Virus record (IMG/VR): IMGVR_UViG_3300045988_163836
Reading direction: 5' to 3' (one strand)
Origin: a virus
Length of the DNA stretch: 64,000 nucleotides
How positions within the stretch are numbered: the first letter of the stretch is position 1; each line of letters begins with the position of its first letter. Below the pieces are notes generated by a model. The model was given only the letters and a program-made list of their open reading frames with translations. It had not been told where the DNA came from and ran no database searches. This document shows, piece by piece, positions 1 to 64,000 of the stretch. A program made the translations under genes and the position numbers.

Positions 1-301
1 ATTCTCCAGTATCTTGCGTAGTTGCTTTATTAAAAGTGAATTTAGTACCAGGGGGCGCCTAAATACCTATTTTTTTTACATTATTGAAGCCTTTTAAAAT
101 ATTAACTCCAAAAATATCTATTTTTTTATTTTCATAATCTGTTTCATCATTGGTAGTAGTTTCAGTAGAATCATTTAAATTATTCTGATATACAGCACTA
201 TATACTAATTCAGATAAATCTCCCTATTTAGTAGAAACTAATCCACCAGAACCACCATAGTCCTCTAAATTATAAACAATTTGTTTAAATTGAATTCCCA
301 T
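1..301 (-). CDS. Hypothetical late protein, partial. The start lies at about 301 and the gene runs off the window. TAG is read as sense.
   Basis: An ATG at 299-301 follows AAGGAGG (plus strand 'cctcctta' at 311-318). The ORF stays open apart from in-frame TAGs at about 213 and 43, with the last complete codon at 2-4. It is transcribed immediately downstream of the fiber gene. Confidence 0.4.
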
Positions 302-312
302 TATTTACCTCC

Positions 313-3300
313 TTATACTCTTGTTAAAGCTTCATTTGTTGTAATCGACATATTTCCATTATAAGTTAAAGGAAGAGTATATTGAGTTATAACAAATTCC
401 CCTTGTATATTACTTTTTCTATCATTTATATAAATTAAATTATTAGGTTCTAAATAATATCTTGGCGCACAGTTAATAGTAACAGTTAAATTATAAATTA
501 AATACTAATATAACATTTCTCTTATATAATCAAATGCCGTACTTCCTGTTCCGCTAGAACTAAATAATTTCATTTGCCCCGGTTTTAAAGCACAATAAGC
601 CTAACCTTTTAATGTATAATCTTCTATCTTTTGAATTAAATCTGCTTCCCCAGTATTTTCAAAAAATATGATATCAGGCACTTCTAATTTATATAAAAGA
701 CTCATATTAGTTTTAGTCAATGCTTTAGTACGCCGACCTATTTTATTAACTGAATATCTAGATACTAACTAATCTACATCAATAAAATCTAACCAATATG
801 TTATTAAGCTAGGATCAAGATAAATAGCAGGATTCCATCCAATCCAAGTATCAGGTATGATTTCTTCATTTTGATTTTTTTCAGAAGAATTTTTTGATTC
901 AATCTAATCAATTTGATTCCGCCATTCTTCATGCCAAGTTTCATTCTAAGGATTAAATATTTGTTTACGCCACAGATATTCACCATCTATTTTAGCTAAT
1001 AATTCATCATCATAGTCTCCTTTCTGAGTGCCATTTTCATTATTTAATAAAGCTTGTCTAAATAATTCTTCACGCCATTCATTACAAGGAGTACCAATTA
1101 AAGTAAAATAAAAATTATCTTCATAATCAAAAGGAGGTTCTTTAGGAGTATATGTAATAATTTTAATTTTATTATTATCATTAATAGTAGAAAAATCAAG
1201 AATATTAGAATTATAAGCTTTAGTAATTTCTTCAATAATTTCATTTAATGAATAATTACCATCATCACGCAAAATAAAAATTTTTTTTATTATATCTTCC
1301 TAATCACCTAAGATTTTTAACTAATCTTTTTTACCATCTACTGGATCTAAGAATGGTAACAATAAATTACTTCCTCCCGATGTATTTCCATTTGATGTAT
1401 TATCTTTATTATTATTCTCTTCATTGGGTTTTAATGTAAAACCTGGATCTAAAACATCTAAAGGCATAATTCCATAATTTGGATCTCTAGGAGTAGGACC
1501 AGGTATATTATTATCTTCTGAATTGCCAGGTTTATTTGGCTTAGATGAATCATCTTTAGGAATTTCTTCCATATTTTTATAACTATAAATTAGTTCAATA
1601 TCTGAAGTTAAATCATCTTTATTTGTTTTATAATATTCTAATAATTTTTTAACTAAATCGTTGTGTTCTTCTTCAGTAATAACAGTTTCATTATTTTTAT
1701 TTTTTATTACTGGATAATTATTAGGAAATACATAACTATATTCTGTCTTCTTTTTAGATTCATTGTAACTAATTAATTTATAACTAGCAACAATAGTATT
1801 ATTTATAGAAATTAAATTATTAGAATCAATAAAACTAAAATCATAATCCTTATTTTTTTCATCAAAATTTATATCTTTAATAATTTTAATATAATAATTA
1901 ATTTTAATAGTATTTAAAAAATTTTCTATATTTCTTAATGAAAGTTCTTCAGTTAATTCGTAAACCTAAATCCACTAGCCTTCGCTATCATAATAGCCTA
2001 AAATATTTTTATTATCTATATTTTTTATTATAGTTAAATAATATTCTTTAGATTCATTAATCGTTGTATTATTATTATTATCATCAGACTTATCATTAGA
2101 AGAATTATTATTTTTATTTGCATTATTTTCTTGATCTGGTGGTAACATAAAATCTGGATCTAACACTGTAGAACCTAGCTCTGGTACCATAAAACCTGGA
2201 TCTAATTCTTTTGTATTAGATATTAGCATAATGCCGTAATTTTCTAAATCTCCAGTCCCTTGGCCTTTACGCCACCAAGAGGCAGGAATACCAAAACCCG
2301 GATCTAATGTGTTATCATCTTTATAATTGTCATTTTTATTATTATTATTATTATTTTCATTAGAAGAATTATTATTACTTGGCCAACTATCAGTAGCATC
2401 TTTTTTAGGATAAACACCAAGAGCTAAATGAGTAAAGTCAATAATATCAGTTAAATCTTCAAGATATTGAAATCCTATAATTTCTCCATCTAATAAAGTA
2501 ATTTTATAATATCTTATCTAATTTAAAAATATTATTTTATAATATAAAATAAACTAATCGCCAGTGTAAAAAGAATAATTCTTTAAAATATTTTCAATTA
2601 TATCTTCTTTAATGTTAGATTCAATTACTTCATCCGCCATTTCTTCATGATTAACAGAATAAATAATTTCTAAAGCTTTTTTATCAGGTGTCTAATTATA
2701 ATTGCTTTTTTTATACTCAAATAAATAAAAAGCATGGTCACCATTACCTCGAACTACATCCCACATATATTGATTAGCTAAATCAATTTGAGGTTTTTCA
2801 TCTATAGCTAAATGATACTATATAGTTTTAGTAACTCCATTACTATTAGTTTTATCGCCCCATACAATAAAATCATTTTTTATATTTTCATATTTAGGAC
2901 TATTATAATAAGATAATGCATCTTTAGCATTTGCAAAAGTATAATAATATTTACTATCTGAAAAAGCTTTTATATAATAAGTATCATTTATTTCTGTAAT
3001 AGGAGTATAATAATAATTTAAATAATTCTTTTTCTACTAAAATACAAAATGACCATCTAAATCATAAAAATATTCATAATTTCCTAAAGATTCAATAATT
3101 TTATCAAGGACAGAAGTTACTGTATCTCCCGCAGAAAATACTAATTCTCCTGGATAAGTAAAATCTGTTTCTTGATATCCTACGTCTTGTCCATAAATAA
3201 ATTTATGCTATAAAAAATTTTCATCTTCAGGAGCATTTTCACTAATTACAAAACTTTTATAATCTTTAGAAAACCATATAGGATTTTGGCCCATATATTT

Positions 3301-3918
3301 TGTACTAAGTTTAGCTGTCATATCTACATCATTAATTATAACATTCTACTCTGGTTCTTTGCCAAAATGTGTTACACATTCTTTAATAACCGTAAATATA
3401 GGCACTTGCTCAATTGTAATATCTCCATTTTCATCTTCATATTGTGTCTCATGAAAGGTAACTGCTGAAGGTAATGTACCTCCACAAGTACCATCAAGCA
3501 TACACATTTTATCCTTACCTGAAATAGAAATATTTGCAGCAGAAGCTGTAGTAGAAGAAGTAGCTTGATTAATTACAAATGTTCCAAGAGGAAACCAAAT
3601 AATATCTCCATAGGTTTTATAATCTTCAAATGGATTCTCAAGTCCTACCTCTACTTTTACTTTTTTATTAATTGAAATAATATTTTCAATATTATTAATG
3701 TCATTCTCATTTTCTACACCGCTAATTGTTAGACTAATCGTGCGGCGCAAGGCGGCAGACCCATTAACTGTAATAGAGCCTGCCGTTGCTATACCCTATA
3801 CTTCTCGTATGGGTTTTTCATCAACAAAAGATAAAATGGTAAGTTTGATATAATGTTTTTTTATACGCATTTCATCTAATGCAGTTAAAAACTCACTATC
3901 TTTTAGATATTCTCTCAT
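313..3918 (-). CDS. Tail fiber / receptor-binding-like structural protein of about 1200 aa. TAG is decoded as sense.
   Basis: Hand translation from the ATG at 3916-3918 (RBS GGAG upstream, ATGA overlap with the upstream gene stop). The frame stays open to a TAA at 313-315 if about 10 in-frame TAGs are read as an amino acid. There are N/D-rich low-complexity tracts and repeated LDPGF motifs. Track fragments 946..1272, 1321..1572, 1975..2229 and 3346..3750 all lie in this frame. Confidence 0.5.
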
Positions 3919-6900
3919 TCCGTTTTCTCCTATGATTCATCTTTTTCTTTCTGCTTACCTTTTTTAACTTCCAAAGATGAAACAGATTTATAATTAACTA
4001 TTGCATAAGTAGGTCTAACAAATTCTACTTTAACAATCTCATCTTTCAAAGGATTTAAAATTAATTTATTAGTAGGTCCAATACGTACATGAGTGCCAGG
4101 AGAACTAATATGATAATTACCAGTAGTTGCATCAAGATCATACTCTCTATAAAAAACTAAATCTGTATTAGCATCTGCTTCAATTTCGATACTATCAATA
4201 CCAGTAAAATTATATATAATTAATTGATCTGAACCATTCATCCAAGCATCAGTCTATTTATTTAAAGTTAATCCAGACAAAGGTCTATAATTTTCTAATA
4301 ACTATGTACCAGTTATTAATAATTCTTCAATAGACTCTGTATCATCTTTAACTCTATTTAAAAATTCATTTATATCATTATACAATAAATCAAAAGTAGA
4401 TTCAAGTTTTTCATCACTATAATTATTTAAAATAGAAGTATGTACTTTTTCTTTTATTATATCCATTAAATTTAATGTAGAATATAATCCATAATTATAT
4501 TTTTCATTAACTATCTAAGTATCATCATTTCTAAAGAACTAATAATTATCAAGAATATCTTGAGTATCAGTAAATACTCCACCAAGCTATCCCCATTGTG
4601 CAAATTCACGCTTAGTAACAGTCACCATTTCTAAGAAATCTTCTTCCTCTAAATCAACTATATAATTAATTAAAATAGGGCGAGTAAATTTTAAATACAT
4701 ACTATCAATAATGGCATCATCCAAATGATAAATACGACTGGGCATCATAGAAATTTCTTTACCATTTATTATCATAGTAATAATATTAGTCTAATTTTTT
4801 TCATATTCCTATAAAAGCTATTCACATCTTAATAATTCAACTGCATTAGTTAACTGACCTATCATAGTTGAACTAGTTTTATTTTTTAAATATTCTATTT
4901 TATTTTTAAGATTTAGTTTAGGATACTATTCTACCCAAATCGCTTTTATTCTTCTTACTCGATATTTTCTATCTTCACTTATTTCTTGTTCTTCTTGAAG
5001 TTTTATTGCGTTACAAATGTTATCATAAGTAAGATTAAATTTATTATTATCAACTATAGATAATTTATTATTAGTAATTTCCTGTGCATATTTTCCATTA
5101 AATGTTCGAGCTACTTGCCCAATAACTGTTTTAGTTTTTGTACTAGCATTCTAAATTGCTAATTTAGAATTATTAGACAAAGTAGTTAATGGATTTATCT
5201 AATATAAGATAATATTTTCTGGGGTACAATCAGCTACTTCATAAGCTGTTGAATTAAAATCATAAATCATACGATATAAAGAAGCTTGAGGAGTCCAAGT
5301 AACATTAGTTAAAGTAACTATATGATTTCCTTCAGTTGGTGACTTAAATAATTTATAACCACCATCATTTAAAAATTCTTCTACCCAATGTCTATATATA
5401 CGTTCCATATATATATTATCATTAGTTGGATTAGTATTAAATGTAGAAGCATTTTGAATATTATATTGTCTTATATTATAATCATTGTTATATGGATTCT
5501 ATAAATCACGTTCAAAAGTTTTAATATATTTATCTTTTGAAATAACTATATCTCCATACCAACTATGATAATAACCACCTTTAGCATCATTACGCATTAA
5601 AAAAGAAGAATCAATATCACTTAATAAAGAAATTTTTGCACCTAACTAAAATTCTGCATAATGTGCCAATCCATTACGCAAAATAATCGGATATTTAGAA
5701 TTCAAGCTATCTTGCTTTTGGAATAAAGTAGTATGCTTATAACTATTCATTTTGCAATCAAAATCTAAACGAACTTGAATACCATTATTATAAATATAAC
5801 TATACTAAAAATTAGACCAATGCGCTGGTGATGAATCAATATCATCACTTTCATATTTAGGGGCACTTCTTAATCCTACAGCATTCTATTTCTATAAAGC
5901 ATATTTATATTTAACTCCACTTTCAACAGTAAAATCTTCATATAATAAAGTTAACTTATCATCATAATTAGTTTCATTATACCAATCAAATTGAGCTATA
6001 TCTTTCCATTGAGTATAATTATCAGTTTCACAAGCTCTTGATAAAATAAAAGTACCATCAAGAGATTGATATTTTTCTACATCTATTTCACGTTCTACTT
6101 TTTCACCAGTAATAGTAGTAATAGTTATTTTTTCTTTTACTTCATAAGGATTATTTTTAATATAAATTTCTAAGCTGCCATTTTCATCAGCTCGCAAATT
6201 ATGACTAAAATCTTCAATTGCTTTTATTCTAGTAATTTTACTTAATACATGAGTTTCTATATTATCTTCATTAATATTACCAGTTTGATAAATTATATCT
6301 CCCGCATTATACCCATCTGCATCATCATAATAACCTTTAATAAATTTAGGAGCCTATCCTTTTAATCCAAAATATTCCTTATACATCTAAAAAGCAACTT
6401 GATTTGCTCCGGCTATTTTATTTAATAATATGGTAGATTCAGTATTATCTTTTACTGTAAATACTAAAGTCTATAACTATTTTAAATAATTTTCAGTAAT
6501 AGTAAAATTATAATATTCAGAAGATTTTTGATAATTATTCATTGTAATAACATCAAAAATCAATGAATACATTTTTATTCCAGTCTAATCTAATTGTCTA
6601 TTAAAACTATAAGAGACTAAAGCACTATATTTATCTTTCCCTCCACCATTATACTATAGCCAATCACTCTATAAATATGGCTCAGAACTTGGAGGATTCT
6701 TTGAATTAAAACTGCCTTCATATAATCTAAAACGATATTTATCCAATGGTTCAGTATCGCTTTGATATCCTCCCTCAAATTTAGGGAAACGGCTAACTTC
6801 TATATTATTACTTGATATTAAAATAAATCCTACATCTAATGAAGAAGTATCTTTATTATTTAATATTTCTACAATTGGATCATCAATTGCTTTAGTAATT

Positions 6901-7343
6901 ATAATATTGGACCATTCTGAAAAAGCTTCAGCTACAGTCTAAGATTTTTTCCATTTAAAAAATGAAATTTTATCTGTATAATCTATTTTCCCATAGCCAA
7001 AACGTATCTAAATTTTATAATAAGTATTAGAAACCCAACCTATTGTATCTCCTAATTTAATATCTGAACTATTTACAGTAACTGTATATATTTCATTATC
7101 AGTAGAGGTAGTTGGCTTTTCCATATAAATAATACCATCCCAATATTTATCAGTATTAATTATACTTTTATTATTGGATTGCTATACAAATTTAATTGAG
7201 ATATTCTTTACATCCTCATAATTTAATGATTTAGGTAAAGAAAAATTTATATTAATAGAGGCCGCAGTTGCTAAAAATGCTGGTATTGAACTATCTACAA
7301 TAGGCGGATATACTCTATTTATATTTATTGTGGACGCTGCCAT
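3915..7343 (-). CDS. Large tail/baseplate structural protein of about 1140 aa (TAG as sense).
   Basis: ATG at 7341-7343 preceded by AAGGAGG. The frame is continuous through many TAGs to a TGA at 3915-3917. Track fragments 3930..4241, 4587..4775, 5199..5408 and 5892..6197 are in this frame. Confidence 0.5.
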
Positions 7344-7451
7344 TTATTGACCTCCTTTAACTCTTATTTCTATTTATTTTTAAAAATTATATATTGTAAA
7401 CATACTATTTTGGTCCAAATAAAAAAAAAGAATGATGGATAAAAATCCATC

Positions 7452-10400
7452 ATTCTTCAATATACCAATCACGTAATTTTATATTTTTAGGAGCAATATA
7501 ATCAGATAACTATTGTTTTAAATCAGCATTTGTAGCTATCTCATTTAGCAATTTAGCTACTGTTAAAATATTAGTCACACTTTCTTCTTTTAACTAAATA
7601 GAACCATCAACATTAAAACATAAAGCATCTCCTGCTAATTTTACAACTCCATCAGAACGCAAAATATTGGTAGGAATACCATCTATATCATATTGATATA
7701 ATCCTGAAACAAACCCTGAACTATCTAATTCTTCCGCTGGTTCTTCTTCAGCTTCTAAACTTAATGTCTAAATTTCTAAATCTTTTCCTGGATCTTCGAT
7801 AGGCAAGGTATATTTTCTACGTTTATTTTCCCACAAAGAACCTACATAAGTTTTACCTTCATCTCGCGCCCAAGGCCTACCATGAGAAAACCCTGGATCA
7901 AGAGGCTTTTCAGATTCTACATTATCTTCATCAAGTACGGGTATATTAGTACCATCATTATCTTCATCTGTTATAATAGTAATATCTTTATTATTAAGCA
8001 TTACTATTGGATAAAATAAACTACCTTTATTATCTGGCAAAAAAATCTATAATGCACCCATAGGAACTGTTTTTACTTGGTCAGTGGATTTAGCAAAATA
8101 AGCACCTGGATAATTTTCTTGTGGTCTAAGGTATTGCTATTTTACATTATCAGAATTAGTAGAATTAACTATAATTATATAATCAGTAAGAGACACTGGA
8201 TTAGTAACCTATAATAAATCAATAAATTTTTTACCATCATATTTATACATAAAAGAAATCTATTTATTTATTAAAGAAGGAGTTCCCTTTTCATTATAAG
8301 TAATTTTAGAAGGTATATTAATATTACCAATGCTATTAACTACAAAATTAGTACTAACCATTATAGGCTTGTAATAATATAAAGTCTAATTTGTAATAGC
8401 TTTATTCTCTAACCCTATAGTTACTTTAAATTTTATAAAATACTAACCCTTACAATCTTCAACTGGATTTGAAATTTTAAATACATTTTTTTCTTTATTT
8501 ACTTTTTCACAATCTAAATTGATAGGATCTGCTTCAACAGTTATTTTATATTTATCTGTGACATTACCAACAGCATCCTAATAAGCAGAACCATTTATTA
8601 TTTTATTACCATTATATCTTACTTCTGGCATAAGATAAATCGGTTCATAACCAGACCCACTTTTTTTATTAATAGGTTTAGTATCGAGTTCACTGCCATC
8701 AACATTACAATCTTTAATAATTAATTGATAATCTAAACCACTAACTGTTGAGTCACCTGGTTTAATAAAAACAATACTTTTATTAAACTTAAATTCTTTA
8801 TCAGCTAATGTTATTACTTTTAATGATAAGGTATTATTAGTATAAGTATCTACATATTTAGGTTTAATATAATAATGTAAAGCATTATTAGTTTTATCTA
8901 TCCAAAGCTTTGAAAGCATTGAATTAGTAATTTTAGTAGTAGGATATTCTAAAAGTTCTCCTCCATCAGGTGAATACCAAGTAACACTTTTAACTCCTAT
9001 ATTTTCCTTATCTACGCTAATAGTTGGAGTAATAATTATTTCTTTATTAGCCTAATCTAAAGAAATACTACCATTAACATCATACTAAAAAGTATCTGTT
9101 CCACTAAATACTACTCGCACGGGCGATTCTTGTTTATAAGTAATTAATTTATATTCGCAAGGTACATAATCACCAGTATCTAATTTACTAACACTATAAA
9201 ATATTACATTACCATATTCTAAAAACTAACTTACATCAATCTAACTAACTCCAGTAGATAAAGGTAAATATGATCCATCCATCAAATCAACATACCAATC
9301 AGCTTCATTAATAGTTTCTAATGAATCTACAATAGATAATTTAACTTCATTTTCACTAATAAATTGCGGAATTATAGTAAATCGTTCATTATAATATTTA
9401 ACTACTCTAACATCTTTATATAAAGTAACATTAGAATTATATACTACCACTAATTTATATCGCATCTATTGATATACATCTTTGCCCGAAATAGTTAGTT
9501 CATTAAATCTTACATTAGAACTATCATTAATACATTCCCACCCAGGGCCGCCTATCTAATCATATTTTTCACTACCAGATAGAACTGCCGGATTCTATTT
9601 ATACCAATAACATTTGCAAGTTTTTTCTTCTAATATATTTTTATTAGCATAATAAAAAACGCCTATTAATTTTATTTTATCGGTATCTTGAATTAATGAT
9701 AAACCCTATGGCGCGCTAATACCTACATAATATAAATCTTTAGTAGAATCTTGGACATCAACAAAACTAAGTTTTATATTTTTGACAAAAAGATTAGGTT
9801 CTTTATTATAAACCGCAGTTATCTCACCTTTACCGTTAAAAACAGTATCATATCTTAAAAATCTTTCTTGAAAAAATGTAATTTTTTTTATGCCAATTAA
9901 ATTAATTCCAGTTAAATCATAAATTACATACTATGGTGAAAATACTTCATAATCGTAAATACTACCAGAGAAATTTATAATATCTAATCTACGACTAAAA
10001 ACAATACCTGTATCTTTTTCTACAAAATCAATTTTTAATCCATAATTACCAGCCATCATTGTTCCATAAAACTATGTTCTAAAATCGGCCTAAATCATAA
10101 TACGAGGATAAGTAGTTAATAAACTGGTAAAAATTACATCTTCAGTGAGATTATCATTTTCATAAATTACCTATTCATAATATTTACTTTTATCTTCTTC
10201 CTCTTCTATCGGTTCTTTACTATCTTCAGCCTAAGTATCAGTTGCAGTACCTTCTTTTGTATCATTTGATGAATTATCTTTATCATCTTTTGGAGTTTCT
10301 TCTTCTTCCTTTTTAGGTTCTGGGGCATAAGCTAAGATACCATATTCATTACCATTGCTATATATTTCACTTATTTCAACTACTTGCTAAGATAAATCGC

Positions 10401-10746
10401 TATATTCTTCTTCTGTATAAGAAGTAGCAGATGCTTTGCCTTCAATAGTTTTTTTCTAAGTAAAATCACCGCCTGGTACTTTTACATATACATTAGTTCC
10501 TTTAGAATATACATAAGTTAATGTAGCTGGGGCATAAGCACAGAATTTGCCTTTTTGATATTCAACAAAATACTCTCCAGTACTGGCGTCGTTTAGACTT
10601 ATAACTTCAGCAATTATAGTTTTATCAAATGATAATTCAGCATCACGTGCCCGTGCTATATAATCTATAGTCTCTAATAAGGTATCTGTTATTTCTTTTG
10701 GCTTTTTTATAGTAGCTAAATATTCTTCTTTTCTATTATAAGCCAT
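7452..10746 (-). CDS. Large distal tail protein of about 1098 aa, immediately downstream of the tape measure gene (Dit/Tal-like by position).
   Basis: ATG at 10744-10746 with RBS GGAG. It ends at a TGA at about 7452 and is followed by a rho-independent terminator hairpin at about 7415-7450. Track fragments 7768..8040, 8578..8919, 9241..9465 and 10456..10746 join if TAG is read as sense. There is one LDPGF motif. Confidence 0.5.
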
Positions 10747-10802
10747 ATTAACTCCTTTCTCTCCTCAAAAATGAGGAGGAAATTAATCCTCCTCATTTAG
10801 AT

Positions 10803-13800
10803 TTATTTGCACTTATATATTGAGCCGCATTATTACTAAGATTAGACAATGCTTCTTCAATTTCATAATGATCAGTAACTCCTGGGAAGTCTGCTTGGAT
10901 AGTAACTTCTTGCTTAATTGGCTAAGTTTCATAAACAGGTGGAGTAGTTTTATCAATTAAATTACCCAACTTTATCTATCCAAAATTAATCATTGATTGC
11001 ACTTGTTTATCAACCCAATCATTCATATTACGAACAATATCAACTGCACGAAGTATATTAGAAGTATCTTTTTGGTTAAGAATTAATTCTTTAGGATGGA
11101 CTTTAATAATTTTACCATTATCAAGTCCAAAGCCTTGTCCTTTAGCCCAATTACCAGTATAAGCACCAGAAGCAGCACCATTTCCGTTTAAAATATCATC
11201 TAACCATTTTTCATCTTTTTCGCTAGTAATCTATTTCATTTCGTCTTTAGTCCAATAATCAGTGCTAGAATCATTCTTTAATTCTTGACCCTCATTACGC
11301 ATATTATCTAATTTTTCATTACGGGCTGTAACTACATCATCAATACTCGTCCAAACGTTACCATTTTTATCAACAACAGTACTTTCCCCATTCTTCATAC
11401 GAATAGCAATAGCACTTAAATCAACACCAACTAAATTTCTAGCACCACTTCCGCCGCCGCTACTGCCAAAGTTACCATCAATATACTATTCATTCTTAGC
11501 TAACTCTTCATCAGTCCGCTTAGAATATTTCTATTCCCAATCAAGAACCATTCCAATAGACTAAGAAATATAACCCATTAATACATTAACAAGCTCTTCA
11601 ATTTCATCACACAATTTTTGAATATGTTCTTCAAGACTATCAAGAGTACCGCCCATATCAGAACCAAAGTTTTCCCAAGATGTACCAGCAACGTTCATTG
11701 CTGCTTCAACAACTTTTTGCCAATCTTTATAATTGGTTTGTAATTCACTAATTGTAGTATTAGAATTATTAACAAATAACATATAAGCATCATTATAATC
11801 ATACAAATCAGTCATTTGGCCGTAGAGAGTATCATGGAATGTTAATCCACTATTTACAACACCTTTATTTAATTCATCAAGTAAATATCTTTGTCTTTCA
11901 ACATAATACTCTTGCAATGATAATAGCTAATTTGAATAATCCGCAGAGTTTTTATCAAGATCTTGTAGGGCTTCTTTAAAATCAATTTGATTCTAAATTA
12001 ACTATTCACTTACGTCATTAATATAATCCTTACTTAACTTACCTAATTCATGAACCGCATCTTCATATTTCTATGTGGCGTCTTCAATTTTTTCTTCATC
12101 TGCATCATAAGCATAAGTCCAGTTACCAGCGGCATCACGCACTAAACGCATTGAAGTTTTGGAATTTTGTTGCTCCATAAGAGCTATTTCAGCAAGTTGT
12201 AAGTCATATTTCTTCTACAAATACTCAAGATCATATTGGCTCATCTAGACGCCATCGGCCTGAAGATCGTGAATCTCTTGCTAAATGTCTCTAAGTTTTT
12301 GTTTAGCTAAAAGGTCATTAGTATCAGCCAGCTATAAATTTAGCTAACGATTTAATTTATTTAATTCATATAAGCGTTCGGCATCATCAAGATATTCTTC
12401 ATTGATAGTTTTTGCTTTTTCGTATTTGTCTTGGAAATCTTCAAGAGTTTCAAATGGTGATAATGCATTACTTAATACATTAACGGCCATTTCAACACGC
12501 ATTTCAAATAAATCTTGAGCAGCTTCAAGTGTTTCTTCCCAAGAAGCTAAAAATTCATCAGAAGCTTTTTCAGTTTCTTGTTTTAATACTTCAACTTGAT
12601 TCTCCCAGAATTTAACAGAAGATGTATCACCATCAGCCTGACGATCAGCGAGAGCGGCCTAAGCCTCTTTAGTTGCTTTAGCCAAACCATCCATTTGTGC
12701 TTTTAAGGATTTCATTTTACCTAACATTGTTTCTACCTTAGTAGCACCAATCTAAGTTTTTAATCCCATATCAAGCATTGAGCGACCAGATAAATCAATA
12801 ATATTATTAAGATGGTCAAGCATCGATGTATAAGTATCAAGACGTTCTATCTACTTATCAATTTCATCAAGTGCCAAGTCTAGAACATTCTAAACCAAAT
12901 CTTCAATATCATTACGTAAATCTAGAATAGCTTCATTAACATCAATTAAATCACTTTGATATTCAAGTATCTATTCATCAAACATTTGTTCATAACCTGG
13001 ATACTTAGCTTTCGCGGCGTTCAACTAATCAATACCCTAACGTAATGTAGCACCTTTATCAAAGAGCTATAACATTTCTTGCTCTTGGTAAGCAAATCCT
13101 TCAAGCATTGCTTCAATAGTTTGTTTATTACCATGGGCCTATTTAAGAAGTTTTTCTTGATAATAATTAAGACGTTTAATCTAATAATCAATCTATTTAA
13201 CTTTCCAATCAATAGCTTTTGTAATGGCTTCGAGTTCAAGTTCAGCAGCTTCTTTTTCTTTCTGAGCGATAAGAGCGACATTTTCATCAATGTTCTATTG
13301 GATACCCATAGGACCATCAAGACTATCTTTGATTTTAGTAAACCATTCATTCAGGTCTTCTTCACTCATGCCATCTTCAAGATTTTTTTGATACTAAGCC
13401 CAAACTTTACCCCATAGCTCAGAAGCATTAGCAATTTCACCATCATCAGTAAGCTTTATTTCAAATTCTGGATTTTCTTTGTTAAATTCTTCTACTTTAA
13501 GTTTTAATAACTTTTTCCAAGATTTAATCTAATCTTCAAGAATATCTTGCTCTTCTTTTAATAATTTTATTTCTTCTTGGATATATTTAGCAGAATCTTC
13601 TGGATTAGCTCCCTCACGTAAAGCTTCAAGACGATCACGTTTCTTTTCTTTTGTTTTTAATACTTCATCTTGAATTTCTTTACCAATATCATTAGCAGAT
13701 TTAGTAGATTTACCTCCACCGCCTCCGCCACCACCTTTATTCCCGTTTTCAGTGGTTAAATATTTGCTGCCATCACCTTGAGTAACAACAGAACCTTCAG

Positions 13801-16800
13801 AAGCAACAGAAACTATATCACCTATTTGACTTTTTAAATCTCTTAACTTGGCAGCGTCATCAGATGTAAGATCACTAATGTCTTTACCGCCCATAATATC
13901 AGCCATTTGAGCAAAACATTCTAATAATTGCTATAGCTAATCAGTAGTGAAATGAATGCCTACTTGGCCCATAGCATTAATCCATCCGCACATTTCTTCT
14001 AAAGAACCACTGATAGGAGTTATGGCAGCTAAAGCCTAAGAAGCATCTGCTGTAATTTTACCATTAACTACAAATCCATCGTTCTAAGATAAAAGATTAG
14101 TTATTTCAGTTAATTTAGATTGAGCTTCAGTATATAATGTTGAAAAATCTAATTTTCCCGCAGATTCATTTATTTTTTCGATTAAAGCACTATCTACTTG
14201 AGAAAACATATCTAAGACTTGACCAGCTAAAGCTGCTTCATCATCATTACCCCATAAAAATTTTTCTATTAATGGTTGATTCATCTAATAATCTGATTCA
14301 GAAAAATTAAATAAATCTTTTACTTTTTGTTTTAAATCAGCTTCTACTTCAGCAGTATCTTCACCTTCATCACGCAGCTCTTTATATTTTGTTTTTAATT
14401 CACTAATTTCTTTGGTAGCTTCTTTTATTTCATTATTACGTAAAGCATTATATAAATTATTAATAGCTTTTTGGGCGGCATTAGCATTATCTCCAGCCTA
14501 CTCCATTTCATAATTATACTAATTTAAAGCTTCAGTATTACCTTCAATATCTTGATTTTTAGCAGCCCAACTTACTAAACCTTGCTAGCTAGCCTCATCA
14601 CCTAAATTAAAACCTGTCATTTGATTCATTTCTTTTACTGAATTAGCATCAGTATAAGCATTAGTTCTTAATAAATCAGCATTATATGATCCATCAATAT
14701 TAGCCATATAAGCATCTATTATTCCTTGCATAATAGCAGCCTAAGTAGCTGAATCCTAACGTTTATAGAAGTCTAAATCATAATTACCACTTTCATCGGT
14801 GCCAACTAATTTTGCTATTTCTTCAGGACTGCCAAAAATATCTAAAGCCTATTGTAATAAGGATCCCCCAGAATCATCAGTTAAACCTTTTTGCATTGCC
14901 TCTAATTGAGTATATTCTTGTCCATTAAAAATATATCCACCTTGTTTTATACCGGATCCCCAAGCTTCTTGATGAGCCTCTGCAACGTTATGCTATTCTT
15001 CAGCTCTATCTACTCCAGCCTGAGTTAATGCATTCTTAGCAGCAGTATCAAAATCTTTAACTTTTACATAGGTATCCAGACCAGTCTAAACATAATAATC
15101 TTCAGGATTTAATCCAGCAGCTTTAAAACCTTCAGTGATCTTATCATATTTTTCTTGAGTGATAGAACTACCGACTTCTTGGCCCATCAAGTTAAAAATT
15201 TCAATTAACAAATCTCTAAAAGTAGTAAAATCTTCTATAGGCAATTTATTAGCAGTTTCTTGCATCATATCATAGAAGCCTTTCCAAGCTCCTTCATCAT
15301 CTGACACAACAATACCTAAATCTTCTAGGGTATCAATAAATTCTTCCCAAGTTCCAGAAGACCAATCAAAATCAGCTATTTTATTTAACTAATCAAAAGT
15401 TAAATCTTTTCCTATGGTATTAATCGCTTCAGTAAACGCGGCGACTCCATTTTTACCTGCCACTTTAAATATATCTTCTGCAATCTAAGAAATACGAGAT
15501 TTTAATGAAACACTATATCCTTCAAATTCATCAATTGCTTCTGATATATCATCTTCATCTTCAAGCCCTAATATATATTTAAATGCTTTATTATTATTTA
15601 TATCCTCAATGTTAGTAATCTAGTGAGATGCTTCTTCTACTATGGCTTCACCTAATTCTTTACCGCTGGTTACGCCTAATTCTTTCATCATATTAGACAT
15701 ATATGATTTTACGGTTTCTTGCTATTCAGGTTTTAATAAATTAAAATCTTCGCCAAATAAACTCTATCCAATTAAGTTCTGTAAATCTTCATCTTCAAAA
15801 CCTTTTTCTATATCTTTTTTTAACTATTTAAGCTAATCTTGAGTAAAATTACTTAAATCACCATCATTGCCAAAAAATTCTAAAATACCTTGGCCTACAG
15901 TTCCTTGATTGCTCATACCAGTCTAGAATTTTTGAGCCATAGCATAAGTAGTTTGAAGTTCTTTTCCCATAGCCTACATAGTAGCTATCGCAGTAGCAAC
16001 TTCTGAAAATGATTTAGTTTTTCCATTTTCTAATTGGAATGATCTATTCTAACCTTCACCAATTACAGAATTTTTCTAATCTAATTTATATTCACTATCA
16101 TTTTTATCTATTTTAATCGCTGCTAAATAAGCATCCCATAAATTACGTAAAGCTTGATCTCCTTTACCAACTCCACCAGCATTTTCATCGTGAGTTCCTA
16201 TTTCTCGGTCCTTACCAGTTCCGTCATCCCAACTAATAGTTCCATTCTCATTATAAAAACTATTTTTTATAGCTTCAATATTAGCATCTACCAAAGCAGT
16301 AGTTATTTTAGCATCTTCAGTAGACATAGTATCTAATCCAAGAGCCTATTGGACTGAAGCTTCTTTCGTAACCTATAATGTAGCATCAGTATTTGCTTGT
16401 ATTACTTTTGAGACATTAGATATAGCAGCTTGAACATCATCAGTATTAAATTTATCTGCAATTTTCTAGGCATAATCATTTAAAGTCGTACTGTTATTGA
16501 GAGTTTCAAATCCATTATTCTTTAATGCCTATTCAATAATACTAACTTGTTCTTCCTAACTTTTATTCTATAAATTTTCCTAATTATTTAAAATTAAATC
16601 TGCTATACCTGGCATTACTGAAGTATATTGTCCATTTTTTGTTAATCCTCCAGTTGTACTGCCACTCTAAATATTAAGAACACCCTAAAGATTACTTATT
16701 AAGTCCTATTTAGCTTTTTCAATATTTAAGTCTTCTAAATTGCTTTGTTCATTAGCTAAAGCATATTGCTATTGAAGAATCTATTTATCATAAATAGACT

Positions 16801-19800
16801 ATAATTTATCAACAGCACTTTGGTCTATCCAAATTTCACCAGTATCTTTCTTGCCCCAAGCACCTTCCATATTCTTTAGCTCAGGATAAGTATTTAAAAT
16901 ATTAAGAGCTTCTTCATTAGCTTTAGTTAACTATGCACGCCATTCTTTAGTACCAACAGTACATTCATCTAAAGCAGATTTAACAGAGCTATAACTATCA
17001 AATACTGATTTTAACTATTCAGCTTTATTTTTTGTTTCTTCTAACTAACTTTTAAAACTCTCAACAGCCTATTCAGAACGTTTAATTTGTTCTTCTATAG
17101 TAAAAGACTAAGCTGTATTATATACTTTAACCAATACAGCAATGGCAGCAACTACTGCTCCAATTATTAAAGCATATTTACCCAAAACAAGTAAAGATTT
17201 AGTAAACATTGCATGAGTCGCTGCACCACTAGCTGCCAATTGCTATTCAGCAGTTCCCGCAGAACCAGCAGCTACTCCCAATTCTTTAAGCTTGGCGGTA
17301 TAAGCATCAAGACCAGTTTGCATAATTTTAGCTCTAAATCCAGAGCTATTCTCTATCTTTGTCTTTAAAGCTGCCTATAAGTCAGAACCCTATAAAGACC
17401 CTCCTAAACCAGTCATTATTGATAAAATATTAGTACCTAGTCCCTTCCAATTAGTTCCAATTTCTTTTAATCCACTAGCTAACTAATTTACTCCATTGAT
17501 TAAAGAAGGAATAGCAAAACTTGCCGAAGTAATGCTCTAAGTTAATTTTTCTCCAAAATCTAATTCGCTATTATTTAAAGTATTAAACATTCCTTTTAAA
17601 CTATTGATTCCAATAGCTAATTGAGAAATACCCTAAAAACTAGAAACTAATCCTTGAGAAAAACTATATATAGATCCTTGACTAGCTTTTAATTCTGCGT
17701 TAAAAGCTTCAATAGCACTCTCATATTTTTCAACCGCTCCTTTGTTCTACAAAAGAGCCTCTTTCTCATTTACGTAATCTGTAAGACACTATCTTAAAGC
17801 ATTAGACTAAGCTTTTGTTAATTTTTCTGCTTTAATTTTCTAATTAACATAATTATCAATTTCAAGATTAACGTCTCTTAAATTATTAACTTCAGCTAAT
17901 ATATCTTTTCTAAGAGTACCTTTAGCACCATTACTTAGATTAGAATTGTTACCCTATTGAATTAACTAATTTAATTTACTATATCTTTGATTATTTAAAT
18001 CTAATTGACCAAATTGAGAAATAAAATCTTTAAAAGAACCATTTGAATTAATTTTTAAAGACTTTAAATCTTGCATTGTTTTATCATTATAAAAATTATC
18101 AACAATCTTTTGGCCTTTTTTTAAGTTATTGTCAAAATAAATTACGCCCTTATCTCCACCAAATTTTTTATTATTATCTTCAAAAATTGTATTGCGAGCA
18201 TTACGTAAATTGTTATTACTCTAAGTTTGTTGAGCTTCTATGCTTTTTTTAGATTCTATAGCTATTTGTCCATAAGCCTAAGAAATTTTTAATAATGTCT
18301 ATAATCTTAATTTATCTGTTTCATTTAACTAATTATTTGCTAGCTATAAATCATAAGAAGCCTCTGCAGCTTTAACCATTGTAGTTGTTTCTAATTCAAC
18401 TGAACCCTATTTTGTTAAATCAGGTTTTTCTTCATAAGTTGTAAAGGTCTTTAAAACATTTATCATCTACTGCTTCATAACCGCAGCCTAATTTTCAGCA
18501 GCTCCGCTGTCAATAAACAAATTGGAAGCCATACGCTGCATATTATTTACAATATCAGGACCGAAGCTTTTTAGCATTAAAGTAGAAATAACACTTAATA
18601 CACCAGGCAATCCGCCTAATGAATCAATCAATTTGCTTGTAATATTTAATGTATCACTTAATGTATCATTTAATCCGATAAAAAATTTATCACTAACTAA
18701 TTGCTTATAAATTTCTTCAAGAGAAGCTTGTACTCGCTTTTTAGAAGCTTCCCAACTTTCAGCATAAATATCAGCTTGTTCTTGTAAAGTACCTTCAGAA
18801 TTTTTAGCCACTCCAACTAGCTCTTTAAAATAATCTTTATTCTCCATAAGATTAACTAATTGAGTGTATTGACGAACACCACCAACAGTCTATGCAAGAG
18901 CCACTTGTTCAGCACGACTTAAACTATCCCACTTATTCATCATTTCATCAAGGATAGTATTCATATCTTTTAACTCACCCTATTGATCTTTAATACTAAT
19001 ACCAACTTTTTCAAGGGCTTTAGAATATTTATTTAAATCAGTACCATCTTCAAGAGTTTCTCCAAGAGTCAGACCCTAAATACGTGCAAATAAGGTTTTA
19101 AGGCTATTACCTACTGTATTCGCACTTTCACGTGTTTTGGCAGTTAATGTAGCTAATGCAGATGTAGCATATTCATAACTAAGACCAATAGTATTAGCAA
19201 CAGAAGCGAATTTCTATATACCTTCTGAAATTTCATCAGTACTAGAAGCAGTATATGCACCAAGTTTAGTCATTACATCTGCATAATATTCAAGAGATTT
19301 GCTACCATCATAGAAGTTATTCCAAACAGCAGTTAACTAATCAGATACTTTAGAAGCACTTTCGCCTGCGGCGTTAGCCATTTTAATAGTAACTTCAGTA
19401 CGATCAGCAACTTCTTTATCACTTAAACCCTATTGATAATAAATTAAAGAAGCATTAGTATAATTAGTAGTAGTTGTACTTAATGCTTGAGCAGCCTTAT
19501 TAGCTTTTTCAGCAAACTCAGCCATCTAATCATTACTCTATCCAGTAACTATACGAATATCATTTAATGATCTATTTAAATCTTCTGCATAATAGTAAGC
19601 TTTCTATAAAGAACCCTATACTCCATGCATTAAGTTAGATGAAATTTGCCATTTGGCTGTATTAGCTAATGTCTTTTTAAAATTATCTAATATAGCGTTA
19701 GTTCTTTTTAAAGGAACTTCAGCATTAATAACAGACTATGCTAATGCAACAAATGCTTTATCACCTGTTGGGCCTAGATTCTCTAAGTGTGTAGCAAAAT

Positions 19801-20095
19801 CCTAAAGAGTATAACCACTCTAGCTTAAACTCTTTGAAAATTTTGATAAATCTAAACGCCCAGTATTAACATTAGTCGCCTAATCTAAAGCAATTTTTAA
19901 CTCCTAAACTGCTGCCGAGGCTTCATCTATTTCTTTTTTAGTGGCATTAACATCAAAAAATTTAATATTTTTTGTTGCTATCTAATTCATTAAAGTATCT
20001 AATGAACTTTGTAAATCTCGTAATTGCTATTTAGCTTGACCTGTATCAGCTGTAAATCGCATATTAACATTATAATTAGCACTGTTATTAGCCAT
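10803..20095 (-). CDS. Tail tape measure protein of about 3100 aa. It is heavily TAG-recoded, with many dozens of in-frame TAGs and no internal TAA/TGA in my reading.
   Basis: ATG at about 20093-20095 after AAAGGAG. The frame is continuous to a TAA at about 10803. It is coiled-coil rich and has a poly-Gly (G8) tract encoded at about 13700-13740. Track fragments 11561..11917, 13529..13906, 14084..14284, 15086..15307, 16076..16327 and 18488..18847 are all in this frame. Its position after the chaperone-like gene and before the distal tail genes fits a tape measure protein. Confidence 0.7.
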
Positions 20096-20139
20096 AAAAT
20101 AGCTCCTTTCTCTCATTATAAATTTCTATATATATAAAG

Positions 20140-20172
20140 AAAAGGCGAGAGGAACAAAGCCTCTCGCCTTTT
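20140..20172 (-). terminator. Hairpin (attenuator/terminator) between the chaperone-like gene and the tape measure gene.
   Basis: aaaggcgagagg ... cctctcgcctttt. Confidence 0.4.
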
Positions 20173-20209
20173 AATATTCCTATTTAAATTAGAAATTAAT
20201 TATAATATT

Positions 20210-20736
20210 TTAACCCATCTTGGTTAAAATATCTTTTACTAAAGATAGACTCTCAGGATTAGAAATCTTATCTTGCAGTTCATTAACATCTAAGTTTAAA
20301 TTAGAATAATTCTGATTCATAGCATCCATAATTCCATAAATACTATTATGATATTTATAATATCCATTAAGTGTTTCATAAGTATAGACTTCTAAATCAT
20401 CAGTTTGATTACAATCTACTTGCTTCTTCAATTCTTTCATAAACCCTGATCCAACAAGTAAATCATAAAGTTTATACAAATCTTCTTTTTGCTTATCAGT
20501 AAAAGATAAATTTGTATAATTAAATACTATTGCTAAATCCATATACATATGGAAAGCAAATTCATTCAAAAATTCATTATTAAAATCAATGACTTGTTGA
20601 ATGACCAACTAAGCAATATCCATTCTTTCCTTAATAGACAAATACTGCTTTACTTCAATAGATTGCTCATTAAAACTCCATTCTTTTACCTAAGAGTTTT
20701 TTTGAAGTGTAAGCTTGGAAAATGCCAATTTTGCCA
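20210..20736 (-). CDS. Tail assembly chaperone-like protein, about 175 aa, placed directly upstream of the tape measure gene.
   Basis: ATG at 20734-20736 with RBS AGGAGG. There are two in-frame TAGs. Track ORF 20210..20608 is the C-terminal part. The assignment is by position only. Confidence 0.35.
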
Positions 20737-20815
20737 TTACCTCGCCTCCTTCTTTATTATATTTTAAAAAAATTACCTAGGTAAATTTTTTAATTTTCAT
20801 TATCTTACAAATATA

Positions 20816-20844
20816 TTATAACAAAAAAATTTTTCAAAGTCAAA
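20816..20844 (-). promoter_or_regulatory. Sigma70-like promoter upstream of the chaperone/tape-measure genes. A near-identical copy of the 37226-37254 promoter.
   Basis: The minus strand reads ttgactttgaaaaatttttttgttataat. It lies just downstream of the TAA at 20851. Confidence 0.5.
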
Positions 20845-20850
20845 AAAATT

Positions 20851-22170
20851 TTACTAATCCTCAAAAATTTTTTCAAAATTCATACTAATAGGACTATATA
20901 AAGCTTGTTCCATGGACATTCTTCTTTTATCATTTTCTAAAATACTTTTAGATCCCTATTTTTTATTAAAATATAAATTCATTTCTATATCTTTTGCCAA
21001 TTTAGCTGTTGATAAAACTTTTAAGAATCCTTCTTTTTTAGGATTATTAATAACTAAAAATTTAGTACGACCAATATCATTAATAAAATTTGCCATTACA
21101 TTCTAATAAGCATACTTAGTATCTCCAACTCTTTGCTTAGCCCCTGTTAATTCATAAATAGCTCTAATTCTAAAAAACATTTTAGGTACATCATTATGCT
21201 CGGCCATTTTAGAATGCCTTGCCATACAATTTAACATACGAGCATATCTATATAACTTATAACTTGTATCTCCATCGGCTACGGTTAAAAAAACACGATA
21301 AGGATTAGTATGGCCTAAACCTATAAAACTATTTGATAAATAGTTTTTATCACTAAAAGTAGCTAATGATAAAGCATTAACTACTCGTTCTAACATTGTT
21401 GCGGTAGCTGTTATTGAAATATTATAATTTAATCCTGTATTATCAGCTTTTATCTATTTACTCTAAATAGCACCGACTTTACCATTTTCTTTAATTTGAG
21501 TATAAATAGTAACAGCTTTTAAATTATTTTTTTGACGTTCTGTTGTAGTATTACCTGAATCTTTTTTTTCCTGCCCAATTTTATAAGCTAGCCTAGAGAA
21601 ATAATTTATGGCAGTTTTTGTTGCACTATCTATGGCTCCATCACCAGCATTAATAATTAAATTTTTCATATTAATACTATCAACTAACTGACCAGAACGA
21701 TGTGTTTGAGGTAAAGGACCATAAGGCATTTCTATATTCTAAAAAGCATAGTCAATAGTAGTAATAAATTCATTCATAAAATTTTCTAATAAAGCACCAC
21801 GTTCAGAACTATTAGCTCCTTTTTTCACCAATCCTCCATTAGTAAATAAATTAGGATTTACCATATATAACTAATTAAATAATTCGGCTAAAGCCTAATC
21901 CTAAACTATTTTTACTAAAGACTCGGTAGTGAAAGACATTTTTTTACTATAATTATTTTGTATCTATTTAATTCCATTTAAAACTTCTTCTAATAATTTA
22001 GCGTCCTGAACTTCTTTATTAGTAATCATATCATTTGGTCGAGCTGCTGCTCTATATGTTTCCAAAAGACTATTTAAATAAGTAGGAGTATTTACTTCAT
22101 TTTTATATGAAACTCCCTTTTGTTTATAATAAACTAACTAATTTTTCTAGGCATTTGTTAATTTTGCCAT
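20851..22170 (-). CDS. Hypothetical tail protein of about 439 aa (TAG-recoded).
   Basis: ATG at 22168-22170 after AAAGGAG. The frame runs through about 10 TAGs to a TAA at 20851-20853. Track fragments 21463..21729 and 21103..21396 are in this frame. Confidence 0.4.
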
Positions 22171-22198
22171 ATCTTTTTCTCTCCTTTTTCACAAAATA

Positions 22199-22232
22199 AA
22201 AAAAGGAGAGGGATTAACCCTCTCCTTTAATA
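22199..22232 (-). terminator. Rho-independent terminator after the major tail protein gene.
   Basis: The minus strand reads aaggagagggttaatccctctcctt followed by a T-run. Confidence 0.55.
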
Positions 22233-22380
22233 ATCTTTTCAATAAGTTCATCCTCTGTGAGAGGAGCTTTATTTTCTTTTTGTTGAGAAATTTTATTTTC
22301 TTTTTTCGACTTTTTAATTACGACTTTTTCTACTTCAAACGCTTTAATAGGCCGTGGAGCATTAGAGCTAATAATCATAA

Positions 22381-23466
22381 TTAAATATCAAAATAGCTGT
22401 CGTGCATCGGATCATGGATAGTTTGAGTACGATAGACACTATCATTGTCAATATCTTCAATGATCTGAATTGCAGCAAGTACTTTCTTAGTAGGATTGAA
22501 ACGAGTAGTTCCTGGGAAAGCATCAAGCGTGAAAGTGAAAGTCGCAGGATCGCCAGTCGCGGCCATGCTGAAAGTAAAGTTAGACTGAATCTTGCAGTTA
22601 GGGATTATAAATTCTGCTGGAAGATCAACGCCGTCTTGAGTACGGAATAGAGTAGAAGCTTCAAGATAGAAGTTGCCACCAAAAGATTCAGCAGTAATTT
22701 CAATTTGACGAGTCTTGCTGGCTTTCTCAATATAATAATCAAGAAGAACAACAGAGCCTTCAAAGAGTTCTAACTTATGTTCTGCCCCGGCTTCAGTTTC
22801 ATCGACGATTTTGTAAGTAGAAGTGATTTCCTTAATTTGAAGACCATAATAAATCTAAGTACCAGCTTTGGCTTTAGTATCAGCTTCTTCATCAGTGCAG
22901 GTCTTATACTTCATTTCAGTTTCATCAAAATAGAACTTTTGAGGTTTTGTTGGTGCCTCTGTCTAACGAATAACTGTAGGAAGATAAGGTTCAGTTACTG
23001 GCTCATCATTGTCAACTCGCATAGCATAAATATAGAATTCACCCTTATGCGCACCAGTAGTAGTATCAACTTGTTCATATGGTAAGTTCTTAACAAAAAT
23101 TTGTACACTCTTTTTATCTTCAGAGAGAGCGACAGCAGTTGTTTTTTCAGTTACATGCTGTTTAATCGTATTCTGCTTCGAAGCATCAATAAGACCTGCT
23201 CCAGCAAGAATCATGAAACCTTCAGCAGAAATAAGAGCATCTTCCATAGTGAATGTTAAAGTACGGTCGCCATCCCAAGCTACTAAACGAGCATTGCCGC
23301 GTCCGCCTTGTGCATATACGGTCGTAGAAGCACCTTCAAGGCTAGAAGTTTTTAATGTATCAAAATAAAGAACTGGTTCGTTCGCATAGAAAACTTTATT
23401 ACCAACCTTCATAGGAGCACGAGCTTTTAATACGACATCGCATATCTCACGAACACCAAATTTCAT
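22381..23466 (-). CDS. Major tail protein candidate, about 361 aa. It has only two in-frame TAGs and is GC-richer than its neighbours.
   Basis: ATG at 23464-23466 after AAGGAGG. Track ORFs 22963..23466 and 22381..22566 join through TAGs. A strong terminator hairpin (about 22199-22232) follows. Its position upstream of the chaperone and tape measure genes, its low TAG count and its higher GC suggest a highly expressed structural gene. Confidence 0.5.
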
Positions 23467-23540
23467 AGGTTATTTCCTCCTTAATAAAATTTAAATTTTA
23501 TTTATATAACTCGCTACAAAAATTAGTAAAGCGATTTATA

Positions 23541-24281
23541 CAAAATTAATGAATGTTTTTCATCCAATTGTCAGGTTTTTTATCTGACTTAACTCCTGCT
23601 AATCTACTCTTTACATCAGTATCCCAATTAGTGTAAAGAGAAAATCTTTCTATTAAATCGTATAACTAATACAATGTTAAATTCATACAATCTTCTAATG
23701 ACATTGAATCTAATCCAATAGTCAATGTAGAAACGTATTGGCTCAAAATGCTTGAATCGGTAACCCCTTTAAGTTCAGCGACTCTTTGACGCCCTTTCAT
23801 TAATTTATTAGCTATTTCTTGAGCTTTCTTATTAGCAGGATTATAGTTATCTTGCCCATTTTTATTAGTATCAAAACAAAAAATTTGTCTTGCTACCGAC
23901 TAAAATAATTCAAAGTTATCATCATCAAGATTAATCTAAATGTCACTCTCATTATACTAAATAACAATAGATCTAGGAGTAAATGTAGACTTTGAATTTG
24001 GGAATAGTAATGATAGAACCTATTGCGCGGCTTTACGCCGTTTAACATTATCTTTCTATAGCATTACCATCATAAATATCTAAAAATTGGTAGTAGTATC
24101 CAAATCATTCTTGTCCTGATTTGTTATACTATTTTTATTAATACAAAGACACTGAGCACCAGTAAAAAATTCTTTTTCGCCAATCAATGCTATTTCCTTT
24201 ATCTTAGGCTAATGAAGAGTCAATGGAATTTCTGGAACAGGTAAATCTGTTCCGCACATTAAACTAAGTTTATAATCCATT
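23541..24281 (-). CDS. Hypothetical head-tail joining or tail completion protein, about 246 aa (TAG-recoded).
   Basis: ATG at 24279-24281 overlaps the stop of the upstream gene. It ends at a TAA at 23541. There are about 9 in-frame TAGs. Confidence 0.35.
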
Positions 24282-24870
24282 AGTTCATTTTAGGCATTTT
24301 AAAATAATCCTCGATAAACATTTGTTCATCAGCAGGATTTGGCATATATTTTTTATCTTCTCCTCCGTGTATTGTATCATATAATAAACAAAGTCCAGCA
24401 AATTCATCAGTTAATATAATTTGCTATGCTCCGACGAAATTAAGTTGCCCAATTCCAGTTAAATGTTTTTTATCTAACATACTATCAAGTTCAGCAGCAA
24501 TTCTATAAGGTCTTAACTAAAATGAATCAGCTAACTGCCACTAATCATAATGACAAATAATATCAAATTCAATAGTATTATCTCTGAATTCAGGATTATC
24601 TCCATTAGGAGCAAAATTATCAAAACTAATAACGATATAATTTAAAACATCTTTATCTATATATAATTTTGGTAAATTCCTTATATTCTTGCCAAACATT
24701 TTTGCGAAATTCTAATCACTTACTTCTGGTTTTTTTAACGCATCAGGAGTAGTATAATAAAGTAATTTACGCAAACGTTGATTCGCGGCCATACGATCAA
24801 CTATAATTCTCATATCTTTCTCTTGGGCCAAAAATGCTGACTCTGGATTTTTTACATTATCAATTTTCAT
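24282..24870 (-). CDS. Hypothetical structural protein of about 195 aa (TAG-recoded).
   Basis: ATG at 24868-24870 after GGAGA. It ends at a TAA at 24282-24284. There are several in-frame TAGs. Confidence 0.35.
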
Positions 24871-24891
24871 TCTCCGATTTCTCCTTCATCT

Positions 24892-25887
24892 TTAAAATAA
24901 AGATTCAACTACAATGGTTTTACATTCTGGCCCATAGAATAAATCAAACTAACCACAATATGTAGTTTCCCATCGTAATTTTAAAGTCTTTGTTTCTTCA
25001 TTTACTTTAACTGTTAATGGTAATTTTTTATCCCAAGTCCATTCGCCAGAGTTAATTCCATCATATTTATATTCATATACTACTTTAGGCTTAATAAAAG
25101 TATCACCTATAATGCCATTCTCTTTACCTGAATTAGGATCTTGAACCGACTATATTAAACCATTGACAATACCATTATCAATATCATCAGCGGTTTCATT
25201 AGAATAATACTCGACAGCGTTAATTTCAATTATTCCAGGGGTAGAATACAAATCAGTAGCTTCAATACGCCAACATGTTTTATTAGGGTCATTCTATAAA
25301 TAAAATTTATTATAACGCTAACATAATTTTACATTATCATCATTATAAGGTAATAATATATTTAAAGAATGATTAGGGGTATCTATACTAATTTCATGCT
25401 TTTGAATATAATTAATTTTAGTTTCAACAGGACCACGCAAAGCAACATAAGTTTTATGATAATTTTTATTTTCATCTTCCCAGGCAATTTCATAAGAACA
25501 ACGTCTTATATTACCACGAAAATAAGCTAATTCAGTTAAATCCTGTAAATAAATTAACCAATAAGTATTTGTACCTAACCACTAAAAAATATCCCCAGTT
25601 TTAAAATTACTTTCAAAACCAATTGAAATAATTTTTTCATCATAATCCTATTTTATTTTATCGGGATTAATTAATGCACGACGTTCAATAGTATCTTTAT
25701 CATCATATAATTTTTTTACCAAAGCAGCTTGATAAGAATAAAGTAAAGCTCTACTTAATGTTTTACGTTTATCTCTTATCATTCGTTCTTGTTGTCCTGT
25801 TACTCCATCGCCATATAAATATCTTGTAAGCATATTGGCTTTTGGAATACGGTTATACATTGCATCTAAATATTCATTTTTATTCAA
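24892..25887 (-). CDS. Hypothetical structural protein of about 330 aa, probably with a TTG start (TAG-recoded).
   Basis: Track ORF 25648..25887 is its N-terminus. The frame continues through TAGs to a TAA at about 24892. The start overlaps the stop of the upstream gene. Confidence 0.35.
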
Positions 25888-26173
25888 TGTGAAGCCCCCT
25901 TAATAAAGTAATAGCTTCAAACACTGTCTTTCTATAAATAGGAAATTCAATTTCAATATTTTTTAATCCTTCTAATTTACTTAAAAGAATTAAATACTAA
26001 CTATCGTTAAAAATTTCCCCAAGACCAGTTAATTCAATAATTACAGTATTTAACTAAGATAACCAATCTTCTTCATTTTCGCGCATAGGAATTAATTTCC
26101 ATATCTAATTAGTTAATCTATTAATATTAGTATTAATTAAATCATTATCTATATTAAAATTATATTTAGTCAT
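25877..26173 (-). CDS. Small hypothetical head-tail connector-region protein of about 98 aa (TAG-recoded).
   Basis: ATG at 26171-26173 overlaps the upstream stop (ATGA-type overlap). There are three in-frame TAGs and it ends at a TAA. Confidence 0.3.
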
Positions 26174-26777
26174 CAAGGGCACTTACCTCCCTTAGAACAG
26201 ACCAGTTAGATTTAATATATCCATTATCATCAGTTTTACGACGCTTATATAATCTCTGCATATGAAAGGCCTAACGTCTTACTTCTGTTCTCAATGATAA
26301 CAATTTCTACATATGATTTGCCTATGAAGTAAATTTAAAATCTGTGCCAGAATATTTCATTCTTGTTACTTCAATAGATGCCAATTGACGTTCTACCCAA
26401 GCTTCAACCATAATCAAAGCCAAGATATTAATTTCTTCATCATCCAAATCGGCATTAAAATAGGAGGTATTTTCTTCAGAAAATATCTCCTAAAAAGCAT
26501 TATCTATATCAATGTTACTGCCAGCTACTTCTTCAGATAAATCTCCGCCTAATGGTATATCAATATTTCCGCCATCAATTTCCCCTTTTATAAAATCAGG
26601 AGCATCTTCATCAACTAAAACATAATCTAATCGTTTACGCGGAAATTCAAATCCAGGAATACTATCAACAAGTAATTGACGTAAATCTAAAAATGTATCA
26701 TGAGGAGTAAGTTCTAAATACATATCATCTGTTACTTTACCTAAAAAGCGTTCATAAATCTTATAAAAATATGTCAT
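26171..26777 (-). CDS. Hypothetical head-tail connector/adaptor-region protein of about 202 aa (TAG-recoded).
   Basis: Track ORF 26490..26777 is the N-terminus. It continues through about 7 TAGs to a TAA at 26171. Confidence 0.35.
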
Positions 26778-26799
26778 ATAAAACCCTCCTTATTTATAA

Positions 26800-27366
26800 T
26801 TAACCTTCTTTTACAACGTTATACCGAGGAGCAGTTCTACGACCAGGAGGCGTTGTGAGCTTAGTTTCGGTCTTTACTCTACGTTCAGGAGCTTTTGGAG
26901 TAATTTGTTCATCATCTGCAGCTTCAGCTTCCTTATTAGCTAAGGCTCGATCAAGGTCAAATCCAGTTTTATCCTTAAGAGCTTTACGTTTATTGTAATC
27001 ACTCATAGGAAGAGATACAGCATAACTCTTAATCATATCAATAACTCCAATAGGAGCAAAATCAAGACAGTCAAGGAATTCATCAAGAGTCCCTTCGGTA
27101 AGAAGCTTAATAACTCCAGCGTCGTCTAAATAATATTCAGGTTCTGTATGAATACCTAATTCTTCTGTAGTTTCAGTATCCACAATCTTTAAGAAGTTTT
27201 CCATCAAAGTGCGGCCTCCGCTAAGATAGGCAAGTTTCTCTAATTCCTCAAAAGGAATTTTCTTAGTTTCTCCAGGTGTAAATTCTCTGCGGATACCTTC
27301 TTCAGGAATGGTATAAACAACCATTCCAGCACTTCTATTAGTAACTATTAAAATTTTTTTACTCAT
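26800..27366 (-). CDS. Hypothetical head-module protein of about 188 aa, free of TAG.
   Basis: Track ORF 26800..27423. The preferred start is the ATG at 27364-27366, which follows AAAGGAG. It is downstream of the capsid gene. Confidence 0.45.
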   Translation of the reverse strand: MSKKILIVTNRSAGMVVYTIPEEGIRREFTPGETKKIPFEELEKLAYLSGGRTLMENFLKIVDTETTEELGIHTEPEYYLDDAGVIKLLTEGTLDEFLDCLDFAPIGVIDMIKSYAVSLPMSDYNKRKALKDKTGFDLDRALANKEAEAADDEQITPKAPERRVKTETKLTTPPGRRTAPRYNVVKEG

Positions 27367-27394
27367 TTTTTTTATTCTCCTTTTACTCATAAAA

Positions 27395-27430
27395 CAAAAT
27401 AGGGGAGAAGGGGATTTCCCCATTCTCCCC
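27395..27430 (-). terminator. Rho-independent terminator after the capsid gene.
   Basis: The minus strand reads aggggagaatggggaaatccccttctcccct followed by a T-run. Confidence 0.55.
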
Positions 27431-27466
27431 TAAAAATATTATATATTAATTTTTAGTTAATATCAA

Positions 27467-28603
27467 TTACGGCTTATCTTCATTACCGCCATCAATAGTA
27501 TCATGAGAACCAGTAATCTGACCAGCATAGTCACGGACCTTACCAGTTACGCCATCAAGATGCCATGTCTTCATATCACCAAGAAGTTCAGTATCACAAT
27601 AGCAGCAGATGTTATTAGCTAACATAGCAATAACGCCGACTTTCTTATAAACCTGAATTTCACGGCTACGATCATAATTGGTATATTCATCAACAATGGT
27701 ATTGCCTTCCATAGCAACCTTTACAGGCTTACTATCAGCACCAGTAGGAATAATCCAAGCATAACCTGGGTCAATGACTTTCTTTTCATTAGTAGCATCT
27801 TCAAAGCCCTGTTCAAGAATAACTACTTTATAGCCCTTATAGGAAGCAAGACGGCCAGTATTCCAAAGCTCATTTTTCATAGCTTCAGTATAACGCCAAG
27901 CATCCTTCGGAATCATACGAACAGCAAATTCATAAGTGCAATAAATAGTAGGAGTACCATAAGCAGAAGCAATCATAAGTAACTTATCAAAGCCGGGTTC
28001 ATCAAAACCATTAGCAACTAAACGGTTAGCAGGAGGTAACTGGTTAACAGAAGCCTTTAAAGCACCGGCAATTTCTTTATAGATAAGTTCATCCATACCT
28101 TCCATGACGATCTGAGTGACAACACCAAAATCGACACGGCCATCAAGGAATTCCTCAAATCCAATTTGAGTAGCTCCGCCGATAGCGCTTGTACGGACTT
28201 CAAAACTTTCTTCAGTCTTACCAAGCTTGAATACTTCATAGATACCAGCTAGGCCGACACGAGTGATAAATTGCTTTGCACGAGTATTGTTGCTGAACTT
28301 TCTACGGAAAATAGGCTTGTCACCCTGTTTAAACGTCTTAACTTCAGCAAACTGATTATATTGCTCTTCAACTTTCTTAGGAAGAACTTCATCAATAGTT
28401 TCCTCAATCATTGAGAAAATAAGGTTCTTATTATCACGATATAAAGAATAAGTTCCAGCAAGTTCATTTAATTCTCTGCGGAGAGTTTCATTAAGAGCAT
28501 CATAAGAAAGGCTTTCGCCATTAAAGCTGTAAGCAGTAGGAGTAGAAGGATCAGCCTTAGCGACAGTCTTCATTAATTGAACAAGATTTTTTCTATCTAA
28601 CAT
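27467..28603 (-). CDS. Major capsid protein candidate, 378 aa, with no in-frame TAG.
   Basis: An intact 378-aa ORF in the track. It sits between a scaffold-like gene and the connector genes. It is GC-richer and is followed by a strong terminator hairpin at about 27395-27430. Confidence 0.55.
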   Translation of the reverse strand: MLDRKNLVQLMKTVAKADPSTPTAYSFNGESLSYDALNETLRRELNELAGTYSLYRDNKNLIFSMIEETIDEVLPKKVEEQYNQFAEVKTFKQGDKPIFRRKFSNNTRAKQFITRVGLAGIYEVFKLGKTEESFEVRTSAIGGATQIGFEEFLDGRVDFGVVTQIVMEGMDELIYKEIAGALKASVNQLPPANRLVANGFDEPGFDKLLMIASAYGTPTIYCTYEFAVRMIPKDAWRYTEAMKNELWNTGRLASYKGYKVVILEQGFEDATNEKKVIDPGYAWIIPTGADSKPVKVAMEGNTIVDEYTNYDRSREIQVYKKVGVIAMLANNICCYCDTELLGDMKTWHLDGVTGKVRDYAGQITGSHDTIDGGNEDKP

Positions 28604-28620
28604 TTTTCTTCTCTCCTTTC

Positions 28621-29397
28621 TTACGCGATTCGCATAATCTTAACGCCCTTCTGATGATCAGGCATTTCATAAACCTTGACAACCTACCATTGGATAGAGC
28701 CATCACCAGATTTAGAAAGCATACCATCAGCAGCACGAGGACTTAAAACATCGCCAACTGCAAGAGTAGCTTCGGCAATAGTATTAGTCGTAAAAATATC
28801 ACCAACATTGGTCTTGAAAACACGAGGAACCATATTAGTGCCAGCAGGCATTCTACGAGCCTCATAAGGACCATCAAAATGTAAAGGATCTTCTTCATAG
28901 AAGAGTTCACGAATATCAGGACCAGCAGTAACATCATCATACTCATAAGTATGTTGTACACCCTGACTATCTGTAATAGTCATAGAAGTATTACCTTCGG
29001 CATCCTTGCCGTTTAAATAGCGAGCCTGACGTGTACCAATTTCCTGCTTGCCATCATAGGGGCTGTAATAACGAGCCTGATAATCGTCTTTGCGCATAGC
29101 AAATTCGCAATCAGCTTGTTCCTCACGATAAAGTTTAATTTCATTATAAACTAACATCCATTCGCCCTTGCCAGTGAAATCAACTTCACCAAGGTCACCA
29201 GCAGCATAGTCATACTTAACAAACTGGCCATTTTCAAGAAGCTGGATATTTTTGTTAGCAGGTAATTGAGCGTAAATCTGACCAGTGCGCTGAGCACTTA
29301 AATGATTAGGCTCAACCTGACCATAGCCATATTCAACGTAGCCGCCCTTAACAGCAGATACGCCGCTTAGGTCTTTAAGCATATCTTTTAAAAGCAT
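28621..29397 (-). CDS. Capsid-associated or decoration protein candidate, about 258 aa.
   Basis: Track ORF 28684..29397 plus a single TAG read-through to a TAA at 28621. It lies between the scaffold-like gene and the capsid gene. Confidence 0.4.
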
Positions 29398-29445
29398 TAG
29401 GTTTTCCTCCTTAAAAATTTATTATTCCATAGTTTTCGCAACATC

Positions 29446-30987
29446 CTATACTGCCTTAATCCAAGCAGGAATGCTATCGTCATTTACATCATTATTAATA
29501 TTATATGTAAGTGGGTCATTTTCTTTCTTTTCATTGGTATCGAAATTGACCTTATTGCGAACACAGATAATAGAAAGCTTTGCTTCAATATCATCTAATG
29601 AATATGTATCAATATTAGCAACAACATCTTTCTTATCATCATCAGATAACATATAGAAACTATTAATCATTTCTTGCTTCTTTTCTCTTTCAGCCTCAGT
29701 TTTGAACTGAGTTAAAGAAGCAAGTTCTTGTTCGAGCTGTGTTTTCTTTTCAACTAATTCATTATATTTAGTTTCAAGTGCAGCATACTCATCTTTTAAT
29801 AAACCATATTCAACTACATCTTCCAAAGAGTACTTAGCTTTCTTTTTCTTTTTTTTCTCTTCGTCATCCTCAGTTGGTTCTTCTTCTTCATCAGAAGTAT
29901 CAGTTGGTTTATTTTCGGGAGTGTCCTTCTTTTCACCATCTTTTGGCTGGTCTTTAGAAGGATCTTCCTTATTATTATCATTATTCTCTTTATTGTCTTT
30001 ATCTTTTTCGTCCTTTTTTTTCTTCGCAAATTCTGCGACTTTTTCAGGATCGAATTGAGGATTATCAGAAACAGAATAATCAGTTAATTCAGAAACTTCG
30101 CCAGGAGTGAAAGTATCATTCTCCATAGAAAAATCTAAACGAACGAACTTATCATCTTCCTTGACAATAGCAAATAAATTACCATTGTCTTCGCAAACTT
30201 CTTCAATCATTGCATTACCTGCTCCGAAGCCCTTAATGTAAGAATAAAGAGAAGTCCAAATGGAATCACCAATCTCCACACTATATCTTGTGAACACTTT
30301 TGTTCCTCCTTTACCTTCTAATAATTCTTTTAAATCTTTCATCATAGAGAATAATTGCTCATTAAATTTATCACTAAATGAGAAATGCATCGTAGGTGCA
30401 GTAATATTAGCTCCTTCGAAGCAAGGTTCACAATCTTCTCCAAGAATACAAAGTTTCTTAATTATTGCTTCATTTATAATAAAAAATTCGGGCATTCCAT
30501 TCTTATCTTTCGACCAATACGCATTAATTTTTTCATCATCTAATTCCATAGATTGATTATTGCCTTTTTCAATAATGCGCTTACTTTCTGGATAGATATC
30601 TGTCCAGATATAGCCTTCAGTCATTAAATATTCATGCTCGTTTTTTCCATCATCTAAGAATTTCTAAAACCAAACTTTTGCCCCTAAATCTACAAAACCA
30701 TAAGGAACAGTGGTATCTTTTACATCAAATTTACCATTGGAAATATCAATTACACGGTTATGTTCTTCATAATCTCCATTAGCTTCATTGTAATAACCAA
30801 CAATAGGGCTACCTGGTAAACTCTATGCTAAATCTTTAGCAACTTCTTTTGTTATAATACTTCTATTGCGATTTGGTTTATCACTAACATAGCAGACCTT
30901 AATCTAACACTTAGAAATTAAAGGATTGATTTTAGTGATATTAATAAACTCAACAGGAGTATCTAACTTAACACTTGTATGTCTCAC
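29446..30987 (-). CDS. Prohead protease/scaffolding-like protein. The C-terminal 392 aa are acidic and coiled-coil; the N-terminal roughly 120 aa need a GTG start and three TAG read-throughs.
   Basis: Track ORF 29446..30624 (coiled-coil, K/E/D-rich). The frame stays open upstream to a GTG at 30985-30987 that follows GGAGG. The functional call rests on position and composition only. Confidence 0.4.
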
Positions 30988-30999
30988 TATAAATCCTCC

Positions 31000-32685
31000 T
31001 TATTTACCAGCAGCTTGACGATTAGCAATTGTTTTTTCGCTCTTTTCATCGTTAGCTTTTTCTGGTCGGCCACCCTCTTTAGTTTCTGTTTTCACAGTGG
31101 CATTTCCACTTGTTTTATTTTGAGAAGTGTTAGAACCATTCTAATCTTTTTTACCCAAAATATCTTCACCATTTAATGTAGAACTCATAAGAGGAGGTAT
31201 CATAACTTCGCTTAAATGTAAAACTTCGTTTTCAAAATGAGCTGTATTAAGAATAAAACTCTATGATTGTCCAAGAGCAATCTAAGGTAACATTTTAGAG
31301 AAACCAATCTAAGTTTGCTCTTTATACATTTTAGATAAATCTTTATAATTATACTATGTAGTTTCTAACATATAGAATTTATAATTATATTTTTTCTAAA
31401 CATTCAGGACTGATAATATTCTATCAAAAAATATGTTGAATTGCAAAATTAAATTACGCATGGTAGATTCATCATCTAAGATAGACTTTTCTAAGGCGAT
31501 ATTACCATCTGTATTAAATAAATTGCGTGAAACGCCAAATGCATTATATACAGTTCGTTCAACACGCTCTAATTCATCTGTAGTGGCAGAAGTATTTTTG
31601 TCAGAAGTATCAATAGCATCTACATCAGCAAAAGTAGTTAATACATCAACACCTACTGCTCTACGAAGCATTTCAACAGCATTATTATGGATATCACGAG
31701 CTTCATCAATATCAAAAATCAAATCACCATTTTTATCAAGCGGTAATTTCTAAACTAAAATTTTTAACAATTTCTGCATTTGTTTGCGGCGGTCCAAATC
31801 TTGTGCAGCATCCAAATCTAAAATCGCAGGAATAGCATTTACAAATAATGGAATATCATTAGTACCATTTAGAGCAAACTTAATAGTGCTTTGTGGATCT
31901 AACAAATACCAACTACCAGTATTATCACCAGCTACATCAGGTAAAAGTTTACCAGCTTTATAGAGACGATAACCTATTGTAAATTCATCAGGGAATAATT
32001 TTAATACTCTATTACGGTAATTAGTATCCACAAAAGTATCAAAGTATCTCATATCAAATTCAATAGCAGGTAAATTACCTACTGAATATCTTGAACGGCA
32101 ATACTCAATAGGAAGTTGCTATAAAATTAAGCCAGTACTTGAGGGAACAATATAGGCATAATAAGCTCCACATTTGATAACTTCAAGAGCCATATCGCCA
32201 CAAATTTTCTTAATATAAGAATTATCTAAATAATTTAAAATTCGCCAGAAATCTTTTACTGCTTTTGTTTCATTAATATCTTTAACAGCAGAACCATCAG
32301 TATTATTAGACTAAATAGCAATAGCCCAATCATAACGATACATATTTGCAAAATAATTACATACTCTTTGATAAATACCACTTACTCTAAAAAAGAAACG
32401 TGATATTCTTCGCAGTTCTTGAATATCATTACGAATTAAAGCATCCATAACCATAGGTTTTGTATAAATACGTTCACGGCTATATTTTTCACTACGGCGA
32501 CCGTAAGTGTCCCATCTAAAAGATCCAAGATTTAAGACAGCATCATCTAATGTCTTAACCCCGACTTTAATCTTCTTATACTCATTTGGGCCAACGGCAG
32601 AATACTCACGTACTCCTCCAGTTATGTCAAAACCTTTTTTATGTATCTATTCATTTCTGGTTAATTCTTCCTTTTCTAATTCCAT
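31000..32685 (-). CDS. Portal protein candidate of about 560 aa (TAG-recoded).
   Basis: ATG at 32683-32685 with an RBS. It ends at a TAA at about 31000. Track fragments 31750..32052 and 31396..31722 are in this frame. The gene order (TerL, small gene, this gene, scaffold, capsid) fits a portal. Confidence 0.5.
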
Positions 32686-32702
32686 ACTTCACCTTCTTTC
32701 AA

Positions 32703-33059
32703 TTAATATCCAGCTTTTCGCATTATATAATCATAAGAAATTAAATTTTCTTCTGTATAAGGAATTTCTATTAAATGTAAATCATGTAAAGCACAGAATC
32801 TACGTTTTTGATTATCATTATATTGCTATTGATATAATCCACGTTTTCCGCCAAATTTATTACTAGCTTCATAATGCTATTTCCCTTGATATTCAATTAA
32901 AAAATCAATATTATTATCATCATCAAATATGACAAAATCAAAACGTAAAGGACGACCATTATGTGTTTTTAAATCTGGAAATATATATTCCATCTTAAAA
33001 TTCAGGCCGGCTTCCTCTAAGATTTCTCTAATCTTAATCTCCGCACGACTGGCATCCAT
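32703..33059 (-). CDS. Small endonuclease-like protein of about 118 aa with a 'FDFVIFDD...IEYQGxQH' motif (Vsr/DUF559-like PD-(D/E)XK fold?).
   Basis: Track ORF 32877..33059 extended through two TAGs to a TAA at 32703. The motif resembles the core of the Vsr/DUF559 restriction-endonuclease fold. Judged from memory only. Confidence 0.3.
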
Positions 33060-33147
33060 ATATTAAGTCTCCTTTCTTATCTACAAATAAATTCCTCTTA
33101 TTATTCTTTTAAAAATTAATTTAAAAGAATAATAAGAGTTGCCCGGC

Positions 33148-34899
33148 TTAATTCATAAACATCCAATCAGCAGCCCGGAATTTTTTCTTCTTTTTATCTT
33201 CTTCTACTTTTTTTATATAATATAATCCATACTCTAATGCAGAGAATTTATCTTTTTTAATACTTTTATTAGCTTGTTTTAAAATTATATTTAAACCTTC
33301 ATTTTCTTCACGCAGATTCATAATCTCTTCACGCAATGAAGTAGTTAAACTGAATGGTCTTAAATAATCAGATCGCGCTTCTGTGGTCATATTCTAGCCC
33401 ACTTTAGTAGTTAATAATTTCTATTTAGCAGTTCGTTCATCAATTAAAAATTTAATCTTACCAGAATTTAATACTGACTAAGTAATACTATGGGCTTCAG
33501 TATTAATTGGTGCATTAGCTTTCATTAAATATAAAACATCTAATTCTGTACTATTAGTTTTATATTTTTTATATTCTTGAACTGCATCATCCTGAGTTCC
33601 ACCATAAACTCCAAAATCAGGAATTACTTCAGAAGTTTCAGGATTAATCTATGGCTTAACCATAAAATCTACTAAACCAACACCAAGTCCATTAGCATCT
33701 ATTACAATTCTGCGAGCTTTATATTTATAATATAATTTTTTAAGTTTAATAGCCTAATCTTCAAAGTGTGTATCATTCATAGTATAAATATTAACTAAAC
33801 TTTTAATTGGCTCACCATGCGGTTGCGGCGTTACTTTAAATACACAAACAACAGTATCGCATCCTTTACGGCCTACGTCAACACTTAATATATAATAAGA
33901 TAATTTACTTGAACGGCCAGAAGCTTCGTATTCAGGCTAATTCAGTATTCTATTTCTATTAAATATTTCTGCATTAAAGAAAGCGTCTTCAACAGTACCA
34001 GACCAAATTGATTCATATTCACGTTCGAAAGAAGCTTCATTATAAGTTCCTTCATTTTTTTGGTCAGTAATAAATGTTTTCTGTTGTAATCCAACAGCAA
34101 CAGGAGTTCGCCAAGTTCCACCTAATACCATACATCTATCAGGCTATGTAATCATACGAACTAATAAACCAATTAATCTATCATAAGGATAAGTATTTTT
34201 ATAGCCAGCAGTAGTAATATAAATCTATGATTTATTTACCGCTTCTTCTTCATGAGTTGTACCATCCTTAGCTCTACGAGGAATAGCCATAACTGGTATA
34301 ATGACTTCGCGTAAAATCTAATCATCAATACCTACACATTCTTCCATTAGACCACCATGACGACGCTGACCACGAGTACTTTCTCTCGCAGCTAAATTAT
34401 CAAGGACAGAACCATTCTTAAATACATAACGTACTTTATCTTTACTCTCTTGGCTCTTACCTCGGCCCCAATCAATTTCGCGTTTAAAACTTGGTATTAA
34501 ATCACAAATTTCATTAACTTTATCATGTAGAATACTCGCGCCTTGTTCCTTACCACCCGAAGTAACAAATAAATGAACACCAGGATAAAGAATACATCTA
34601 ACCATTAATGCCATAACTGATAAGAATGATTTAGAATAGGCACGAGGGAAAACTGCATAAACGTACTGATAGCGCATTACACATCTTAAAAAAACACGCT
34701 AATAGAAGAAAAATTTAAATTCTCCTTCTTTCTATTCTGTACGTGTTCCTCGTACTAAAAAATCAACAAATAAATCTGGATATTCGCGCCAAAAGGCAGT
34801 ATATTTACGAATGACTGGCATTACGGCATTAATACGTTCTTCAGAAAGACCTATTTTTTTCCTACTTGTAGATAGGTCAAGTAAATCTTGTAACGCCAT
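33148..34899 (-). CDS. terL: Terminase large subunit of about 583 aa (TAG-recoded).
   Basis: ATG at 34897-34899. The N-terminal ATPase-region fragment is track 34318..34677. The C-terminal nuclease-like region has 'YILSVDVGRKGCDT', 'RIVIDANGLGVG' and 'EREYESIWSG' (tracks 33937..34131 and 33148..33390). About 9 in-frame TAGs. Ends at a TAA at 33148. Confidence 0.75.
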
Positions 34900-36065
34900 T
34901 AATCTTCCCTATCAGAGAAAGCATCTATATCTAACTCTGTTTCATTATCTAAAAATTCACTAAAGTCTTCAATATCTTTATCTTCTAAAGTTTTTTCAAT
35001 GTCTTCAATAGACATATCAACATCATCAACAATTGTATCTTCGACGTTTTCTTTAGCCTATTCATCTTCTTTAGCGTTTTGTTTTAATGCCTAATCAATC
35101 ATATTGCCAAGATTAGTTTCTCGTTCAATTAAAGTGCGTGTATATTTTTGCATATCTTTAATTGTAAAATCTACTTTATCATTTGGAGTATCAATGTAAT
35201 ATCTTTCGATATAACCTTGTTTCTCACACATTTCTATTAATTCACCAACAGAATCAATGAAATCGCCAGACTCTTCTTTATTCTATGCGGCAGTAAATTT
35301 GCCTGATTTCATTAAAGAATCATACATTTTAATCATCTTTTGAGCGCCGTCTACATCACCTATATCTAATAACTAATTAGATTTTAATGATGTCTTACAG
35401 GCAAGTTTTAATGTATCAATATGGCCTGCTGACTAAATATCGTAAGACTACATCATTTCATTAAATAATTGCTCTAAGCGTACCCATTCATCAGGGCTAT
35501 AACCTTTTCCCCATTTTAAATAAAGGTATCGTTTATCTTCGTCTGTTAGCTCCGCGCCCAAATCAGGAACCTCAAAATCTAATTTATCTTTAAAATAATC
35601 TTCTGCAGAATTTCCAAAATCTAGGGGAGGAGGGGCAGGAGGAGGCGGCTCTTTTAATTCTTCTGATGGCAAAGCAAATGAAGCACGTTGAATAGCCGTA
35701 GTAATATCTTGAACATCATATCCCTATTGCTTCATTGTTTCTTCTATTTTTTTATTTTGTAAGTCTTGCAAGAATTGACTATCTTTCCATCTATAATCTT
35801 TCCATTGATTTAATTTCATTGCAGAGAGATAGCGACCTAATATTGTCATTCCAGTGACTTTCGCTCTATCCTTCGCAAATTTACCCATTAACTAATTCCA
35901 CTAATCAGGAATGTAAGGAACATCACATTCTTGCAATATCCATAGATAAGTATCCGGATTCCAATTATCTACATGCATTGTTATACATTTTTTACATTTT
36001 GGTAATTTACCATCATTAGGATATTTATCTAAATTATTAGATGTATAAAACTAAGTTCCATCCAT
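34897..36065 (-). CDS. Hypothetical DNA-packaging-associated protein of about 389 aa (small-terminase candidate). It has an N-terminal Cys cluster (KCKKC), a proline-rich tract and an acidic C-terminus.
   Basis: ATG at about 36063-36065. About 9 in-frame TAGs. Its TAA overlaps the TerL ATG (taATGg). Upstream it is bounded by a TGA at 36114-36116, which shows that TGA is a real stop here. Confidence 0.35.
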
Positions 36066-36131
36066 AGTTTTATTACATTTTTCACAGTAATATTGTTTAC
36101 CTTCGCTGGACAATCAATATTTCTCCTTTCT

Positions 36132-36818
36132 TTAGGATTTCATTTTTTCTTTACGAGAACTATTTCGGCATTTTTTGCATATACTATAAAATCCATCTTT
36201 ACTTGTTTTATTATAGGAAAAATATTTATTGTGAGCCAATTTAATTTGCCCACATCTACTGCATTTTTTATACTTACCTTTTTCTTGAGTTGTATAATAC
36301 CATTCTAAATATTTATCAACAGCTTTATCAGCAATAAGCTTTGGTATTTTATTGCGGAATAAACTTGATATATATTCTAAGCTGTGAGTAATATTAAATT
36401 CTTCTTGTAAAATTTTTTGAATCTCTATATTTTGTAATCCATCAATTTTACATTCTACAATGCGCATTAACATAGGATAATCAGCCAAGGCTTCATCGCA
36501 AATATTTTCAAAATCATAAATAAGATACCAAGTATCATCTTCAAAACGATCCCAACTATCTTCTTTTAATCGAGAATAATTACATAAGATACAAGAGCAA
36601 ATTTCAGGATTCATCAATGAGATTCCTTCTGGAATTGGATATCCATCATCATCAAATACTTTTACGTCTTCATCTAATTTAATTTTATACTTAGATCGTG
36701 TAAGCTTTACTGGTACTATTGGTTTTCGATAAGCATTTTTAATAATATATTGGTCTTTGCGCATTTCTATTAATGCCTTTTTTATAGTGAAAGCATCTTT
36801 ACCACTTACTACTTTCAT
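36132..36818 (-). CDS. Zinc-ribbon protein of 228 aa, a candidate late-gene regulator. It has no TAG and is readable in the standard code.
   Basis: Intact track ORF with a GGGAAG RBS before the ATG at 36816-36818. It carries a C-terminal CxxC...CxxC and an internal CxC..C. It is the first long gene of the minus-strand operon and contains no TAG in 228 codons. Confidence 0.45.
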   Translation of the reverse strand: MKVVSGKDAFTIKKALIEMRKDQYIIKNAYRKPIVPVKLTRSKYKIKLDEDVKVFDDDGYPIPEGISLMNPEICSCILCNYSRLKEDSWDRFEDDTWYLIYDFENICDEALADYPMLMRIVECKIDGLQNIEIQKILQEEFNITHSLEYISSLFRNKIPKLIADKAVDKYLEWYYTTQEKGKYKKCSRCGQIKLAHNKYFSYNKTSKDGFYSICKKCRNSSRKEKMKS

Positions 36819-36905
36819 TTTTGCTTCCCAAGTTGTAATAGCGTCTTTTAATTGTTTTAAGCTAGGAATTTCTTCTAAATCTTTTTTTGTAATTGTAACT
36901 TTTGG

Positions 36906-37190
36906 CTAAAATATCATATTTTTATCACTATTAATTAAATTATATATACCATCTTCACCATTCTCTAACTGGGAAACAAGTCCTTCGAAAGAAGTTTCAC
37001 GTTTATTAACTGTCATTAATCTATTATCAGTTAATATTTTCTTTTCTTTTTTTTCTTGTTTCTCCATACATAGAATTAAATAATCTGCGAGGATTTCTAA
37101 ATACTTTTCATTAGGATTTGGATTTTCCTCTAAAATTTTTTTTACTAATTCATTTCGTTCTTCAGGAGTTTCAAGAGTATAATCTAATTT
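36906..37190 (-). CDS. Small protein of about 94 aa with a TTG start after GGAGG. It terminates at TAG, assuming the standard code.
   Basis: Track ORF 36906..37253. RBS GGAGG with 8 nt of spacing to a TTG at about 37188-37190. It ends at the TAG at 36906-36908. If TAG were sense it would fuse in frame with 36132..36818. Confidence 0.35.
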   Translation of the reverse strand, partial: KLDYTLETPEERNELVKKILEENPNPNEKYLEILADYLILCMEKQEKKEKKILTDNRLMTVNKRETSFEGLVSQLENGEDGIYNLINSDKNMIF

Positions 37191-37225
37191 TATCAAGATT
37201 AATACCTCCAATCCTTCTAAAAAAA

Positions 37226-37254
37226 TTATAACACAAAAAATTTGCAAAGTCAAC
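37226..37254 (-). promoter_or_regulatory. Sigma70-like promoter for the minus-strand regulatory/late operon (TTGACT-17-TATAAT with a TG extension).
   Basis: The minus strand reads ttgactttgcaaattttttgtgttataat. It is almost identical to the promoter at 20816-20844. Confidence 0.55.
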
Positions 37255-37307
37255 CATGGCCAAAAATTTTTATGGTATTTAGTAAAAAAATTATGTAAAA
37301 TGTAAAA

Positions 37308-37336
37308 TTGACAATTATAAAAATTTTTTATATAAT
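37308..37336 (+). promoter_or_regulatory. Plus-strand early promoter (TTGACA-17-TATAAT) in the divergent intergenic region.
   Basis: ttgacaattataaaaattttttatataat, followed by AAAGGAG and an ATG at 37366. Confidence 0.55.
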
Positions 37337-37365
37337 ATTTATATAAAATTAAAGGAGATAATTTT

Positions 37366-37521
37366 ATGAGAAAACCTCGTGGGATTTTAGGTAGTATGGC
37401 TTCTAAAGCTAAACGTAGAGCAACTAATAGTGCGACTAGAGCTATTTATCAACTTATGTGGGGCGAAAACCCTAAACAGCAGGGAGCCTATAATCCTGTT
37501 AAAGAACGTAAGAAAAAGTAA
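37366..37521 (+). CDS. Small basic protein, 51 aa.
   Basis: AAAGGAGATAATTTT then ATG. Hand-translated as MRKPRGILGSMASKAKRRATNSATRAIYQLMWGENPKQQGAYNPVKERKKK and ending in TAA. It is below the track length cutoff. Confidence 0.45.
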   Translation: MRKPRGILGSMASKAKRRATNSATRAIYQLMWGENPKQQGAYNPVKERKKK

Positions 37522-37556
37522 ATATATTATATTTAAAAATTGAAGGAAGTGATTTA

Positions 37557-37994
37557 ATGAAGTTTGTCCATGGGCTTCTTTTAGGTACTGGGGCGGCATT
37601 TGGTTTAGGATGTGCGGCCAGATTTATTTATGGTAAAATTATTGAAGCAAAAATCTATAAAGACTATACTAAAGCCCTTGAAGATTTTATGAATTTTAAA
37701 AGCGATAAAAAATATATTGAATATAATAAAGGGCTAGAAGAAAAATATATTGGACCTGGAATAGTCCATGTCATTAAAAATAAAAAAGATTTAATGTCTA
37801 TTGATTTATCTAAATATGAAGAAGAAGGTGATCCAATCGGTATTACTCTTGGTTCTAAAATTGTAGATAAGGAAGACCAATATATTATACCTGAAGTAGA
37901 AGTTTATAAGTTTAAAAATGGATATACTAATTATCGGTTCCATCAAGAGCGAGGAGTAATTGACCCTAATGAAGGCATTATTCCTTTTGATTAA
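37557..37994 (+). CDS. Membrane-anchored hypothetical protein, 145 aa, with an N-terminal transmembrane helix.
   Basis: Track ORF with the RBS GGAAG before the ATG. Confidence 0.5.
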   Translation: MKFVHGLLLGTGAAFGLGCAARFIYGKIIEAKIYKDYTKALEDFMNFKSDKKYIEYNKGLEEKYIGPGIVHVIKNKKDLMSIDLSKYEEEGDPIGITLGSKIVDKEDQYIIPEVEVYKFKNGYTNYRFHQERGVIDPNEGIIPFD

Positions 37995-38112
37995 TTTATG
38001 TTAAGATTTCGTTAAGAAAATTTTGACAAAACACAAAAAATTTTATAAAATAAGTTATGAAATTTCTGGGATGGCTCGCACTCTCCCAATTAAAAAGAAA
38101 GGAGTGAGTTGA

Positions 38113-38313
38113 ATGCTGAAAACAGCTTATACAAGAAAACTCGATACAGTTGGACGTTTAATGATTCCCTCTAAACTTCGTGAAGAATTGCATATGGTAA
38201 ATGGTCATAATTATGAATTTTATATTGACGAAGTAGATGGTAAAACTTTTTTATGTATTGAATGTCCTGAAGCCAGTGATGCCGTAGCTCTTGCAAAAGA
38301 AACGTTAGAATAG
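38113..38313 (+). CDS. AbrB/MazE/SpoVT-family (swapped-hairpin) DNA-binding regulator, 66 aa. It ends in TAG.
   Basis: The N-terminus 'RKLDTVGRLMIPSKLREEL' matches the AbrB-type beta-barrel motif. RBS AAAGGAG. The stop codon is TAG at 38311-38313. A terminator follows at about 38348-38378. Confidence 0.6.
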   Translation: MLKTAYTRKLDTVGRLMIPSKLREELHMVNGHNYEFYIDEVDGKTFLCIECPEASDAVALAKETLE

Positions 38314-38347
38314 AATGGGTATCGAGTAATTAAGGAATAAAATTAAA

Positions 38348-38378
38348 GCGGGAAAATATTTTCCCGCTTATTTTTTTT
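38348..38378 (+). terminator. Rho-independent terminator.
   Basis: gcgggaaaatattttcccgc followed by a T-run. Confidence 0.6.
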
Positions 38379-38656
38379 TATAAAAATTGTTTTCCAAAAT
38401 TGAAATGATTATCGTTTTCCGAAATTGAAAATGAGTTTAGATTATTGTCCCGTTTTTTGAAATTGAAATTGAGTTTAGAAATTATTTTGCCAGGAAAGAC
38501 TTTATTACATTAAATTGAAAAAGTTTTTCACGAAACACTGCCCCCCCACTTCACTTGACTAAAGTGTTAAAGTCTATTGTCTTACTTTACTTGAGTGAAG
38601 TGAGTTAGATACGACTAACCCCCAAAAAAAATATTTCGATTTTTGAAAAAAAATAC

Positions 38657-38690
38657 TTGACAATTCCGTGCATAGGTGCTATTCTATAAT
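38657..38690 (+). promoter_or_regulatory. Early promoter (TTGACA ... TATTCT/TATAAT).
   Basis: ttgacaattccgtgcataggtgctattctataat. The -10 element could be TATTCT at 17 nt spacing or TATAAT at 22 nt. Confidence 0.4.
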
Positions 38691-38767
38691 CAGAAATTGA
38701 CCACGGGACAACGCAAGCAAGGCAAAACGCCAAGCGAAAAAAATTCAAGAAATTTTGAAAAAAGTCC

Positions 38768-38796
38768 TTGACAAGTCGGAAGTCCTATGGTACAAT
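38768..38796 (+). promoter_or_regulatory. Strong early promoter (TTGACA-17-TACAAT with TG extension), followed by a roughly 260-nt T-poor leader.
   Basis: ttgacaagtcggaagtcctatggtacaat. Confidence 0.6.
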
Positions 38797-39056
38797 GAGT
38801 ACAACGAAAGCAAGGGAACACAAACAACGCAAGCCCTTGCAAATGTAGTAGAATGACCGGAAAGAGGCCGAAGCACCGAACGGCGTTGAACCTTGACAAG
38901 TGAATGTAAGCCGAGCGTCTACACCACATAGCGGACGCAATGGTAGAACATGAAAAGTGTGGTGCAAGCCGTAGGGCAGTCCAACGCCTATGGCAGATAG
39001 CAACACGGACAGCTGACAACTAACAGTCAAATAATATGTAAAGGATTGGTAAAATC

Positions 39057-39461
39057 ATGGTATATACAATTAAAACAAGCAAGGAAGACAAGGAAAAAGC
39101 AATCAAGGCAGAGCTTGTCTATCAGGCTAAAGATATTCTGTCTGACCTTGCACAGTATTATAAATCAGGGGACAAGTTCGACTATGAAGGCGTCCTTGAC
39201 ACCTACCACTGTTTCGCGGCGAAGAATATCCAGCAATGGGATAATCTTACATGGGCCATAGAGTCGGCAGAGTATGACTTGGAGCATACCGACTATAATA
39301 TGGATATGGAAGCCGGCAATCCATGTGCCGCATATGAGGCCGCCTACGAGAAGCTGACAGACTTACAGGACGAAGCCGAAGAATGGGCGAACACCTTTGA
39401 GCATATGTTCGAGGACTTCTTTAATAAGCTGTATGACCTGTTATATGGTGAAGAAGCATAA
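39057..39461 (+). CDS. Acidic hypothetical early protein, 134 aa. First gene of the early operon.
   Basis: Track ORF with RBS AAAGGA. It is strongly D/E-rich. Confidence 0.55.
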   Translation: MVYTIKTSKEDKEKAIKAELVYQAKDILSDLAQYYKSGDKFDYEGVLDTYHCFAAKNIQQWDNLTWAIESAEYDLEHTDYNMDMEAGNPCAAYEAAYEKLTDLQDEAEEWANTFEHMFEDFFNKLYDLLYGEEA

Positions 39462-39514
39462 GCTTCTTCACCCATTCACCCAACAACCAACTGACAATAT
39501 ATGGAGGTATTATT

Positions 39515-39850
39515 ATGAACCGTATCAACAGAAGAACCGCACGCAAGGAAGCTATGATGAACACTATCGAGCGTGTTAATACTGCTATCAGCAAGGTCAG
39601 ATTCTCTGACCCTGATGGCAAGGCCACCTTCCACAAGCTCTTGGAGAAGAAAGACTATATCGCTGAACAAATCGCCGAAGCCAGCTACACCGAATACTCG
39701 ATGAAGGCTGACTATAATGAGGTCAAACGCATTCTCTCTCATATGGATGAAGGTGGCTGTGCTGACTGGGTCAAGTGGGATATCGAGCAGCTGGCAGCAA
39801 GTCGGCGTCGCTGGTCTATCGCAACAAGTAAGCAGATTTGGTTGGGCTAA
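39515..39850 (+). CDS. Hypothetical early protein, 111 aa.
   Basis: Track ORF with RBS GGAGG before the ATG. Confidence 0.55.
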   Translation: MNRINRRTARKEAMMNTIERVNTAISKVRFSDPDGKATFHKLLEKKDYIAEQIAEASYTEYSMKADYNEVKRILSHMDEGGCADWVKWDIEQLAASRRRWSIATSKQIWLG

Positions 39851-39885
39851 TTGCCCAACCAACCACAAGAAAGGGGATAACATTA

Positions 39886-40073
39886 TGTACGCTATCTATA
39901 ATCACACCACTGGCAAGTATGGCATTATCTACCACAGCCTGACCGTAGCACGGTCTATGGCTCATGCTTACAGCATATGGGCAAAGAATGACAGAGATGT
40001 CATTGATATGCAAACTGGTGAAGTTATGAGTCAGTTCAGCAAAGGACACGAAACTTACAGAGCCAAGGGTTAA
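39886..40073 (+). CDS. Hypothetical early protein, about 62 aa.
   Basis: An internal ATG of track ORF 39717..40073, preceded by AAAGGGGA. Confidence 0.45.
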
Positions 40074-40107
40074 AACCCTTGGCTTCCAATAGAAAGGATA
40101 ATACAAT

Positions 40108-40407
40108 ATGGCAACTGTACGAAATCCCTACGCTGAAATCCGTTTTCTTGATAAGAACAATGTTCAAACTGATTATTGCAGATGGCAATTATCCAGCACA
40201 TTCAACTGCCCTTGGCAGCCTGCCTTCTACCGCGAACTCGAAGAAAAACTCTACATCATGCAGGAACTGGAAATCGTAGGGTTCGGCAGTCGGTCTGCGG
40301 TATTTACTTCTGGTCTGCTGACTACCTACCATTTCACAAACTATCAGATTGTACAGGCAATCGAGCATACGGCCGACCACCTGACGTTAGTGGTGAGGGA
40401 CATTTGA
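40108..40407 (+). CDS. Hypothetical early protein, 99 aa.
   Basis: Track ORF with RBS AAAGGA. Confidence 0.5.
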   Translation: MATVRNPYAEIRFLDKNNVQTDYCRWQLSSTFNCPWQPAFYRELEEKLYIMQELEIVGFGSRSAVFTSGLLTTYHFTNYQIVQAIEHTADHLTLVVRDI

Positions 40408-40475
40408 GTCCCTCTACCGCTTACTAACCGCACAATCGAGCACATGGATTGAATTTTTGGAAAGGAATTTTTGAA

Positions 40476-40628
40476 ATGAAAAATCTCAAGCTGGCGTTGA
40501 CCTTATCCGGTATTATAATTTTCCTCTGGGTCAGCATTTCATTTTGCAATGTAGTAGCACATAACAATCCGGCTGGAGGGGCTTATGAATATCCCTCTTG
40601 GAATTTCTTCGTGATGATGGACGAGTGA
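40476..40628 (+). CDS. Small membrane peptide, 50 aa.
   Basis: Hand-translated as MKNLKLALTLSGIIIFLWVSISFCNVVAHNNPAGGAYEYPSWNFFVMMDE. RBS GGAA. Confidence 0.35.
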   Translation: MKNLKLALTLSGIIIFLWVSISFCNVVAHNNPAGGAYEYPSWNFFVMMDE

Positions 40629-40684
40629 AGGCCATATGGCCTTCACTTAAAATGAAATGAATTAACAGAAAGGAAATATCTGAT

Positions 40685-40996
40685 ATGATTAACATTCGCA
40701 CAATCAAGAAACTGGCTGACGGCGATGGCCTAACACTTAAAAATGGAAAAATCAAGAGGTACAAGAGTGGCTATCAGGTAGCTACTAATGGCGTCGAGGT
40801 CATCAGTCCTGAAATGGCAATACAGGCGGTTCGAGAGTTCAAAGGCACATGCGGCATTTGGCTTGAAAATGGCAGATACTACATTGACATTTCTAAACGA
40901 GTGTCCACAAAACGCGAGGCAGTTGAAATTGGCAGGAAATGTAATCAGCTTTCAATTTACAGATGGCGTGGAAATCCTGCCTGCCTTTACATTTAA
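40685..40996 (+). CDS. Hypothetical protein, 103 aa. Paralog of 41019..41336.
   Basis: The track ORF starts MINIRTIKKLADGDGLTLKNGKIKRYKSGYQV, compared with MINVRTIRKMQDGDTLNIKNGKIKKYKGGFQV in the neighbour. Confidence 0.55.
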   Translation: MINIRTIKKLADGDGLTLKNGKIKRYKSGYQVATNGVEVISPEMAIQAVREFKGTCGIWLENGRYYIDISKRVSTKREAVEIGRKCNQLSIYRWRGNPACLYI

Positions 40997-41018
40997 TATT
41001 TGAGAGGAGAAATAAAAA

Positions 41019-41336
41019 ATGATTAACGTGAGAACTATTCGGAAAATGCAGGATGGCGATACCCTGAACATCAAGAACGGAAAAATCAAAAAGTACAAGG
41101 GCGGTTTTCAGGTGAATATCGCAACATATGAATGCGAACAGCCCGAAAAGGCAATGGAAATTGCCAGAACCCTGAACCGAATGATTGGAAATTGCAGTAT
41201 TCAATTCAAAAATGGAAAATATTACGTCAGCACCACTGAACACGCCTACACCAGACGGCAGGCAAGAGAAATTGCAAATGAAATGGGCGTAAATAAGATT
41301 TATGAATGGCAGAATCTGGCTCATATGGCAGTTTGA
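41019..41336 (+). CDS. Hypothetical protein, 105 aa. Tandem paralog of 40685..40996.
   Basis: Track ORF with RBS GGAGGAG. Confidence 0.55.
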   Translation: MINVRTIRKMQDGDTLNIKNGKIKKYKGGFQVNIATYECEQPEKAMEIARTLNRMIGNCSIQFKNGKYYVSTTEHAYTRRQAREIANEMGVNKIYEWQNLAHMAV

Positions 41337-41437
41337 TCCTGAAATTCCAAGGGCTGGAAATTGGAAACAGTTTCCAGCCCATTTTTCAAATCATCTTCTT
41401 TAATTCATTATCACTTTAATTAAATAAATTGCCTCGC

Positions 41438-41505
41438 CGGGGCGTGGCGAAATTGATATATCCACAGCAAGCTCGCCACGCCCCGCATTTTCCATTTAAT
41501 ACCAA
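41438..41505 (+). terminator. Long GC-rich hairpin terminator.
   Basis: ctcgccggggcgtggcga ... tcgccacgccccgc followed by atttt. Confidence 0.5.
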
Positions 41506-41649
41506 TTCCGAATATTTCCAGCCAAATTCTACCATATTTGACATTACATTCCATTTCCCATATCCTACCAGCTTATGGTATATAATTCCATACCAAATAT
41601 TTCCAGAATCTTTGTGCATATTGACGAATAAAAAAATTTGACTTTCCTA

Positions 41650-41678
41650 TTGACATTTGCTATAGGGTGTGGTAATAT
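41650..41678 (+). promoter_or_regulatory. Early promoter (TTGACA-17-TAATAT with TGTG extension).
   Basis: ttgacatttgctatagggtgtggtaatat. Confidence 0.55.
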
Positions 41679-41683
41679 ATAAT

Positions 41684-41698
41684 TGTTCCAAGGGAACA
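41684..41698 (+). promoter_or_regulatory. Operator-like palindrome TGTTCC-aag-GGAACA just downstream of the promoter.
   Basis: A perfect 6-bp inverted repeat. A related site lies at 51136-51153. Confidence 0.4.
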
Positions 41699-41725
41699 GA
41701 TAAAAATGAAATGGAGATACAAAAA

Positions 41726-41893
41726 ATGACTACTGAAAAAATCGCTGAACTGCTGAACGAATGGATTGATAATGACCATGATTTTAGTGCTGAATCTATG
41801 AACGATTTCTGCAACACATATGCCCGCAATTATGACGAGTATATGGGTCTGTGGTACACAGTCTGCGGTTGCATCGAGGATGAGGAGGGCTAA
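41726..41893 (+). CDS. Small hypothetical protein, about 55 aa.
   Basis: An internal ATG of track ORF 41669..41893, preceded by GGAGA. Confidence 0.4.
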   Translation: MTTEKIAELLNEWIDNDHDFSAESMNDFCNTYARNYDEYMGLWYTVCGCIEDEEG

Positions 41894-41897
41894 CATC

Positions 41898-42038
41898 ATG
41901 TATGAGTTCGAGATGTACAATGTCAACACAAAAAAAATTGAAACTGCATATGGCTACTCCCTAGCAGACGCTAGGGAGAGAAGCCCGAAGTATAACAGCC
42001 GTGAATGGGTTTGTCTAATGTCTACTTATATTGATTAA
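41898..42038 (+). CDS. Small hypothetical protein, 46 aa.
   Basis: GAGGAGGG then the ATG at 41898. In frame with track ORF 41820..42038. Confidence 0.4.
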   Translation: MYEFEMYNVNTKKIETAYGYSLADARERSPKYNSREWVCLMSTYID

Positions 42039-42051
42039 GGGGGAAATGAAA

Positions 42052-42240
42052 ATGAAAATGTCTGAATTTGTAAATAACGTCCTTGATAAGGATATGCTGA
42101 TTGAACTTATTAAACACCTTCCTTCTTGTGAAGCCTGTCCTTTCCAAAAGGCTTGTGAGAAAGCGGTTAATGATAATCCGGATGAATCTTGCGAACAGTT
42201 TCTGAACCGTTGGATTGAAGATGATAGGAACGAGGGCTAA
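42052..42240 (+). CDS. Small Cys-rich hypothetical protein, about 62 aa.
   Basis: AAGGGGG RBS, then one of several tandem ATGs (MKMKMSEF). It has a C..C..C..C pattern. Confidence 0.4.
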   Translation: MKMSEFVNNVLDKDMLIELIKHLPSCEACPFQKACEKAVNDNPDESCEQFLNRWIEDDRNEG

Positions 42241-42270
42241 AAAGCCCTCTTCCAAAAGGAGGAAATTAAG

Positions 42271-42594
42271 ATGGATATTACAAAATTGCAAGTCAGTAAA
42301 CATTTCAAGGAAGACCGCTTGGACAGATATGTTGAAATTCAAATGAACACCGGACTTGGCGAACCTGTGGCAAAATTCAAATATGAGGACAAATGGCAGA
42401 TTATTACAAGCACGGGAGTGATTTTGATTACAGATAGCCGGATGGAATTTCTAATCACTTTGTATTATGTCAACATGGACAAAGCAACTGCAATTTTCAG
42501 ACGAAACGGGCAGATGAAAATGCCGAAAGTAGTATATGACGCAATTCAAAAGAACATGGCGAAAAAGCTAATCAAACATAGAAAGGAAAAATAA
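42271..42594 (+). CDS. Hypothetical protein, 107 aa.
   Basis: Track ORF with RBS AAAGGAGG. Confidence 0.55.
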   Translation: MDITKLQVSKHFKEDRLDRYVEIQMNTGLGEPVAKFKYEDKWQIITSTGVILITDSRMEFLITLYYVNMDKATAIFRRNGQMKMPKVVYDAIQKNMAKKLIKHRKEK

Positions 42595-42596
42595 AA

Positions 42597-42824
42597 ATGA
42601 AAATCGAGTATGAAAAGCCCAGACAGGTTATCCACTTCGCAGCTCTGGATATTGGAACTGTATTCAAATGTCCATCCTATGATACAGTTTATATAAAAAC
42701 TGAATGCGTAGATAATGACGGTGATGAAATCAATTCGATTGATTTATCTACTGGAGAACTTGATTGTTTTGCTGAGGATACAAAAGTCTACGCCGTAGAT
42801 GCTACATTATATGTTAAGGAGTGA
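42597..42824 (+). CDS. Hypothetical protein, 75 aa.
   Basis: Track ORF that abuts the previous stop. Confidence 0.5.
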   Translation: MKIEYEKPRQVIHFAALDIGTVFKCPSYDTVYIKTECVDNDGDEINSIDLSTGELDCFAEDTKVYAVDATLYVKE

Positions 42825-42830
42825 TAAAAA

Positions 42831-43043
42831 ATGGAAGGATATAAAACCTGGAAGTATCTGGTAATTAACTTCCTCCCTACAAAAGACTGGCCGCGATTGT
42901 TTTTTGTAGAAGCTTCGTGTCGTTCGGAAGCTGAACATTATATTCAAAAACACTGTGGAAAAGATTGTATGCTGGTGGATAAGTACGATGAATTTGTTGC
43001 AAAAATTCTTGACTATCCCGAAATTCCGCATGATAAATTCTAA
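42831..43043 (+). CDS. Hypothetical protein, 70 aa.
   Basis: Track ORF with RBS AAGGAG. A terminator hairpin follows at about 43046-43075. Confidence 0.5.
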   Translation: MEGYKTWKYLVINFLPTKDWPRLFFVEASCRSEAEHYIQKHCGKDCMLVDKYDEFVAKILDYPEIPHDKF

Positions 43044-43361
43044 TTTCCATTTGAATTTCCTCCCATATCTTGGGAGGAAATTCTATTTTGAAAATTATAA
43101 AAAAAAATAATATAATTTTTATATAAAAAAAATAATTTTTATTTCTGTTTCAATTCTATAATTTTCCAGTCAAAAAATCAAATGCGGCAAATTTGGCAAT
43201 CCCATAATTTGGAAGGGGAATTTGAGCCAGCCGCGATCCAACGCCGCGGCTGGAATTTCGCGAGTTAAAGTGCTAACGTAAAAAAGTTTTCCAAATCCTT
43301 CCAGCCCAGCCCTTGGAAAATTTTCCCAAAATGTTTGTGTAATTTGACGAATATTTTATGC

Positions 43362-43390
43362 TTGACTTCTGGTATGCCCTGTGCTATAAT
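43362..43390 (+). promoter_or_regulatory. Early promoter (TTGACT-17-TATAAT).
   Basis: ttgacttctggtatgccctgtgctataat, preceded by a GC hairpin terminator at about 43230-43262. Confidence 0.6.
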
Positions 43391-43411
43391 AAGGATACAA
43401 AAGGAAAGGAA

Positions 43412-43804
43412 ATGATAAAAATGAAAATTTACATGGCTGGAGCGTTCTTCCGCCCTGAGACAAAATCAAGAATTGATTCATATGCGGCAGGTTTCCGGCG
43501 GCTTGGGTATGATGTATTTGTTCCGCAAGAACATACTGTCCCGAATGCTTGGGATATGTCGCAGGAAGATTGGGCAAGGGAAGTTTTCAAAATGGATGTT
43601 GCCGCAATTCAAGAATGTGATATTCTATTTGCTGTATATGATGGTCTATACTCTGATTCTGGAACAGCTTGGGAAATCGGGTATGCTTATGCCCATGGGA
43701 AAAATATCCAAATCAGTGTAAATAATGGTGTAAAAGATATGTCAATTATGCCATTCGCAAGTGCTTGGGCTATTGAAAACTATAAAAATATCAAATTAGT
43801 TTGA
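43412..43804 (+). CDS. Nucleoside 2-deoxyribosyltransferase-family protein (NDT / DNPH1-like), about 130 aa.
   Basis: 'MKIYMAGAFF...' together with 'DSGTAWEIGYAYAHGK' matches the family-defining motifs of the NDT fold. RBS AAAGGAAAGGAA. Confidence 0.6.
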   Translation: MIKMKIYMAGAFFRPETKSRIDSYAAGFRRLGYDVFVPQEHTVPNAWDMSQEDWAREVFKMDVAAIQECDILFAVYDGLYSDSGTAWEIGYAYAHGKNIQISVNNGVKDMSIMPFASAWAIENYKNIKLV

Positions 43805-43813
43805 AAAAAACAC

Positions 43814-43842
43814 TTAACAAATCCGCTTGTATCTGATATAAT
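43814..43842 (+). promoter_or_regulatory. Early promoter (TTAACA-17-TATAAT).
   Basis: ttaacaaatccgcttgtatctgatataat. Confidence 0.5.
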
Positions 43843-43875
43843 AAAGATACTCCAAAAGAGAAAGGAAATGATAAA

Positions 43876-44349
43876 ATGATTAAGGAATTGTGCTTCGATC
43901 TTGATGGAACTCTGGTTGACCTCTATGGGGTTGAAGATTGGCTTGATAAGATTCGAGCCTATGACCCTACACCTTATCAGACCGCCGAACCGCTGGTTGA
44001 TATGGCAGAACTTGCCTGTCTACTCCGTAGCTTGCAGAATTGCGGTATCAATGTTGCGGTTATCACTTGGCTGTCAAAAGAGCCGAACAAGCAGTATGAT
44101 GATGAAGTCAGAAAAGCAAAGAGAGCTTGGCTGAAAGAATATGGTTTTCCATTTGACAGTTTGCGATGTGTAGCCTATGGGACGCCGAAGCATAAGATTG
44201 AAGCCGCAAGACTTGCTGATGATGAAGAAGCCCTGATTTTTGATGATGATGCAAGAGTCCGCAGAGATTGGGACTTGGGCGGAGCAATCGACCCCACGAC
44301 CACAAACATCCTTGATGTGCTGAAAGAAATTTTGAATGGACTGGAATAA
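43876..44349 (+). CDS. HAD-superfamily phosphatase, 157 aa (5'(3')-deoxyribonucleotidase-like).
   Basis: The N-terminal 'FDLDGTLVD' is HAD motif I (DxDGT). Its size and layout resemble small phage deoxynucleotidases. Confidence 0.5.
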   Translation: MIKELCFDLDGTLVDLYGVEDWLDKIRAYDPTPYQTAEPLVDMAELACLLRSLQNCGINVAVITWLSKEPNKQYDDEVRKAKRAWLKEYGFPFDSLRCVAYGTPKHKIEAARLADDEEALIFDDDARVRRDWDLGGAIDPTTTNILDVLKEILNGLE

Positions 44350-44373
44350 TCCAGCCCATAGGGGGAAAATGAA

Positions 44374-44586
44374 ATGAATGATATTCTTAAAGAACTTACA
44401 GACTTGGCAAATAAGATTGAAAAATTGTCTGGAAAAGTGTACCTTAGCAGAAAGGATATCTCAAATCCTTATGATTTTACACAAGCAGAAGAATTGAGCG
44501 ATAAGTTATTCAAGATACAATCTGATTTACGTTATGATTGTTATACCTTAGCTGTTGCTATTTGGGGAGACGATGATGGAGACTAA
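44374..44586 (+). CDS. Hypothetical protein, 70 aa.
   Basis: Track ORF with RBS GGGGGAA. Confidence 0.5.
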   Translation: MNDILKELTDLANKIEKLSGKVYLSRKDISNPYDFTQAEELSDKLFKIQSDLRYDCYTLAVAIWGDDDGD

Positions 44587-44770
44587 AATTATAGTTTATT
44601 ATGCTGGTGTAAATTGTTGGAATGTGTCCTATTTTGAGGAACTGCTTTTTGACACAGAAGAAGAAGCTAACCGCTTTATTGGCAAAATTAAAAATAGAAT
44701 GGATGTTAACCGAATTATCAAGACTATTGATTGGAAATTTGAGGGGAGAAACAAAAATGATGATTCCTAA
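44576..44770 (+). CDS. Small hypothetical protein, about 64 aa. Tandem paralog of 44757..44954.
   Basis: An internal ATG of track ORF 44555..44770. It shares a 'KIIVYYAGV...FDTEEEANRFI' motif with the next gene. Confidence 0.4.
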   Translation: METKIIVYYAGVNCWNVSYFEELLFDTEEEANRFIGKIKNRMDVNRIIKTIDWKFEGRNKNDDS

Positions 44771-44954
44771 AAATATTATTGTTAAGTATTCAGGTGTTGA
44801 TAAAAGAGGATTATATTATAATAATGCATTAGAGTTTCGCACAGAACGAGATGCTGACCTTTTTATTCTGGATATGAAGAAATTGATGTTTGGACTGCAA
44901 TCTTATACAAAAATTATCAATTGGGTAAAAAAGGAAGAAACGACAAATGAATGA
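44757..44954 (+). CDS. Small hypothetical protein, about 65 aa. Paralog of 44576..44770.
   Basis: GAGGGGAGAAACAAAA then ATGATG. 'NIIVKYSGV...FRTERDADLFIL'. Confidence 0.4.
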   Translation: MMIPKNIIVKYSGVDKRGLYYNNALEFRTERDADLFILDMKKLMFGLQSYTKIINWVKKEETTNE

Positions 44955-45033
44955 CGAACAGCTTGATATTTTACTTGAAGAAGCAACAGATATTAAAATT
45001 TTGATTGCCTTGGGCTGAAAGGATTGGTAAAAA

Positions 45034-45267
45034 ATGAAAGTTGTAGCTTATATTACGAAGTGCGTTCCTGTCATAGTAGAAATTGATGATAAGTGGAAAA
45101 AGATGGAAAGATGGGCCAATGAACCTACTTGTGAAGAATTGGATGATTATCACGATGATAACATTGATGAATTCGAGGAAGAAGTTGACAAAGCACTGGA
45201 AACAATCGGCGAAAGCGACTATGACATTGCGACAGTCCATACTTCGGCAGGAAATGAAATTTTTTAA
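45034..45267 (+). CDS. Acidic hypothetical protein, 77 aa.
   Basis: Track ORF. A terminator hairpin at about 45345-45383 follows. Confidence 0.5.
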   Translation: MKVVAYITKCVPVIVEIDDKWKKMERWANEPTCEELDDYHDDNIDEFEEEVDKALETIGESDYDIATVHTSAGNEIF

Positions 45268-45435
45268 GAATTGAAAAAATTGGGAATCCAGATTTTGGAT
45301 TCCCCTTTTCTTAATTGTCTATTGGAAATAATTTACATTTTCATTTGAGCCTGCCGCGAACCAACGCCGCGGCAGGCATTTTAGATTTTCAGCATTTTCA
45401 CCAATTTTTTGCCCTAAAATTTGTGCATTCTGCCA

Positions 45436-45464
45436 GTAGACAAAAATCCTAAAACATGATATAC
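45436..45464 (+). promoter_or_regulatory. Early promoter (TAGACA-17-TATACT with TG extension) inside a repeated roughly 110-bp cassette.
   Basis: tagacaaaaatcctaaaacatgatatact. The cassette at 45375-45485 is about 85% identical to 48650-48765. Confidence 0.5.
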
Positions 45465-45527
45465 TTTATAATGTCAAAGGGAAATAATAATTAAATGTTT
45501 AGATAAAATAAGAAAGAGGTAAGCCTA

Positions 45528-46592
45528 ATGACTATTGAAAAAAATAAGAACTTGTTTATCATCACTCTTGGAGATGGCAAGAAAACCTACTTCAACTTCT
45601 CTGATGGCTGTATCTATGGTATGACCGGCAAAAAGGTTAAGGATTTTTGTCCAGAAGCAAAAAGGATTCTCAAAGAATACGCCGATAATAATTTTCTTGC
45701 AAGATATTTTGTAGTAAGAAATAAAGATTATGACTCTTATTTTAGTGATGCTAATAAATGGTCTACTGAAATGGTAGAAACTGTTTATAGCATCTTCGGC
45801 AAAGAATATAATTTGCGTATCCTTGGTGTAATTGCTTATTTCTGTAGCTATAATCATTATGTTCTTGATAAGCAAGGCGTTAAATATCTGAAATTAGGTC
45901 TTGCATCACTGGAAGAACGCCAGCTTGAAAATCTGTGCCGGAATGAAATTGAAGTTGCTGTTCGGGCAGTACATTATTCAAATGTCAATCCGCAGATTTT
46001 AAGAATGATGAATAATGTGAAGCCCGCAGTACATGAAATTATTCTGAAAGACGCAGATAAAATTTTGTTCCGAATGGAACATGAATGTTGGGAACTGCTT
46101 GAAGGCTTCTATGCTATGAGTAAATACATTGAAAGATATATCACACTCTGCAACGAATTGGGCAAAGAAAGAACATACAAAGATATGTTTTTAGCCATTT
46201 GTCAGATGGAAATGGAAAAACGCCTTGCTCTTGAAGCAGGAAGCAGAGACTATCAGTTAAATGCAAACCTTGCATTTGAAGATAATAATTTTATTGTACT
46301 TGTGCCAACGGTAGCAAAAGAATTTGAAGCAGAGGCCGACTATCAGTCAAACTGTGTTTATCGTGCCTATTATCCAAAGGTATTGAAGCGTGAAACACAC
46401 ATTGTTTTTATTCGGCACAAGGCTGAACCGGAAAAACCCTACATCACTTGCGAAGTAAATAATGATGGAAAAATCATCCAGTATCTGACACGTTTCAATA
46501 ATCGTGTTGATTGGGAAACTGATGAATTGGGCTTCCAGTTCCAAGCAATATACGCTAATTATCTTTCTGAACATTTTAATAAAAACGCTTGA
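45528..46592 (+). CDS. Hypothetical protein, 354 aa.
   Basis: Intact track ORF with RBS AAGAAAGAGG. No family recognised. Confidence 0.6.
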   Translation: MTIEKNKNLFIITLGDGKKTYFNFSDGCIYGMTGKKVKDFCPEAKRILKEYADNNFLARYFVVRNKDYDSYFSDANKWSTEMVETVYSIFGKEYNLRILGVIAYFCSYNHYVLDKQGVKYLKLGLASLEERQLENLCRNEIEVAVRAVHYSNVNPQILRMMNNVKPAVHEIILKDADKILFRMEHECWELLEGFYAMSKYIERYITLCNELGKERTYKDMFLAICQMEMEKRLALEAGSRDYQLNANLAFEDNNFIVLVPTVAKEFEAEADYQSNCVYRAYYPKVLKRETHIVFIRHKAEPEKPYITCEVNNDGKIIQYLTRFNNRVDWETDELGFQFQAIYANYLSEHFNKNA

Positions 46593-46617
46593 CAAAATAG
46601 CCCTATTGTGATATAAT
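46589..46617 (+). promoter_or_regulatory. Early promoter (TTGACA-17-TATAAT) overlapped by a palindrome.
   Basis: ttgacaaaatagccctattgtgatataat. The palindrome is tagccctat ... atagggcta at 46598-46624. Confidence 0.55.
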
Positions 46618-46646
46618 AGGGCTATCAAAAGAAAGGAATTGATATC

Positions 46647-46958
46647 ATGAATTTTGAATCCGCTATTGTTGAAGCAATGAATTTGCAGGACTTGCACAAT
46701 TATATAAACAACATGAAGCCCGAAGAATTACAGACCCTGATTGCATTAGCACAGACAAGAATTAACCAGTTAGACCAAGAGAAAGAAGCAAAGTACATGG
46801 CCGCAATTATTAAGGCTATTCAGGATTATCTGGATAATGTTGGAGATTTGACATTCCATGTCGAGTATGAAGATGAAGATGGTCAGAACGGGGAAACTGA
46901 CATTACAGTAGATAATACAAATCCGCCTGCTGGTGGCAATGGAGTTATTTATATTTAA
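46647..46958 (+). CDS. Hypothetical protein, 103 aa.
   Basis: Track ORF with the conserved leader AAAGAAAGGAATTGATA. Confidence 0.55.
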   Translation: MNFESAIVEAMNLQDLHNYINNMKPEELQTLIALAQTRINQLDQEKEAKYMAAIIKAIQDYLDNVGDLTFHVEYEDEDGQNGETDITVDNTNPPAGGNGVIYI

Positions 46959-46970
46959 GGAGTGATACAA

Positions 46971-47285
46971 ATGCTTACAAATCCTAGTTTTTATATTGCA
47001 TGGGCTGTCATGGCCGTATTTCCTCTAATGATTGCTTTTCTTGCCCCTGAAACTTGGGGCGGCAAAATTGTTGCTATTTTAGTTGCACTTGCTATCGCTT
47101 TTGGTGTTGCGACTCTTATGTATAAAGAAGCAGAGGGAGACCATGATCGCTGGAACAATGGATACTGCGAATGTGGTGGTCAGTATCAGTTTTCTAGTGC
47201 TACAAATTGGCGTGGTTCAAAAAACTATTATTACACTTGTGATAAGTGCGGGCATACAGAAGAATTTCATGCAATCATGAAATAA
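46971..47285 (+). CDS. Membrane-anchored zinc-ribbon protein, about 104 aa.
   Basis: TAAGGAG then the ATG at 46971. An N-terminal transmembrane segment and a C-terminal CxCGG..CDKCGH motif. Confidence 0.5.
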   Translation: MLTNPSFYIAWAVMAVFPLMIAFLAPETWGGKIVAILVALAIAFGVATLMYKEAEGDHDRWNNGYCECGGQYQFSSATNWRGSKNYYYTCDKCGHTEEFHAIMK

Positions 47286-47334
47286 AAAACAAGCCGGCTG
47301 GGAAAAAAATTATAAAAAAAAATTCCCAACCGGC

Positions 47335-47363
47335 TTGACAAATTAAAAAAAATTTGATATAAT
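47335..47363 (+). promoter_or_regulatory. Early promoter (TTGACA-17-TATAAT) following a hairpin terminator at 47291-47337.
   Basis: ttgacaaattaaaaaaaatttgatataat. Confidence 0.55.
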
Positions 47364-47394
47364 AATAGTACCAAAAGGAAAGGAATTGATAATC

Positions 47395-47805
47395 ATGACT
47401 GAAATTACGACCTATGAATGCGACTTTTGCGGGCAGGTGTTCGACGATGAAGCGGAATGTATTCATCATGAATGGAAATGCAGATACGAAGATCTGTGTA
47501 AAACTGAAAATTGCGAACCAATAAAAATGTTCAATGTCCTTGGTAAAGAAATCAATAGTTTTGATTATCCTGAATGTGATGAAATTGGAGCTGTTGAAAT
47601 TCATTCTTACGCTTGGGCACAATTCATCAATGATTATTTTGATGAACGGGGTTATGAACATCCTATTAAAATTAAAATGGGGCTGATTGATTACTATGGT
47701 CTGTGGTATTATGACCCTGAATACCATTATGGTGAGTGGCGGTCTTATGAAGAAGTTCTTGAAGGTATTCAGGAAATTGGCAAGAAATTTGGAGTAGGGG
47801 CTTGA
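47395..47805 (+). CDS. Cys-rich hypothetical protein, about 136 aa.
   Basis: Track ORF 47386..47805. Preferred ATG at 47395 after the conserved leader. CDFCG..C..H and C..C motifs. Confidence 0.55.
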   Translation: MTEITTYECDFCGQVFDDEAECIHHEWKCRYEDLCKTENCEPIKMFNVLGKEINSFDYPECDEIGAVEIHSYAWAQFINDYFDERGYEHPIKIKMGLIDYYGLWYYDPEYHYGEWRSYEEVLEGIQEIGKKFGVGA

Positions 47806-47830
47806 CAAGCCCCTTACCCTGTGGTATAAT
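47802..47830 (+). promoter_or_regulatory. Early promoter (TTGACA-17-TATAAT). Its -35 element is embedded in a hairpin.
   Basis: ttgacaagccccttaccctgtggtataat. Hairpin aggggcttgacaagcccct. Confidence 0.55.
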
Positions 47831-47860
47831 TGATTTATCAAAAGGAAAGGAATTGATACA

Positions 47861-48136
47861 ATGAATTATCAAGTTATTTTCATGGATAATGAGGGAACTG
47901 TTCAGGCGGGTATTTGGAATCAGGACAGGGATGAAATTGTCTGCGGTTGCTGTGGTGCAACCATCGAGTCGGGCGATTTTGTTCTGCTTCATATCTATGA
48001 TGAATGGCTGAACATTACCGATGAAATCTGTGGAGATGATGGAGAAATTCTCCATGAGATTGAAGAAAAGGTTGACCGCCTGACTACTTCGGAGATTGAG
48101 GCAATTCTTGATGGAGAGAAGGATTTTAACGCATGA
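47861..48136 (+). CDS. Hypothetical protein, 91 aa (CGCCG motif).
   Basis: Track ORF with the conserved leader. Confidence 0.55.
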   Translation: MNYQVIFMDNEGTVQAGIWNQDRDEIVCGCCGATIESGDFVLLHIYDEWLNITDEICGDDGEILHEIEEKVDRLTTSEIEAILDGEKDFNA

Positions 48137-48282
48137 AAGGGAAAAAGTTCAGAAAGGGCGGTTACATCGCCCAAGCTGTCCAGTGGGACCATTATGAAGC
48201 CCTTTGGATTTGTAAATTTTCATGGGGCGAGTTCTTCTATGAAGATGATGAATTTATCAGGGAAAATCTGGTGGAGGATTAA
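48133..48282 (+). CDS. Small hypothetical protein, 49 aa.
   Basis: ATGA overlap with the upstream stop. Hand-translated as MKGKKFRKGGYIAQAVQWDHYEALWICKFSWGEFFYEDDEFIRENLVED. Confidence 0.35.
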   Translation: MKGKKFRKGGYIAQAVQWDHYEALWICKFSWGEFFYEDDEFIRENLVED

Positions 48283-48284
48283 AA

Positions 48285-48605
48285 ATGAAATTTTTGATTG
48301 CGGCGATTATTGCTTGGTTTCAGAAAAATGAACTGCCTGTTGTAATTTATGGGGCTGATGGTAGCCCCATTGCCAACTGGGAAATTAAGCCAAAGGATTG
48401 TTATTTTGCAAAGCGGCTGGATGAGGCTGTTCGCGATAGAGATGGATTATACTGTTATCCATTAAATGCTGATGGTGAATACTGCGGTTGCATTTGCTGG
48501 GAGTGGCGGGGAGATGATGATGATTTTGAACAGCCAGAAATTTATGATATTTTGAATATCTGTAATCTTCTGGAAATTGCCTGCGGTTTGGATGAAAATT
48601 CCTAA
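48285..48605 (+). CDS. Hypothetical protein with an N-terminal transmembrane segment, 106 aa.
   Basis: Track ORF. A terminator hairpin at about 48620-48662 follows. Confidence 0.5.
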   Translation: MKFLIAAIIAWFQKNELPVVIYGADGSPIANWEIKPKDCYFAKRLDEAVRDRDGLYCYPLNADGEYCGCICWEWRGDDDDFEQPEIYDILNICNLLEIACGLDENS

Positions 48606-48714
48606 AAAATTGGGCGGTTCATTTGAGCCGCCCGATGTCCTGCACACCGGGCGGCATTTTAATTTTTTAGCATTTTGCACAATTTTTTCATGCAAATTTT
48701 GTGCATCTTGCCAA

Positions 48715-48743
48715 TAGACAAAAATCCTGAAATGTGATATACT
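48715..48743 (+). promoter_or_regulatory. Early promoter in the second copy of the repeated cassette (TAGACA-17-TATACT).
   Basis: tagacaaaaatcctgaaatgtgatatact. Confidence 0.5.
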
Positions 48744-48845
48744 CTATAATGTCAAGAGGGAACGGTTAGAGAAAAACCTATTGCTATTAAGTTAGCATCA
48801 CGGTTTGAAATCCGAAAAAATTTCAAAAATAAATAAAATTCCCTC

Positions 48846-48874
48846 TTGACAAATAGTACCTGATGTGTTATAAT
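48846..48874 (+). promoter_or_regulatory. Early promoter (TTGACA-17-TATAAT).
   Basis: ttgacaaatagtacctgatgtgttataat. Confidence 0.55.
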
Positions 48875-48923
48875 TGAGTCAACAAGTGAAGGAAACACTT
48901 AAAAACCAGAAAGGATTGATACC

Positions 48924-49310
48924 ATGGAAAAGATTAAAGCCCCCACCCGCAAGGAAATATTCACTACTGTTTCTGACTTCCTCGCCCAGCATGATGCAGA
49001 CACTGACCTGATTGATTTCATCAATCACCAGATTGAACTGCTGGACAACAAGAAGGAAAACAAGAAGCAGGCCAAGGAGCAGGAAGAAAACGCCGCCTAC
49101 TCTGATGCAATCTATGAGCAGATGGCATTCGAGCGTAAGTACAGCGTTGCAGAGCTGATGAAGGAGCTTCCGATGGTCAATGACTGGAACACCAACCACG
49201 AAACTGAACTGTCGGTTCAGAAGCTCGCAAGCCTGTTGAAGCCGCTGGTCGATGGTGGCAAGGTCATTAAGACCACCGAGAAACGCAGAGTGTTCTACAC
49301 TAAGGCGTGA
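48924..49310 (+). CDS. Hypothetical protein, 128 aa. Paralog of 51202..51579 (module copy A, gene 1).
   Basis: Track ORF. Its C-terminus 'GKVIKTTEKRRVFYTKA' compares with 'GRVIKTTEKRRVYYTKA' in the paralog. Confidence 0.55.
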   Translation: MEKIKAPTRKEIFTTVSDFLAQHDADTDLIDFINHQIELLDNKKENKKQAKEQEENAAYSDAIYEQMAFERKYSVAELMKELPMVNDWNTNHETELSVQKLASLLKPLVDGGKVIKTTEKRRVFYTKA

Positions 49311-49356
49311 TAAACCAAGGGGCGGAGAAATCCGCCCCACTATTTAAGGAGAGCCT

Positions 49357-49755
49357 ATGAGAGAGTTGACTGAAAAGGAATGGGCAAAAGTCGATAATCT
49401 TGTTGACAAGCTGGAATGTTCGATTGATGAAGCAGTTGACATTCTGGACGCCGACAAAGCTATTGACCGCAATCAGAAGGTTGATTTTGATTTAAGTCCA
49501 GAAGAACATAAGCAAGCAATGAAACTTGCTAATGTCAAAGAGCATACAGTTAAGAAAAGCAATGTCTATCGCCCGCGTAAGCCTAATGAAATTAAAGGTG
49601 CGATTATCGCCGGTTTGTCAAAATATTTGACAGAAACGGCAGATTTTGAAGTGATTGATGAAGAAATCACAAATAAAGAGCGTACAATCATGTTTACAAG
49701 TGGCGGCAACCGCTACGAATTGACCCTGATACAAAAGAGAGCATCAAAAACTTGA
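49357..49755 (+). CDS. Hypothetical protein, 132 aa. Paralog of 51672..52034 (module copy A, gene 2).
   Basis: Track ORF with a shared architecture ('...RYELTLIQKR' vs '...YRLTLMRPRK'). A terminator follows at 49756-49793. Confidence 0.5.
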   Translation: MRELTEKEWAKVDNLVDKLECSIDEAVDILDADKAIDRNQKVDFDLSPEEHKQAMKLANVKEHTVKKSNVYRPRKPNEIKGAIIAGLSKYLTETADFEVIDEEITNKERTIMFTSGGNRYELTLIQKRASKT

Positions 49756-50028
49756 AGAAAATGCTGGAAAATGAAAATTTTTCCAGCATTTTTGTATAAT
49801 TTAATGAATTTTTAAGGATTTTTTGTGCATTTTTATCTATTGACATTTGGGCTGCCCGGCCACGACCTAGCCGGGCAGAATTTCCAGTTTTTACCAGTTT
49901 TACCAATTTTTTTACCAAAACTCTGCTTCATTTGATTAAAATATTAAATCCTTAAAGTGTCGTTGAGTCATGGACACCAAATATTGGAAATGTATAAATA
50001 TTCATTGAAAATGAATAAATATTCTTCT

Positions 50029-50057
50029 TGACATTTTGGGCAAGGTGTGATAATATA
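50029..50057 (+). promoter_or_regulatory. Early promoter (TTGACA-17-TAATAT with TGTG extension).
   Basis: ttgacattttgggcaaggtgtgataatat. The palindrome TATTCATTgaaaATGAATA (about 49999-50017) lies just upstream. Confidence 0.55.
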
Positions 50058-50118
50058 TAAGAGCAATGAGGGAGCGATGGCAAACCCTGATTGACATTAT
50101 TAAAAGGATGGAAACCCT

Positions 50119-50976
50119 ATGACTAAACTTGATAAGCGTCGAAAGTATTACCTGATTCTGGATTGTGAAACTGCGACACTTCCTTATGCCGCAAAGTTTA
50201 ATGCAAACCAGAAAAAAGATGTCGCAATCGCCAAGCCGCTGATTTATGATTTGGGATGGCAGATTGTGGATATTCGGGGCAATGTTTACAAGCGTGCGTC
50301 TTATCTCATTTCTGAAATTTTCAGTGTTCCCGCCGTTTTCAATACTGCATATTATGCAAGTAAGCGTCCGATTTATTTGGAGCGTCTGAAAGCCGGAGAA
50401 ATCAAGCTGACGGATTGGAATACCGCAGTCAATGAACTGATTGAAGATTTGGACGCTGTTGTAGCTGTTGGAGCATATAACAGTATGTTCGACTTTAAGA
50501 AAGCTATTCCATTCACTGACCTGTATGTTTCCAAGCTCTATGCCCCTGATTTCTTTGAGTGGGAAGCATATCAGAATGATAGATGTGAAGCAATCGCCCA
50601 CGGAAGCAAGCCCCATTCGCAGAAAGAGTTTGAACCGGATGTTTTCCGCTTCCATGGCAAGACGTATCCGCTGTTTGACTTGTGGGGTCTGTCTTGTGAA
50701 CACCTGTTGAATAATCCTGAATATAAACAGATGTGCTATGATAATGAGTGGAGAACCGCAAGCGGCAAATATTATCCGACTAACGCAGAAAAGGCATTTG
50801 CCTATTGTTTCCAGCAGGAAGATTTTGAAGAAAGTCATACTGCATTAGAGGACGCAATTATTGAGTCTATGCTGTTCGCCCTTATTGGAGCAAAGACCAA
50901 GCACAAGTTTGAAATGGGCATTGAATATTTCCCCTACAAGAAGTTGGGAAGATTTGACAGTGATTGGGAGCTGTAA
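50119..50976 (+). CDS. DEDDh-family 3'-5' exonuclease (DnaQ/RNase T-like), 285 aa.
   Basis: Exo I motif 'LILDCETATL' near the N-terminus and Exo III motif 'HTALEDA' near the C-terminus. Confidence 0.6.
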   Translation: MTKLDKRRKYYLILDCETATLPYAAKFNANQKKDVAIAKPLIYDLGWQIVDIRGNVYKRASYLISEIFSVPAVFNTAYYASKRPIYLERLKAGEIKLTDWNTAVNELIEDLDAVVAVGAYNSMFDFKKAIPFTDLYVSKLYAPDFFEWEAYQNDRCEAIAHGSKPHSQKEFEPDVFRFHGKTYPLFDLWGLSCEHLLNNPEYKQMCYDNEWRTASGKYYPTNAEKAFAYCFQQEDFEESHTALEDAIIESMLFALIGAKTKHKFEMGIEYFPYKKLGRFDSDWEL

Positions 50977-51101
50977 AAAGCTCCCAACTCTCCCAAAATT
51001 ATCATAGCTACGGTATTGAAATTGCCATTCTGACAATTACTTCCAGCGTTCCGCGATAAAATGTCAGCCGAAAAAAAATCGTGGAAAATTCAATTAAGGT
51101 A

Positions 51102-51130
51102 TTGACAAATCAAAAGGTTTGTGATACAAT
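51102..51130 (+). promoter_or_regulatory. Early promoter (TTGACA-17-TACAAT) with a downstream operator-like palindrome.
   Basis: ttgacaaatcaaaaggtttgtgatacaat. TGTTCC-aagaga-GGAACA at 51136-51153. Confidence 0.55.
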
Positions 51131-51201
51131 ATAATTGTTCCAAGAGAGGAACACAAAACAAATAAGGGTTGCGACCTACCGCTAGAAAGGAATTGATAAT
51201 T

Positions 51202-51579
51202 ATGGAAAAGAAGATTACCTATGCTCAGGCTCTGAACACCGTTCTGAACAATGAGAACATCGTCCTCGCGTCTGATGTTCGTGAGAAGCTGGAAGCCCTG
51301 CTTGCTTCTGTTTCCAAGAAGTCCGGCGAAAAGAAGGAGACTGCACAGCAGGTCGAGAACGCCACGATGGTGGAGCGGATTTATCAGGAGATGGAAGCCA
51401 ACCGGACTTACTCCATTGCCGAACTGATCAAGGAGCTTCCGGTTGTGGCAGATTTCAATGCTAATCATGAGAATGATATGTCCACTCAGAGGATGGCAAA
51501 TCTGCTCAGAACCCTTGTGGAAGATGGCAGGGTGATTAAGACCACTGAAAAGCGGCGTGTCTACTACACCAAGGCATGA
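51202..51579 (+). CDS. Hypothetical protein, about 125 aa (module copy B, gene 1).
   Basis: An internal ATG (MEKKITYAQ) of track ORF 51169..51579, preceded by the conserved leader GAAAGGAATTGATA. Confidence 0.55.
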   Translation: MEKKITYAQALNTVLNNENIVLASDVREKLEALLASVSKKSGEKKETAQQVENATMVERIYQEMEANRTYSIAELIKELPVVADFNANHENDMSTQRMANLLRTLVEDGRVIKTTEKRRVYYTKA

Positions 51580-51671
51580 GCGAAAAAGAAGTAAGGGGAG
51601 AAAGCTCCCCTTACTTCTCCCAGCTAGTTCTAGCTAGTTCCTAGTAAACAAAATTCTAATAGGACGGTAAA

Positions 51672-52034
51672 ATGTTAATGACCGCTGAAAAGTTGGCAAA
51701 TTCGCTTAAAATTTCCATTGAAGAAGCCAAACAGGTTTTGGAAATGGACAAGCGAATTGATAGGGGCGAAAAGCTGTTTGAGTTGCCGCCGGAGCTTGAA
51801 GCAGGAGCAAAAAAGGCAAGACGTGCCGACCGGAAGAAAGTGGAAAATGTAAGGCGGGAGCGAAAACCTGATGAAGATAAAAGGGAACTAATCCAGTATT
51901 TGGAAAGTTCCTTGGAAGATGCCTACCCCGATTTGGATTTGGGTAATATTACCATTGCAAATCCAGAACGAGAAATGGAATTTACTTACAATGGAATTAA
52001 ATACCGGCTGACCCTGATGCGCCCAAGGAAATAG
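51672..52034 (+). CDS. Hypothetical protein, 120 aa (module copy B, gene 2). It ends in TAG.
   Basis: Track ORF. The stop is TAG at 52032-52034. Reading through would add about 40 aa across two terminator hairpins (52040-52075 and 52118-52160). Confidence 0.5.
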   Translation: MLMTAEKLANSLKISIEEAKQVLEMDKRIDRGEKLFELPPELEAGAKKARRADRKKVENVRRERKPDEDKRELIQYLESSLEDAYPDLDLGNITIANPEREMEFTYNGIKYRLTLMRPRK

Positions 52035-52259
52035 ATGGAAGATGGAAACATCTTCCATCCTTTTTGGAATCATAATTGGAAAATTTTTCCAAGGAAAATA
52101 TTGGAACAGATGGTAATTTCAACCGGTCGCGTACAGTTGACGCGACCGGAATTTTGATTTAATTTGATAATTGTAAATTTTCCGAAAAAAAATTCGGACA
52201 TTTTACGAAAATTGATTTTTCCCGAATTTTATAGTATTATGTAAAAGGAGGTAAAAATT

Positions 52260-52880
52260 ATGAACAAATATGAATTAGCAAAATATATTAATACAACAGT
52301 TGGAATGGTAGAAACCAATTTTCCCTTGCTCTGCTCTAAAAATTTAGCTAAAGGGTATTTAATTACAAAAATTGGTAAAGGTGAAACGGCTGATTATACT
52401 ATTCAAGAAGTAGAACCATAGATATTAGATAAAAAATTTTTTTCTAAAAAACGAGAACTTGATAATTATTCTCATTTATCTGAAGAAGAATTAAAAAATG
52501 AAAAATGGATAACTACTTATTGTTCTAACTTGTACGAAGTATCAGATTTAGGAAGGGTTAGAAAAAAATATGATAAAAAAATTTTATAGGGAACTATAAT
52601 AGATGGATATTAGTATGTAGAATTAGATTATCATAGATATGGAATGAATAGAATTGTATTACAATCTTGGCACCCTAGCCCTGATTTCCAAAATTTGACA
52701 GTAGACCATATTGATGGAAAAAGAGGGAATAATAGGTTATCAAATTTAAGATGGGGAACTAATAAAGAGAATACTGCTTGGATGTTAATGAATAGGAAAG
52801 AAATAACAAAGGAAACAACTCGATTGATAAATTAGTATGGGTATGATGAAGTATTAAAAATACTTCAATTAATTAAATAA
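52260..52880 (+). mobile_element. HNH homing endonuclease gene of about 206 aa. It is intact only if four in-frame TAGs are read as sense. It sits in an AT-rich island.
   Basis: Perfect RBS AAAGGAGGTAAAAATT then ATG. 'YEVSDLGRVRKK' (NUMOD4-like) and 'VDHIDGKRGNNRLSNLRWGTNKEN' (HNH motif). Track ORF 52644..52835 is the C-terminal piece. In-frame TAGs lie at about 52419, 52611, 52632 and 52836. With the standard code only a 53-aa stub is made. Confidence 0.6.
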
Positions 52881-53078
52881 ATAAATTGGAGCCGACCGGT
52901 CTGGCAAGACTTGGTCGGAATTTCCGTTTAAACCCTCATATGGCAATTTTTTGTTCAATCTAGCAGCCTCTCATATGCCGCATGTTTTTCCCGAAACTTG
53001 CAATTTTTAAAAAAATATTTTATAATATATATACAGAATAAAGAGTTCTGGAAATCTTTATAAAGAGGTAATATACAT

Positions 53079-53474
53079 ATGTATGATTTTTATGATCGTC
53101 TGATGAAGGGTGAATCCGCAGAGGATATTGCCAAGAGCATCACTGAGGAACTGAATAAGGCACAGGCCAAGAGAACAGAAGAGTTGAAGGCTCAGGCTGA
53201 AAAGTCCAAGAGAGATCAGACAATGGCCGCGGATGCACAGGCTATCTGCACTGGCCTGGTGAAGTTTGCTAAGGATTATTATGGTTATGACATTGAGGTC
53301 AAGCCGGAAGACCTGATGAAGGTTTTTGATATGGCTGATAAGATTGGTCGTGCTATTGAAGACCTTGGTAAGACGGTTGAGAAGCCTGCTGAGAAAGTAA
53401 AGGCTAAGGTATACAAGGTCAATGGCTCTGCTGATGAAGTCATTGATAAGTTCCTTAATATGATGGGGTGGTAA
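53079..53474 (+). CDS. Hypothetical protein, 131 aa (standard code).
   Basis: Track ORF with RBS AAAGAGG. A terminator follows at 53477-53512 (aagggcttatgccctt plus a T-run). Confidence 0.55.
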   Translation: MYDFYDRLMKGESAEDIAKSITEELNKAQAKRTEELKAQAEKSKRDQTMAADAQAICTGLVKFAKDYYGYDIEVKPEDLMKVFDMADKIGRAIEDLGKTVEKPAEKVKAKVYKVNGSADEVIDKFLNMMGW

Positions 53475-53838
53475 GAGAAGGGCTTATGCCCTTTTCTTAT
53501 TTTTTTATTTTGGCTGGAAAATTTTGGAAAGTCAAATTTGATTTTTATAAAAAAATATGATATAATATTAAAAAAAGATATAATTGCATTAGGGTGATGA
53601 ATAATTGATGTCGGTCGATATATGGAGAATAGGGGTACCACTGGTGCAGTAGGGGCACACCCACTCCCTAATTTAATACAATTTATATCAATTTTATAAC
53701 AATCTTTTCTCAAATTATTATAATTCATAAATGATTCTATATTAACTAATATTAATTTTAAATTAAATTTATATTAAATTTTTATAATACCTTCTTTATA
53801 ATTATATCTCTTGTAGGCTAATATACAATTAGCCTACT

Positions 53839-54450
53839 TTATTTATATCTAAATGGCTATAATCTACCTGCTATGTTCCCACAAGGTTTATATAATAAAA
53901 TTAACGCAAACTCTATAGTTTTTAAATCAGCAGATGTTATATTTCTATCACATAATAAATCCTCTCCTTTTATAATTGGTTTAAATTCAATATTATCTCT
54001 CTACTCATTTAATAGTTTATATACATATAAACTATTATTATGATTTTTAATATTTCTTTTATGTTCATTCCATCTTTTATTAAAATCAACAGTACTACCT
54101 ATATAAATTAACTATCCATTCCTATATATACCATATACTCCACCATCACATACCTATGATACATTTTTTTTAGACTATCGTTCAAGTAATTTTCGTCTTT
54201 CTTCCTACTATCTTGCAACCATAGCATCAAATTCATCTTTGGTTCCAAACCAATTATAATATTTCTATTTATATGTCCAATAAGGTTTAGTTAATTTTTT
54301 CTAATCATCTACACATATTTCTTTATAATTATCTGGAACTATCATAGCTATATATTCTCTATCTAACCAATCATTATATTTACTAAATGATGATAATGGT
54401 TCTAATGTTCTATAAATATTTAACAAATTCTCACGATTCTATAATTTCAT
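53839..54450 (-). mobile_element. GIY-YIG homing endonuclease gene of about 204 aa. It is intact only if about 9 in-frame TAGs are read as sense. It sits in an AT-rich island.
   Basis: Hand translation gives '...GGVYGIYRNG(Q)LIYIGSTVDFNKRWNEHKRNI...LYVYKLLNE...', the GIY-(10)-YIG..R..H..E module. There is no TAA/TGA until the TAA at 53839-53841. A hairpin terminator (gtaggctaat...tagcctac) lies at about 53796-53822. Confidence 0.55.
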
Positions 54451-54544
54451 ATTAAATTCATAATTTTTCCTTTCAATTTTTGATTTCATTTTTCAATTCA
54501 TTTCTTTGCAACCACAAGGCCAACACCGCCATTCAAGAAAATAC

Positions 54545-54845
54545 CCTGTTTTGTCCTATTGTGGACCGAATGGGACACAATAGGACAAATATGTTATGTT
54601 CGATGTCCTGAATAGGACAAATCGGACAGGACATTTTCTTTCTTCAGCTTTTGTCGCATTTGTCGCATTTGTCCTAAACTAAGTCATTTTGCTAATTTTT
54701 TTAGATTTTTATTTAGTTATGTCGCATTTGTCCTATCGACATTTTAATACTTTCATTTAAAAATAGGACAAAACTCATTTGTCCCATTCAAGACAAATGT
54801 CTGCTTTTGTCTCATTTGTCGCATTTGTCCTATAGGTCCCATTTA
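54545..54845. repeat. Iteron/palindrome array. It is a candidate replication origin, partition site or multi-site operator.
   Basis: Palindrome 1: TTGTCCTATTGTG (54551-54563) with CACAATAGGACAA (54576-54588). Palindrome 2: GATGTCCTG (54602-54610) with CAGGACAT (54627-54634). Direct repeats: TTGTCGCATTTGTCGCATTTGTCCTA (54651-54677), GTCGCATTTGTCCTA (54721-54735), TTTGTCGCATTTGTCCTATAGG (about 54816-54835). Extra TAGGACAAA half-sites are present. Confidence 0.6.
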
Positions 54846-54870
54846 ATATCTTCTATGCTAATTCAAATAT

Positions 54871-55296
54871 CTACGGAGCTTTATAATCTACTCTGTCTAA
54901 TGCTCTGGTACTAATCTTCTAACCAAAAATTTTAAAATAAGCATCAACTGCTTCCTATTTAGTAGGAACTCCATTTTTATCTTTAACAGCTTTTACTATC
55001 GCTTTTTCTACATCTTCTTTATAAATTCTCTACTATGCTCCACCAGCTGCTCCTGCTTCTGCTTTCTATTTACTAACCTCTTTAGACTTATCAATAGTAA
55101 GTTTCATAGACTATAACAGCATCATAATAACTCCATAATCTTTATCATTCTCATCAGGCTCAATACCATACAATCCATAGTTAGTTAATGCACTATATAA
55201 TTTATATTTTAATTCTACATCTTCATTCTATTCAATAGTTTCTCTCATATTAGCCCAGAAGGTAAATTTTTCTTTATTCGGCTTTTCAACTGCCAT
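54871..55296 (-). CDS. Hypothetical protein of about 141 aa (TAG-recoded; five internal TAGs). The lower boundary is uncertain.
   Basis: GGAGGTAATTATTT then the ATG at 55294-55296. If the TAG at 54871-54873 is also read through, the frame stays open into the iteron array as far as a TGA near 54787. Confidence 0.4.
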
Positions 55297-55302
55297 AAAT
55301 AA

Positions 55303-55485
55303 TTACCTCCTTTGAGCTTCAACAAAATCCCTCATAAAATCATCATCAACCTTAAATATCCAGCAATTATATTCAGGATATTTGGGATTGGGCATAGTCT
55401 ATATAGGGAAATGACCATTTTCCACTAGCTTTTCCATAACAGCTAATGAATAAATAATCATATTTTTATTTTGTTCTTTGTTCAC
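55303..55485 (-). CDS. Small hypothetical protein of about 60 aa (one in-frame TAG). The start is uncertain (GTG at 55485 or ATG at 55461).
   Basis: Hand translation: VNKEQNKNMIIYSLAVMEKLVENGHFPI(Q)TMPNPKYPEYNCWIFKVDDDFMRDFVEAQRR, ending in TAA. Confidence 0.3.
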
Positions 55486-55492
55486 TTTGTAT

Positions 55493-55644
55493 TACTTCTC
55501 CTTATCAATATATTCTTTAATGGCTTTTCTAATTAATTGCGAAACACTCATATCATTTTCTTTACAGAATTCATCAATACGTGCCTTTTCTTCATCCTTA
55601 ACACGAGTTGCAATATTATGATAGCCTTCACGTTTACTTGGCAT
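55493..55644 (-). CDS. Ribbon-helix-helix (CopG/Arc/MetJ-type) DNA-binding protein, 50 aa.
   Basis: GGAGAATATAT then ATG. 'YHNIATRVKDEEKARIDEFCKENDMSVSQLIRKAIKEYI' fits the RHH beta-alpha-alpha pattern. There is no TAG. Confidence 0.55.
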
Positions 55645-55859
55645 ATATATTCTCCTTTTCTTTTATTAATCTACTATATATAAAAATATGAATAATATTC
55701 TTAACCGCGGTGGCCCAAAAAATTTTAAGTAATTTATAACAAGTTTAATTGATATAAGTTGAAATAAAAATATACCTATTGGTTTTATAAATAGTGGAAA
55801 AATATAAAAAAATTTGATAAAATATATATAAGATAAAAGATAAGAAAGGAAAATCTTAA

Positions 55860-56327
55860 ATGCCAAATTATCGTGAACAAAATGGCGAAGTTGGTAGCTA
55901 CAACAATCTTAAAGTCTGGGTCCTTAATGGTGAAGAGTTCCAGAAGAGGCTACTCACCAAGGGCGGACTTAGTGCTACTACTATCTACTGCCTTAAAGAT
56001 TATGACCCCTATCATAAATTACTGCCCGACTGCATGTATGCCTATATGATTAACCCCAATGATAAAGATAATCTTTACTGCCTTGGCACTATGGGCAATT
56101 ATGGAAAAGTGAATTTCAAGAAAAATATTGCAGCATGTGAAAAATTCGCACTCGCCCCTAAGCCTACTCCTAAGCCCGCATTTGAAATAGATACCACTAA
56201 TTATGGCGACGCACCTACTCTTACAACTATTGACAGCATTCTGGCCGATATCCAAAAGTGGAATACACAAATTAATTATGCTGACTATACTAAAACAGTG
56301 GATAAATATCTGGAGGCTCTTGTATGA
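55860..56327 (+). CDS. Hypothetical protein, 155 aa.
   Basis: Track ORF with GAAAGGAAAATCTTAA then ATG. A very AT-rich conserved promoter-like block lies upstream. Confidence 0.55.
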   Translation: MPNYREQNGEVGSYNNLKVWVLNGEEFQKRLLTKGGLSATTIYCLKDYDPYHKLLPDCMYAYMINPNDKDNLYCLGTMGNYGKVNFKKNIAACEKFALAPKPTPKPAFEIDTTNYGDAPTLTTIDSILADIQKWNTQINYADYTKTVDKYLEALV

Positions 56328-56533
56328 AAAAGTTTATGTAGTTTGCCCTAGATGATAATAATATATTTTTCTATGTCGTTAATGATATTGTAAACGTAAA
56401 ATTCTATACTCAAAATGAATTAAATAATGAATTAACAATGGAACTTACAACTAAATCTAACGGTATTGAAACATTTACATTCGATAACATAAGAGATTAT
56501 CAAGACGCTATAGATACATTTAATGACTTATGA
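56324..56533 (+). CDS. Small hypothetical protein of about 69 aa with one in-frame TAG (at the 6th codon).
   Basis: ATGA overlap with the upstream stop. The frame runs MKKFM(TAG)FALDDNNIFFYVVNDIVNVKFYTQNELNNELTMELTTKSNGIETFTFDNIRDYQDAIDTFNDL to a TGA that overlaps the next ATG. Confidence 0.3.
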
Positions 56534-56826
56534 TTAATCCATATTTCACATTTACAACAGATAATAAAAATTTTTGCTGCTATAAAACATCGGCCATCCT
56601 CTACGTTAGTTTTTATACCGACCCAAATGAAAAATATAAAATGCAAATTCAAACTGTAGGAGATACCACAGAAGAGACGATAGCTGTTTATTCCTTCAAA
56701 GATAAAAAATATTGGGATGCTGCCCAAGATAAATGGATGGATATTATGCGAGCCGCACGCAATGAAGCAGTAAATAATACCAATATGAAATATTACGGTA
56801 GCTATGGAGATGTTGACCCATGGTAA
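56530..56826 (+). CDS. Hypothetical protein, 98 aa.
   Basis: Track ORF with ATGA overlap. Confidence 0.5.
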   Translation: MINPYFTFTTDNKNFCCYKTSAILYVSFYTDPNEKYKMQIQTVGDTTEETIAVYSFKDKKYWDAAQDKWMDIMRAARNEAVNNTNMKYYGSYGDVDPW

Positions 56827-57020
56827 TTACTATCTATACAGGCCTTCAACGCAAACATCAAGTGAAAAATGACATTCGCTTCGTAAAAGGCGACAATACT
56901 ACTAACACTATTCATGTTACCTTTTGGAGTGGTAGAAAAGCTAAATACAAATGTGATGATAAAATCTATTATATTGCCGCATATGAGAGACTTCGCCGAA
57001 ACATTCAATATCCATTTTAA
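56820..57020 (+). CDS. Hypothetical protein, 66 aa.
   Basis: Track ORF. Confidence 0.4.
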   Translation: MVITIYTGLQRKHQVKNDIRFVKGDNTTNTIHVTFWSGRKAKYKCDDKIYYIAAYERLRRNIQYPF

Positions 57021-57080
57021 TTGAAAAATAAATAAAAATATTATAAAATATATATATAAACAATAGAGGAAAAATAAAAA

Positions 57081-57374
57081 ATGGATAAAAACTTATTTGC
57101 TAAACTTACTACTCTTACCTCTGAAGCGGAAGCCAACAAGGAACGTGCGGCAACTGAAAGAGCAGAAGAAATCATCACAAATAATACGCCGGCAATGCTA
57201 CAAGCGGCAACAAATGGTGCATATGCCTATACCATTGTCATTTCTCCCGATGATACTCCGTCATCAAGCAATTATACCGTTAAGAAACTTCAAGAAATTC
57301 TTAATTCTAATAAGTTTACAACTTGTTTTACCAATAATACGATGATTGTAAGGTGGCGTCCGAATGAATCTTGA
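57081..57374 (+). CDS. Hypothetical protein, 97 aa.
   Basis: Track ORF with AGAGGAAAAATAAAAA then ATG. Confidence 0.55.
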   Translation: MDKNLFAKLTTLTSEAEANKERAATERAEEIITNNTPAMLQAATNGAYAYTIVISPDDTPSSSNYTVKKLQEILNSNKFTTCFTNNTMIVRWRPNES

Positions 57375-57639
57375 CGAATATCTTGACCGTGCAACTGAAA
57401 TGCGGAATGAGATTGCGGCCTATGATGAGAAGATAGTACGCCTTTTGGACAAAAGAGTTCAATTGGCAAAAAACTTGGTAGAACTCAAAAAAGAACATTC
57501 TCGTCCCGCATATACACCAATAGTAGAAGAAAAGAAGATAGAGTATTTAAGCACTCTAACTTCTTATCCAGATTTAATTAAAATGATATGGCCTATGATT
57601 ATGGGCTATAGCCGCATCCCCTATAACGAAAGGATTTAA
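57364..57639 (+). CDS. Hypothetical protein, 91 aa.
   Basis: Track ORF overlapping the upstream stop. Confidence 0.5.
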   Translation: MNLDEYLDRATEMRNEIAAYDEKIVRLLDKRVQLAKNLVELKKEHSRPAYTPIVEEKKIEYLSTLTSYPDLIKMIWPMIMGYSRIPYNERI

Positions 57640-57640
57640 T

Positions 57641-57793
57641 TATGAAAATGAAAAACAATGTCTCCGGTAAGACTTATACGATCGCACAAATTTTCCGAGA
57701 CGATAGCGGATATTTCCGTGTCCTTTACTTTGATCCCGAAGCAAATAGATGGCTAACCGAAAGCCTCAACTTCTTTACTCCAGTAGAAAACTA
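57641..57793 (+). CDS. Small hypothetical protein, 50 aa.
   Basis: Hand-translated as MKMKNNVSGKTYTIAQIFRDDSGYFRVLYFDPEANRWLTESLNFFTPVEN. Confidence 0.35.
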
Positions 57794-57821
57794 ACTAAAA
57801 TTAAGAAAGGAAAAGACGTAA

Positions 57822-59192
57822 ATGTATAATGTATATATTTGTAAAGTAAAAAACATTAGACCTGCGGAAAATGCTGACCGTCTGAATACCTGTGAAGTAT
57901 TTGGTATTACTACCATTGTTGATAAATCCGTGAATGAAAATGACCTTTACGTCTATTTTCCTACGGATGGTCAGATTAGCGAAGAGTTTGGTAAGGCAAA
58001 TGATCTCTTCCGCCGCCAGGATGAAAATGGTAATCCGGCTGGTGGTTTCATTGACCCTGTGAAGCGTAATATTGGTGCAATTCGTCTACGCGGCAATAAG
58101 TCTGAAGGCCTGGTACTTCCGCTTACTTGTCTTGCTTCTTTTGGCGACATTAGCAATCTAGCTGAAGGTGATATTGTATCTACCTTTAATGGTCATGTGA
58201 TTGCCGAGAAGTACGTGCCGATGCATAAGCCCAGAGCTTCACAACCTACTGCACGCGGCGAACGCGACCGTAAGTCTGCAAAGAAATGCCGCATTAAGTA
58301 CCCGTTCTTCGCAGAACATATTGATACTCCGCAGCTTCGTTTTAATATGGATATGTTTAAACCGGGTGATATCATTTGCCTGACCGAGAAAGTTCATGGT
58401 ACCAGCTCTCGAAACGCATATCAAACTGCAATTATTGGTGAAAACGGTTTCTTCCTTACTAAACTTATTGCACACAGCAATTGGTTACCGAAGAAATGGC
58501 GTATGTCTGCACAGTCCCACCTTACTCCTAAAACTGAAATGCGTTATCTAATTGGCACTCGCCGCACTGTTCTTACCAATAATAGTGTTGGCGGTTTCTA
58601 TGGTAATGATGATTTCCGTAGAGCTTGGGGCGAACGTTTCAAGGGTAAGCTTCTGCCCAATGAGGAATGCTTCGGTGAAATTGCAGGATTCTATGCTCCT
58701 AACGCACCTATTATGACGCCGGGTGATAACACTAAAACTAAAGATAAAGCATTTATCAAACAATATGGTAAGACCACTACCTTCTCTTATGGTTGTTCTC
58801 CTACTGGTGACAATAAGCATCTTAATCGCTATTTTGTTTATCGTATGACTTATACCACTCCAGAAGGAGTAGTAATTGAATATCCTTGGGACCTTGTTAA
58901 GCAACGTGCTGAACAGATGGGTTTTGAAACTGTGCCTGAACTTGAACGTTTTATTTACACCACTGAAGAGGATTTTCTAGCACGAATTGCTAAATATGAG
59001 GATATTCCTTCTACGATTGATTCTTCTCATGTTATTGAGGGCGTAGTTATTCGTAAGATGAACGGCACTCGTTTCGATGTTGCAAAAGATAAATCTTATA
59101 ATTTTAAAGTGCTTGAGAACCTGATTAAGGTTGATGCAGAAGTGCCTGACATGGAAGAAATTGAAGAAGAAATGACTTTGGAGGATAATTAA
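57822..59192 (+). CDS. ATP-dependent RNA ligase, 456 aa, with an N-terminal OB-like domain (Rnl2/Rnl5-like nucleotidyltransferase).
   Basis: 'LTEKVHGTSSRN' matches the KxHGxN motif I variant of the Rnl2/DraRnl-type ligases. The N-terminal roughly 150 aa look OB-like, which is the Rnl5 arrangement. RBS AAGGAAAAG. Confidence 0.5.
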   Translation: MYNVYICKVKNIRPAENADRLNTCEVFGITTIVDKSVNENDLYVYFPTDGQISEEFGKANDLFRRQDENGNPAGGFIDPVKRNIGAIRLRGNKSEGLVLPLTCLASFGDISNLAEGDIVSTFNGHVIAEKYVPMHKPRASQPTARGERDRKSAKKCRIKYPFFAEHIDTPQLRFNMDMFKPGDIICLTEKVHGTSSRNAYQTAIIGENGFFLTKLIAHSNWLPKKWRMSAQSHLTPKTEMRYLIGTRRTVLTNNSVGGFYGNDDFRRAWGERFKGKLLPNEECFGEIAGFYAPNAPIMTPGDNTKTKDKAFIKQYGKTTTFSYGCSPTGDNKHLNRYFVYRMTYTTPEGVVIEYPWDLVKQRAEQMGFETVPELERFIYTTEEDFLARIAKYEDIPSTIDSSHVIEGVVIRKMNGTRFDVAKDKSYNFKVLENLIKVDAEVPDMEEIEEEMTLEDN

Positions 59193-59195
59193 TGG

Positions 59196-59412
59196 ATTTA
59201 ATTATAGGAGTTTTTATCCTCTGTATATTTGCCGTTTTAGTTGGAGCAGCATTAGGGAGTGAAATATAATGATTGTAATAGTATTATGTACCTTAATTGG
59301 TGCAGTTATTGGAATTGTATTAGCGAGGGCTACTGATTAATGGAACTATTTTTCTTAACCATTTTTATTTGTCTTACCTTTTATGCTCTTGGCAGTTTGT
59401 ACAATGATTAAA
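59196..59412 (+). other. Three tandem micro-ORFs of 23-25 aa encoding hydrophobic single-helix peptides.
   Basis: MDLIIGVFILCIFAVLVGAALGSEI, MIVIVLCTLIGAVIGIVLARATD and MELFFLTIFICLTFYALGSLYND, each with its own ATG and stop. Confidence 0.3.
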
Positions 59413-59492
59413 ATATTTATTTTTGGTTTTGTAATCATTGCATTCGTAATGTATTTATTCTGTAAAACAAACGATTTATAAGGAGAAATAAT

Positions 59493-59792
59493 ATGAGAAG
59501 TAGAAGTAGCGTCCTGATTGTTATTATTGTTGTGGCTCTTGTAATTGGTATGTTGATTTTTACATTCAGTGGTGCGAATTTCCAGCGTACCTTAAAGAGT
59601 TGGAGAAGTAATTACACTGGCGGTCTTTATCGTATTGTGTCTGTCTATGATTACAATGGTAATCTCTTGCGGGAATATGGTCCGGCAATGATTGATATTA
59701 GTGAATCAGAAAATGAAACATTCTTTGATTATAATGGTAATCGTGTCGTAATTCATAATGCTATTGTAATCGTTGAAGAAGTAAATAGATAA
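59493..59792 (+). CDS. Membrane-anchored hypothetical protein, 99 aa.
   Basis: Track ORF with RBS AAGGAG. A terminator follows at about 59795-59830. Confidence 0.55.
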   Translation: MRSRSSVLIVIIVVALVIGMLIFTFSGANFQRTLKSWRSNYTGGLYRIVSVYDYNGNLLREYGPAMIDISESENETFFDYNGNRVVIHNAIVIVEEVNR

Positions 59793-59879
59793 TCAAAGAG
59801 CCAGAGTAAATCTGGCTCTTTTATTTTTATAAAAAAATTTGTTAAAATATATATATAAAAATGAGGGAGAAAATAAATT

Positions 59880-60212
59880 ATGAAGTATGTTGCTTATGAT
59901 TATTTTGATAACTTCTATCCTGGTATTCTTGGTATCTGTAATACTGAAGCTGATGTGCAGGAACTGATTCTTGCCGCCGCCGAAGAAGAAGCATATAGGG
60001 CATTCCTTGATGATTATTATTATAATGAAACAGAAATTACAGTAAAACCTGGTGAAAATCCTATGGAAGTTTATCTCAATGATAAAGTTCTTGACTGGAA
60101 AGAGTATAATAAATTTAGATTTCCATTTGACGATAAAGATATTTCTTTCTATGGTTGGACTCTTCTTATGGCTGGTGAATATTATAACTATTCTATTGGA
60201 GAGGAGTACTAA
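59880..60212 (+). CDS. Hypothetical protein, 110 aa. Member 1 of a four-gene tandem paralog array.
   Basis: Starts MKY... and carries the motif 'CNTEADVQELILAAAEEEAY'. Confidence 0.55.
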   Translation: MKYVAYDYFDNFYPGILGICNTEADVQELILAAAEEEAYRAFLDDYYYNETEITVKPGENPMEVYLNDKVLDWKEYNKFRFPFDDKDISFYGWTLLMAGEYYNYSIGEEY

Positions 60213-60488
60213 ATGAAATATTTAATTTCTGAAATTGATGATGATGCTTGTTGTGAAATCCCTCGATATATTTGCAACACTCGTGCAGATGCCGAAGAAG
60301 CTATTCTGGCATTAACTGAAGAAGATGTATATTATCAAGCAATGTATGAAGGTGTAGATAATTTCTTCAATAACAGTTTTGAATTTAGAAAATCAAGACA
60401 TCCAGAAATGAAATGCAAAACTCATTACGGCACAGCTCTTTGGTTTATGAGTGGTCGATTTATTATTGAAGAATTAGGAGAATATTAA
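60213..60488 (+). CDS. Hypothetical protein, 91 aa. Paralog 2.
   Basis: Starts MKY... and carries 'CNTRADAEEAILALTEEDVYY'. Confidence 0.55.
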   Translation: MKYLISEIDDDACCEIPRYICNTRADAEEAILALTEEDVYYQAMYEGVDNFFNNSFEFRKSRHPEMKCKTHYGTALWFMSGRFIIEELGEY

Positions 60489-60490
60489 TT

Positions 60491-60784
60491 ATGAAAATTT
60501 ATACAGTTATAGATAGTAATAATTATGGTGAAATTAATAATTATGGTAATAACTATGAAGTATATTCTTTTAGAAATCTTAATGACGCACAAGAATTTGT
60601 TCTTTCATGCGTAGAACAAGAAAGTTTAAATACATATAATCATCTAATATCTATTTACACTGAAGAAAATGTTTTAACAGAATGGAAAAGATTAGCTTCT
60701 AAATATAACAAAACTCTTGAAGGTTATATACTTTATAAGGGCGGATATAATTTAAATGGAATTTATGAAAGTGAGCTTAATTAA
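60491..60784 (+). CDS. Hypothetical protein, 97 aa. Paralog 3 (divergent).
   Basis: Starts MKIY... and carries 'FRNLNDAQEFVLSCVEQE'. Confidence 0.5.
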   Translation: MKIYTVIDSNNYGEINNYGNNYEVYSFRNLNDAQEFVLSCVEQESLNTYNHLISIYTEENVLTEWKRLASKYNKTLEGYILYKGGYNLNGIYESELN

Positions 60785-61060
60785 ATGAAATATGTTGTTT
60801 GGGATAGTTGCAGTGATGATTTAATCTGCTGCGATAGCCGAGCCTCCGCCGAAGAACTTGTTCTATCTATCGCCGAAGAAGAAGCATTTATCGAATATAA
60901 TTATGGCATTAATAAACTTGATGATGCCGATACTCTTGAAGAATATACAGATACATTACGTGATTGGTGGAAGAAATATCAGTGTAGTAATAAATGTATT
61001 GCTCTTTTCTTTGGCGGAATTAATTACTACATTAGAGCTATTCCAAGTTTGGAGGATTAA
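60785..61060 (+). CDS. Hypothetical protein, 91 aa. Paralog 4.
   Basis: Starts MKY... and carries 'CDSRASAEELVLSIAEEEAF'. Confidence 0.55.
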   Translation: MKYVVWDSCSDDLICCDSRASAEELVLSIAEEEAFIEYNYGINKLDDADTLEEYTDTLRDWWKKYQCSNKCIALFFGGINYYIRAIPSLED

Positions 61061-61062
61061 AT

Positions 61063-61293
61063 ATGTATTTTAGATATAAAGTAAATTGGAATTATGATGA
61101 CAAGTCAAAAGATGAGACAGGACTCGTATATTCTGATAATGACGTTGATGAAGGATATACTGATGCTATGGAAAAGATTTACCAGTATTTTGATAGCATT
61201 AATAAGGTAGAGCTTGAAGCATTCGCCCCTGATGATTGTCTTGAAGTAAGTGCCGAAGCACTTGATGCAATTCAGGAGAATGTGCTGTGGTAA
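61063..61293 (+). CDS. Hypothetical protein, 76 aa.
   Basis: Track ORF. Confidence 0.5.
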   Translation: MYFRYKVNWNYDDKSKDETGLVYSDNDVDEGYTDAMEKIYQYFDSINKVELEAFAPDDCLEVSAEALDAIQENVLW

Positions 61294-61502
61294 ATTTGCG
61301 TCGATGCGGCAGATGCGGCTATCGTGTTCAAGGTCAATGCCGCATCGTCTCTGGCTTGCGTGTCGATGATGAAGATCCAGGCTGTAAATTCTTCTGCTCT
61401 AACCCACCGCATTGTACCAGGTGTGGCACTATCCTTCAAAATAATCAAGTTCTTATCGTAGATGATAAAATTTATTGTAAAAATTGTGGGAGTAATATAT
61501 GA
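61287..61502 (+). CDS. Zinc-ribbon protein, 71 aa (three CxxC pairs).
   Basis: Track ORF with CGRCG, CTRCG and CKNCG. Confidence 0.5.
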   Translation: MVNLRRCGRCGYRVQGQCRIVSGLRVDDEDPGCKFFCSNPPHCTRCGTILQNNQVLIVDDKIYCKNCGSNI

Positions 61503-61705
61503 TTTATAAAATTAAAGCTGAAGGATATCCATATCCTATTCATGTTAATACTGCTGTTATTCCTATTATGTATATCATTAAAATTGAAAAAAATTTGTAC
61601 GAATTAACAATGGTTGAATCTTTATCAAAAAGGTATAAACTTACTATTAATGCTCTCGAAAACCGCGATTTTATTGAATTTATGGGAGGGAAAGTAGAAG
61701 AATGA
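61499..61705 (+). CDS. Hypothetical protein, 68 aa.
   Basis: Track ORF. Confidence 0.45.
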   Translation: MIYKIKAEGYPYPIHVNTAVIPIMYIIKIEKNLYELTMVESLSKRYKLTINALENRDFIEFMGGKVEE

Positions 61706-62199
61706 TTTTTTTCTTGATCGCCGCTGCCATTACCATTGTTTATAGTATTCAGCAGTATATTAAATATTATAGCTTTTCAAAAATTTGGAAGTGGTTTAAG
61801 GCCGAATTTCTATGGGCAGCCGTTTGTACTTGTATGGCCGCCATCGTTATCAGTTCACTATTTGCTGTTGTTTATTGTGGAATTCCTGACAGCAAAGAAC
61901 ATTCAGTAATTGAAGTAGAAAACTATCACGAACTTAAACCTATGTCAGAAGATACTTATATTCAATGGGGCAGTAATAATTCTGTTATTGTTCTTTTGGA
62001 TAATGGCTATTATCAGACATATAAACTTGATAATAGTTCAGTATTTATTAAGACTTGTGCCGATGGCGAAGTACCTAATGTAAAAACAATTAATTATACA
62101 AAATATGATGATTATCGTCAGTGGCTCTGTCTCTGGAATGCCTTGAATAGTGAGACATTTATTACACTTCCTCCTGGAGTTTGTAAACCTATTACATAA
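61702..62199 (+). CDS. Membrane protein, 165 aa, with two N-terminal transmembrane segments.
   Basis: Track ORF. A terminator follows at about 62200-62240. Confidence 0.5.
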   Translation: MIFFLIAAAITIVYSIQQYIKYYSFSKIWKWFKAEFLWAAVCTCMAAIVISSLFAVVYCGIPDSKEHSVIEVENYHELKPMSEDTYIQWGSNNSVIVLLDNGYYQTYKLDNSSVFIKTCADGEVPNVKTINYTKYDDYRQWLCLWNALNSETFITLPPGVCKPIT

Positions 62200-62305
62200 G
62201 GTCGGTTGGCTATCCCAATCGGCCTTATTTATTTTTATAAAAAAATATTATAAAATATTTATATAAAGAAATGAGAAATAAAAAAATTGTCAAGGAGGAT
62301 ATATC

Positions 62306-62659
62306 ATGAGTGTTGAATATGAAGTATTTGTAGGCCGCGGTTTTATGTTTGGTGAAGGTAATGTTCCTTCATTTAAAGAATATTGTGAACGAGCAAAAAT
62401 TGATCCGAATGAAACATTTGAAATTCTTCAAGAAGATGACCTTGTAATTTCTGATTGCTATGGCTATGATTGGCTGGACCATGTCTTCTTTGGTTATCGC
62501 CTTTTTAGTATTGACCTTGATTCGTCATTCAATTATAATCGTCTTAACCATTTTGAAATTGATGTAAATAAGGAACATGAAATGGAAAAAAAGTTTAATG
62601 AAGTGTTTGGCGAATATCCGCCGATTTTTAGCAATTATATTGCAGAAAGGGCATATTAA
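62306..62659 (+). CDS. Hypothetical protein, 117 aa.
   Basis: Track ORF with RBS AAGGAGG. Confidence 0.55.
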   Translation: MSVEYEVFVGRGFMFGEGNVPSFKEYCERAKIDPNETFEILQEDDLVISDCYGYDWLDHVFFGYRLFSIDLDSSFNYNRLNHFEIDVNKEHEMEKKFNEVFGEYPPIFSNYIAERAY

Positions 62660-62991
62660 TGAATGGCTTAATTGTTATTAATCATTTGCCGCTTGATGAA
62701 GGCAATTATGATTTTATGGACACCTATGATTTCATTGCTCTTGAACGCAAACTAACGTGGAAAGAGACATTTGCCGAAATTGAAGAAGTGCGGCGGGCAG
62801 TTGTAGAAGATGTAGCAGATGAACTTATCTATTACATCCAAAAGCAAATGTATGAAACAAGTCTGGAAGCAACAGAACAGTGGTTCCTCTATGAAACCTC
62901 TTGTCTCTTGGGTGAAGGTAAGCTGGCATTTATGTCTTATGTAGACAAATATCTTGAATTTATTTATGTGGAGGATGTAAAACAATGGTAA
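62659..62991 (+). CDS. Hypothetical protein, 110 aa.
   Basis: Track ORF. Confidence 0.5.
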   Translation: MNGLIVINHLPLDEGNYDFMDTYDFIALERKLTWKETFAEIEEVRRAVVEDVADELIYYIQKQMYETSLEATEQWFLYETSCLLGEGKLAFMSYVDKYLEFIYVEDVKQW

Positions 62992-63320
62992 AGACTGATG
63001 AAGAGAGACTGATTGCAGAAGGCGTAATTGGCGAAAAGGATTGTGCGAGTAGAGTTATTTATAAAGCATTGAAGTCTATTCCTAATAGTGCAATGATGGT
63101 ACAGGCAAATCTGGCTAATACTCATAGCATTTGGATTGTACGTGAAGGCATGGTACAGACAGTTAAGATTGCACTTGATAGATGCGGTTATCATAAAGAT
63201 ATTGATTATACTGTTATTGATAATCCGCCTTATTATGATGCAATTTTCATTGTAGTGAAAGACCCGACAGATTATTCTAAAGGTATGTATCAGTACAGAA
63301 TTAAGGAGTGGAAGAAGTAA
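62985..63320 (+). CDS. Hypothetical protein, 111 aa.
   Basis: Track ORF. Confidence 0.5.
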   Translation: MVKTDEERLIAEGVIGEKDCASRVIYKALKSIPNSAMMVQANLANTHSIWIVREGMVQTVKIALDRCGYHKDIDYTVIDNPPYYDAIFIVVKDPTDYSKGMYQYRIKEWKK

Positions 63321-63661
63321 TGAAGAAGAATGATAAGTATTGGGAAAGTTCTCACAGCTCCAATAGTAAGAAGAATCTGAAACGTAAGGTTGTTAATCGT
63401 ATCAAGAAGATGAATAAGAATCTGCATGATGACCCTCTGTGGAGGGGCAGATTTATAATTCATTGTGATGATATTTTTCATGGCAGTTATGAAGATGGCA
63501 GCGGGAATTATGCTGTTGTGTATCTAACTATCTGGGACAAGGAAAAGAAATTGCTTGGCAATAAGAGATTTGATGACCTTGATTTTACTATGTTCAATGG
63601 TTATCATTTCTGGGAATGGGTAAATCAATTCGTCTGTGATTGTATTATGGAGGATAAATAA
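63320..63661 (+). CDS. Hypothetical protein, about 113 aa.
   Basis: An ATG at 63320 inside track ORF 63308..63661, preceded by AAGGAG. Confidence 0.5.
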   Translation: MKKNDKYWESSHSSNSKKNLKRKVVNRIKKMNKNLHDDPLWRGRFIIHCDDIFHGSYEDGSGNYAVVYLTIWDKEKKLLGNKRFDDLDFTMFNGYHFWEWVNQFVCDCIMEDK

Positions 63662-64000
63662 ATGACTATTGTGGCTCTTGTTATTGGCATTATTCTTATT
63701 ATTGTTGGTGTCATGCTTAATTTAAGATATGGCTCTTATGAAGGAAAAGGCGTAGGCTGGGTAGCAATCGGCGGTATCCTTGCATTTGTTGCAGCTGTTG
63801 GCATTATTGTTTGTGCTCTATCAATTAGTAAAGTGCCTGAATACAATAAGAAAATTGAAGTATATGAAACTGAAATGCAAACCATCCAAGTGACAATTAA
63901 TGATGTAGTCGCTAATTATCTTGACCACGAAAAAGATACCTATGCTGCATTGACTCCTGAAAATGCTGTTATTTTCGCATCTATTTATCCTGAATTGTCC
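63661..64000 (+). CDS. Membrane protein, partial (continues past the window end).
   Basis: The ATG at 63661 overlaps the upstream stop. Hydrophobic N-terminus MTIVALVIGIILIIVGVMLNL... Confidence 0.45.

What the first reader, a model, noticed from the sequence alone, without database searches (positions are those of the whole stretch)
38370..39056. A noncoding stretch of about 690 bp with direct repeats, a C-run-flanked palindrome, tandem strong promoters and a T-poor leader about 260 nt long
No credible ORF is present. The antisense track ORFs are Cys-rich artefacts. The region contains four elements:
- two direct repeats of about 24 bp, 'gaaattgaaa(a/t)tgagtttaga(t/a)att', at about 38418-38480, plus extra AAATTGAAA copies
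- an imperfect palindrome 'ccacttcacttgactaaagtg ... ctttacttgagtgaagtgag' bracketed by C7 and C5 runs (38541-38625)
- two or three strong promoters at 38657, 38768 and possibly 38893
- a transcribed A/C/G-rich and T-poor leader with local hairpins (caaggg..cccttg, gccgtagg..cctatggc) before the first early gene at 39057

This could be an early regulatory hub in the manner of T7 A1-A3, a structured ncRNA, or a host-factor binding region.
Basis: seen in the sequence. Interest (0 to 1): 0.55.

Follow-up and report, generated by a model that had tools for sequence, protein, structure and literature searches.

The report
Phage early promoters with pseudoknotted leader
This non-coding stretch is the control region of the first early operon of a large gut phage: two strong host-type promoters followed by a conserved, folded, uridine-poor RNA leader that matches no catalogued RNA family and whose function is unknown.

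Summary
The window comes from a ~188-kb gut phage of a Firmicutes host. Its late genes read TAG as a sense codon.

The stretch 38370-39056 is single-copy and is kept in all ~35 relatives found. It contains:
- Tandem 25-38-bp DNA repeats plus a C-run-flanked repeat box, just downstream of an AbrB-family regulator gene.
- Two conserved sigma-A-type promoters (-35 hexamers at 38657 and 38768). The third candidate (38893) is not a promoter.
- A 255-365-nt leader that is the most T-poor stretch in the 64-kb window.

The leader is a modular structured RNA: hairpin H1, pseudoknot PK1, a conserved linker, pseudoknot PK2 and hairpin H5, then an A-rich tail and the ribosome-binding site. Compensatory changes support every helix, and some helices occur in 4-6 unrelated sequence versions.

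The 3' module is 86-87% identical between phages whose flanking genes are only 57-64% identical.

Rfam has no match.

Best reading: an early promoter hub plus a new cis-acting 5' leader RNA. It probably stabilises or controls the first early mRNA, but the function is not shown.

The parts
38113..38313 (+). AbrB/SpoVT-family DNA-binding protein gene (66 aa), immediately upstream. Candidate binder of the repeats.
   Evidence: Pfam MraZ E=1.9e-5. PHROG antitoxin-like E=1.5e-7. PDB SpoVT and AbrB N-terminal domains E=6e-4 to 3e-3. Synteny with the repeats is kept in all relatives.
38346..38379 (+). Intrinsic terminator of the AbrB-like operon. It marks the left border of the non-coding stretch.
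   Evidence: 10-bp stem followed by a T9 run. Conserved in relatives; L035 and L036 carry a different stem.
38386..38486 (.). Three tandem DNA repeat units of 25, 38 and 38 bp. Core: CGTTTTCYGAAATTGAAAWTGAGTTTAGAAATTAT.
   Evidence: Copy number varies from 1 to 5 in relatives, and the promoter-proximal unit is always kept.
38487..38547 (.). Conserved TTGCCAGG box (CCAGG at 38490-38494), a variable spacer containing an extra AAATTGAAA, then the C7 run (38541-38547).
   Evidence: CCAGG and the C6-C8 run are invariant features across relatives.
38547..38623 (.). Repeat box: an imperfect inverted repeat (38547-38565 / 38584-38602) that also reads as two direct units CTTCAYTTGAYTAAAG..TAAAGT. It ends in the C5 run (38619-38623).
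   Evidence: I3, 84% complementary. Only the left half (ACTTCAYTTGACTAAAG..TAAAGTCTAT) is conserved in all relatives, and the complementarity is not maintained.
38626..38685 (+). Promoter P1: A/T-tract upstream element, -35 TTGACA (38657-38662), TG-extended -10 TATTCT (38680-38685). Inferred start about 38692.
   Evidence: (D1). Conserved in all relatives, and many have TATAAT as the -10. The start site is inferred, not mapped.
38692..38767 (+). P1-only leader segment: A/C/G-rich with GCAAG repeats and a mini-hairpin GGC-AAAAC-GCC (38721-38731). It ends in the A-tract upstream element of P2.
   Evidence: Relatives carry GCC-GCAA-GGC at the same place, i.e. a swapped stem. This is a tandem duplicate of the P2 unit (D1, D6).
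38768..38796 (+). Promoter P2: -35 TTGACA, 17-nt spacer, TG-extended -10 TACAAT. Inferred start about 38803.
   Evidence: CTTGACAA and TGGTACAAT are invariant in the close relatives. L035, L036 and L044 have TGCTACAAT, TGCTATAAT and TGCTAAAAT.
38810..38840 (+). Hairpin H1: GCAAGGG / CCCUUGC with a 17-nt A/C-rich loop, near the 5' end of the P2 transcript.
   Evidence: Four unrelated stem versions occupy the same place. The beta version is 95.7% paired and shows AU<->GC and GU/GC/AU exchanges.
38857..38884 (+). Pseudoknot PK1: hairpin H2 (38867-38870 / 38881-38884), whose loop CCG (38876-38878) pairs with the upstream CGG (38858-38860).
   Evidence: H2 stem occurs as GCCG/CGGC, GCGG/CCGC, GCUG/CAGC, GUCG/CGGC and GGCG/CGCC. 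The loop-upstream pairing occurs as CCGG/CCGG and as CCAG/CUGG.
38885..38909 (+). Conserved linker GUUGAACCUUGAMAAGUGAAU. It contains the 'third promoter' TTGACA of the finding.
   Evidence: Conserved in every class, including L036 and L044. No -10 element. No pairing partner identified.
38910..38963 (+). Pseudoknot PK2: S3 (38910-38913 / 38941-38944), S1 (38917-38922 / 38931-38936), S2 (loop 38923-38929 with 38957-38963). Conserved AGAA follows S3.
   Evidence: S1 96.5%, S2 100%, S3 100% paired. (S1+S3 across all classes 94.8% paired, against 22-48% when slid). S2 occurs in 6 unrelated sequence versions.
38968..38994 (+). Hairpin H5: GCCGUAGG / CCUAUGGC with the 11-nt loop GCAGUCCAACG.
   Evidence: 95.3% paired, with GC<->AU exchanges. 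Class-2 relatives carry a different 10-bp hairpin, CUUGCAAGGG / CCGCUUGCAAG, at the same place.
38995..39056 (+). A-rich tail with the ribosome-binding site AAAGGAUUGG (39040-39049), ahead of the ATG at 39057.
   Evidence: Nearly invariant in relatives. No U-tract or terminator before the gene. Predicted accessibility of the ribosome-binding site is inconclusive.
39057..39461 (+). First gene of the GC-rich early block: a 134-aa acidic four-helix protein of unknown function.
   Evidence: 198 protein clusters found, and the exact sequence lies on a 188,240-bp contig. AlphaFold2 pLDDT 88, no fold match in the PDB. No Pfam or PHROG family.
39447..39472 (+). 11-bp hairpin across the stop codon of the first gene, with no U-tract after it. 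Together with the leader it brackets the first cistron.
   Evidence: z = -5.6. L035 and L036 have a different 10-bp hairpin at the same position.

Best explanation
The stretch is the control region of the first operon of the compositionally distinct early gene block of a ~188-kb, TAG-recoded gut phage that infects a Firmicutes host.

Shown:
- Two conserved tandem sigma-A-type promoters with TG-extended -10 elements and duplicated A-tract upstream elements read into the operon 39057-41336, which ends at the terminator 41351-41380.
- The transcribed 255-nt (from P2) or 365-nt (from P1) leader is non-coding, single-copy, always directly upstream of the same gene, and extremely U-poor.
- It folds into a modular structure in which every helix is supported by compensatory changes: hairpin H1, pseudoknot PK1, a conserved single-stranded linker, pseudoknot PK2 and hairpin H5, then an A-rich tail with the ribosome-binding site.

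Inferred:
- The RNA acts in cis on the early mRNA. Most likely it is a 5' protective and expression-control element. Its compact 5' structures and lack of AU-rich single strands would make the transcript a poor substrate for the 5' exonuclease RNase J1 and the endonuclease RNase Y of Firmicutes. The hairpin across the stop codon of the first gene would protect the 3' side.
- The strongly conserved unpaired segments suggest that the RNA also docks a conserved factor, which I could not identify.
- The upstream DNA repeats, placed between the terminator of an AbrB-family regulator gene and P1, are most simply operator sites through which that protein or another one modulates P1 and P2.
For: Promoters.

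Operon layout: a promoter and a terminator for each early operon, with a long leader only on the first.

Non-coding. Indels among relatives are not multiples of three.

Structure:
- On alignment A7, 93.1% of cells are paired against 26-44% in slid controls. Eight pairs and 29 cells change on both sides. None of 500 shuffles reaches the observed values.
- H1 is covered, and S1+S3 across all classes.
- S2 is present as CACCACA/UGUGGUG, GCACCGCA/UGCGGUGC, GCACCGCUC/GAGCGGUGC, AUAACGA/UCGUUAU, GUUAGUG/CACUGAC, GUCUAAG/CUUAGAC and GUUCGUG/CACGGAC. Per-lineage shuffle frequencies are 0.001-0.09.

Constraint: the leader 3' module is 86-87% identical to L035 and L045, where the AbrB gene is 62-64% and the first gene 57-59% identical at the DNA level and the first protein 31-34%.

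Distribution: always one copy, always upstream of this gene. Present in all relatives found through either flanking protein.

U-poverty: it is the extreme of the window.

Literature: B. subtilis RNase Y prefers AU-rich, weakly structured regions depleted of G+C (PMC11780869). 5' stem-loops and 5' stabilisers protect B. subtilis mRNAs, including one taken from phage SP82 early RNA (references cited in PMC3997798).

3' hairpin.

AbrB-family assignment.
Against: - No transcript data, so the start sites, the absence of processing and cis action are all inferred.
- The minimum-free-energy fold of the whole leader is not unusually stable (z = -1.25).
- A simple stabiliser would not need near-invariant loops and linkers, nor two pseudoknots.
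- H1 starts about 7-10 nt from the inferred 5' end, whereas textbook 5' stabilisers sit at the very end.
- Much of the covariation signal comes from a few mosaic lineages. Linked changes 15 nt apart can hitch-hike.
- High identity of the 3' module across distant phages could reflect recent module exchange rather than constraint. Both module classes occur with both clades of the first protein.
- The link between the AbrB-like protein and the repeats rests on adjacency only.
Confidence: 0.55

Rival explanations
1. The leader is a sensor or operator. PK2 and H5 would be a riboswitch aptamer, or the binding site of a phage or host protein, that switches translation of the first early operon on or off in time, as the T4 gene 32 leader pseudoknot does for gp32.
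For: H-type pseudoknots with A-rich third loops are typical of small riboswitches and translational operators. Loops and linkers are highly conserved. The two sequence classes of the 3' module keep the same shape, as expected for co-evolving specificity types. An A-rich unstructured tail lies between the pseudoknot and the ribosome-binding site.
Against: No Rfam riboswitch matches, even at E<=10. There is no expression platform: no terminator or antiterminator, and no consistent pairing that hides the ribosome-binding site. The loop complementarity seen in class 1 fails in L020 and L036. The first gene product is an acidic helical bundle, an unlikely RNA binder. The arginine-rich N-terminus of the second gene product does not track the leader class and is absent in L012 and L013.
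Confidence: 0.17
2. The leader is cut off the mRNA and works in trans as an abundant early non-coding RNA, for example a decoy or sponge for a host RNA-binding factor, nuclease or defence sensor.
For: The RNA is conserved more strongly than its neighbouring proteins. It is made from the strongest promoters at the very start of the early block. The GCAAG motif occurs 5 times against about 0.8 expected. The modules are exchanged independently of the downstream gene.
Against: No terminator or recognisable processing site lies between the leader and the gene. It is always fused to the same gene, in a single copy. GGA motifs are not consistently kept in loops across classes.
Confidence: 0.12
3. The leader modifies RNA polymerase in cis (processive antitermination or anti-pausing, like HK022 put or the Bacillus EAR element). 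Transcripts from P1 and P2 would then read through the terminators of the early block.
For: It sits directly downstream of early promoters. It is structured and acts on its own transcript by position. U-poverty removes pause and termination signals. Several terminators follow at 41351, 43053, 45282, 49757 and 52034.
Against: Every later early operon has its own strong promoter right after the preceding terminator, so read-through is not needed. put and EAR have different architectures, and EAR is in Rfam without a match here. No boxA or boxB-like conserved hairpin was found, apart from a 3-bp mini-stem.
Confidence: 0.07
4. The upstream part (38386-38623) is a DNA-level element rather than an operator: an iteron-type replication origin, or the packaging or terminal-repeat boundary site. 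The promoters would simply lie next to it.
For: There are tandem repeats of variable copy number, AT-rich DNA and strong flanking transcription. The cumulative GC skew has its minimum at about 37 kb, where gene orientation diverges. The terminase genes lie 2-5 kb away. Many short metagenome contigs end at 38426-38708. The base-composition break falls exactly at 38690.
Against: No initiator or replication gene is adjacent; the neighbour is an AbrB-type regulator. The skew minimum also coincides with the switch of transcription direction. Contig ends are expected at repeats and variable regions anyway. Long relatives are assembled straight through the region at varied positions.
Confidence: 0.2

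Closest known systems
Phage T7 early control region (promoters A1, A2, A3, about 430-nt leader, gene 0.3); from my own knowledge
   Same: Tandem strong host-polymerase promoters. A long non-coding leader that contains the downstream promoters. The first product is a small, very acidic protein. Repeats lie upstream.
   Different: There are two promoters, not three. No RNase III-type long duplex is present. The leader carries two covariation-supported pseudoknots. No evidence places this region at a genome end. The first protein has no detectable similarity to Ocr.
SPO1/SP82-type early ('host-takeover') gene blocks of Bacillus phages and the SP82 5' mRNA stabiliser (Hue et al. 1995, cited in PMC3997798)
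   Same: A block of about 13 kb of small early genes, each short operon driven by a strong sigma-A promoter. A Firmicutes host. The idea that early RNA carries a 5' element that prolongs mRNA life.
   Different: The SP82 stabiliser is a short polypurine, ribosome-binding-site-like sequence, not a 250-nt pseudoknotted fold. A terminal-redundancy location is not shown here. No sequence similarity to any phage record.
T4 gene 32 mRNA leader pseudoknot (translational operator; discussed in PMC10690425)
   Same: An H-type pseudoknot in a phage 5' leader, followed by an unstructured A-rich stretch that runs to the ribosome-binding site.
   Different: The downstream protein is an acidic helical bundle, not a single-strand-binding protein. 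There are two pseudoknots and two hairpins. No evidence of autoregulation.
Plant-virus-type exoribonuclease-resistant RNAs (stem with internal loop whose apical loop pairs downstream); from my own knowledge
   Same: PK2 has the same topology: S3 + internal loop + S1, with the apical loop pairing to sequence 3' of the stem. Its position upstream of a message would suit blocking a 5'-3' exonuclease such as RNase J1.
   Different: S2 is 7-10 bp here, against 3-4 bp in those elements. There is no sequence similarity. The resemblance is topological only, and that topology is common to many H-type pseudoknots.
HK022 put / lambda nut leader elements; from my own knowledge
   Same: Structured RNA immediately downstream of phage early promoters that acts on its own transcript.
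   Different: put is two simple stem-loops and nut is boxA plus boxB; neither pattern is present. The later operons here have their own promoters.

Membership tests
Any Rfam 15 family (riboswitches, ribozymes, leaders, sRNAs) | Covariance-model score at or above the family's gathering threshold | tested here: not met
   No hits in the whole window at gathering thresholds. At E<=10, nothing in 38690-39056 apart from two chance-level matches far below threshold: BSnc150 at 15.9 bits against 73, and Atu_C7 at 10.5 against 45.
Sigma-70/sigma-A promoter with extended -10 | TTGACA-like -35, 17-nt spacer, TGnTATAAT-like -10 | tested here: met
   P2 matches 11 of 12 positions plus TG. P1 matches 10 of 12 plus TG. 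Both are conserved in relatives. The pattern is 70-fold enriched in the window.
Sigma-70/sigma-A promoter with extended -10 | Transcription actually starts there | not testable with these tools
   No transcript data. The start sites 38692 and 38803 are inferred from spacing.
Sigma-70/sigma-A promoter (third candidate, 38893) | -10 hexamer at 16-18 nt, and conservation of both hexamers | tested here: not met
   Not listed by the scan. TTGACA reads TTGAAA, TTGTAA or TTGGAA in most relatives.
H-type RNA pseudoknot | A hairpin loop pairs with sequence outside the hairpin, and both helices are kept by compensatory change | tested here: met
   PK2: S1 96.5% and S2 100% paired with changes on both sides. 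S2 occurs in 6 unrelated versions. PK1: the H2 stem occurs in 5 versions, and the loop/upstream pairing as CCGG/CCGG and CCAG/CUGG. Physical formation is not testable here.
Riboswitch | Conserved aptamer plus an expression platform (terminator/antiterminator, or hiding of the ribosome-binding site) | tested here: not met
   No terminator in the leader. No consistent anti-ribosome-binding-site pairing across classes. Predicted site accessibility equals the leader average. Ligand binding is not testable.
5' mRNA stabiliser of Firmicutes | Stable structure, or a ribosome-binding-like site, at or very near the 5' end | tested here: inconclusive
   H1 begins about 7-10 nt from the inferred start. 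An outer helix that would pair the first nucleotides is only 78% kept. The start site is not mapped.
5' mRNA stabiliser of Firmicutes | Lengthens mRNA half-life | not testable with these tools
   Needs a decay assay in a Firmicutes host.
Iteron-type replication origin | Tandem iterons next to an AT-rich unwinding region and an initiator gene | tested here: inconclusive
   Tandem repeats and AT-rich DNA are present. The adjacent gene is an AbrB-type regulator, not a recognisable initiator.
CodY operator (host nutritional regulator of low-GC Firmicutes) | Matches to AATTTTCWGAAAATT, enriched at the site | tested here: not met
   The repeat cores have 5 mismatches in the window and 4 in relatives. 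Matches with <=3 mismatches number 24 against 20.3 expected, and none falls in the repeats.
Protein-coding gene (standard or TAG-recoded) | An open frame with a start codon and ribosome-binding site, kept in relatives | tested here: not met
   Only 31-33-aa frames on the + strand. No longer frame appears with TAG read through. Indels among relatives break the frames.

The most novel reading that the evidence does not exclude
The leader, and especially its linker-PK2-H5 module, is a new class of phage RNA device recognised by a specific partner. It could be, for example, a block to the Firmicutes 5'-3' exonuclease RNase J1, or a docking site for the ribosome, RNA polymerase or a host defence or regulatory protein. 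It is held under tighter constraint than any neighbouring protein. It exists in at least two interchangeable 'alleles' (class 1 and class 2) that keep the fold but swap helix sequences and move between phage lineages as cassettes.
Probability: 0.25. Interest if true: 0.7.

Novelty: new member of a known kind. Interest (0 to 1): 0.5.

Why it matters
Large phages with reassigned stop codons are common in gut microbiomes, but none of this group has been cultured and nothing is known about how they start infection.

This region pins down the likely first strongly transcribed unit of one such lineage. It also yields a well-supported new structured RNA: about 250 nt, two pseudoknots, and roughly 35 natural variants that include complete helix swaps. 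The variants already provide the compensatory-mutation series an experimenter would otherwise have to design.

If the RNA proves to be a nuclease-resistant or factor-recruiting leader, it would be a portable expression element for low-GC Gram-positive hosts. It would also give a handle on early phage-host conflict.

If it is only a stabilising leader, the finding is a tidy but ordinary example of phage early-gene control.

Tried and rejected
- Rfam at gathering and at permissive thresholds: nothing.
- blastn of the region against 50,697 phage records: no match.
- Third promoter at 38893: no -10 element, not conserved.
- Hidden coding potential, including TAG read-through: none.
- Palindrome as a selected cruciform or dimer site: the complementarity is not maintained in relatives.
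- H5 loop CAGUCC pairing with the ribosome-binding site GGAUUG. It holds in class 1 and class 2a (AAUCC) but fails in L020 and L036, so it was dropped.
- Thermodynamic accessibility of the ribosome-binding site: uninformative.
- Lambda-N-like antiterminator idea, from the arginine-rich N-terminus of the second gene product. Its sequence does not follow the leader class, and L012 and L013 lack it.
- CsrA-sponge idea: GGA motifs are not consistently kept in loops.
- CodY boxes in the repeats: no enrichment.
- Function of the first gene product: a confident four-helix model but no PDB fold match and no Pfam or PHROG family.
- Host copy of the RNA.
- Prophage or host assignment through the first protein in 185,579 genomes: none.
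- Supplementary alignments of the 8,495 candidate viral RNAs in PMC10690425 are not held as text. I therefore could not check whether part of this leader is already listed there.
- MAFFT alignments put the class-2 S2 and H5 helices out of register. Those helices were therefore judged from explicit sequence tables and shuffles, not from column counts.
Full report
CONTEXT

The window is part of a large phage genome.
- Left of about 37.4 kb, all genes are on the minus strand and are readable only if TAG is a sense codon. Under that reading there is a 3125-aa ORF with 109 in-frame TAGs, a large terminase with 12 and a portal-like gene with 10.
- The terminase is 42-47% identical to those of 120-142-kb phages of Geobacillus, Enterococcus and Alicyclobacillus, and to the TAG-recoded gut phage phAss-1.
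- The exact first early protein lies on a 188,240-bp contig, and relatives come from 185-193-kb human-gut contigs.
- No prophage copy was found in 185,579 genomes.
- From 39057 to about 52.0 kb there is a block of small + strand genes in the standard code. Its G+C is 36-45%, against 25-32% elsewhere.
- The block is organised as short operons. Nine of the eleven TG-extended -10 promoter matches in the window lie on its + strand (11 found against 0.16 expected). Terminators sit at 41351, 43053, 45282, 49757, 52034 and 52123.
- The finding is the non-coding stretch between the terminator of an AbrB-family regulator gene (38113-38313) and the first gene of this block.

CHECK OF THE OBSERVATION

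Everything described is there.
- The direct repeats are three tandem units at 38386-38486. The 21-mer core occurs twice against 0.01 expected.
- The inverted repeat is 38547-38565 / 38584-38602 at 84% complementarity, flanked by C7 and C5 runs.
- Promoters P1 (38657) and P2 (38768) are good sigma-A-type sites with TG-extended -10 elements. They carry duplicated A-tract upstream regions (D1).
- The 38893 candidate has no -10 element and is not conserved.
- T is 15% in 38690-39040, and this is the most T-poor 250-nt stretch in the 64 kb.
- No ORF is credible under either genetic code.

RELATIVES

Searching with the first early protein and with the AbrB-like protein gave about 35 distinct loci. 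They came from viral contigs, gut metagenomes (human and pig) and Logan assemblies.
- Every locus that reaches far enough upstream has the whole arrangement in the same order: AbrB-like gene, terminator, 1-5 repeat units, a CCAGG box, a C6-C8 run, the box ACTTCAYTTGACTAAAG..TAAAG, an A-tract, P1, a short A/C/G-rich segment, an A-tract, P2, the leader and the gene.
- The element is single-copy and found nowhere else in those loci or in the window.

THE LEADER IS A STRUCTURED RNA

The alignments show complete helix replacements at fixed positions.
- H1 occurs as GCAAGGG/CCCUUGC, CAAGAGGAC/GUYCUCUUG, CAAGGGAAC/GUUCCCUUG and GAAACACG/CGUGUUUC, always with an A/C-rich loop. The beta set is 95.7% paired.
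- H2 occurs as GCCG/CGGC, GCGG/CCGC, GCUG/CAGC, GUCG/CGGC and GGCG/CGCC.
- The H2 loop pairs with the upstream ACCGG. That pairing changes to CCAG/CUGG in L036, L044 and L047, which makes PK1 a pseudoknot.
- PK2 has three parts: an outer stem S3 (GCCG/UGGU; GGC/GCC in class 2), an inner stem S1 (GYCUGC/GCGGRC, with U-A exchanging for C-G), and a loop-to-downstream helix S2 of 7-10 bp.
- S2 exists in six unrelated sequence versions. Per-lineage shuffle frequencies are 0.001-0.09.
- H5 follows PK2, with a different 10-bp hairpin in class 2.

Formal counts:
- On 24 class-1 sequences the six helices are 93.1% paired, against 26-44% when the 3' partners are slid. Eight pairs and 29 cells change on both sides. 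None of 500 shuffles reaches the observed values.
- S1+S3 across all classes are 94.8% paired, against 22-48% when slid.

Caveats:
- The sequences are related and mosaic, so the shuffle control overstates significance.
- The H2 columns are partly out of register in the alignment.
- The minimum-free-energy fold of the whole leader is not exceptional (z = -1.25). That program cannot model pseudoknots.
- In class 1, S1a can alternatively extend S2 into a 13-bp helix. This alternative is absent in class 2, so the pseudoknot is the conserved fold.

CONSTRAINT AND MOSAICISM

- Against L035 and L045 the 3' module (38885-39056) is 86-87% identical. The AbrB gene is 62-64% and the first gene 57-59% identical at the DNA level, and the first protein 31-34%.
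- Class 1 and class 2 modules each occur with both clades of the first protein, and the H1 types are shuffled as well.
- Either selection on this RNA is unusually strong, or the modules move between phages as cassettes. Probably both apply.
- Unpaired segments are nearly invariant: GAACCUUGAAAAGUGAAU, the AGAA after S3, and the H5 loop. This points to tertiary contacts or a bound partner.

WHAT IT IS NOT

- It matches no Rfam family and no catalogued phage record.
- It is not a riboswitch by the usual criteria: no expression platform, and no consistent hiding of the ribosome-binding site.
- The first gene product is a confident acidic four-helix bundle with no fold match, so gp32-style autoregulation is unlikely.
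- The arginine-rich N-terminus of the second product does not co-vary with the leader class.
- CodY boxes are not enriched.
- The linker motif finds no host counterpart.

MECHANISM

Shown: conserved tandem promoters, a conserved non-coding transcribed-strand element with two pseudoknots and two hairpins, and no terminator before the gene.

Inferred: the RNA works in cis on the first early mRNA.
- The U-poor, G+C-enriched, compact leader is the opposite of what B. subtilis RNase Y prefers, which is AU-rich, weakly structured regions (PMC11780869).
- 5' structures are established protectors against RNase J1 in Firmicutes. One classic 5' stabiliser came from phage SP82 early RNA (references cited in PMC3997798).
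- A conserved 11-bp hairpin across the stop codon of the first gene is replaced by a different 10-bp hairpin in divergent clades and has no U-tract after it. It would protect the 3' side, so the first cistron is bracketed by structures.

I therefore rank 'protective and expression-control 5' leader' first. The degree of sequence conservation suggests an additional, unidentified partner.

The rivals are a sensor or operator, a processed trans-acting RNA, and antitermination. None is excluded.

For the upstream DNA repeats, the simplest reading is operator sites for the adjacent AbrB-family protein. A replication origin or a packaging or terminal boundary remains possible: the cumulative GC skew has its minimum at about 37 kb, and many short contigs end at 38426-38708.

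NOVELTY AND VERDICT

The promoter hub is ordinary phage biology, and the T7 and SPO1 analogies are apt.

The leader is a new, well-supported structured RNA family confined, as far as I can see, to this clade of recoded gut phages. Its function is unknown.

I could not check whether a fragment of it is already among the 8,495 unnamed candidate viral RNAs of PMC10690425.

Interest is moderate.

Noticed in passing
window 1-37445 (minus strand), e.g. 10793-20170, 31000-32688, 33148-34911: The late and structural genes are readable only with TAG as a sense codon. Examples: a 3125-aa ORF with 109 in-frame TAGs, the terminase with 12 and the portal-like gene with 10. The early block 39057-52000 uses none. 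No suppressor tRNA lies in this window (ARAGORN found no tRNA).
   Followed up: partly
window 39447-39472; L035 3797-3822; L036 3782-3807: An 11-bp hairpin, GGUGAAGAAGC-AUAA-GCUUCUUCACC, spans the stop codon of the first early gene (z = -5.6). Divergent clades have a different 10-bp hairpin, CCGGAAGAGG..CCUCUUCCGG, at the same place. No U-tract follows, so it is not a terminator. It may constrain the invariant C-terminus YGEEA/YPEEA.
   Followed up: partly
window 38690 and about 52050: There are sharp composition borders. G+C rises from about 28% to 40-45% exactly at the P1 transcription start. It falls back after two terminators at 52034-52059 and 52123-52149. The 13-kb early block therefore looks like a compositional island.
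   Followed up: partly
window 37225-37336: A divergent pair of TG-extended -10 promoters lies here: minus strand 37253-37225 towards the late and packaging genes, plus strand 37308-37336 towards a 51-aa gene, a 145-aa gene and the AbrB-like gene. The cumulative GC skew has its minimum here.
   Followed up: no
window 39515-39850: The second early gene product starts with an arginine-rich segment, MNRINRRTARKEAMM, reminiscent of lambda-N-type RNA-binding motifs. It is conserved across clades but missing in L012 and L013, and it does not track the leader class.
   Followed up: partly
window 40685-41336; 48924-49755 and 51169-52034: Paralogous early genes are present. One is a tandem pair of 103 and 105 aa. 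The other is a two-gene module (128+132 aa and 136+120 aa) present twice, each copy behind its own strong promoter (48846 and 51102).
   Followed up: no
window 43358-43804 and 45528-46592: The early block encodes a nucleoside 2-deoxyribosyltransferase-family protein (Pfam E=5.6e-22) and a PcfJ-like protein (E=9e-17). The first hints at nucleotide or DNA-base metabolism early in infection.
   Followed up: no
loci L009, L010, L013, L018, L020, L023, L027, L047, L049-L051 (equivalent to window 38426-38708): Eleven short metagenome contigs end 310-631 nt upstream of the first early gene. L049 and L050 carry different sequence upstream of GCGCTAACAGCG. This could mark assembly breaks at repeats or strain-variable sequence, or a real structural boundary.
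   Followed up: no
window 38541-38547 and relatives: The length of the C-run varies among relatives (C6, C7, C8). This could be homopolymer slippage or sequencing error. The position is invariant.
   Followed up: no

What the first reader, a model, noticed from the sequence alone, without database searches (positions are those of the whole stretch)
41596..48765. Repeated terminator-promoter cassette and a shared upstream element at four early promoters
The intergenic regions 45340-45485 and 48620-48765 are about 85% identical over about 110 bp. Each has a GC hairpin terminator, then 'gcattttagattttcagcatttt...tttgtgcat(t/c)(c/t)tgcca(g/a)tagacaaaaatcct(a/g)aaa(c/t)(a/g)tgatatact'. A shorter core, TTTGTGCAT..TG(A/C)C(G/A)AATA, also precedes the promoters at 41611-41637 and 43334-43357.

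This looks like a duplicated regulatory module, either an UP element or an activator or repressor site, that is reused to drive several early transcription units.
Basis: seen in the sequence. Interest (0 to 1): 0.5.

Follow-up and report, generated by a model that had tools for sequence, protein, structure and literature searches.

The report
Reused terminator-promoter cassettes in phage
The two look-alike intergenic stretches are real and belong to a family of "stop-then-restart" transcription cassettes in the early region of an uncultured gut phage; the cassettes carry a short upstream motif (TTGTGCAA) that many phages of gut Clostridia share, and they also act as crossover points where gene blocks get swapped.

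Summary
Regions 45340-45484 and 48618-48762 are 79.5% identical when aligned with gaps (82% over the last 110 nt), against 49% for shuffles.

They are two of at least six plus-strand cassettes in the early region (43209, 45333, 48609, 49838, 52113, 52880; a remnant lies at 41601). The phage has TAG-recoded late genes and its terminase resembles those of Firmicutes phages.

Each full cassette has four parts:
- A GC hairpin with a U-tract. Covariation is strong: 89.5% of cells paired, 8 of 10 pairs changed on both sides.
- An A/T-rich spacer.
- The 8-mer TTGTGCA(A/T), which starts 16 nt before the -35.
- A sigma-A-type extended -10 promoter with a conserved leader.

The c1-c2 similarity is highest in the promoter half because c1 is a recombinant. 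Its 5' half matches the c1 of relatives (94%). Its 3' half matches a c2 (90%). The PcfJ-like gene moved with it, and most synteny breakpoints against nine relatives fall in cassettes or other intergenic regulatory DNA.

This is the logic of the T4 PeSL cassettes, found here in an unrelated phage lineage.

The 8-mer is not private to this phage. It is orientation-specific and sits 9-10 or 19-20 nt from the -35 in 97 non-redundant phage sequences. It also occurs in unrelated 13-kb phages and at Clostridia sugar-gene promoters. The factor that binds it is unknown.

The parts
45282..45312 (+). Canonical intrinsic terminator (GGGAATCCA...TGGATTCCC plus a T run) ending the unit upstream of cassette c1.
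   Evidence: Terminator scan; sequence.
45349..45389 (+). Cassette c1 hairpin. Stem GCCTGCCGCG (45349-45358) pairs with CGCGGCAGGC (45368-45377), with a 9-nt loop, followed by ATTTTAGATTTT.
   Evidence: Covariation across 21 copies.
45397..45404 (+). Degenerate distal 8-mer (TTCACCAA) at the position that TTGCACAA occupies in c2.
   Evidence: Alignment.
45420..45436 (+). Upstream element TTTGTGCATTCTGCCAG (core TTGTGCAT, 45421-45428). The homology of c1 switches from the c1 lineage to the c2 lineage at or near this element; the alignment was split here for the test.
45437..45465 (+). Type-A promoter: -35 TAGACA, a 17-nt spacer containing TCCTAAAA, TG, and -10 TATACT. It drives the PcfJ-like gene at 45528-46592.
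   Evidence: Conserved in relatives.
48612..48668 (+). Cassette c2 hairpin. Stem GCCGCCCG (48627-48634) pairs with CGGGCGGC (48648-48655), with a 13-nt loop, followed by ATTTTAATTTTTT. An upstream GGGCGG (48612-48617) can pair with the 5' arm instead.
48675..48682 (+). Distal 8-mer TTGCACAA, the inverted copy of the motif, 24 nt start-to-start upstream of the proximal copy.
48698..48714 (+). Upstream element TTTGTGCATCTTGCCAA (core TTGTGCAT, 48699-48706).
48715..48743 (+). Type-A promoter: TAGACA, 17 nt, TGATATACT.
   Evidence: alignment.
48751..48850 (+). Conserved leader. GTCAAGAGGGAA (48751-48762) is the inverted repeat of TTCCCTCTTGAC (48839-48850), and the two flank a variable 76-nt insert. 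The 3' arm overlaps the -35 of the next promoter (48846-48874).
41611..41678 (+). Type-B unit: TTTGTGCA, 2 nt, TTGACG, then TTGACT at +19, then the promoter TTGACA-17-TGgTAATAT (41650-41678). A large GC hairpin lies upstream at 41438-41485.
   Evidence: (I22, D4).
43227..43390 (+). Whole cassette. The hairpin CCAGCCGCG/CGCGGCTGG (43227-43253) is 90% identical to that of c1, with a compensatory change. It is followed by TTTGTGTA-2-TTGACG (43334-43349) and the promoter TTGACT-17-TATAAT (43362-43390; -35 at +20).
   Evidence: D6; E = 2.7e-11.
49822..50056 (+). Cassette with the order changed: TTTGTGCA (49822-49829), TTGACA (49840-49845), hairpin CTGCCCGGC/GCCGGGCAG (49852-49878), a T-rich tract, then the promoter TTGACA-17-TAATAT (50028-50056) ahead of the exonuclease-like gene.
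52123..52149 (+). Cassette-type hairpin CCGGTCGCG...CGCGACCGG followed by AATTTT. It marks the left edge of the HNH insertion.
52893..52919 (+). Cassette-type hairpin (GCCGACCGG...TTGGTCGG) followed by AATTT. It marks the right edge of the HNH insertion.

Best explanation
The two similar stretches belong to a family of composite terminator-promoter cassettes that punctuate the early, plus-strand, ORFan-rich region (about 37.3-53.5 kb) of a large phage. The phage has TAG-recoded late genes and most likely infects a gut Clostridia or other Firmicutes host.

How a cassette works, in order:
1. A GC-rich hairpin followed by a U-tract stops transcripts arriving from upstream. This is inferred from covariation, strand and position.
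2. An A/T-rich spacer carries the 8-mer TTGTGCA(A/T), often with an inverted copy (TTGCACAA) 24 nt further upstream. The motif is an orientation-specific upstream promoter element. It ends 9-10 nt before the -35, or one helical turn further away at 19-20 nt. This places it where an RNA polymerase alpha-CTD, an alpha-CTD cofactor or an activator would bind. The geometry is shown; the factor is unknown. A host-type factor is the more likely candidate.
3. A sigma-A-type promoter (T(A/T)GACA, 17 nt, TGnTATACT) restarts transcription. This is inferred.
4. A conserved leader begins the new transcript.

The cassettes are the longest dispersed repeats in the region, so homologous recombination between them, and between the simpler promoter/RBS repeats, reshuffles gene modules. 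This part is shown. Cassette c1 is a chimera of a c1-type 5' half and a c2-type 3' half, and the PcfJ-like gene came along with the 3' half. That event is why c1 and c2 look so alike.
For: Repeat and family
- Searches confirm the repeat.
- Profile searches find at least 6 cassettes in the window and about 30 in relatives. The window's cassette copies are all on the + strand.

Hairpin
- Across 21 distinct copies, 89.5% of cells are paired, against 32-45% when the partner columns are slid.
- 8 of 10 pairs change on both sides, and three T's after the stem are invariant.

Promoter
- The consensus -35, 17-nt spacer and extended -10 are present.
- The promoter is kept in relatives whose flanking late genes are only 65-73% identical.

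Motif geometry
- TTGTGCA starts 16 nt before the -35 in 25 promoter-linked cases in the window and its relatives. The inverted copy starts at -39 or -38 in 18.
- In 97 non-redundant phage sequences, full promoters start at +9/10 (19 cases) or +19/20 (19 cases). Leftward promoters mirror this (16 and 18 cases).

Motif breadth
- The exact pair pattern hits at least 119 IMG/VR contigs. A composition-matched scramble hits 1.
- About 13-kb protein-primed phages carry the motif but share no early protein with this phage.
- Most of the listed genome hits are in Clostridia.
- The motif lies upstream of cellobiose phosphorylase in 8 species, of an msmK-like gene in 5, and of glgCD/murC in 3.

Recombination
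- The 5' half of c1 is 94% identical to c1 of L003 and L004 but 71-74% to c2 copies. The 3' half is 90% identical to c2 of L001 but 61-71% to c1 copies.
- The PcfJ-like gene follows c2 in L001 and is absent from L003, L004, L043 and L351-L354.
- Recurrent breakpoints lie at 45441, 46629, 49763/49820-49846, 52097-52129/52918-52937 and 43820/43843.

Setting
- Nearly all early ORFs have no significant Pfam match.

Precedent
- PeSL cassettes of T4-type phages work this way (PMC2839356 and PMC4122927).
Against: - There are no transcript data. Termination, initiation and any effect of the 8-mer are inferred.
- Hairpin loops are 9-13 nt, longer than in typical intrinsic terminators, and the U-tracts are short or interrupted. 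The simple scan flagged only some of the hairpins.
- Three cassettes (41.4, 43.2 and 45.3 kb) already have a canonical terminator just upstream, so the GC hairpin may do something more or something different.
- At 49822 and its orthologues, the motif plus TTGACA is followed by the hairpin and not by a -10. The 13-kb phages also show no -10 at the right distance. The motif is therefore not always part of a recognisable promoter.
- Loci were selected by patterns that contain the motif. This inflates counts, though it does not affect the geometry or the scrambled control.
- Some genome hits are probably phage contigs binned into MAGs, or chance matches.
Confidence: 0.72

Rival explanations
1. The 8-mers are operators for a phage-encoded regulator. 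Candidates are the conserved 128-aa protein at 48924-49310 and its paralogue at 51202-51579, or the AbrB/SpoVT-like protein at 38113-38313. Such a regulator would switch the cassette promoters on or off during infection.
For: - The motif is kept across the whole clade.
- In some relatives two copies form a perfect palindrome, TTTGTGCAAgTTGCACAAA.
- The 128-aa gene lies within 2.5 kb of the motif pair in 32 loci, and AbrB-like genes in 17.
- The 128-aa protein has a weak match to an HTH phrog (E = 0.008). Its predicted helix-helix-helix-strand-strand C-terminus fits a winged helix.
Against: - The motif also occurs in 13-kb protein-primed phages that share none of these proteins.
- It occurs upstream of conserved host genes in several Clostridia species.
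- Its strict orientation and two distances one helical turn apart look more like a promoter element than an operator.
- The structure model is unreliable (pLDDT 56).
Confidence: 0.18
2. The shared upstream sequence is a generic UP element or curved A/T-tract DNA that alpha-CTD contacts on its own, with no specific factor involved.
For: - The element lies at about -45 to -60.
- T-tracts recur every 7-13 nt between the hairpin and the -35 in c1 and c2.
- AAATTTTGTGCA begins like the distal UP subsite consensus (recalled from memory).
Against: - The invariant part is GTGCA, which contains G and C.
- In distant relatives the T-tracts are replaced by other sequence (TGTCAATAGACA-type) while the 8-mer stays.
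- In the host cellobiose phosphorylase promoter a third copy of the 8-mer occupies the -35 position itself.
Confidence: 0.12
3. The GC hairpins are not mainly terminators. They might be RNA processing or stability signals, for example RNase III sites or 3'-end protectors. Alternatively they might be DNA-level signals at which recombination or a nuclease acts.
For: - Loops are long, at 9-13 nt.
- A separate canonical terminator lies just upstream in three cassettes.
- Stems differ strongly between paralogous cassettes while the flanks (TTTGAG, ATTTT) are conserved.
- Breakpoints cluster at cassettes.
Against: - Every copy is followed by a T run on the transcribed strand.
- All the window's copies share the orientation of the genes and sit after stop codons.
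- Stem-loops in PeSL cassettes were shown to terminate transcription.
Confidence: 0.1
4. The similarity is only a recent neutral duplication, and the short core at the other promoters is a chance match in T-rich DNA.
For: - The whole-window count of TTTGTGCA is at chance level.
- The degenerate 19-mer pattern gives 4 hits against 1.9 expected.
Against: - Early intergenic DNA holds 4 sites against 0.095 expected.
- The motif is conserved and fixed in position in divergent phages.
- The scrambled control gives 1 hit against at least 119.
- The hairpins covary.
Confidence: 0.03

Closest known systems
PeSL (promoter-early stem-loop) cassettes of T4-type phages (Arbiol et al. 2010, PMC2839356; Comeau et al. 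2014, PMC4122927)
   Same: - Small composite motifs: a strong sigma-70-like early promoter, an AT-rich upstream tract and a GC stem-loop.
- They are repeated many times in a hyperplastic, ORFan-rich early region.
- Indel and replacement breakpoints between relatives fall in them, so they mediate modular shuffling.
   Different: - The phage lineage is unrelated. Its terminase resembles those of Firmicutes siphoviruses such as Geobacillus E3 and Enterococcus VRE9/EF1.
- The stem-loop sits 50-60 nt upstream of the -35. In PeSLs it most often lies between or overlapping the boxes.
- This family has an extra conserved 8-mer at a fixed distance and a conserved leader.
- No minicircles or reporter data exist here.
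Spx/alpha-CTD upstream element (-45 AGCA -42 followed by an A-tract) of the Bacillus subtilis trxA and trxB promoters (PMC2801614)
   Same: - A short core containing GC, followed by A's, lies just upstream of the -35.
- It is read by alpha-CTD together with a cofactor.
- The trxB sequence is TTGAGCAAAAAAA. Its A-45T mutant carries exactly TTGTGCAA.
   Different: - In trxB, GCA ends 6 nt before the -35 hexamer. Here the gap is 9-10 or 19-20 nt.
- The first base of the tetramer differs (T in place of A).
- No Spx-like gene was seen among the early ORFs that were scanned.
- This is a lead only.
Phage phi29 regulator p4 sites and Spo0A boxes at phi29 early promoters (recalled from memory; not checked in the library)
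   Same: - Short inverted repeats about two helical turns apart lie upstream of phage promoters in bent DNA.
- A host global regulator's boxes are embedded in the early promoters of a Firmicutes phage.
   Different: - The sequences differ: the p4 site is CTTTTT-N15-AAAATG and the 0A box is TGNCGAA.
- No p4 homologue was found.
- TGACGAA at 41622 and 43345 matches the 0A box, but the pattern is not enriched (3 found against 1.0 expected).
Classical UP element of rrnB P1 (as cited in PMC2801614)
   Same: The position (-38 to -59) and the A/T-rich flanks.
   Different: The conserved core is GTGCA. The A/T tracts are not the conserved part.

Membership tests
PeSL-type terminator-promoter cassette | A sigma-70-like early promoter inside the repeat. 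| tested here: met
   TAGACA or TTGACA, 17 nt, then TGnTATACT or TATAAT, scoring 10-12 of 12 with an extended -10. Conserved in relatives.
PeSL-type terminator-promoter cassette | An adjacent sequence able to form a stable GC-rich stem-loop. | tested here: met
   Stems of 8-11 bp, with 89.5% of cells paired across 21 copies and compensatory changes in 8 of 10 pairs.
PeSL-type terminator-promoter cassette | An AT-rich tract upstream of the -35. | tested here: met
   T-tracts at 45378-45419 and 48656-48697.
PeSL-type terminator-promoter cassette | Many copies concentrated in a hyperplastic region, upstream of ORFans. | tested here: met
   At least 6 copies between 43.2 and 52.9 kb and none with a significant score in the 37-kb late region. 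Nearly all early ORFs lack a significant Pfam match.
PeSL-type terminator-promoter cassette | Insertion, deletion and replacement breakpoints between relatives fall in the cassettes. | tested here: met
   Breakpoints at 45441, 49763-49846, 52097-52129 and 52918-52937. c1 is a chimera.
PeSL-type terminator-promoter cassette | Promoter and terminator activity, and minicircle formation, shown by experiment. | not testable with these tools
   Needs reporter assays, Term-seq and junction PCR.
PeSL-type terminator-promoter cassette | Occurs in T4-type myoviruses, the group in which the family was defined. | tested here: not met
   The terminase is closest to those of Geobacillus E3, Enterococcus VRE9/EF1 and SPbeta-like phages. 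This is therefore an analogue, not a homologous member.
Rho-independent (intrinsic) terminator | A GC-rich stem directly followed by a U-tract on the transcribed strand, downstream of a stop codon. | tested here: met
   three T's after the stem are invariant. All the window's copies are on the + strand.
Rho-independent (intrinsic) terminator | A short loop of about 3-8 nt. | tested here: not met
   Loops are 9-13 nt in most copies. The simple scan therefore missed several.
UP element | An A/T-only consensus at -38 to -59 that is the conserved part of the region. | tested here: not met
   The conserved core is TTGTGCA. The A/T tracts vary or are replaced in distant relatives.
Spx/alpha-CTD -44 element | AGCA at -45 to -42, that is, GCA ending 6 nt before the -35 hexamer. 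| tested here: not met
   The sequence is TGCA, and it ends 9-10 or 19-20 nt before the -35.
Transcription-factor operator (phage or host) | A specific protein binds the 8-mer. | not testable with these tools
   Only indirect support exists: sequence invariance without covariation, fixed geometry, and occurrence at host promoters.

The most novel reading that the evidence does not exclude
TTGTGCAA may be the recognition site of an uncharacterised host factor of gut and rumen Clostridia, either a global regulator or an alpha-CTD cofactor of the Spx kind.

The factor would act from one face of the helix, with the motif ending 9-10 or 19-20 nt before the -35. It would control host carbohydrate genes (cellobiose phosphorylase, msmK, glgCD).

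Several unrelated phage lineages would have copied the site into their early promoters and terminal repeats, so tying the start of infection to the host's nutritional state.
Probability: 0.3. Interest if true: 0.7.

Novelty: new variant of a known kind. Interest (0 to 1): 0.5.

Why it matters
- The work extends the PeSL idea outside T4-type phages. In that idea, dispersed terminator-promoter cassettes both organise early transcription and drive modular gene shuffling. Here it appears in an abundant, uncultured gut phage clade with TAG-recoded late genes and Firmicutes affinities.
- It yields a concrete, searchable promoter signature: TTGTGCA(A/T), then 9-10 or 19-20 nt, then TTGACA, 17 nt and TGnTATAAT. 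The signature marks early promoters in more than a hundred phage contigs. It also links those phages to Clostridia hosts, and one copy lies inside a CRISPR spacer of Stomatobaculum longum.
- If the motif is read by a host factor, it gives a direct handle on how these phages sense host physiology. It would also point to an undescribed regulator of sugar metabolism in gut Clostridia.

Tried and rejected
Searches that found nothing or nothing useful
- Megablast and blastn of the region and of c2 against deposited phages gave no match.
- Rfam found nothing above gathering score in 37-54 kb, so the leaders and hairpins belong to no known RNA family.
- No tRNA was found.
- A literature search for the 8-mer returned mostly primers. 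The only relevant hit was the Spx paper.
- Pfam and PHROGs scans of 34 of the 35 listed early ORFs (two of them, 48133 and 48285, were not scanned; 43876 and 53079 in Pfam only) found no clear DNA-binding regulator. The exceptions are an AbrB/MraZ-like N-terminus and a weak HTH hint.
- AlphaFold2 of the 128-aa protein gave pLDDT 56, too poor for a fold search.

Ideas considered and dropped
- The pair TTGCACAA...TTGTGCAA as an RNA or DNA hairpin. The arms never covary: c1 has TTCACCAA and the L003 c3 copy has TTTGGTTA. Single sites exist, and an arrangement with only 1 nt between the arms occurs.
- Spo0A 0A boxes (TGNCGAA) in the type-B core. They are not enriched (3 found against 1.0 expected, P = 0.08).
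- DnaA box, Rex, CRP/FNR, CodY, LexA, CIRCE, WalR and sigma-54 consensus sequences, compared from memory. None fits in both sequence and spacing.
- A second promoter reading leftwards out of c1 or c2. No -10 lies at the right distance.

A caution on one scan
- The first IMG/VR scan for TTTGTGCANNNTGNCARTNGACA was too loose. It mostly returned the 13-kb terminal-repeat phages, although these later proved informative.

Full report
**Setting**

The window has two parts. Bases 1-37,000 are AT-rich (GC 0.25-0.34) and are coded on the minus strand. Bases 37,300-53,500 have GC of about 0.40 and carry some 35 small plus-strand ORFs behind many consensus sigma-70-type promoters with extended -10 boxes.

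Under the standard code the minus strand holds only 7 ORFs of 200 aa or more. With TAG read as sense it holds 24, totalling 13,130 aa. These include a 3,107-aa tape-measure-like protein and proteins I took to be the terminase and portal (only the terminase was checked by homology). The late genes contain 244 in-frame TAG codons and no TAG stops.

The terminase, translated with TAG as Gln, is 62% identical to an unannotated human-faecal phage. It is 45-47% identical to Geobacillus virus E3 and to the roughly 140-kb Enterococcus phages. The exonuclease-like early protein points the same way.

The window is therefore part of a large, uncultured phage with TAG-recoded late genes and Firmicutes-phage affinities. 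The finding lies in its early region.

**The observation**

Regions 45340-45484 and 48618-48762 align at 76% identity without gaps, 79.5% with gaps, and 82% over the last 110 nt. Shuffles give a mean of 49% and a maximum of 57%. The refutation threshold of 60% is not reached.

Both copies contain the following, in order:
- a GC hairpin followed by ATTTT;
- T-tracts;
- TTTGTGCAT;
- TAGACA, a 17-nt spacer, and TGATATACT;
- a shared leader, TATAATGTCAA.

The short core is exact at 41611 and has two changes at 43334. A further TTTGTGCA lies at 49822.

Counted over the whole window, TTTGTGCA is at chance level (4 found, 2.9 expected). All four copies, however, are on the plus strand in the 4.2 kb of early intergenic DNA. 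There 0.095 are expected, and 0 of 1000 dinucleotide shuffles reach 4.

**A family, not a pair**

A profile built from c1 and c2 finds about 30 copies in the window and in related IMG/VR contigs. A wider profile finds plus-strand cassettes in the window at 43209-43428, 45333-45507, 48609-48778, 49838-50012, 52113-52264 and 52880-52955. Weak remnants lie at 41601-41628 and 41471-41528. The few matches in the late region all have E-values of 2 or more.

The alignment of 16 copies gives this anatomy:
- TTTGAG;
- a GC stem of 8-11 bp, a loop of 8-13 nt, and the return stem;
- (C/A)ATTTT;
- T-tracts;
- TTGCACAA, degenerate in the c1 lineage;
- about 16 nt;
- TTTGTGCA(A/T)nnTGnCAR;
- T(A/T)GACA;
- a spacer containing TCCYGAWA;
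- TGnTATACT;
- the leader.

**The hairpin**

Paralogous cassettes have quite different stems, for example GCCGCCCG, CCTGCCGCG, GCCGCGCGAC, CCTCGCGGC, CTGCCCGGC and CCAGCCGCG. Their flanks are nevertheless alike.

On 21 distinct copies, 89.5% of cells pair, against 32-45% when the partner columns are slid. Eight of 10 pairs show changes on both sides, in 48 cells against 17 in shuffles. Three T's after the stem are invariant.

Taken with the strand, and with the position after stop codons, this is best read as an intrinsic terminator. There are two oddities. The loops are long (9-13 nt). In three cassettes a canonical terminator lies just upstream.

**Why c1 and c2 are so alike**

Relatives were found with the PcfJ-like protein, with DNA patterns, and with the 128-aa protein.

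Cassette c1 was split at TTTGTGCA and each half compared with the other cassettes:

| Half of c1 | Identity to c1-position cassettes of relatives | Identity to c2 cassettes |
|---|---|---|
| 5' half | 94% (L003, L004) | 71-74% |
| 3' half | 61-71% | 90% (L001) |

In L001 the PcfJ-like gene (window 45484-46618) follows c2, not c1. In L003, L004, L043 and L351-L354 the gene is absent. Other genes and a third cassette fill the interval between c1 and the 103-aa gene.

Recurrent synteny breakpoints in window coordinates are:
- 45441, at the -35 of c1, in five relatives (L003, L351-L354);
- 46629, just after the -10 of P46589;
- 49763 and 49820-49846, where relatives have a 206-aa gene inserted;
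- 52097-52129 and 52918-52937, where an HNH endonuclease is inserted in the window between two cassette hairpins;
- 43820 and 43843, a promoter/RBS repeat flanking a gene insertion in relatives.

Modules are therefore exchanged at the regulatory repeats. The c1-c2 likeness is the scar of one such exchange.

**Comparison with PeSLs**

The papers on T4-type phages define PeSLs as follows:
- strong sigma-70-like early promoters with an AT-rich upstream tract and a GC stem-loop;
- many copies in hyperplastic, ORFan-rich regions;
- a role in mediating indels and replacements.

All the sequence-level features are met here (see the membership table). Nearly all early ORFs lack a significant Pfam match.

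The phage lineage is unrelated, and the stem-loop sits further upstream than in most PeSLs. There is also an additional conserved motif. I therefore call this a functional analogue, meaning a new variant of a known kind, and not a member of the PeSL family.

**The upstream element**

The 8-mer TTGTGCA(A/T) keeps its sequence in relatives whose late genes are only 65-73% identical. It is strongly over-represented there, for example 13 copies against 0.6-0.9 expected in L065 and L083. These loci were selected through the motif, which guarantees at least one copy each.

Its position is rigid. TTGTGCA starts 16 nt before the -35 in 25 promoter-linked cases. The inverted copy starts at -39 or -38 in 18 cases.

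A scrambled inverted pair of matched composition hits one.

Among 97 sequences that are less than 75% identical to one another:
- 42 have a full rightward promoter, with the -35 starting 9-10 nt (19 cases) or 19-20 nt (19 cases) after TTGTGCA;
- 37 have a mirror-image leftward promoter beside the inverted copy (16 and 18 cases);
- 17 have both.

The unit is thus one oriented 8-mer per promoter, at two distances one helical turn apart. The 'pair' is typically what two divergent promoters leave behind.

The window's type-A promoters (c1 and c2) belong to the +9 class. The site at 43334 belongs to the +19/20 class, with an extra TTGACG at +2. At 41611 the hexamer at +19 (TTGACT) has no -10 at the right distance, and the working -35 lies at +31.

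**Who reads the motif?**

An RNA or DNA hairpin formed between the two copies is unlikely. The arms never covary, single copies are common, and a variant with only 1 nt between the arms exists.

A phage-encoded regulator is possible. Of the viral loci, 61 of 108 share early genes with the window. These include the exonuclease, the HAD-like protein, the AbrB-like protein and the 128-aa protein.

Three observations favour a host-type factor:
1. Thirty-nine contigs of about 13 kb encode a protein-primed DNA polymerase and share no early protein with the window. They carry TTGCACAA...TTTGTGCAAAATGTCAATAGACA in both terminal repeats.
2. The genome scan returns mostly Clostridia (Lachnospiraceae, Oscillospiraceae, Ruminococcus, Acutalibacteraceae). 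Only 7 of 120 of those loci share a protein with the phage.
3. The motif cluster lies upstream of cellobiose phosphorylase in eight species, of an msmK-like ATPase in five, and between glgCD and murC in three. At the cellobiose phosphorylase promoter a third copy serves as the -35 (TTGTGC, 17 nt, TATAAT).

One genome hit is a CRISPR spacer in Stomatobaculum longum.

The closest documented parallel is the Spx/alpha-CTD element of B. subtilis trxB, TTGAGCAAAAAAA. Its A-45T mutant carries the very 8-mer. The spacing to the -35 differs by 3 nt, however, so this is a lead and not an identification.

A plain UP element is disfavoured. The conserved core contains G and C, and the T-tracts are not kept in distant relatives.

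**Limits**

- Nothing here measures transcription, termination or binding.
- Several locus sets were selected with patterns that contain the motif.
- MAG loci may be binned phage DNA.
- At 49822, and in the 13-kb phages, the motif is not followed by a recognisable -10.
- The AlphaFold2 model of the 128-aa candidate was too poor to use (pLDDT 56).

**Verdict**

The best-supported account is a PeSL-like family of terminator-promoter cassettes. They organise early transcription and act as recombination points. They carry an oriented upstream promoter element that is widespread among phages of gut Clostridia and is read by a factor still unknown.

Confidence is about 0.7 for the cassette and recombination account. 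It is about 0.3 for the host-factor reading of the 8-mer.

Noticed in passing
window 313-37067 (- strand) versus 37300-53500 (+ strand): The late structural genes use TAG as a sense codon: 244 in-frame TAG codons in 11,203, and no TAG stops. With TAG read as sense, the strand has 24 ORFs of 200 aa or more in place of 7. The early region uses the standard code and has higher GC (0.40 against 0.25-0.34). No suppressor tRNA lies in the window.
   Followed up: partly
window 52130-52936: An HNH-type endonuclease ORF (52260-52880) reads through four TAG codons. It is absent, together with its flanks, from L003 and L351-L354. The insertion lies between two cassette-type hairpins (52123-52149 and 52893-52919).
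   Followed up: partly
window 48603-48668: In c2 a GGGCGG (48612-48617) lies just after the upstream gene's stop codon (48603-48605). It can pair with the 5' arm of the terminator (CCGCCC, 48629-48634), and this pairing is the predicted minimum-energy fold. The arrangement could be a translation-coupled choice between terminator and antiterminator. It is conserved in L001, L003, L098 and L187.
   Followed up: partly
window 48751-48850; L001 4061-4155 and 5312-5410: Directly after type-A promoters, a 12-nt inverted repeat (GTCAAGAGGGAA / TTCCCTCTTGAC) encloses about 75 nt that differ completely between copies. The 3' arm contains the -35 of the next promoter. It could be a structured leader or a small RNA. 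There is no Rfam match.
   Followed up: partly
window 41684-41698 and 51136-51153: The transcripts from P41650 and P51102 would begin with the same small hairpin (TGTTCC...GGAACA) after ATAATTG. This is a second conserved leader type, also seen after c1 in L001 and L004.
   Followed up: no
window 48924-49755 and 51202-52034: Two paralogous two-gene units (128+132 aa and 125+120 aa; the first proteins are 45% identical). Each has its own promoter and ends at a cassette. The first protein ends in an invariant VIKTTEKRRV(F/Y)YTKA, and its predicted secondary structure resembles a winged helix. More than 250 close homologues exist in public metagenomes, so the phage is common.
   Followed up: partly
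window 38800-39056: An untranslated stretch of about 250 nt, richer in G+C than its neighbours, lies downstream of promoter 38768-38796 and ahead of the gene at 39057. There is no Rfam match. Upstream, at 38380-38480, lie several TTGAAAT(T)GA repeats.
   Followed up: no
L258 (Stomatobaculum longum ACC2) 1568-1600: A CRISPR spacer (TGTTGCACAAATTTGACGGCTGGAATTTGTGCA), between repeats GTTTTCCCCGCACACGCGGGGGTGATCC, consists of the 8-mer pair. A Lachnospiraceae host has therefore targeted a phage carrying this promoter region.
   Followed up: partly
L016, L074-L102 and others (IMG/VR contigs of about 13 kb): These small phages have a protein-primed family-B DNA polymerase and about 50% GC. They carry the 8-mer pair and TGTCAATAGACA in both inverted terminal repeats, with no -10 at promoter distance. 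Contig ends still carry Illumina adapter sequence (GCTCTTCCGATCT).
   Followed up: partly
L238, L264, L332 (cellobiose phosphorylase); L251, L333 (msmK-like); L231, L233, L329 (glgCD/murC): Host Clostridia promoters of carbohydrate genes carry two or three copies of the same 8-mer. In the cellobiose phosphorylase promoter one copy takes the place of the -35.
   Followed up: partly
window 43398-43424, 43854-43880, 46627-46658, 47372-47398, 47839-47872: A second repeat class joins a consensus promoter GCTTGACAAA-N14-TGnTATAAT to the ribosome-binding stretch AAAGGAAAGGAATTGATA. Relatives have a 129-aa gene inserted between duplicated copies of this repeat at 43820/43843, so these simpler repeats also serve as crossover points.
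   Followed up: partly

What the first reader, a model, noticed from the sequence alone, without database searches (positions are those of the whole stretch)
52260..54450. Two homing endonucleases written in the recoded code, embedded in the standard-code early region
Two AT-rich islands interrupt the GC-richer, plus-strand, standard-code early genes. One carries an HNH endonuclease (52260..52880, plus strand, 4 in-frame TAGs). The other carries a GIY-YIG endonuclease (53839..54450, minus strand, about 9 in-frame TAGs). Each has a strong SD-type RBS and an otherwise perfectly open frame.

With the standard code each would be truncated after about 5 to 53 residues. The selfish nucleases would therefore only be expressed once TAG suppression is on. 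Recoding may act here as a timing or containment device for a potentially toxic nuclease. It also implies these homing endonuclease genes co-evolved with recoded phages.
Basis: partly seen in the sequence, partly recalled or inferred. Interest (0 to 1): 0.8.

Follow-up and report, generated by a model that had tools for sequence, protein, structure and literature searches.

The report
Amber-recoded mobile nuclease genes in phage
Two intact, mobile nuclease genes in the early region of a gut phage spell glutamine with the stop codon TAG, so full-length enzyme needs stop-codon suppression; this is real, but the same idea has been published for another phage group and the spelling is not special to nucleases.

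Summary
ORF 52260..52880 (+) has 4 in-frame TAGs and matches HNH_3 plus NUMOD4; its closest solved fold is I-HmuI. ORF 53839..54450 (-) has 10 in-frame TAGs, not about 9, and carries an I-TevI-like GIY-YIG core. Both are AT-rich, with late-gene codon usage, among TAG-free plus-strand genes.

TAG alternates with CAA/CAG at the same positions in relatives. dN/dS is 0.04-0.15 for close pairs, and no copy carries an in-frame TAA or TGA, so these are live genes that read TAG as Gln.

About 60 related metagenomic loci show all four presence/absence combinations. The HNH is a clean ~770-bp intergenic cassette. The GIY-YIG gene sits in a slot where alternative cassettes replace one another.

The timing/containment idea is only partly supported:
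- Full-length protein does require amber suppression.
- The non-nuclease DNA-binding genes in the same slot are also recoded.
- HNH TAG use equals the late-gene background, and one homologue has no TAG.
- Borges et al. proposed the same logic for a TGA-recoded intron endonuclease.

No suppressor tRNA was found. This is a new member of a known kind, of moderate interest.

The parts
51672..52034 (+). Early gene 'up120' (120 aa), the left flank of the HNH cassette. It ends in TAG.
   Evidence: No internal TAG, GC about 0.42. The stop is TAG in HNH-carrying genomes (window, L026, L027) and TAA at the same codon in HNH-less genomes. Read-through would add 40 codons.
52034..52149 (+). Two terminator-like hairpins after up120 (52034..52059 and 52123..52149). 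They are the likely neighbourhood of the HNH target site.
   Evidence: Terminator scan. The stems differ between HNH+ and HNH- genomes while pairing is kept.
52150..52918 (+). HNH cassette, about 770 bp and AT-rich: promoter-like site, SD, ORF and its own hairpin. It is bounded by AATTT on both sides.
   Evidence: 18 related loci have up120 followed directly by the next gene, with no HNH. In the nine of these aligned at nucleotide level, about 39 nt replace the cassette. It is present at the same site in L026, L027, L005 and L009-L014.
52212..52240 (+). Sigma-70-like promoter candidate of the HNH gene (TTGATT-17-TATTAT). It lacks the A-rich early-promoter consensus.
   Evidence: This is a consensus match only.
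52260..52880 (+). HNH/NUMOD4 endonuclease gene, 206 codons, TAG at codons 54, 110, 118 and 192.
52892..52918 (+). Hairpin at the 3' end of the HNH cassette (CCGACCGGTCTGGCAAGACTTGGTCGG).
   Evidence: It is nearly identical in L005, so it travels with the cassette.
53079..53474 (+). Early gene (131 aa, 'MYDFY...') between the two islands. No TAG, GC 0.44. It has a consensus early promoter at 52998..53026.
   Evidence: It is conserved in about 25 distinct relatives with no TAG in any.
53538..53700 (+). Orphan early-type promoter (53538..53566) with a conserved leader of about 130 nt and no ORF behind it. It points at the 3' end of the GIY gene.
   Evidence: No Rfam match and no conserved fold.
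53813..53837 (.). Hairpin immediately after the GIY stop codon, a possible two-way terminator.
53839..54450 (-). GIY-YIG nuclease gene, 203 codons. All 10 of its Gln-type codons are TAG.
54447..54474 (-). SD-like GAAAGGA (54468..54474) followed by a 4-codon mini-ORF ATGAATTTAATATGA (54447..54461). The mini-ORF's stop overlaps the GIY start.
   Evidence: Read from the sequence. A functional role is inferred.
54549..54833 (.). Cluster of at least 9 copies of ATTTGTCCTAT / TTTGTCGCA motifs in both orientations. It lies between the 3' end of the DUF6291 gene and the GIY 5' region.
   Evidence: Nine of the 11 matches with 0-1 mismatch in the 64 kb lie here.
54775..55296 (-). Second recoded gene of the minus-strand block (173 codons, 9 TAGs, DUF6291). 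No nuclease domain detected.
   Evidence: All 9 of its Gln-type codons are TAG.
55860..56327 (+). Early gene (155 aa), the right flank of the variable slot. It has an early promoter at 55805..55825 and no TAG.

Best explanation
The window comes from an uncultured human-gut phage of Bacillota. Relatives span 137-200 kb. Its terminase is 47% identical to Geobacillus virus E3 and 42% to Phass-1. Its structural genes read TAG as glutamine. Its plus-strand early genes avoid TAG inside ORFs, and two of them use it as a stop.

Two mobile nuclease genes sit in that early region.

1. A free-standing, I-HmuI-like HNH homing endonuclease cassette. It carries its own promoter-like site, Shine-Dalgarno sequence and hairpin, and is inserted in an intergenic terminator region.

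2. A nuclease with an I-TevI-like GIY-YIG core. It belongs to one of several alternative minus-strand cassettes that replace one another in a hypervariable slot.

Both genes are written in the AT-rich, TAG-for-Gln dialect of the late genes. A standard-code ribosome would make only 53 and 3 residues. Full-length nuclease can therefore appear only once amber suppression is active in the infected cell, presumably late (inferred). This gives the same outcome as the late-only translation of T4 homing endonucleases, reached by a different route.

I think this timing is mostly a by-product of a general rule in this lineage: AT-rich accessory and late-class genes use TAG for Gln. I do not think it is a device evolved for nucleases.

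Shown: gene identity, intactness, TAG read as Gln, and mobility.
Inferred: timing, homing activity, and the target site.
For: - Domain and fold matches.
- Conserved catalytic residues.
- TAG alternates with CAA/CAG at homologous codons, and dN/dS is 0.04-0.15 for close pairs.
- Every copy in the fetched loci is open apart from TAG.
- Codon-usage correlation with late genes is 0.84-0.88, against 0.54-0.69 with early genes. GC3 is 0.13-0.18.
- The HNH cassette is cleanly present or absent, and all four HNH/GIY combinations occur.
- The GIY slot holds four alternative cassette types, all containing TAG, including HTH-type proteins.
- The HNH family's TAG share is 27/71, against 259/573 in late genes (p = 0.26). 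One homologue has 0 TAG.
- More distant relatives repeat the pattern: an AT-rich HNH island (GC 0.25-0.28) in TAG-free arrays of GC 0.36-0.54.
- Late-restricted translation of T4 homing endonucleases is established (PMC2988022).
- The same recoding argument has been published for Agate phages.
Against: - No suppressor tRNA was found in the window. None was found in about 103 kb (positions 37,373-140,576) of the 144.6-kb contig of a close relative. That stretch includes the first five genes of a tRNA array; the array reaches 11 genes in another relative. The source and timing of suppression are therefore unknown.
- The GIY and DUF6291 genes use TAG for all their Gln codons. The GIY family share is 104/120. 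This is well above the late-gene average and could reflect selection for a hard translational block.
- No transcript or protein data exist, and the promoter scan cannot assign a temporal class.
- The GIY domain order is the reverse of classical GIY-YIG homing enzymes.
Confidence: 0.6

Rival explanations
1. Adaptive containment. In-frame TAGs were selected in these nuclease genes to keep a potentially toxic enzyme untranslated until the code switch. This would play the role that RBS-sequestering hairpins and late promoters play for T4 endonucleases.
For: - The first TAG always precedes the catalytic motif: codon 54 in HNH and codon 4 in GIY.
- GIY uses TAG for 10 of 10 Gln codons, and 104 of 120 across the family, against 0.45 in late genes.
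- Nine of ten HNH lineages keep at least one TAG.
- There is a T4 precedent for delayed translation, and Borges et al. made the same argument.
Against: - The HNH TAG share equals the background (p = 0.26), and one homologue has none.
- Non-nuclease genes in the same slot are recoded just as heavily: DUF6291 9 of 9, and HTH proteins 1-6 TAGs each.
- At least one TAG per gene is expected by drift alone.
Confidence: 0.22
2. One or both are not selfish homing genes. They would be nucleases that serve the phage: host-DNA degradation as with T4 EndoII, exclusion of co-infecting relatives, or a partner of the adjacent DNA-binding protein and its binding-site array. This applies mainly to the GIY gene.
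For: - GIY is present in most close relatives, and always next to a DUF6291-type gene.
- The domain order is reversed, and the N-terminal domain has no known DNA-binding fold.
- dN/dS is low.
- The motif array lies immediately upstream.
Against: - The best sequence and fold match is the I-TevI catalytic domain.
- The gene is absent from six related loci and occurs as two alleles only about 43% identical inside flanks that are about 90% identical. This is typical of mobile nuclease genes.
- The HNH gene shows a textbook cassette insertion.
Confidence: 0.15
3. The ORFs are decaying pseudogenes, and the TAGs are ordinary nonsense mutations.
For: Under table 11 both are fragmented.
Against: - There are no TAA or TGA interruptions in 8 HNH and 10 GIY distinct copies.
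- TAG aligns with conserved Gln.
- dN/dS is 0.04-0.4.
- Catalytic residues are conserved.
- The essential structural genes of the same genome carry 259 in-frame TAGs.
Confidence: 0.01

Closest known systems
Recoded group I intron endonuclease in an early gene of Agate phages (Borges et al., bioRxiv 10.1101/2021.08.26.457843; read)
   Same: A homing-type endonuclease located in the early region of a stop-codon-recoded gut phage. It carries in-frame reassigned stop codons, and the authors argued these prevent enzyme production until late in infection.
   Different: That case is TGA-to-Trp, intron-encoded, and in a different phage clade. Here the code is TAG-to-Gln and the genes are free-standing: an intergenic cassette and a cassette-slot gene, with no intron detected. 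The HNH TAG usage is not above the late-gene background.
I-HmuI (Bacillus phage SPO1 HNH homing endonuclease, PDB 1U3E) and free-standing Mob-type HNH genes of T4-like phages (PMC2988022)
   Different: There is an extra N-terminal winged-helix domain (residues 1-50 of the model). The gene is not intron-encoded. It is written with TAG as Gln. Activity and target are untested.
I-TevI and Seg-type GIY-YIG homing endonucleases of T4 (PDB 1LN0/1MK0; PMC2988022)
   Same: A GIY-YIG core with conserved Tyr, Tyr, Arg, His, Glu and Asn, including a DFxKRWxEH stretch close to that of I-TevI. Patchy distribution among related phages. Translation of the T4 enzymes is restricted to late times.
   Different: The catalytic domain is C-terminal, behind a 100-residue domain of unknown fold, where I-TevI and Seg have it N-terminal. 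The gene is exchanged together with a DNA-binding gene as one of several alternative cassettes. The delay would come from the genetic code, not from an RNA hairpin.
Block-wise dual genetic code in gut phages (Mgcod, bioRxiv 10.1101/2022.06.29.495998; Phass-1, PMC10607447)
   Same: A late structural block in code 15 and an early block readable in either code. The main code switch coincides with the strand switch at about 37.3 kb.
   Different: The HNH gene is a single code-15-only gene on the same strand as the dual-coded early genes. This is below the block size such tools resolve. No Sup-CTA tRNA lies at the 5' end of the recoded block, where Mgcod usually finds it.

Membership tests
HNH homing endonuclease (NUMOD4 + HNH_3, I-HmuI-like) | HNH catalytic motif with a conserved His and Asn residues | tested here: met
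HNH homing endonuclease (NUMOD4 + HNH_3, I-HmuI-like) | Attached DNA-binding modules | tested here: met
   NUMOD4 2.4e-5. The model shows a winged-helix at residues 1-50 and C-terminal helices. DNA binding itself is inferred.
HNH homing endonuclease (NUMOD4 + HNH_3, I-HmuI-like) | Sporadic presence or absence at one genomic site among close relatives | tested here: met
   A cassette of about 770 bp against a junction of about 39 nt. It is present in 5 sequence types and absent from 18 loci at the same site.
HNH homing endonuclease (NUMOD4 + HNH_3, I-HmuI-like) | Cuts or nicks the cassette-less allele and is copied into it | not testable with these tools
   This needs purified protein or mixed infections. 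The identity profile around the site gave no clear co-conversion tract.
GIY-YIG homing endonuclease (I-TevI / Seg type) | GIY-YIG catalytic core with conserved Tyr, Tyr, Arg, His, Glu and Asn | tested here: met
   Pfam GIY-YIG 1.9e-6. Y116, R126, H130, E180 and N192 are invariant and Y106 is nearly invariant. I-TevI is the top hit by sequence and by fold.
GIY-YIG homing endonuclease (I-TevI / Seg type) | N-terminal catalytic domain joined by a linker to a C-terminal DNA-binding domain | tested here: not met
   The catalytic domain is residues 104-200, at the C-terminus. The N-terminal domain (model pLDDT about 90) has no significant fold match.
GIY-YIG homing endonuclease (I-TevI / Seg type) | Sporadic distribution consistent with mobility | tested here: inconclusive
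   It is absent from L024, L026, L030, L032, L038 and L041, and there are two alleles about 43% identical. However, absence always means replacement by another cassette, not an empty site.
GIY-YIG homing endonuclease (I-TevI / Seg type) | Site-specific cleavage of the allele that lacks it | not testable with these tools
Phage with TAG-to-Gln recoding of late genes and a code-neutral early block | Long ORFs appear only if TAG is read through, and TAG aligns with Gln in homologues | tested here: met
   259 in-frame TAGs in 21 late ORFs. Portal, terminase and capsid-type matches come from the TAG=Q translations. TAG alternates with CAA/CAG in the two nuclease families.
Phage with TAG-to-Gln recoding of late genes and a code-neutral early block | Early genes free of internal TAG | tested here: met
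   51 plus-strand ORFs have no internal TAG. Their stops are 32 TAA, 17 TGA and 2 TAG.
Phage with TAG-to-Gln recoding of late genes and a code-neutral early block | Phage-encoded suppressor tRNA with a CUA anticodon | tested here: inconclusive
   None in the window (ARAGORN, Rfam). None in the fetched parts of relatives, including tRNA arrays of 5-11 genes. The genomes are only partly covered.
Phage with TAG-to-Gln recoding of late genes and a code-neutral early block | The code switch coincides with a switch of coding strand | tested here: not met
   This holds for the main block and the GIY block. The HNH gene, however, is recoded on the same strand as its TAG-free neighbours.
Intron-encoded homing endonuclease | The ORF lies inside a self-splicing intron that interrupts a host gene | tested here: not met
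   Both genes lie between complete genes. The flanking genes are intact in genomes with and without the cassette. No Rfam intron match.

The most novel reading that the evidence does not exclude
The HNH gene may be a code-dependent two-product gene. Its first TAG (codon 54) falls immediately after a predicted winged-helix domain (residues 1-50). It is kept at codons 51-54 in five of seven lineages aligned. Before suppression starts, the gene would yield a 53-residue DNA-binding fragment. That fragment could occupy the target or the gene's own promoter, giving immunity or repression. After the code switch the same mRNA would yield the full nuclease.
Probability: 0.07. Interest if true: 0.7.

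Novelty: new member of a known kind. Interest (0 to 1): 0.4.

Why it matters
- This is a clear example, backed by a population survey, of selfish nuclease genes adapted to a non-standard code inside a region that is otherwise readable in both codes.
- It shows that code-15-only genes can occur as single-gene islands on the 'standard' strand. Block-wise code callers and table-11 pipelines would truncate or miss them.
- It suggests two testable ideas. First, that a code switch can substitute for the RNA-hairpin and late-promoter control known from T4 endonucleases. Second, that recoding acts as a barrier confining these mobile genes to recoded phages.
- The general concept is already in the literature, and the data fit a by-product explanation, so the advance is incremental.

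Tried and rejected
1. Close phage relatives in GenBank. Only a 72-nt match to a crAssphage HNH gene was found. Relatives had to be fetched from IMG/VR and metagenomes instead.

2. An RBS-sequestering hairpin for HNH. The single-sequence fold pairs the SD (z = -2.5). The consensus over five lineages is only -0.42 kcal/mol with little covariation, so this was left as inconclusive.

3. Promoter class as a clock. An A-rich early-promoter consensus marks nine plus-strand intergenic sites, but not the HNH or GIY genes. Late operons also have sigma-70-like sites, so no timing can be inferred.

4. Suppressor tRNA. I walked through relatives from about 10 kb upstream to about 37 kb downstream of the window. 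Only ordinary tRNAs turned up, starting about 25-27 kb downstream.

5. Co-conversion tract. Identity profiles against seven relatives are mosaic at 75-99%, with no sharp tract.

6. The orphan promoter and leader at 53538..53700 as a structured RNA. There is no Rfam hit and no conserved fold.

I used the 93%-identical database proteins P0001 and P0034 instead.

8. Pseudogene reading: rejected.

9. Intron-encoded reading: rejected.
Full report
**1. What is in the sequence**

Reading 52260..52880 on the plus strand gives a 206-codon frame closed by TAA. It is interrupted only by TAG, at codons 54, 110, 118 and 192. Reading 53839..54450 on the minus strand gives a 203-codon frame closed by TAA, with ten TAGs, the first at codon 4.

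With TAG read as Gln:
- The first protein matches Pfam HNH_3 (2.6e-9) and NUMOD4 (2.4e-5), and phrog_59 'HNH endonuclease' (1.9e-24, residues 54-173).
- The second matches Pfam GIY-YIG (1.9e-6, residues 104-140).
- All three Pfam matches are above their gathering scores, and the matches span TAG positions.

The two ORFs have GC 0.27 and 0.24, against 0.40-0.44 for the neighbouring genes.

**2. Context: a phage with two coding dialects**

With TAA and TGA as the only stops, the minus strand from 313 to 37253 resolves into 21 long ORFs. These hold 259 in-frame TAGs; one ORF of 3107 codons has 108. Their TAG=Q translations match portal, large terminase and virion protein families.

The plus-strand ORFs of 37557..53474 and 55860..63661 have no internal TAG. 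Their stops are 32 TAA, 17 TGA and 2 TAG.

TAG makes up 0.45 of the Gln-type codons (TAG+CAA+CAG) in the late block and 0 in the early genes.

The terminase is closest to Geobacillus virus E3 (47%), Enterococcus phages (45%) and Phass-1 (42%). Phass-1 is a described TAG-recoded gut phage (PMC10607447). Related contigs come from human-gut metagenomes and span 137-200 kb. This is therefore a large Bacillota phage, not a crAss-like phage.

**3. The ORFs are live genes and TAG means Gln**

The closest solved relatives are true homing enzymes.

The HNH residues H150, N158, N162 and N171 are invariant in 22 sequences. In the GIY family Y116, R126, H130, E180 and N192 are invariant and Y106 is nearly invariant.

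In codon alignments, TAG in one lineage lines up with CAA or CAG in another. Examples are ILqG/ILQG, VLQSW/VLqSW and NEqRD/NEQRD. dN/dS is 0.04-0.15 for close pairs and 0.2-0.6 for distant ones.

A profile search of every stop-to-stop frame in the loci fetched up to that point found 8 distinct HNH and 10 distinct GIY copies. All are open apart from TAG, with 1-5 and 5-11 TAGs respectively. The pseudogene reading is excluded.

**4. Mobility**

I fetched about 60 related loci through the flanking early genes and typed them.

HNH gene:
- It lies between the same two early genes in the window, L026, L027, L005 and L009-L014.
- 18 loci lack it; in the nine aligned at nucleotide level, about 39 nt join the flanks.
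- The cassette (52150..52918) brings a sigma-70-like site, a strong SD and its own hairpin. It is bounded by AATTT on both sides.
- It is inserted just after the terminator hairpin of the upstream gene.
- HNH-carrying genomes share a distinct left flank. This includes a TAG instead of a TAA stop for the upstream gene.

GIY gene: it occupies a slot between 53.7 and 55.4 kb that holds four alternative minus-strand cassettes.
- GIY + DUF6291.
- GIY + a 183-aa DUF6291-like HTH protein.
- A 221-223-aa protein.
- A 110 + 101 + 214-aa trio.

All four HNH/GIY presence/absence combinations occur. Two GIY alleles only about 43% identical sit in flanks that are about 90% identical.

A different HNH gene, also with TAGs, sits at another early intergenic site in L040.

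More distant relatives repeat the motif. They have an AT-rich HNH island (GC 0.25-0.28) in a TAG-free array of GC 0.36-0.54, with 2, 1 and 0 TAGs.

**5. How it most likely works**

Shown: a standard-code ribosome would stop after 53 residues (HNH) or 3 residues (GIY). Full-length nuclease therefore needs amber suppression.

Inferred: suppression becomes effective later in infection, as proposed for such phages. If so, the nucleases are late proteins even if transcribed early.

T4 reaches the same end by hiding the ribosome-binding site in early transcripts and using late promoters (PMC2988022).

The homing step itself is also inferred. It would consist of cleavage or nicking of the cassette-less intergenic region in a co-infecting relative, followed by repair from the cassette-bearing genome.

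**6. Is the recoding aimed at nucleases?**

The evidence leans against this.
- The non-nuclease genes in the same slot are recoded too. DUF6291 uses TAG for 9 of 9 Gln codons, and the other cassette proteins carry 1-6 TAGs each.
- The HNH family's TAG share (27/71) does not differ from late genes (259/573, p = 0.26).
- One homologue has none.
- With about 7 Gln-type codons and a TAG share of 0.38, about 96% of copies would carry at least one TAG by drift.

In favour of selection:
- GIY and DUF6291 use TAG far more than the late average. The window GIY gene has 10/10 (p = 4e-4), and the family has 104/120.
- This resembles the 'preferentially recoded' families of Borges et al.

I therefore rank a compositional by-product with a real timing consequence first (0.6), and adaptive containment second (0.22).

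**7. What is known already**

Borges et al. described a TGA-recoded group I intron endonuclease inserted in an early gene of Agate phages. [quoted passage not shown] The present case extends that to a TAG-to-Gln Bacillota phage and to free-standing genes.

It also adds an exception to the rule that the code switch follows the strand switch. The HNH gene is recoded on the early strand.

No literature hit combined free-standing endonucleases with TAG recoding.

**8. Limits**

- No CUA-anticodon tRNA was found in the window.
- None was found in the fetched parts of relatives, which include a tRNA array that starts about 25-27 kb beyond the window end.
- The genomes are only partly covered.
- There are no expression data, and nuclease activity and target sites are untested.

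**9. Verdict**

This is a new member of a known kind, with interest 0.4.

Noticed in passing
window 54549..54833: At least nine copies of ATTTGTCCTAT / TTTGTCGCA-type motifs, in both orientations and partly in 9-nt tandem. They are packed between the 3' end of the DUF6291 gene and the GIY 5' region. Nine of the 11 matches with 0-1 mismatch in the 64 kb lie here. This looks like an operator or iteron array for a DNA-binding protein.
   Followed up: partly
window 53538..53700: A perfect copy of the early-promoter consensus (TTGATT-17-TGnTATAAT with an A-rich spacer), followed by a conserved leader of about 130 nt and no ORF. It points at the 3' end of the GIY gene. It is conserved even in relatives with other cassettes. 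No Rfam family and no conserved fold were found.
   Followed up: partly
window 54447..54474 (-): The SD-like GAAAGGA serves a 4-codon mini-ORF (ATGAATTTAATATGA) whose TGA overlaps the GIY start codon (ATGA). This suggests termination-reinitiation coupling. Relatives have different tiny ORFs at this position.
   Followed up: partly
window 51672..52034 and 38113..38313: Two early genes end in TAG. Amber suppression would extend them by 40 and 8 codons. The first has TAG only in HNH-carrying genomes and TAA in HNH-less ones.
   Followed up: partly
window 26800..28603 (-): Two ORFs inside the recoded late block have no TAG: 26800..27423 and 27467..28603. They are also GC-richer (0.37-0.39). Their neighbours 22381..23466 and 28621..29397 have only 2 and 1. 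Any link to high expression was not tested.
   Followed up: no
window 37318, 43098, 47345, 53008, 53548, 55805, 57029, 59830, 62238 (+): A shared promoter motif, TAAAAAAATATnnTATAATAT. There are 14 matches against 1.2 expected; 12 are on the plus strand, and 11 of those (nine sites) fall in intergenic gaps of the early region. It is absent upstream of the HNH and GIY genes.
   Followed up: partly
L040 4583..5173: A second, different NUMOD4/HNH gene (3 in-frame TAGs in the ORF, 2 within the HNH match). It is inserted at another early intergenic site, next to a paralogue of up120. The window has no gene there (49755..50119).
   Followed up: partly
L090-L094 (about 25-37 kb beyond the window end in relatives): A plus-strand tRNA array of 5-11 genes. 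It includes an odd 'Phe(aaa)' call and a class-II-like tRNA with a CCA anticodon. There is also an uncalled tRNA-like sequence at L093 20380..20480. ARAGORN found no CUA anticodon.
   Followed up: partly
window 52216..52226 and 52985..52995: TTTTTCCCGAA occurs both just upstream of the HNH gene and just upstream of the next gene's promoter. A CCCGA(A/T)TTT-TATAAT-like element precedes the HNH gene in all lineages. It may be a duplicated intergenic module or a cassette-specific promoter.
   Followed up: partly

What the first reader, a model, noticed from the sequence alone, without database searches (positions are those of the whole stretch)
52980..62300. A second, very AT-rich conserved promoter class that appears after terminators from about 53 kb on
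At least eight intergenic sites share a long motif of roughly TTTTATAAAAAAAT-ATT-TAAAATATATATATAAA. They are at about 37310-37345, 43095-43140, 52990-53040, 53525-53580, 55790-55850, 57030-57070, 59825-59870 and 62228-62275. Most sit immediately after a terminator hairpin and before an RBS and ATG.

The 39-52 kb genes instead use textbook TTGACA-17-TATAAT promoters. A shared 30-35 nt element of this kind suggests a distinct transcription programme for the 55.8-64 kb block, such as a phage-encoded sigma factor or RNA polymerase, or activator-dependent middle promoters. That block also has a lower GC content than 39-52 kb.
Basis: seen in the sequence. Interest (0 to 1): 0.65.

Follow-up and report, generated by a model that had tools for sequence, protein, structure and literature searches.

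The report
Conserved AT-rich phage promoter family
Eight intergenic sites in this phage share a 41-base AT-rich box that is a genuine promoter family, also found in about 30 other groups of uncultured large phages. It carries the ordinary signals read by the host's main RNA polymerase, so it does not look like the mark of a separate phage polymerase or sigma factor.

Summary
Exactly eight sites, all on the + strand, share a gap-free 41-nt motif. They start at 37308, 43088, 52998, 53538, 55795, 57021, 59820 and 62228. Each site still ranks in the window's top 8 when left out of the scoring matrix, and simulated windows never come close.

The motif is itself a primary-sigma promoter: a -35 hexamer (TTGACA, TTGAAA, TTGATT or TTTATT), exactly 17 nt of spacer, then TATAAT or TAAAAT. 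Its special features are a fixed T-rich then A-tract spacer and a fixed ATaTATATAAA start region. The 38-52 kb promoters differ in spacer and flanks, not in their hexamers.

The same extended consensus occurs in 64 contigs, about 30 lineages, of mostly 100-400 kb uncultured phages. It is almost absent from bacterial genomes, and absent from the pieces of cultured relatives phiCD211 and SPbeta that I scanned. The sites point at genes: 179 of 240 have a ribosome-binding site and start codon, at a median of 33 nt after the -10 hexamer. The genes served are for replication, NAD metabolism, RNA repair and tRNAs.

No RNA polymerase gene was found in the window. The one gene labelled "sigma factor" heads the late operon and could not be verified as a sigma.

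Most likely these are host-polymerase promoters with an unusually constrained spacer and start region. A factor that reads the extra box is not excluded. Interest is moderate to low.

The parts
37308..37348 (+). AT-rich (class II) promoter: TTGACA, 17 nt, TATAAT, then ATTTATATAAAA. It diverges from the late operon and precedes the small ORF 37366-37521.
   Evidence: The orthologous position keeps a class II-like promoter in relatives L096 and L099.
43088..43128 (+). AT-rich promoter: TTGAAA, 17 nt, TATAAT. It sits directly after terminator 43053-43083. No ORF follows for about 270 nt, until the class I promoter at 43362.
52998..53038 (+). AT-rich promoter: TTGCAA, 17 nt, TATAAT. It precedes ORF 53079-53474.
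   Evidence: It is identical in L002 and L003 although the upstream flanks differ.
53538..53578 (+). AT-rich promoter: TTGATT, 17 nt with TGa, TATAAT. It follows terminator 53470-53501. No ORF lies downstream; the transcript would run towards terminator 53813-53837.
55795..55835 (+). AT-rich promoter: TGGAAA, 17 nt with TGa, TAAAAT. It diverges from the - strand ribbon-helix-helix gene 55492-55644 and precedes ORF 55860-56327.
57021..57061 (+). AT-rich promoter: TTGAAA, 17 nt, TAAAAT. It starts at the stop codon of ORF 56820-57020 and precedes ORF 57081-57374. The unit also carries a chorismate-mutase-like gene and an RNA-ligase gene.
59820..59860 (+). AT-rich promoter: TTTATT, 17 nt with TGt, TAAAAT. 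Its -35 hexamer is the T-run of terminator 59795-59821. It precedes the paralogous gene series that starts at 59880.
62228..62268 (+). AT-rich promoter: TTTATT, 17 nt, TAAAAT. Its -35 hexamer is the T-run of terminator 62196-62228. It precedes ORF 62306-62659.
   Evidence: It is kept upstream of the 74%-identical orthologue in L023, which has a different leader.
43053..43083 (+). Intrinsic-terminator-like hairpin directly upstream of site 43088.
53470..53501 (+). Intrinsic-terminator-like hairpin upstream of site 53538.
59795..59821 (+). Intrinsic-terminator-like hairpin overlapping the -35 hexamer of site 59820.
62196..62228 (+). Intrinsic-terminator-like hairpin abutting the -35 hexamer of site 62228.
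46589..46617 (+). Comparator: a class I promoter, TTGACA, 17 nt with TGa, TATAAT, with a mixed-composition spacer. Others of this class are at 38023, 38768, 43362, 43814, 47335, 47802, 48846 and 51102.
36132..37195 (-). Context: the first gene of the late block, labelled "sigma factor" only by PHROG. It has a TTG start and one in-frame TAG. Its own promoter, TTGACT, 17 nt, TGtTATAAT, lies at 37253-37225.

Best explanation
The eight sites are promoters read by the host RNA polymerase with its primary (sigma-A / sigma-70 type) sigma factor.

**Proposed mechanism**
- Recognition goes through a -35 hexamer, a 17-nt spacer and a -10 hexamer (TATAAT or TAAAAT). In three of the eight sites a TG extended -10 is also present.
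- Transcription should start at the conserved A about 7 nt after the -10 hexamer, inside the ATATATAAA box. This gives leaders of about 23-46 nt that carry the ribosome-binding site.

**What sets the family apart**
- The non-hexamer parts are also fixed: T-rich at -31 to -27, an A-tract at -24 to -18, T-A-T-(G) at -17 to -14, and an all-A/T discriminator and start region.
- I infer that these parts tune promoter strength, melting or escape for this group of phages. This is not shown.
- About half the sites are fused to an upstream terminator. They therefore act as terminator-promoter punctuation that starts independent non-structural transcription units.

**Shown:** sequence architecture, geometry, orientation, conservation.

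**Inferred:** which polymerase reads the sites, the start site, and the timing.
For: - **Primary-sigma architecture.** All eight sites have exactly 17 nt between a -35-like and a -10-like hexamer. Six were returned by a plain sigma-70 scan with 9-12 of 12 matches.
- **The -35 hexamer is part of the motif.** In 193 unique sites from other phages, chosen only on the A-tract spacer plus TAWAAT, the unforced upstream hexamer is TTGATT (93), TTTATT (42), TTGACT (17) or TTGACA (16). 74% have at least 4/6 matches to TTGACA, against 5% by chance.
- **Extended -10 and start base.** In 270 sites chosen only as TTGANN-17-TATAAT, the spacer shows T(-17) 90%, A(-16) 76%, T(-15) 85% and G(-14) 60%. This is the Gram-positive TRTG "-16 region". 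The predicted start is A in 81%.
- **Orientation and geometry.** Of 240 unique sites, 179 have a ribosome-binding site and ORF start within 110 nt downstream, against 14 in the opposite direction. The median distance from the end of the -10 hexamer to the start codon is 33 nt (IQR 31-40). A same-strand tRNA gene starts within 200 nt downstream in 27 site-gene pairs.
- **TATAAT is the -10, not the downstream box.** In several sites the ribosome-binding site begins 1-2 nt after the TATATAA box (L026, L041). Only TATAAT, not TATATAA, can then be the -10 element.
- **Genes served are non-structural.** They include DNA polymerase III alpha, NAD-dependent ligase, GyrB, RNA ligase, a cytidylyltransferase-like protein and an isochorismatase-family protein. 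In the window they include RNA ligase and a chorismate-mutase-like protein.
- **No alternative polymerase or verified sigma** was found in the window.
Against: - The extra conservation is about 27-33 bits outside the hexamers. That is far more than a primary sigma is known to need.
- It is lineage-specific. It is absent from 50 kb of the 25%-GC relative phiCD211 and from 50 kb of SPbeta. Two promoters in phAss-1 use a different spacer.
- The strict motif is almost absent from 185,579 bacterial genomes. It gave 19 stretches, all in metagenome bins, and several of those contigs cluster with viral contigs. So it cannot be shown to be the host's own promoter consensus.
- The weak -35 subclass (TTTATT) has fewer TG and more TAAAAT. 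It is therefore not compensated by known primary-sigma elements. All four sites of the 55.8-64 kb block are of this weaker kind.
- No transcription data exist. The host is unknown.
Confidence: 0.6

Rival explanations
1. Factor-dependent (middle-type) promoters. Host polymerase with its primary sigma still uses the -10 hexamer. In addition, a phage-encoded or host-clade-specific DNA-binding protein reads the conserved T5-A7 spacer box or the ATATATATAAA start box. That protein switches these units on or off at a different time from the 38-52 kb promoters.
For: - There are 27-33 bits of conserved information outside the hexamers. This information is kept across about 30 lineages but absent from cultured relatives.
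- The spacer core TTTTTATAAAAA is a perfect palindrome centred near -25 (read directly from the sequence).
- The 55.8-64 kb sites have weak -35 hexamers and TAAAAT. The weak -35 subclass is not compensated by TG.
- Small DNA-binding proteins are encoded nearby. A ribbon-helix-helix gene (55492-55644, - strand) lies divergent from site 55795, and a MraZ/AbrB-like protein is also present.
- Site 43088 lies in tandem, 274 nt upstream of class I promoter 43362. This is what dual temporal control of one gene would look like.
- At least one unit served by such a promoter contains a TAG-recoded gene (56324-56533; also the SAM-synthetase-like gene in L002). That fits expression after the suppressor tRNA appears.
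Against: - The box is equally present in sites with a perfect TTGACA and TATAAT (37308). Such sites should not need an activator.
- None of 52 proteins has a MotA or AsiA domain.
- No candidate factor is shown to co-occur with the motif.
- The lineages carrying the motif share little else in the stretches fetched. That argues for a common host-side reader rather than a common phage protein.
Confidence: 0.25
2. The motif is the promoter of a phage-encoded sigma factor or RNA polymerase. Its likeness to -35 and -10 hexamers is incidental in AT-rich DNA.
For: - The phage belongs to the SPbeta-like group (TerL and YonG homology; Pfam YonG_N, YonD_N and YonB in relatives).
- The type member of that group transcribes its late genes with its own polymerase, YonO, whose promoter is unknown (PMC5467207).
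- A gene labelled "sigma factor" by PHROG lies in the window.
- The rest of the genome, about 80 kb, was not seen.
Against: - The -35 hexamer at exactly 17 nt, and the TG, are recovered at positions the search did not force, far above chance.
- No motif lies in front of any late gene.
- There is no YonO homologue in the window or in about 800 kb of related loci.
- The SPbeta yonN-yonK gap, which holds the YonO start site, has nothing similar.
- The 25%-GC phiCD211 DNA gives no match. AT-richness alone therefore does not create the motif.
Confidence: 0.07
3. Composite terminator-promoter cassettes. Their long identity would be maintained because they serve as patches of homology for shuffling small genes within and between phages, like PeSLs in T4-type phages. 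Promoter activity would be real but would not be the reason for the 41-nt identity.
For: - Four of eight sites are fused to a terminator hairpin.
- They flank small genes of unknown function in a variable region.
- Near-identical copies occur in many otherwise unrelated phages.
- The variable - strand cluster at 53.7-55.4 kb lies between two sites. The 52129-52937 insertion ends about 60 nt before site 52998.
- The precedent is PMC2839356 and PMC4122927.
Against: - Most breakpoints against four close relatives are not at the motif. The RNA-ligase swap, the gain or loss of a paralogue at 60.2-60.8 kb, and the 59.2 kb indel all lie inside transcription units.
- Position-specific conservation of 60-90% rather than block identity across about 30 lineages looks like functional constraint, not recent copying.
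Confidence: 0.08

Closest known systems
Gram-positive "extended" sigma-A promoters: -35 TTGACA, the -16 region TRTG, -10 TATAAT (Graves & Rabinowitz 1986; Helmann 1995; Voskuil & Chambliss 1998; all recalled from memory, not read here)
   Same: The hexamers, the 17-nt spacing, TATG at -17 to -14, an A/T-rich context and an A start. All were observed at positions the searches did not force.
   Different: Here the whole spacer (T5 then A7) and the discriminator and start region are position-specifically conserved. That is not part of the described consensus. The motif was not found in cultured Firmicute phage relatives.
Strong early promoters of coliphages T5 and T4, which share homology well beyond the two hexamers (Gentz & Bujard 1985; Wilkens & Rueger 1996; recalled from memory)
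   Same: A family of many phage promoters read by the host primary-sigma holoenzyme, with shared A/T-rich blocks in the spacer, upstream region and start region.
   Different: The sequence blocks and the host phylum are different. Here the same consensus spans about 30 phage lineages rather than one phage, and nothing has been tested experimentally.
PeSL composite promoter and stem-loop cassettes of T4-type phages (PMC2839356, PMC4122927)
   Same: A strong sigma-70-like promoter joined to a terminator stem-loop, repeated many times, mostly upstream of small genes of unknown function in variable regions.
   Different: Only 4 of 8 sites carry the hairpin. Indel junctions against relatives are mostly not at the motif. 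Recombination at the sites has not been shown.
T4 middle promoters, which depend on MotA and AsiA (recalled from memory)
   Same: A good -10 hexamer plus a conserved box around -30. Some sites have a poor -35 hexamer.
   Different: Most sites keep a -35 hexamer at the canonical spacing. None of 52 proteins has a MotA or AsiA domain.
The host-takeover module of Bacillus phage SPO1: an array of small genes, each with its own very strong sigma-A promoter (Stewart et al. 1998; recalled from memory)
   Same: This resembles the other class, the 38-52 kb promoters. In relatives L096 and L099 these form arrays of 12-15 near-perfect TTGACA-17-TATAAT promoters per 10 kb.
   Different: This is the comparator class, not the AT-rich motif itself.

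Membership tests
Primary-sigma (sigma-70 / sigma-A) promoter | -35 hexamer resembling TTGACA | tested here: met
   The window sites read TTGACA, TTGAAA (twice), TTGCAA, TTGATT, TGGAAA and TTTATT (twice). In 193 sites chosen without reference to the -35 hexamer, 74% have at least 4/6 matches against 5% by chance.
Primary-sigma (sigma-70 / sigma-A) promoter | Spacer of 17 +/- 1 nt between the hexamers | tested here: met
   Exactly 17 nt in all eight sites and in the wider set.
Primary-sigma (sigma-70 / sigma-A) promoter | -10 hexamer TATAAT | tested here: met
   TATAAT at four sites and TAAAAT at four.
Primary-sigma (sigma-70 / sigma-A) promoter | Extended -10 (TG, or TRTG in Gram-positives). 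Optional but typical. | tested here: met
   TG is present at 53538, 55795 and 59820. In 270 sites chosen on the hexamers alone: T(-17) 90%, A(-16) 76%, T(-15) 85%, G(-14) 60%.
Primary-sigma (sigma-70 / sigma-A) promoter | Intergenic position, pointing at a gene, with room for a leader that carries the ribosome-binding site | tested here: met
   6 of 8 sites in the window. In the wider set, 179 of 240 sites against 14 of 240 in the opposite direction; the median from the -10 hexamer to the start codon is 33 nt.
Primary-sigma (sigma-70 / sigma-A) promoter | Initiation by host holoenzyme at a mapped start site | not testable with these tools
   This needs dRNA-seq or in vitro transcription. The host is unknown.
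Promoter of an alternative phage sigma (SPO1 gp28 or gp33/34 type) | Hexamers different from the primary-sigma consensus | tested here: not met
   The hexamers are primary-sigma-like.
Promoter of an alternative phage sigma (SPO1 gp28 or gp33/34 type) | A phage-encoded sigma-70-family protein | tested here: inconclusive
Promoter of a phage RNA polymerase (YonO type, as in SPbeta) | A YonO-like polymerase gene in the phage | tested here: not met
   tblastn with SPbeta YonO finds nothing in the window or in the fetched loci. The rest of the genome was not seen.
Promoter of a phage RNA polymerase (YonO type, as in SPbeta) | Placement in front of late (structural) genes | tested here: not met
   No site lies on the - strand or in the 1-37 kb region.
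Activator-dependent middle promoter (T4 MotA/AsiA type) | The -35 hexamer is replaced by an activator box near -30 | tested here: inconclusive
   A conserved box spans -31 to -18, but a -35 hexamer is also present in most sites.
Activator-dependent middle promoter (T4 MotA/AsiA type) | MotA-like and AsiA-like proteins are encoded | tested here: not met
   A Pfam scan of 52 non-late proteins found none. Only ribbon-helix-helix and MraZ/AbrB-like DNA binders turned up.
PeSL-type terminator-promoter shuffling cassette | A strong sigma-70-like promoter joined to a stem-loop terminator | tested here: met
   Met at 4 of 8 sites. Many TTTATT-type sites elsewhere directly follow hairpins.
PeSL-type terminator-promoter shuffling cassette | Indel and replacement junctions between close relatives fall at the cassettes | tested here: inconclusive
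   Two variable segments lie next to sites. Four other junctions lie inside transcription units.

The most novel reading that the evidence does not exclude
The conserved T5-A7 spacer box and the ATATATATAAA start box could be the recognition site of an as yet unidentified factor. This might be a phage-encoded activator or sigma appropriator, or a host-clade-specific protein. It would define a shared, separately timed (middle-type) transcription programme across dozens of lineages of large, uncultured, AT-rich gut and rumen phages, several of which recode TAG.
Probability: 0.2. Interest if true: 0.6.

Novelty: new member of a known kind. Interest (0 to 1): 0.33.

Why it matters
The motif gives a ready, sequence-defined marker of transcription-unit starts in a large group of uncultured 100-400 kb phages. 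That group includes TAG-recoded SPbeta-like and phAss-like phages, whose gene expression has not been studied. It would improve operon and non-coding RNA annotation in them.

It also poses a clear, testable question: why are a promoter spacer and start region conserved at 60-90% per position across about 30 lineages? If a factor reads the extra box, it would be a new handle on temporal control in recoded phages. If not, the motif is a natural example of how far a primary-sigma promoter can be constrained, and a candidate strong promoter for low-GC hosts.

Tried and rejected
- **Known RNA families.** There is no tRNA and no Rfam match at gathering score in the window. Relaxed Rfam scans downstream of the two ORF-less sites gave only chance-level hits. 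The fold of 53573-53700 is no better than shuffles (z = -0.7). A structured RNA is therefore not supported.
- **Close DNA relatives among deposited phages.** None was found for 55.7-64 kb.
- **Likeness to the SPbeta YonO promoter region.** The yonN-yonK gap is a 1.7-kb, comparatively GC-rich non-coding stretch with no such motif. No YonO homologue was found.
- **Is the motif a by-product of AT-richness or general to the phage family?** Rejected. 50 kb of phiCD211 at 25% GC scores at most 16.9 bits, and 50 kb of SPbeta at most 14.8 bits. The phAss-1 late region has none.
- **Is it the host's own promoter consensus?** This could not be shown. The strict pattern hits only 19 stretches in 185,579 species genomes, all in metagenome bins, and several of those contigs cluster with viral contigs.
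- **PeSL-like shuffling.** Breakpoints mostly do not coincide with the sites.
- **Literature search for the sequence itself.** No paper was found. The phAss-1 paper says nothing on promoters, sigma factors or polymerases.
- **TATATAA as the true -10 element.** Rejected, because in some sites the ribosome-binding site begins 1-2 nt after it.

Full report
**What the window is**

The DNA is AT-rich, at about 30% GC. From 1 to 37.3 kb the genes lie on the - strand and can be read only if TAG is translated. Read this way they give ORFs of 1207, 1142, 1104 and 3125 aa, among others. They include a portal protein, a large terminase and virion proteins.

The terminase is 42-47% identical to those of phage phAss-1, Geobacillus virus E3 and Enterococcus phages EF1 and H1. 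It also matches SPbeta YonF. Relatives carry the Pfam families YonG_N, YonD_N and YonB.

The window is therefore part of an SPbeta-like / phAss-like siphovirus that reads TAG as glutamine in its late genes. The phAss-1 group of about 135 kb is described in PMC10607447, which says nothing about promoters, sigma factors or polymerases. From 37.3 kb onwards most genes are small, lie on the + strand and have no known function.

**Checking the observation**

All eight sites are present and align without gaps:

| Start | -35 | Spacer (17 nt) | -10 | Start region |
|---|---|---|---|---|
| 37308 | TTGACA | attataaaaatttttta | TATAAT | atttatataaaa |
| 43088 | TTGAAA | attataaaaaaaaataa | TATAAT | ttttatataaaa |
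| 52998 | TTGCAA | tttttaaaaaaatattt | TATAAT | atatatacagaa |
| 53538 | TTGATT | tttataaaaaaatatga | TATAAT | attaaaaaaaga |
| 55795 | TGGAAA | aatataaaaaaatttga | TAAAAT | atatataagata |
| 57021 | TTGAAA | aataaataaaaatatta | TAAAAT | atatatataaac |
| 59820 | TTTATT | tttataaaaaaatttgt | TAAAAT | atatatataaaa |
| 62228 | TTTATT | tttataaaaaaatatta | TAAAAT | atttatataaag |

- A 25-nt core gives 6 matches against 0.01 expected.
- A 41-nt matrix separates the eight sites (41-45 bits) from everything else (at most 25 bits).
- Left out of the matrix, each site still ranks in the top 8 of both strands. Simulated windows reach at most 14.9 bits.
- Outside the two hexamers the sites still carry 27-33 bits. 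Away from the eight sites the best position scores 13-15 bits (the reverse strand of sites 62228 and 59820 reaches 17-22 bits, reflecting partial symmetry).

All sites are on the + strand and intergenic. Four follow a terminator hairpin directly. Six are followed by a ribosome-binding site and an ATG; from the predicted start base this gives leaders of about 23-46 nt. Two have no ORF for about 250 nt. The GC difference between the blocks is real but modest.

**What the motif is**

Read as above, the motif is a -35 hexamer, 17 nt, then a -10 hexamer. The plain sigma-70 scan had already returned six of the eight sites.

The 38-52 kb promoters (class I) have TTGACA, usually TGn, and TATAAT or a close variant. 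Their spacers are of mixed composition. They share a leader of the form caaaaggaaaggaattgata...ATG.

In relatives fetched through a protein rather than through the motif (L096 and L099, where the neighbouring protein is 71-72% identical), class I forms arrays of 12-15 near-perfect promoters per 10 kb. These read TTGACA-a.ccggg..TGTGC-TATAAT-.....CAGAAAG, one per small gene. The promoter orthologous to 37308 keeps the all-A/T spacer and an ATATATAGA start region. Two families therefore exist, and both persist in the phage lineage.

**Evidence from other sequences**

A strict 31-nt version of the motif, with the -35 hexamer and four spacer positions left free, matches 71 stretches of the IMG/VR viral collection. 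These hold 86 sites, 64 of them unique. In 185,579 bacterial and archaeal species genomes it matches only 19 stretches. All of those are in metagenome bins, and several of the contigs cluster with viral contigs.

The 64 contigs form about 30 clusters at the nucleotide level. Most share no protein with the window in the stretch fetched.

The positions left free give the same answer in three separate selections.

- **Strict-pattern sites.** The upstream hexamer is TTGATT, TTTATT, TTGACT and similar.
- **Sites chosen only on the A-tract plus TAWAAT.** 74% have at least 4/6 matches to TTGACA at exactly 17 nt, against 5% by chance.
- **270 sites chosen only as TTGANN-17-TATAAT** (positions numbered so that the predicted start base is +1):

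| Position | Conservation |
|---|---|
| -31 to -27 | T 61-77% |
| -24 to -18 | A 62-87% |
| -17 | T 90% |
| -16 | A 76% |
| -15 | T 85% |
| -14 | G 60% |
| -6 | A 89% |
| -5 | T 83% |
| -1 | T 84% |
| +1 (predicted start) | A 81% |
| +3, +4 | A 85-86% |

Orientation is strongly biased. Of 240 sites, 179 have a ribosome-binding site and an ORF start within 110 nt downstream, against 14 in the other direction. The median from the -10 hexamer to the start codon is 33 nt. A same-strand tRNA gene starts within 200 nt downstream in 27 site-gene pairs, including one tRNA that ARAGORN labels Pyl, which I take to carry a CUA (amber-reading) anticodon.

The genes served include DNA polymerase III alpha, NAD-dependent ligase, GyrB, RNA ligase, a cytidylyltransferase-like protein and an isochorismatase-family protein. 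In some sites the ribosome-binding site starts 1-2 nt after the TATATAA box, so only TATAAT can be the -10 element.

Controls were negative. Fifty kb of phiCD211 (25% GC) and 50 kb of SPbeta have no site above 17 bits. The phAss-1 piece has none; it does have two promoters with a different fixed spacer, TAAAAAnATTTTTATGc.

**How it most likely works**

*Shown:* canonical primary-sigma geometry, direction, fixed distance to gene starts, and conservation under selection.

*Inferred:* host RNA polymerase with its primary sigma binds the -35, -16 and -10 elements. It starts at the conserved A about 7 nt after the -10 hexamer. The T-tract/A-tract spacer and the all-A/T discriminator and start region tune strength, melting or escape.

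Where the site follows a hairpin, the T-run of the terminator doubles as the -35 hexamer (TTTATT). This gives a compact terminator-promoter joint that starts a new non-structural unit. I put this at 0.6.

The main rival, at 0.25, is the same promoter plus a factor that reads the extra box.

- In favour: the amount and lineage-specificity of the extra conservation; the palindromic spacer core TTTTTATAAAAA; the weak hexamers of the 55.8-64 kb sites; the lack of TG compensation in the weak -35 subclass; the nearby small DNA-binding proteins; and the tandem arrangement of 43088 and 43362.
- Against: the box is also present in a site with perfect hexamers, and no MotA-like or AsiA-like protein is encoded.

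A separate phage sigma or polymerase (0.07) is disfavoured.

- The hexamers and their spacing are recovered at unforced positions.
- No late gene has the motif.
- No YonO homologue was found, and the SPbeta region that holds the YonO start site (PMC5467207) looks nothing like the motif.
- The gene labelled "sigma factor" (36132-37195, - strand) could not be verified as a sigma. It has 6210 homologues, none with a Pfam domain. It sits at the head of the late operon, behind its own class I-like promoter.

A PeSL-like recombination role (PMC2839356, PMC4122927) is possible as a side effect. The junctions against four relatives do not support it.

**Comparison with what is known**

The motif works like the extended sigma-A promoters of Gram-positive bacteria. 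It also resembles the strongly conserved early promoter families of T5 and T4, and in half the cases it looks like a PeSL cassette. The references for the first two are recalled from memory.

Membership in the primary-sigma promoter class is met for every feature that sequence analysis can test. Experimental start sites and polymerase dependence cannot be tested here.

The exact consensus was not found in the searchable literature. The motif is therefore a new, widely shared member of a known kind, not a new kind of system.

**Verdict**

- Interest is 0.33.
- The most novel reading still open is a factor-defined middle programme shared by many uncultured phages. Its probability is about 0.2.

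Noticed in passing
window 1-37445 (- strand) and 53839-55644 (- strand): The late structural genes, and a small - strand operon, can be read only with TAG translated (TAG to Gln). Examples are a 3125-aa tape-measure-like ORF with 109 TAGs and a 216-aa GIY-YIG-like ORF with 10 TAGs. No suppressor tRNA, and no tRNA at all, lies in the window.
   Followed up: partly
window 36132-37195 (- strand); TAG at 36903-36905: The first gene of the late block is labelled "sigma factor" only by PHROG. It contains one in-frame TAG at a position where homologues have Q (IFQPK). The full-length protein would therefore need the suppressor tRNA, which could act as a timing gate for late genes. The family has 6210 homologues, no Pfam domain and no recognisable sigma fold.
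   Followed up: partly
window 54550-54833: An iteron-like cluster holds eight copies of TTTGTCCTAT in both orientations, plus tandem 9-nt GTCGCATTT units. It lies inside the recoded - strand operon. It could be a replication origin or a protein-binding array.
   Followed up: partly
window 43123-43360 and 53573-53840: Two AT-rich promoters have no ORF downstream for about 250 nt, so they may drive non-coding RNAs or long leaders. The first holds a 9-bp GC hairpin (CCAGCCGCG...CGCGGCTGG). The second would end at the two-way terminator 53813-53837. Neither has an Rfam match, and for the second (the only one folded) the fold is no more stable than shuffles.
   Followed up: partly
window 52129-52937: This 0.8-kb cassette holds a TAG-recoded 206-aa gene (52260-52880, four TAGs) with its own TTGATT-17-TATTAT promoter. 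It is absent from three close relatives (L002, L003, L004), which have a junction of about 20-40 bp instead. It may be a mobile gene.
   Followed up: partly
window 38-52 kb; L096 1-9800 and L099 1-9900 (- strand in the locus): The other promoter class forms dense arrays, up to 12-15 per 10 kb. The promoters are near-perfect TTGACA-17-TATAAT with a shared CCGGG-containing spacer, TGTGC at -16 and a CAGAAAG start region, one per small gene. This resembles a host-takeover module.
   Followed up: partly
window 59880-61060: Four tandem paralogous genes of about 91-110 aa start at 59880, 60213, 60491 and 60785. Relatives gain or lose single copies: one is missing in L004 and L002 has an extra one.
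   Followed up: no
window 56324-56533; L002 13811 onwards: Some + strand genes behind AT-rich promoters contain in-frame TAG. One is a 69-aa ORF in the window. Another is a SAM-synthetase-like gene of about 707 aa in close relative L002, with a TAG at codon 21. Recoding is therefore not confined to structural genes.
   Followed up: no
window 55492-55644 (- strand): A 50-aa ribbon-helix-helix (CopG/Arc-like) gene opens the recoded - strand operon. It lies divergent from AT-rich promoter 55795 and is a candidate local regulator. Assigning the Pfam RHH hit to this ORF rests on reading its sequence, not on a per-protein table.
   Followed up: no
L001 (phAss-1) 41313 and 22936, - strand of the locus: phAss-1 has promoters with a different fixed spacer: TTGACA/TTGCAA-TAAAAAnATTTTTATGc-TATAAT-ATAGnTAGAAAA. 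This suggests that each lineage of this phage group keeps its own extended promoter consensus.
   Followed up: no
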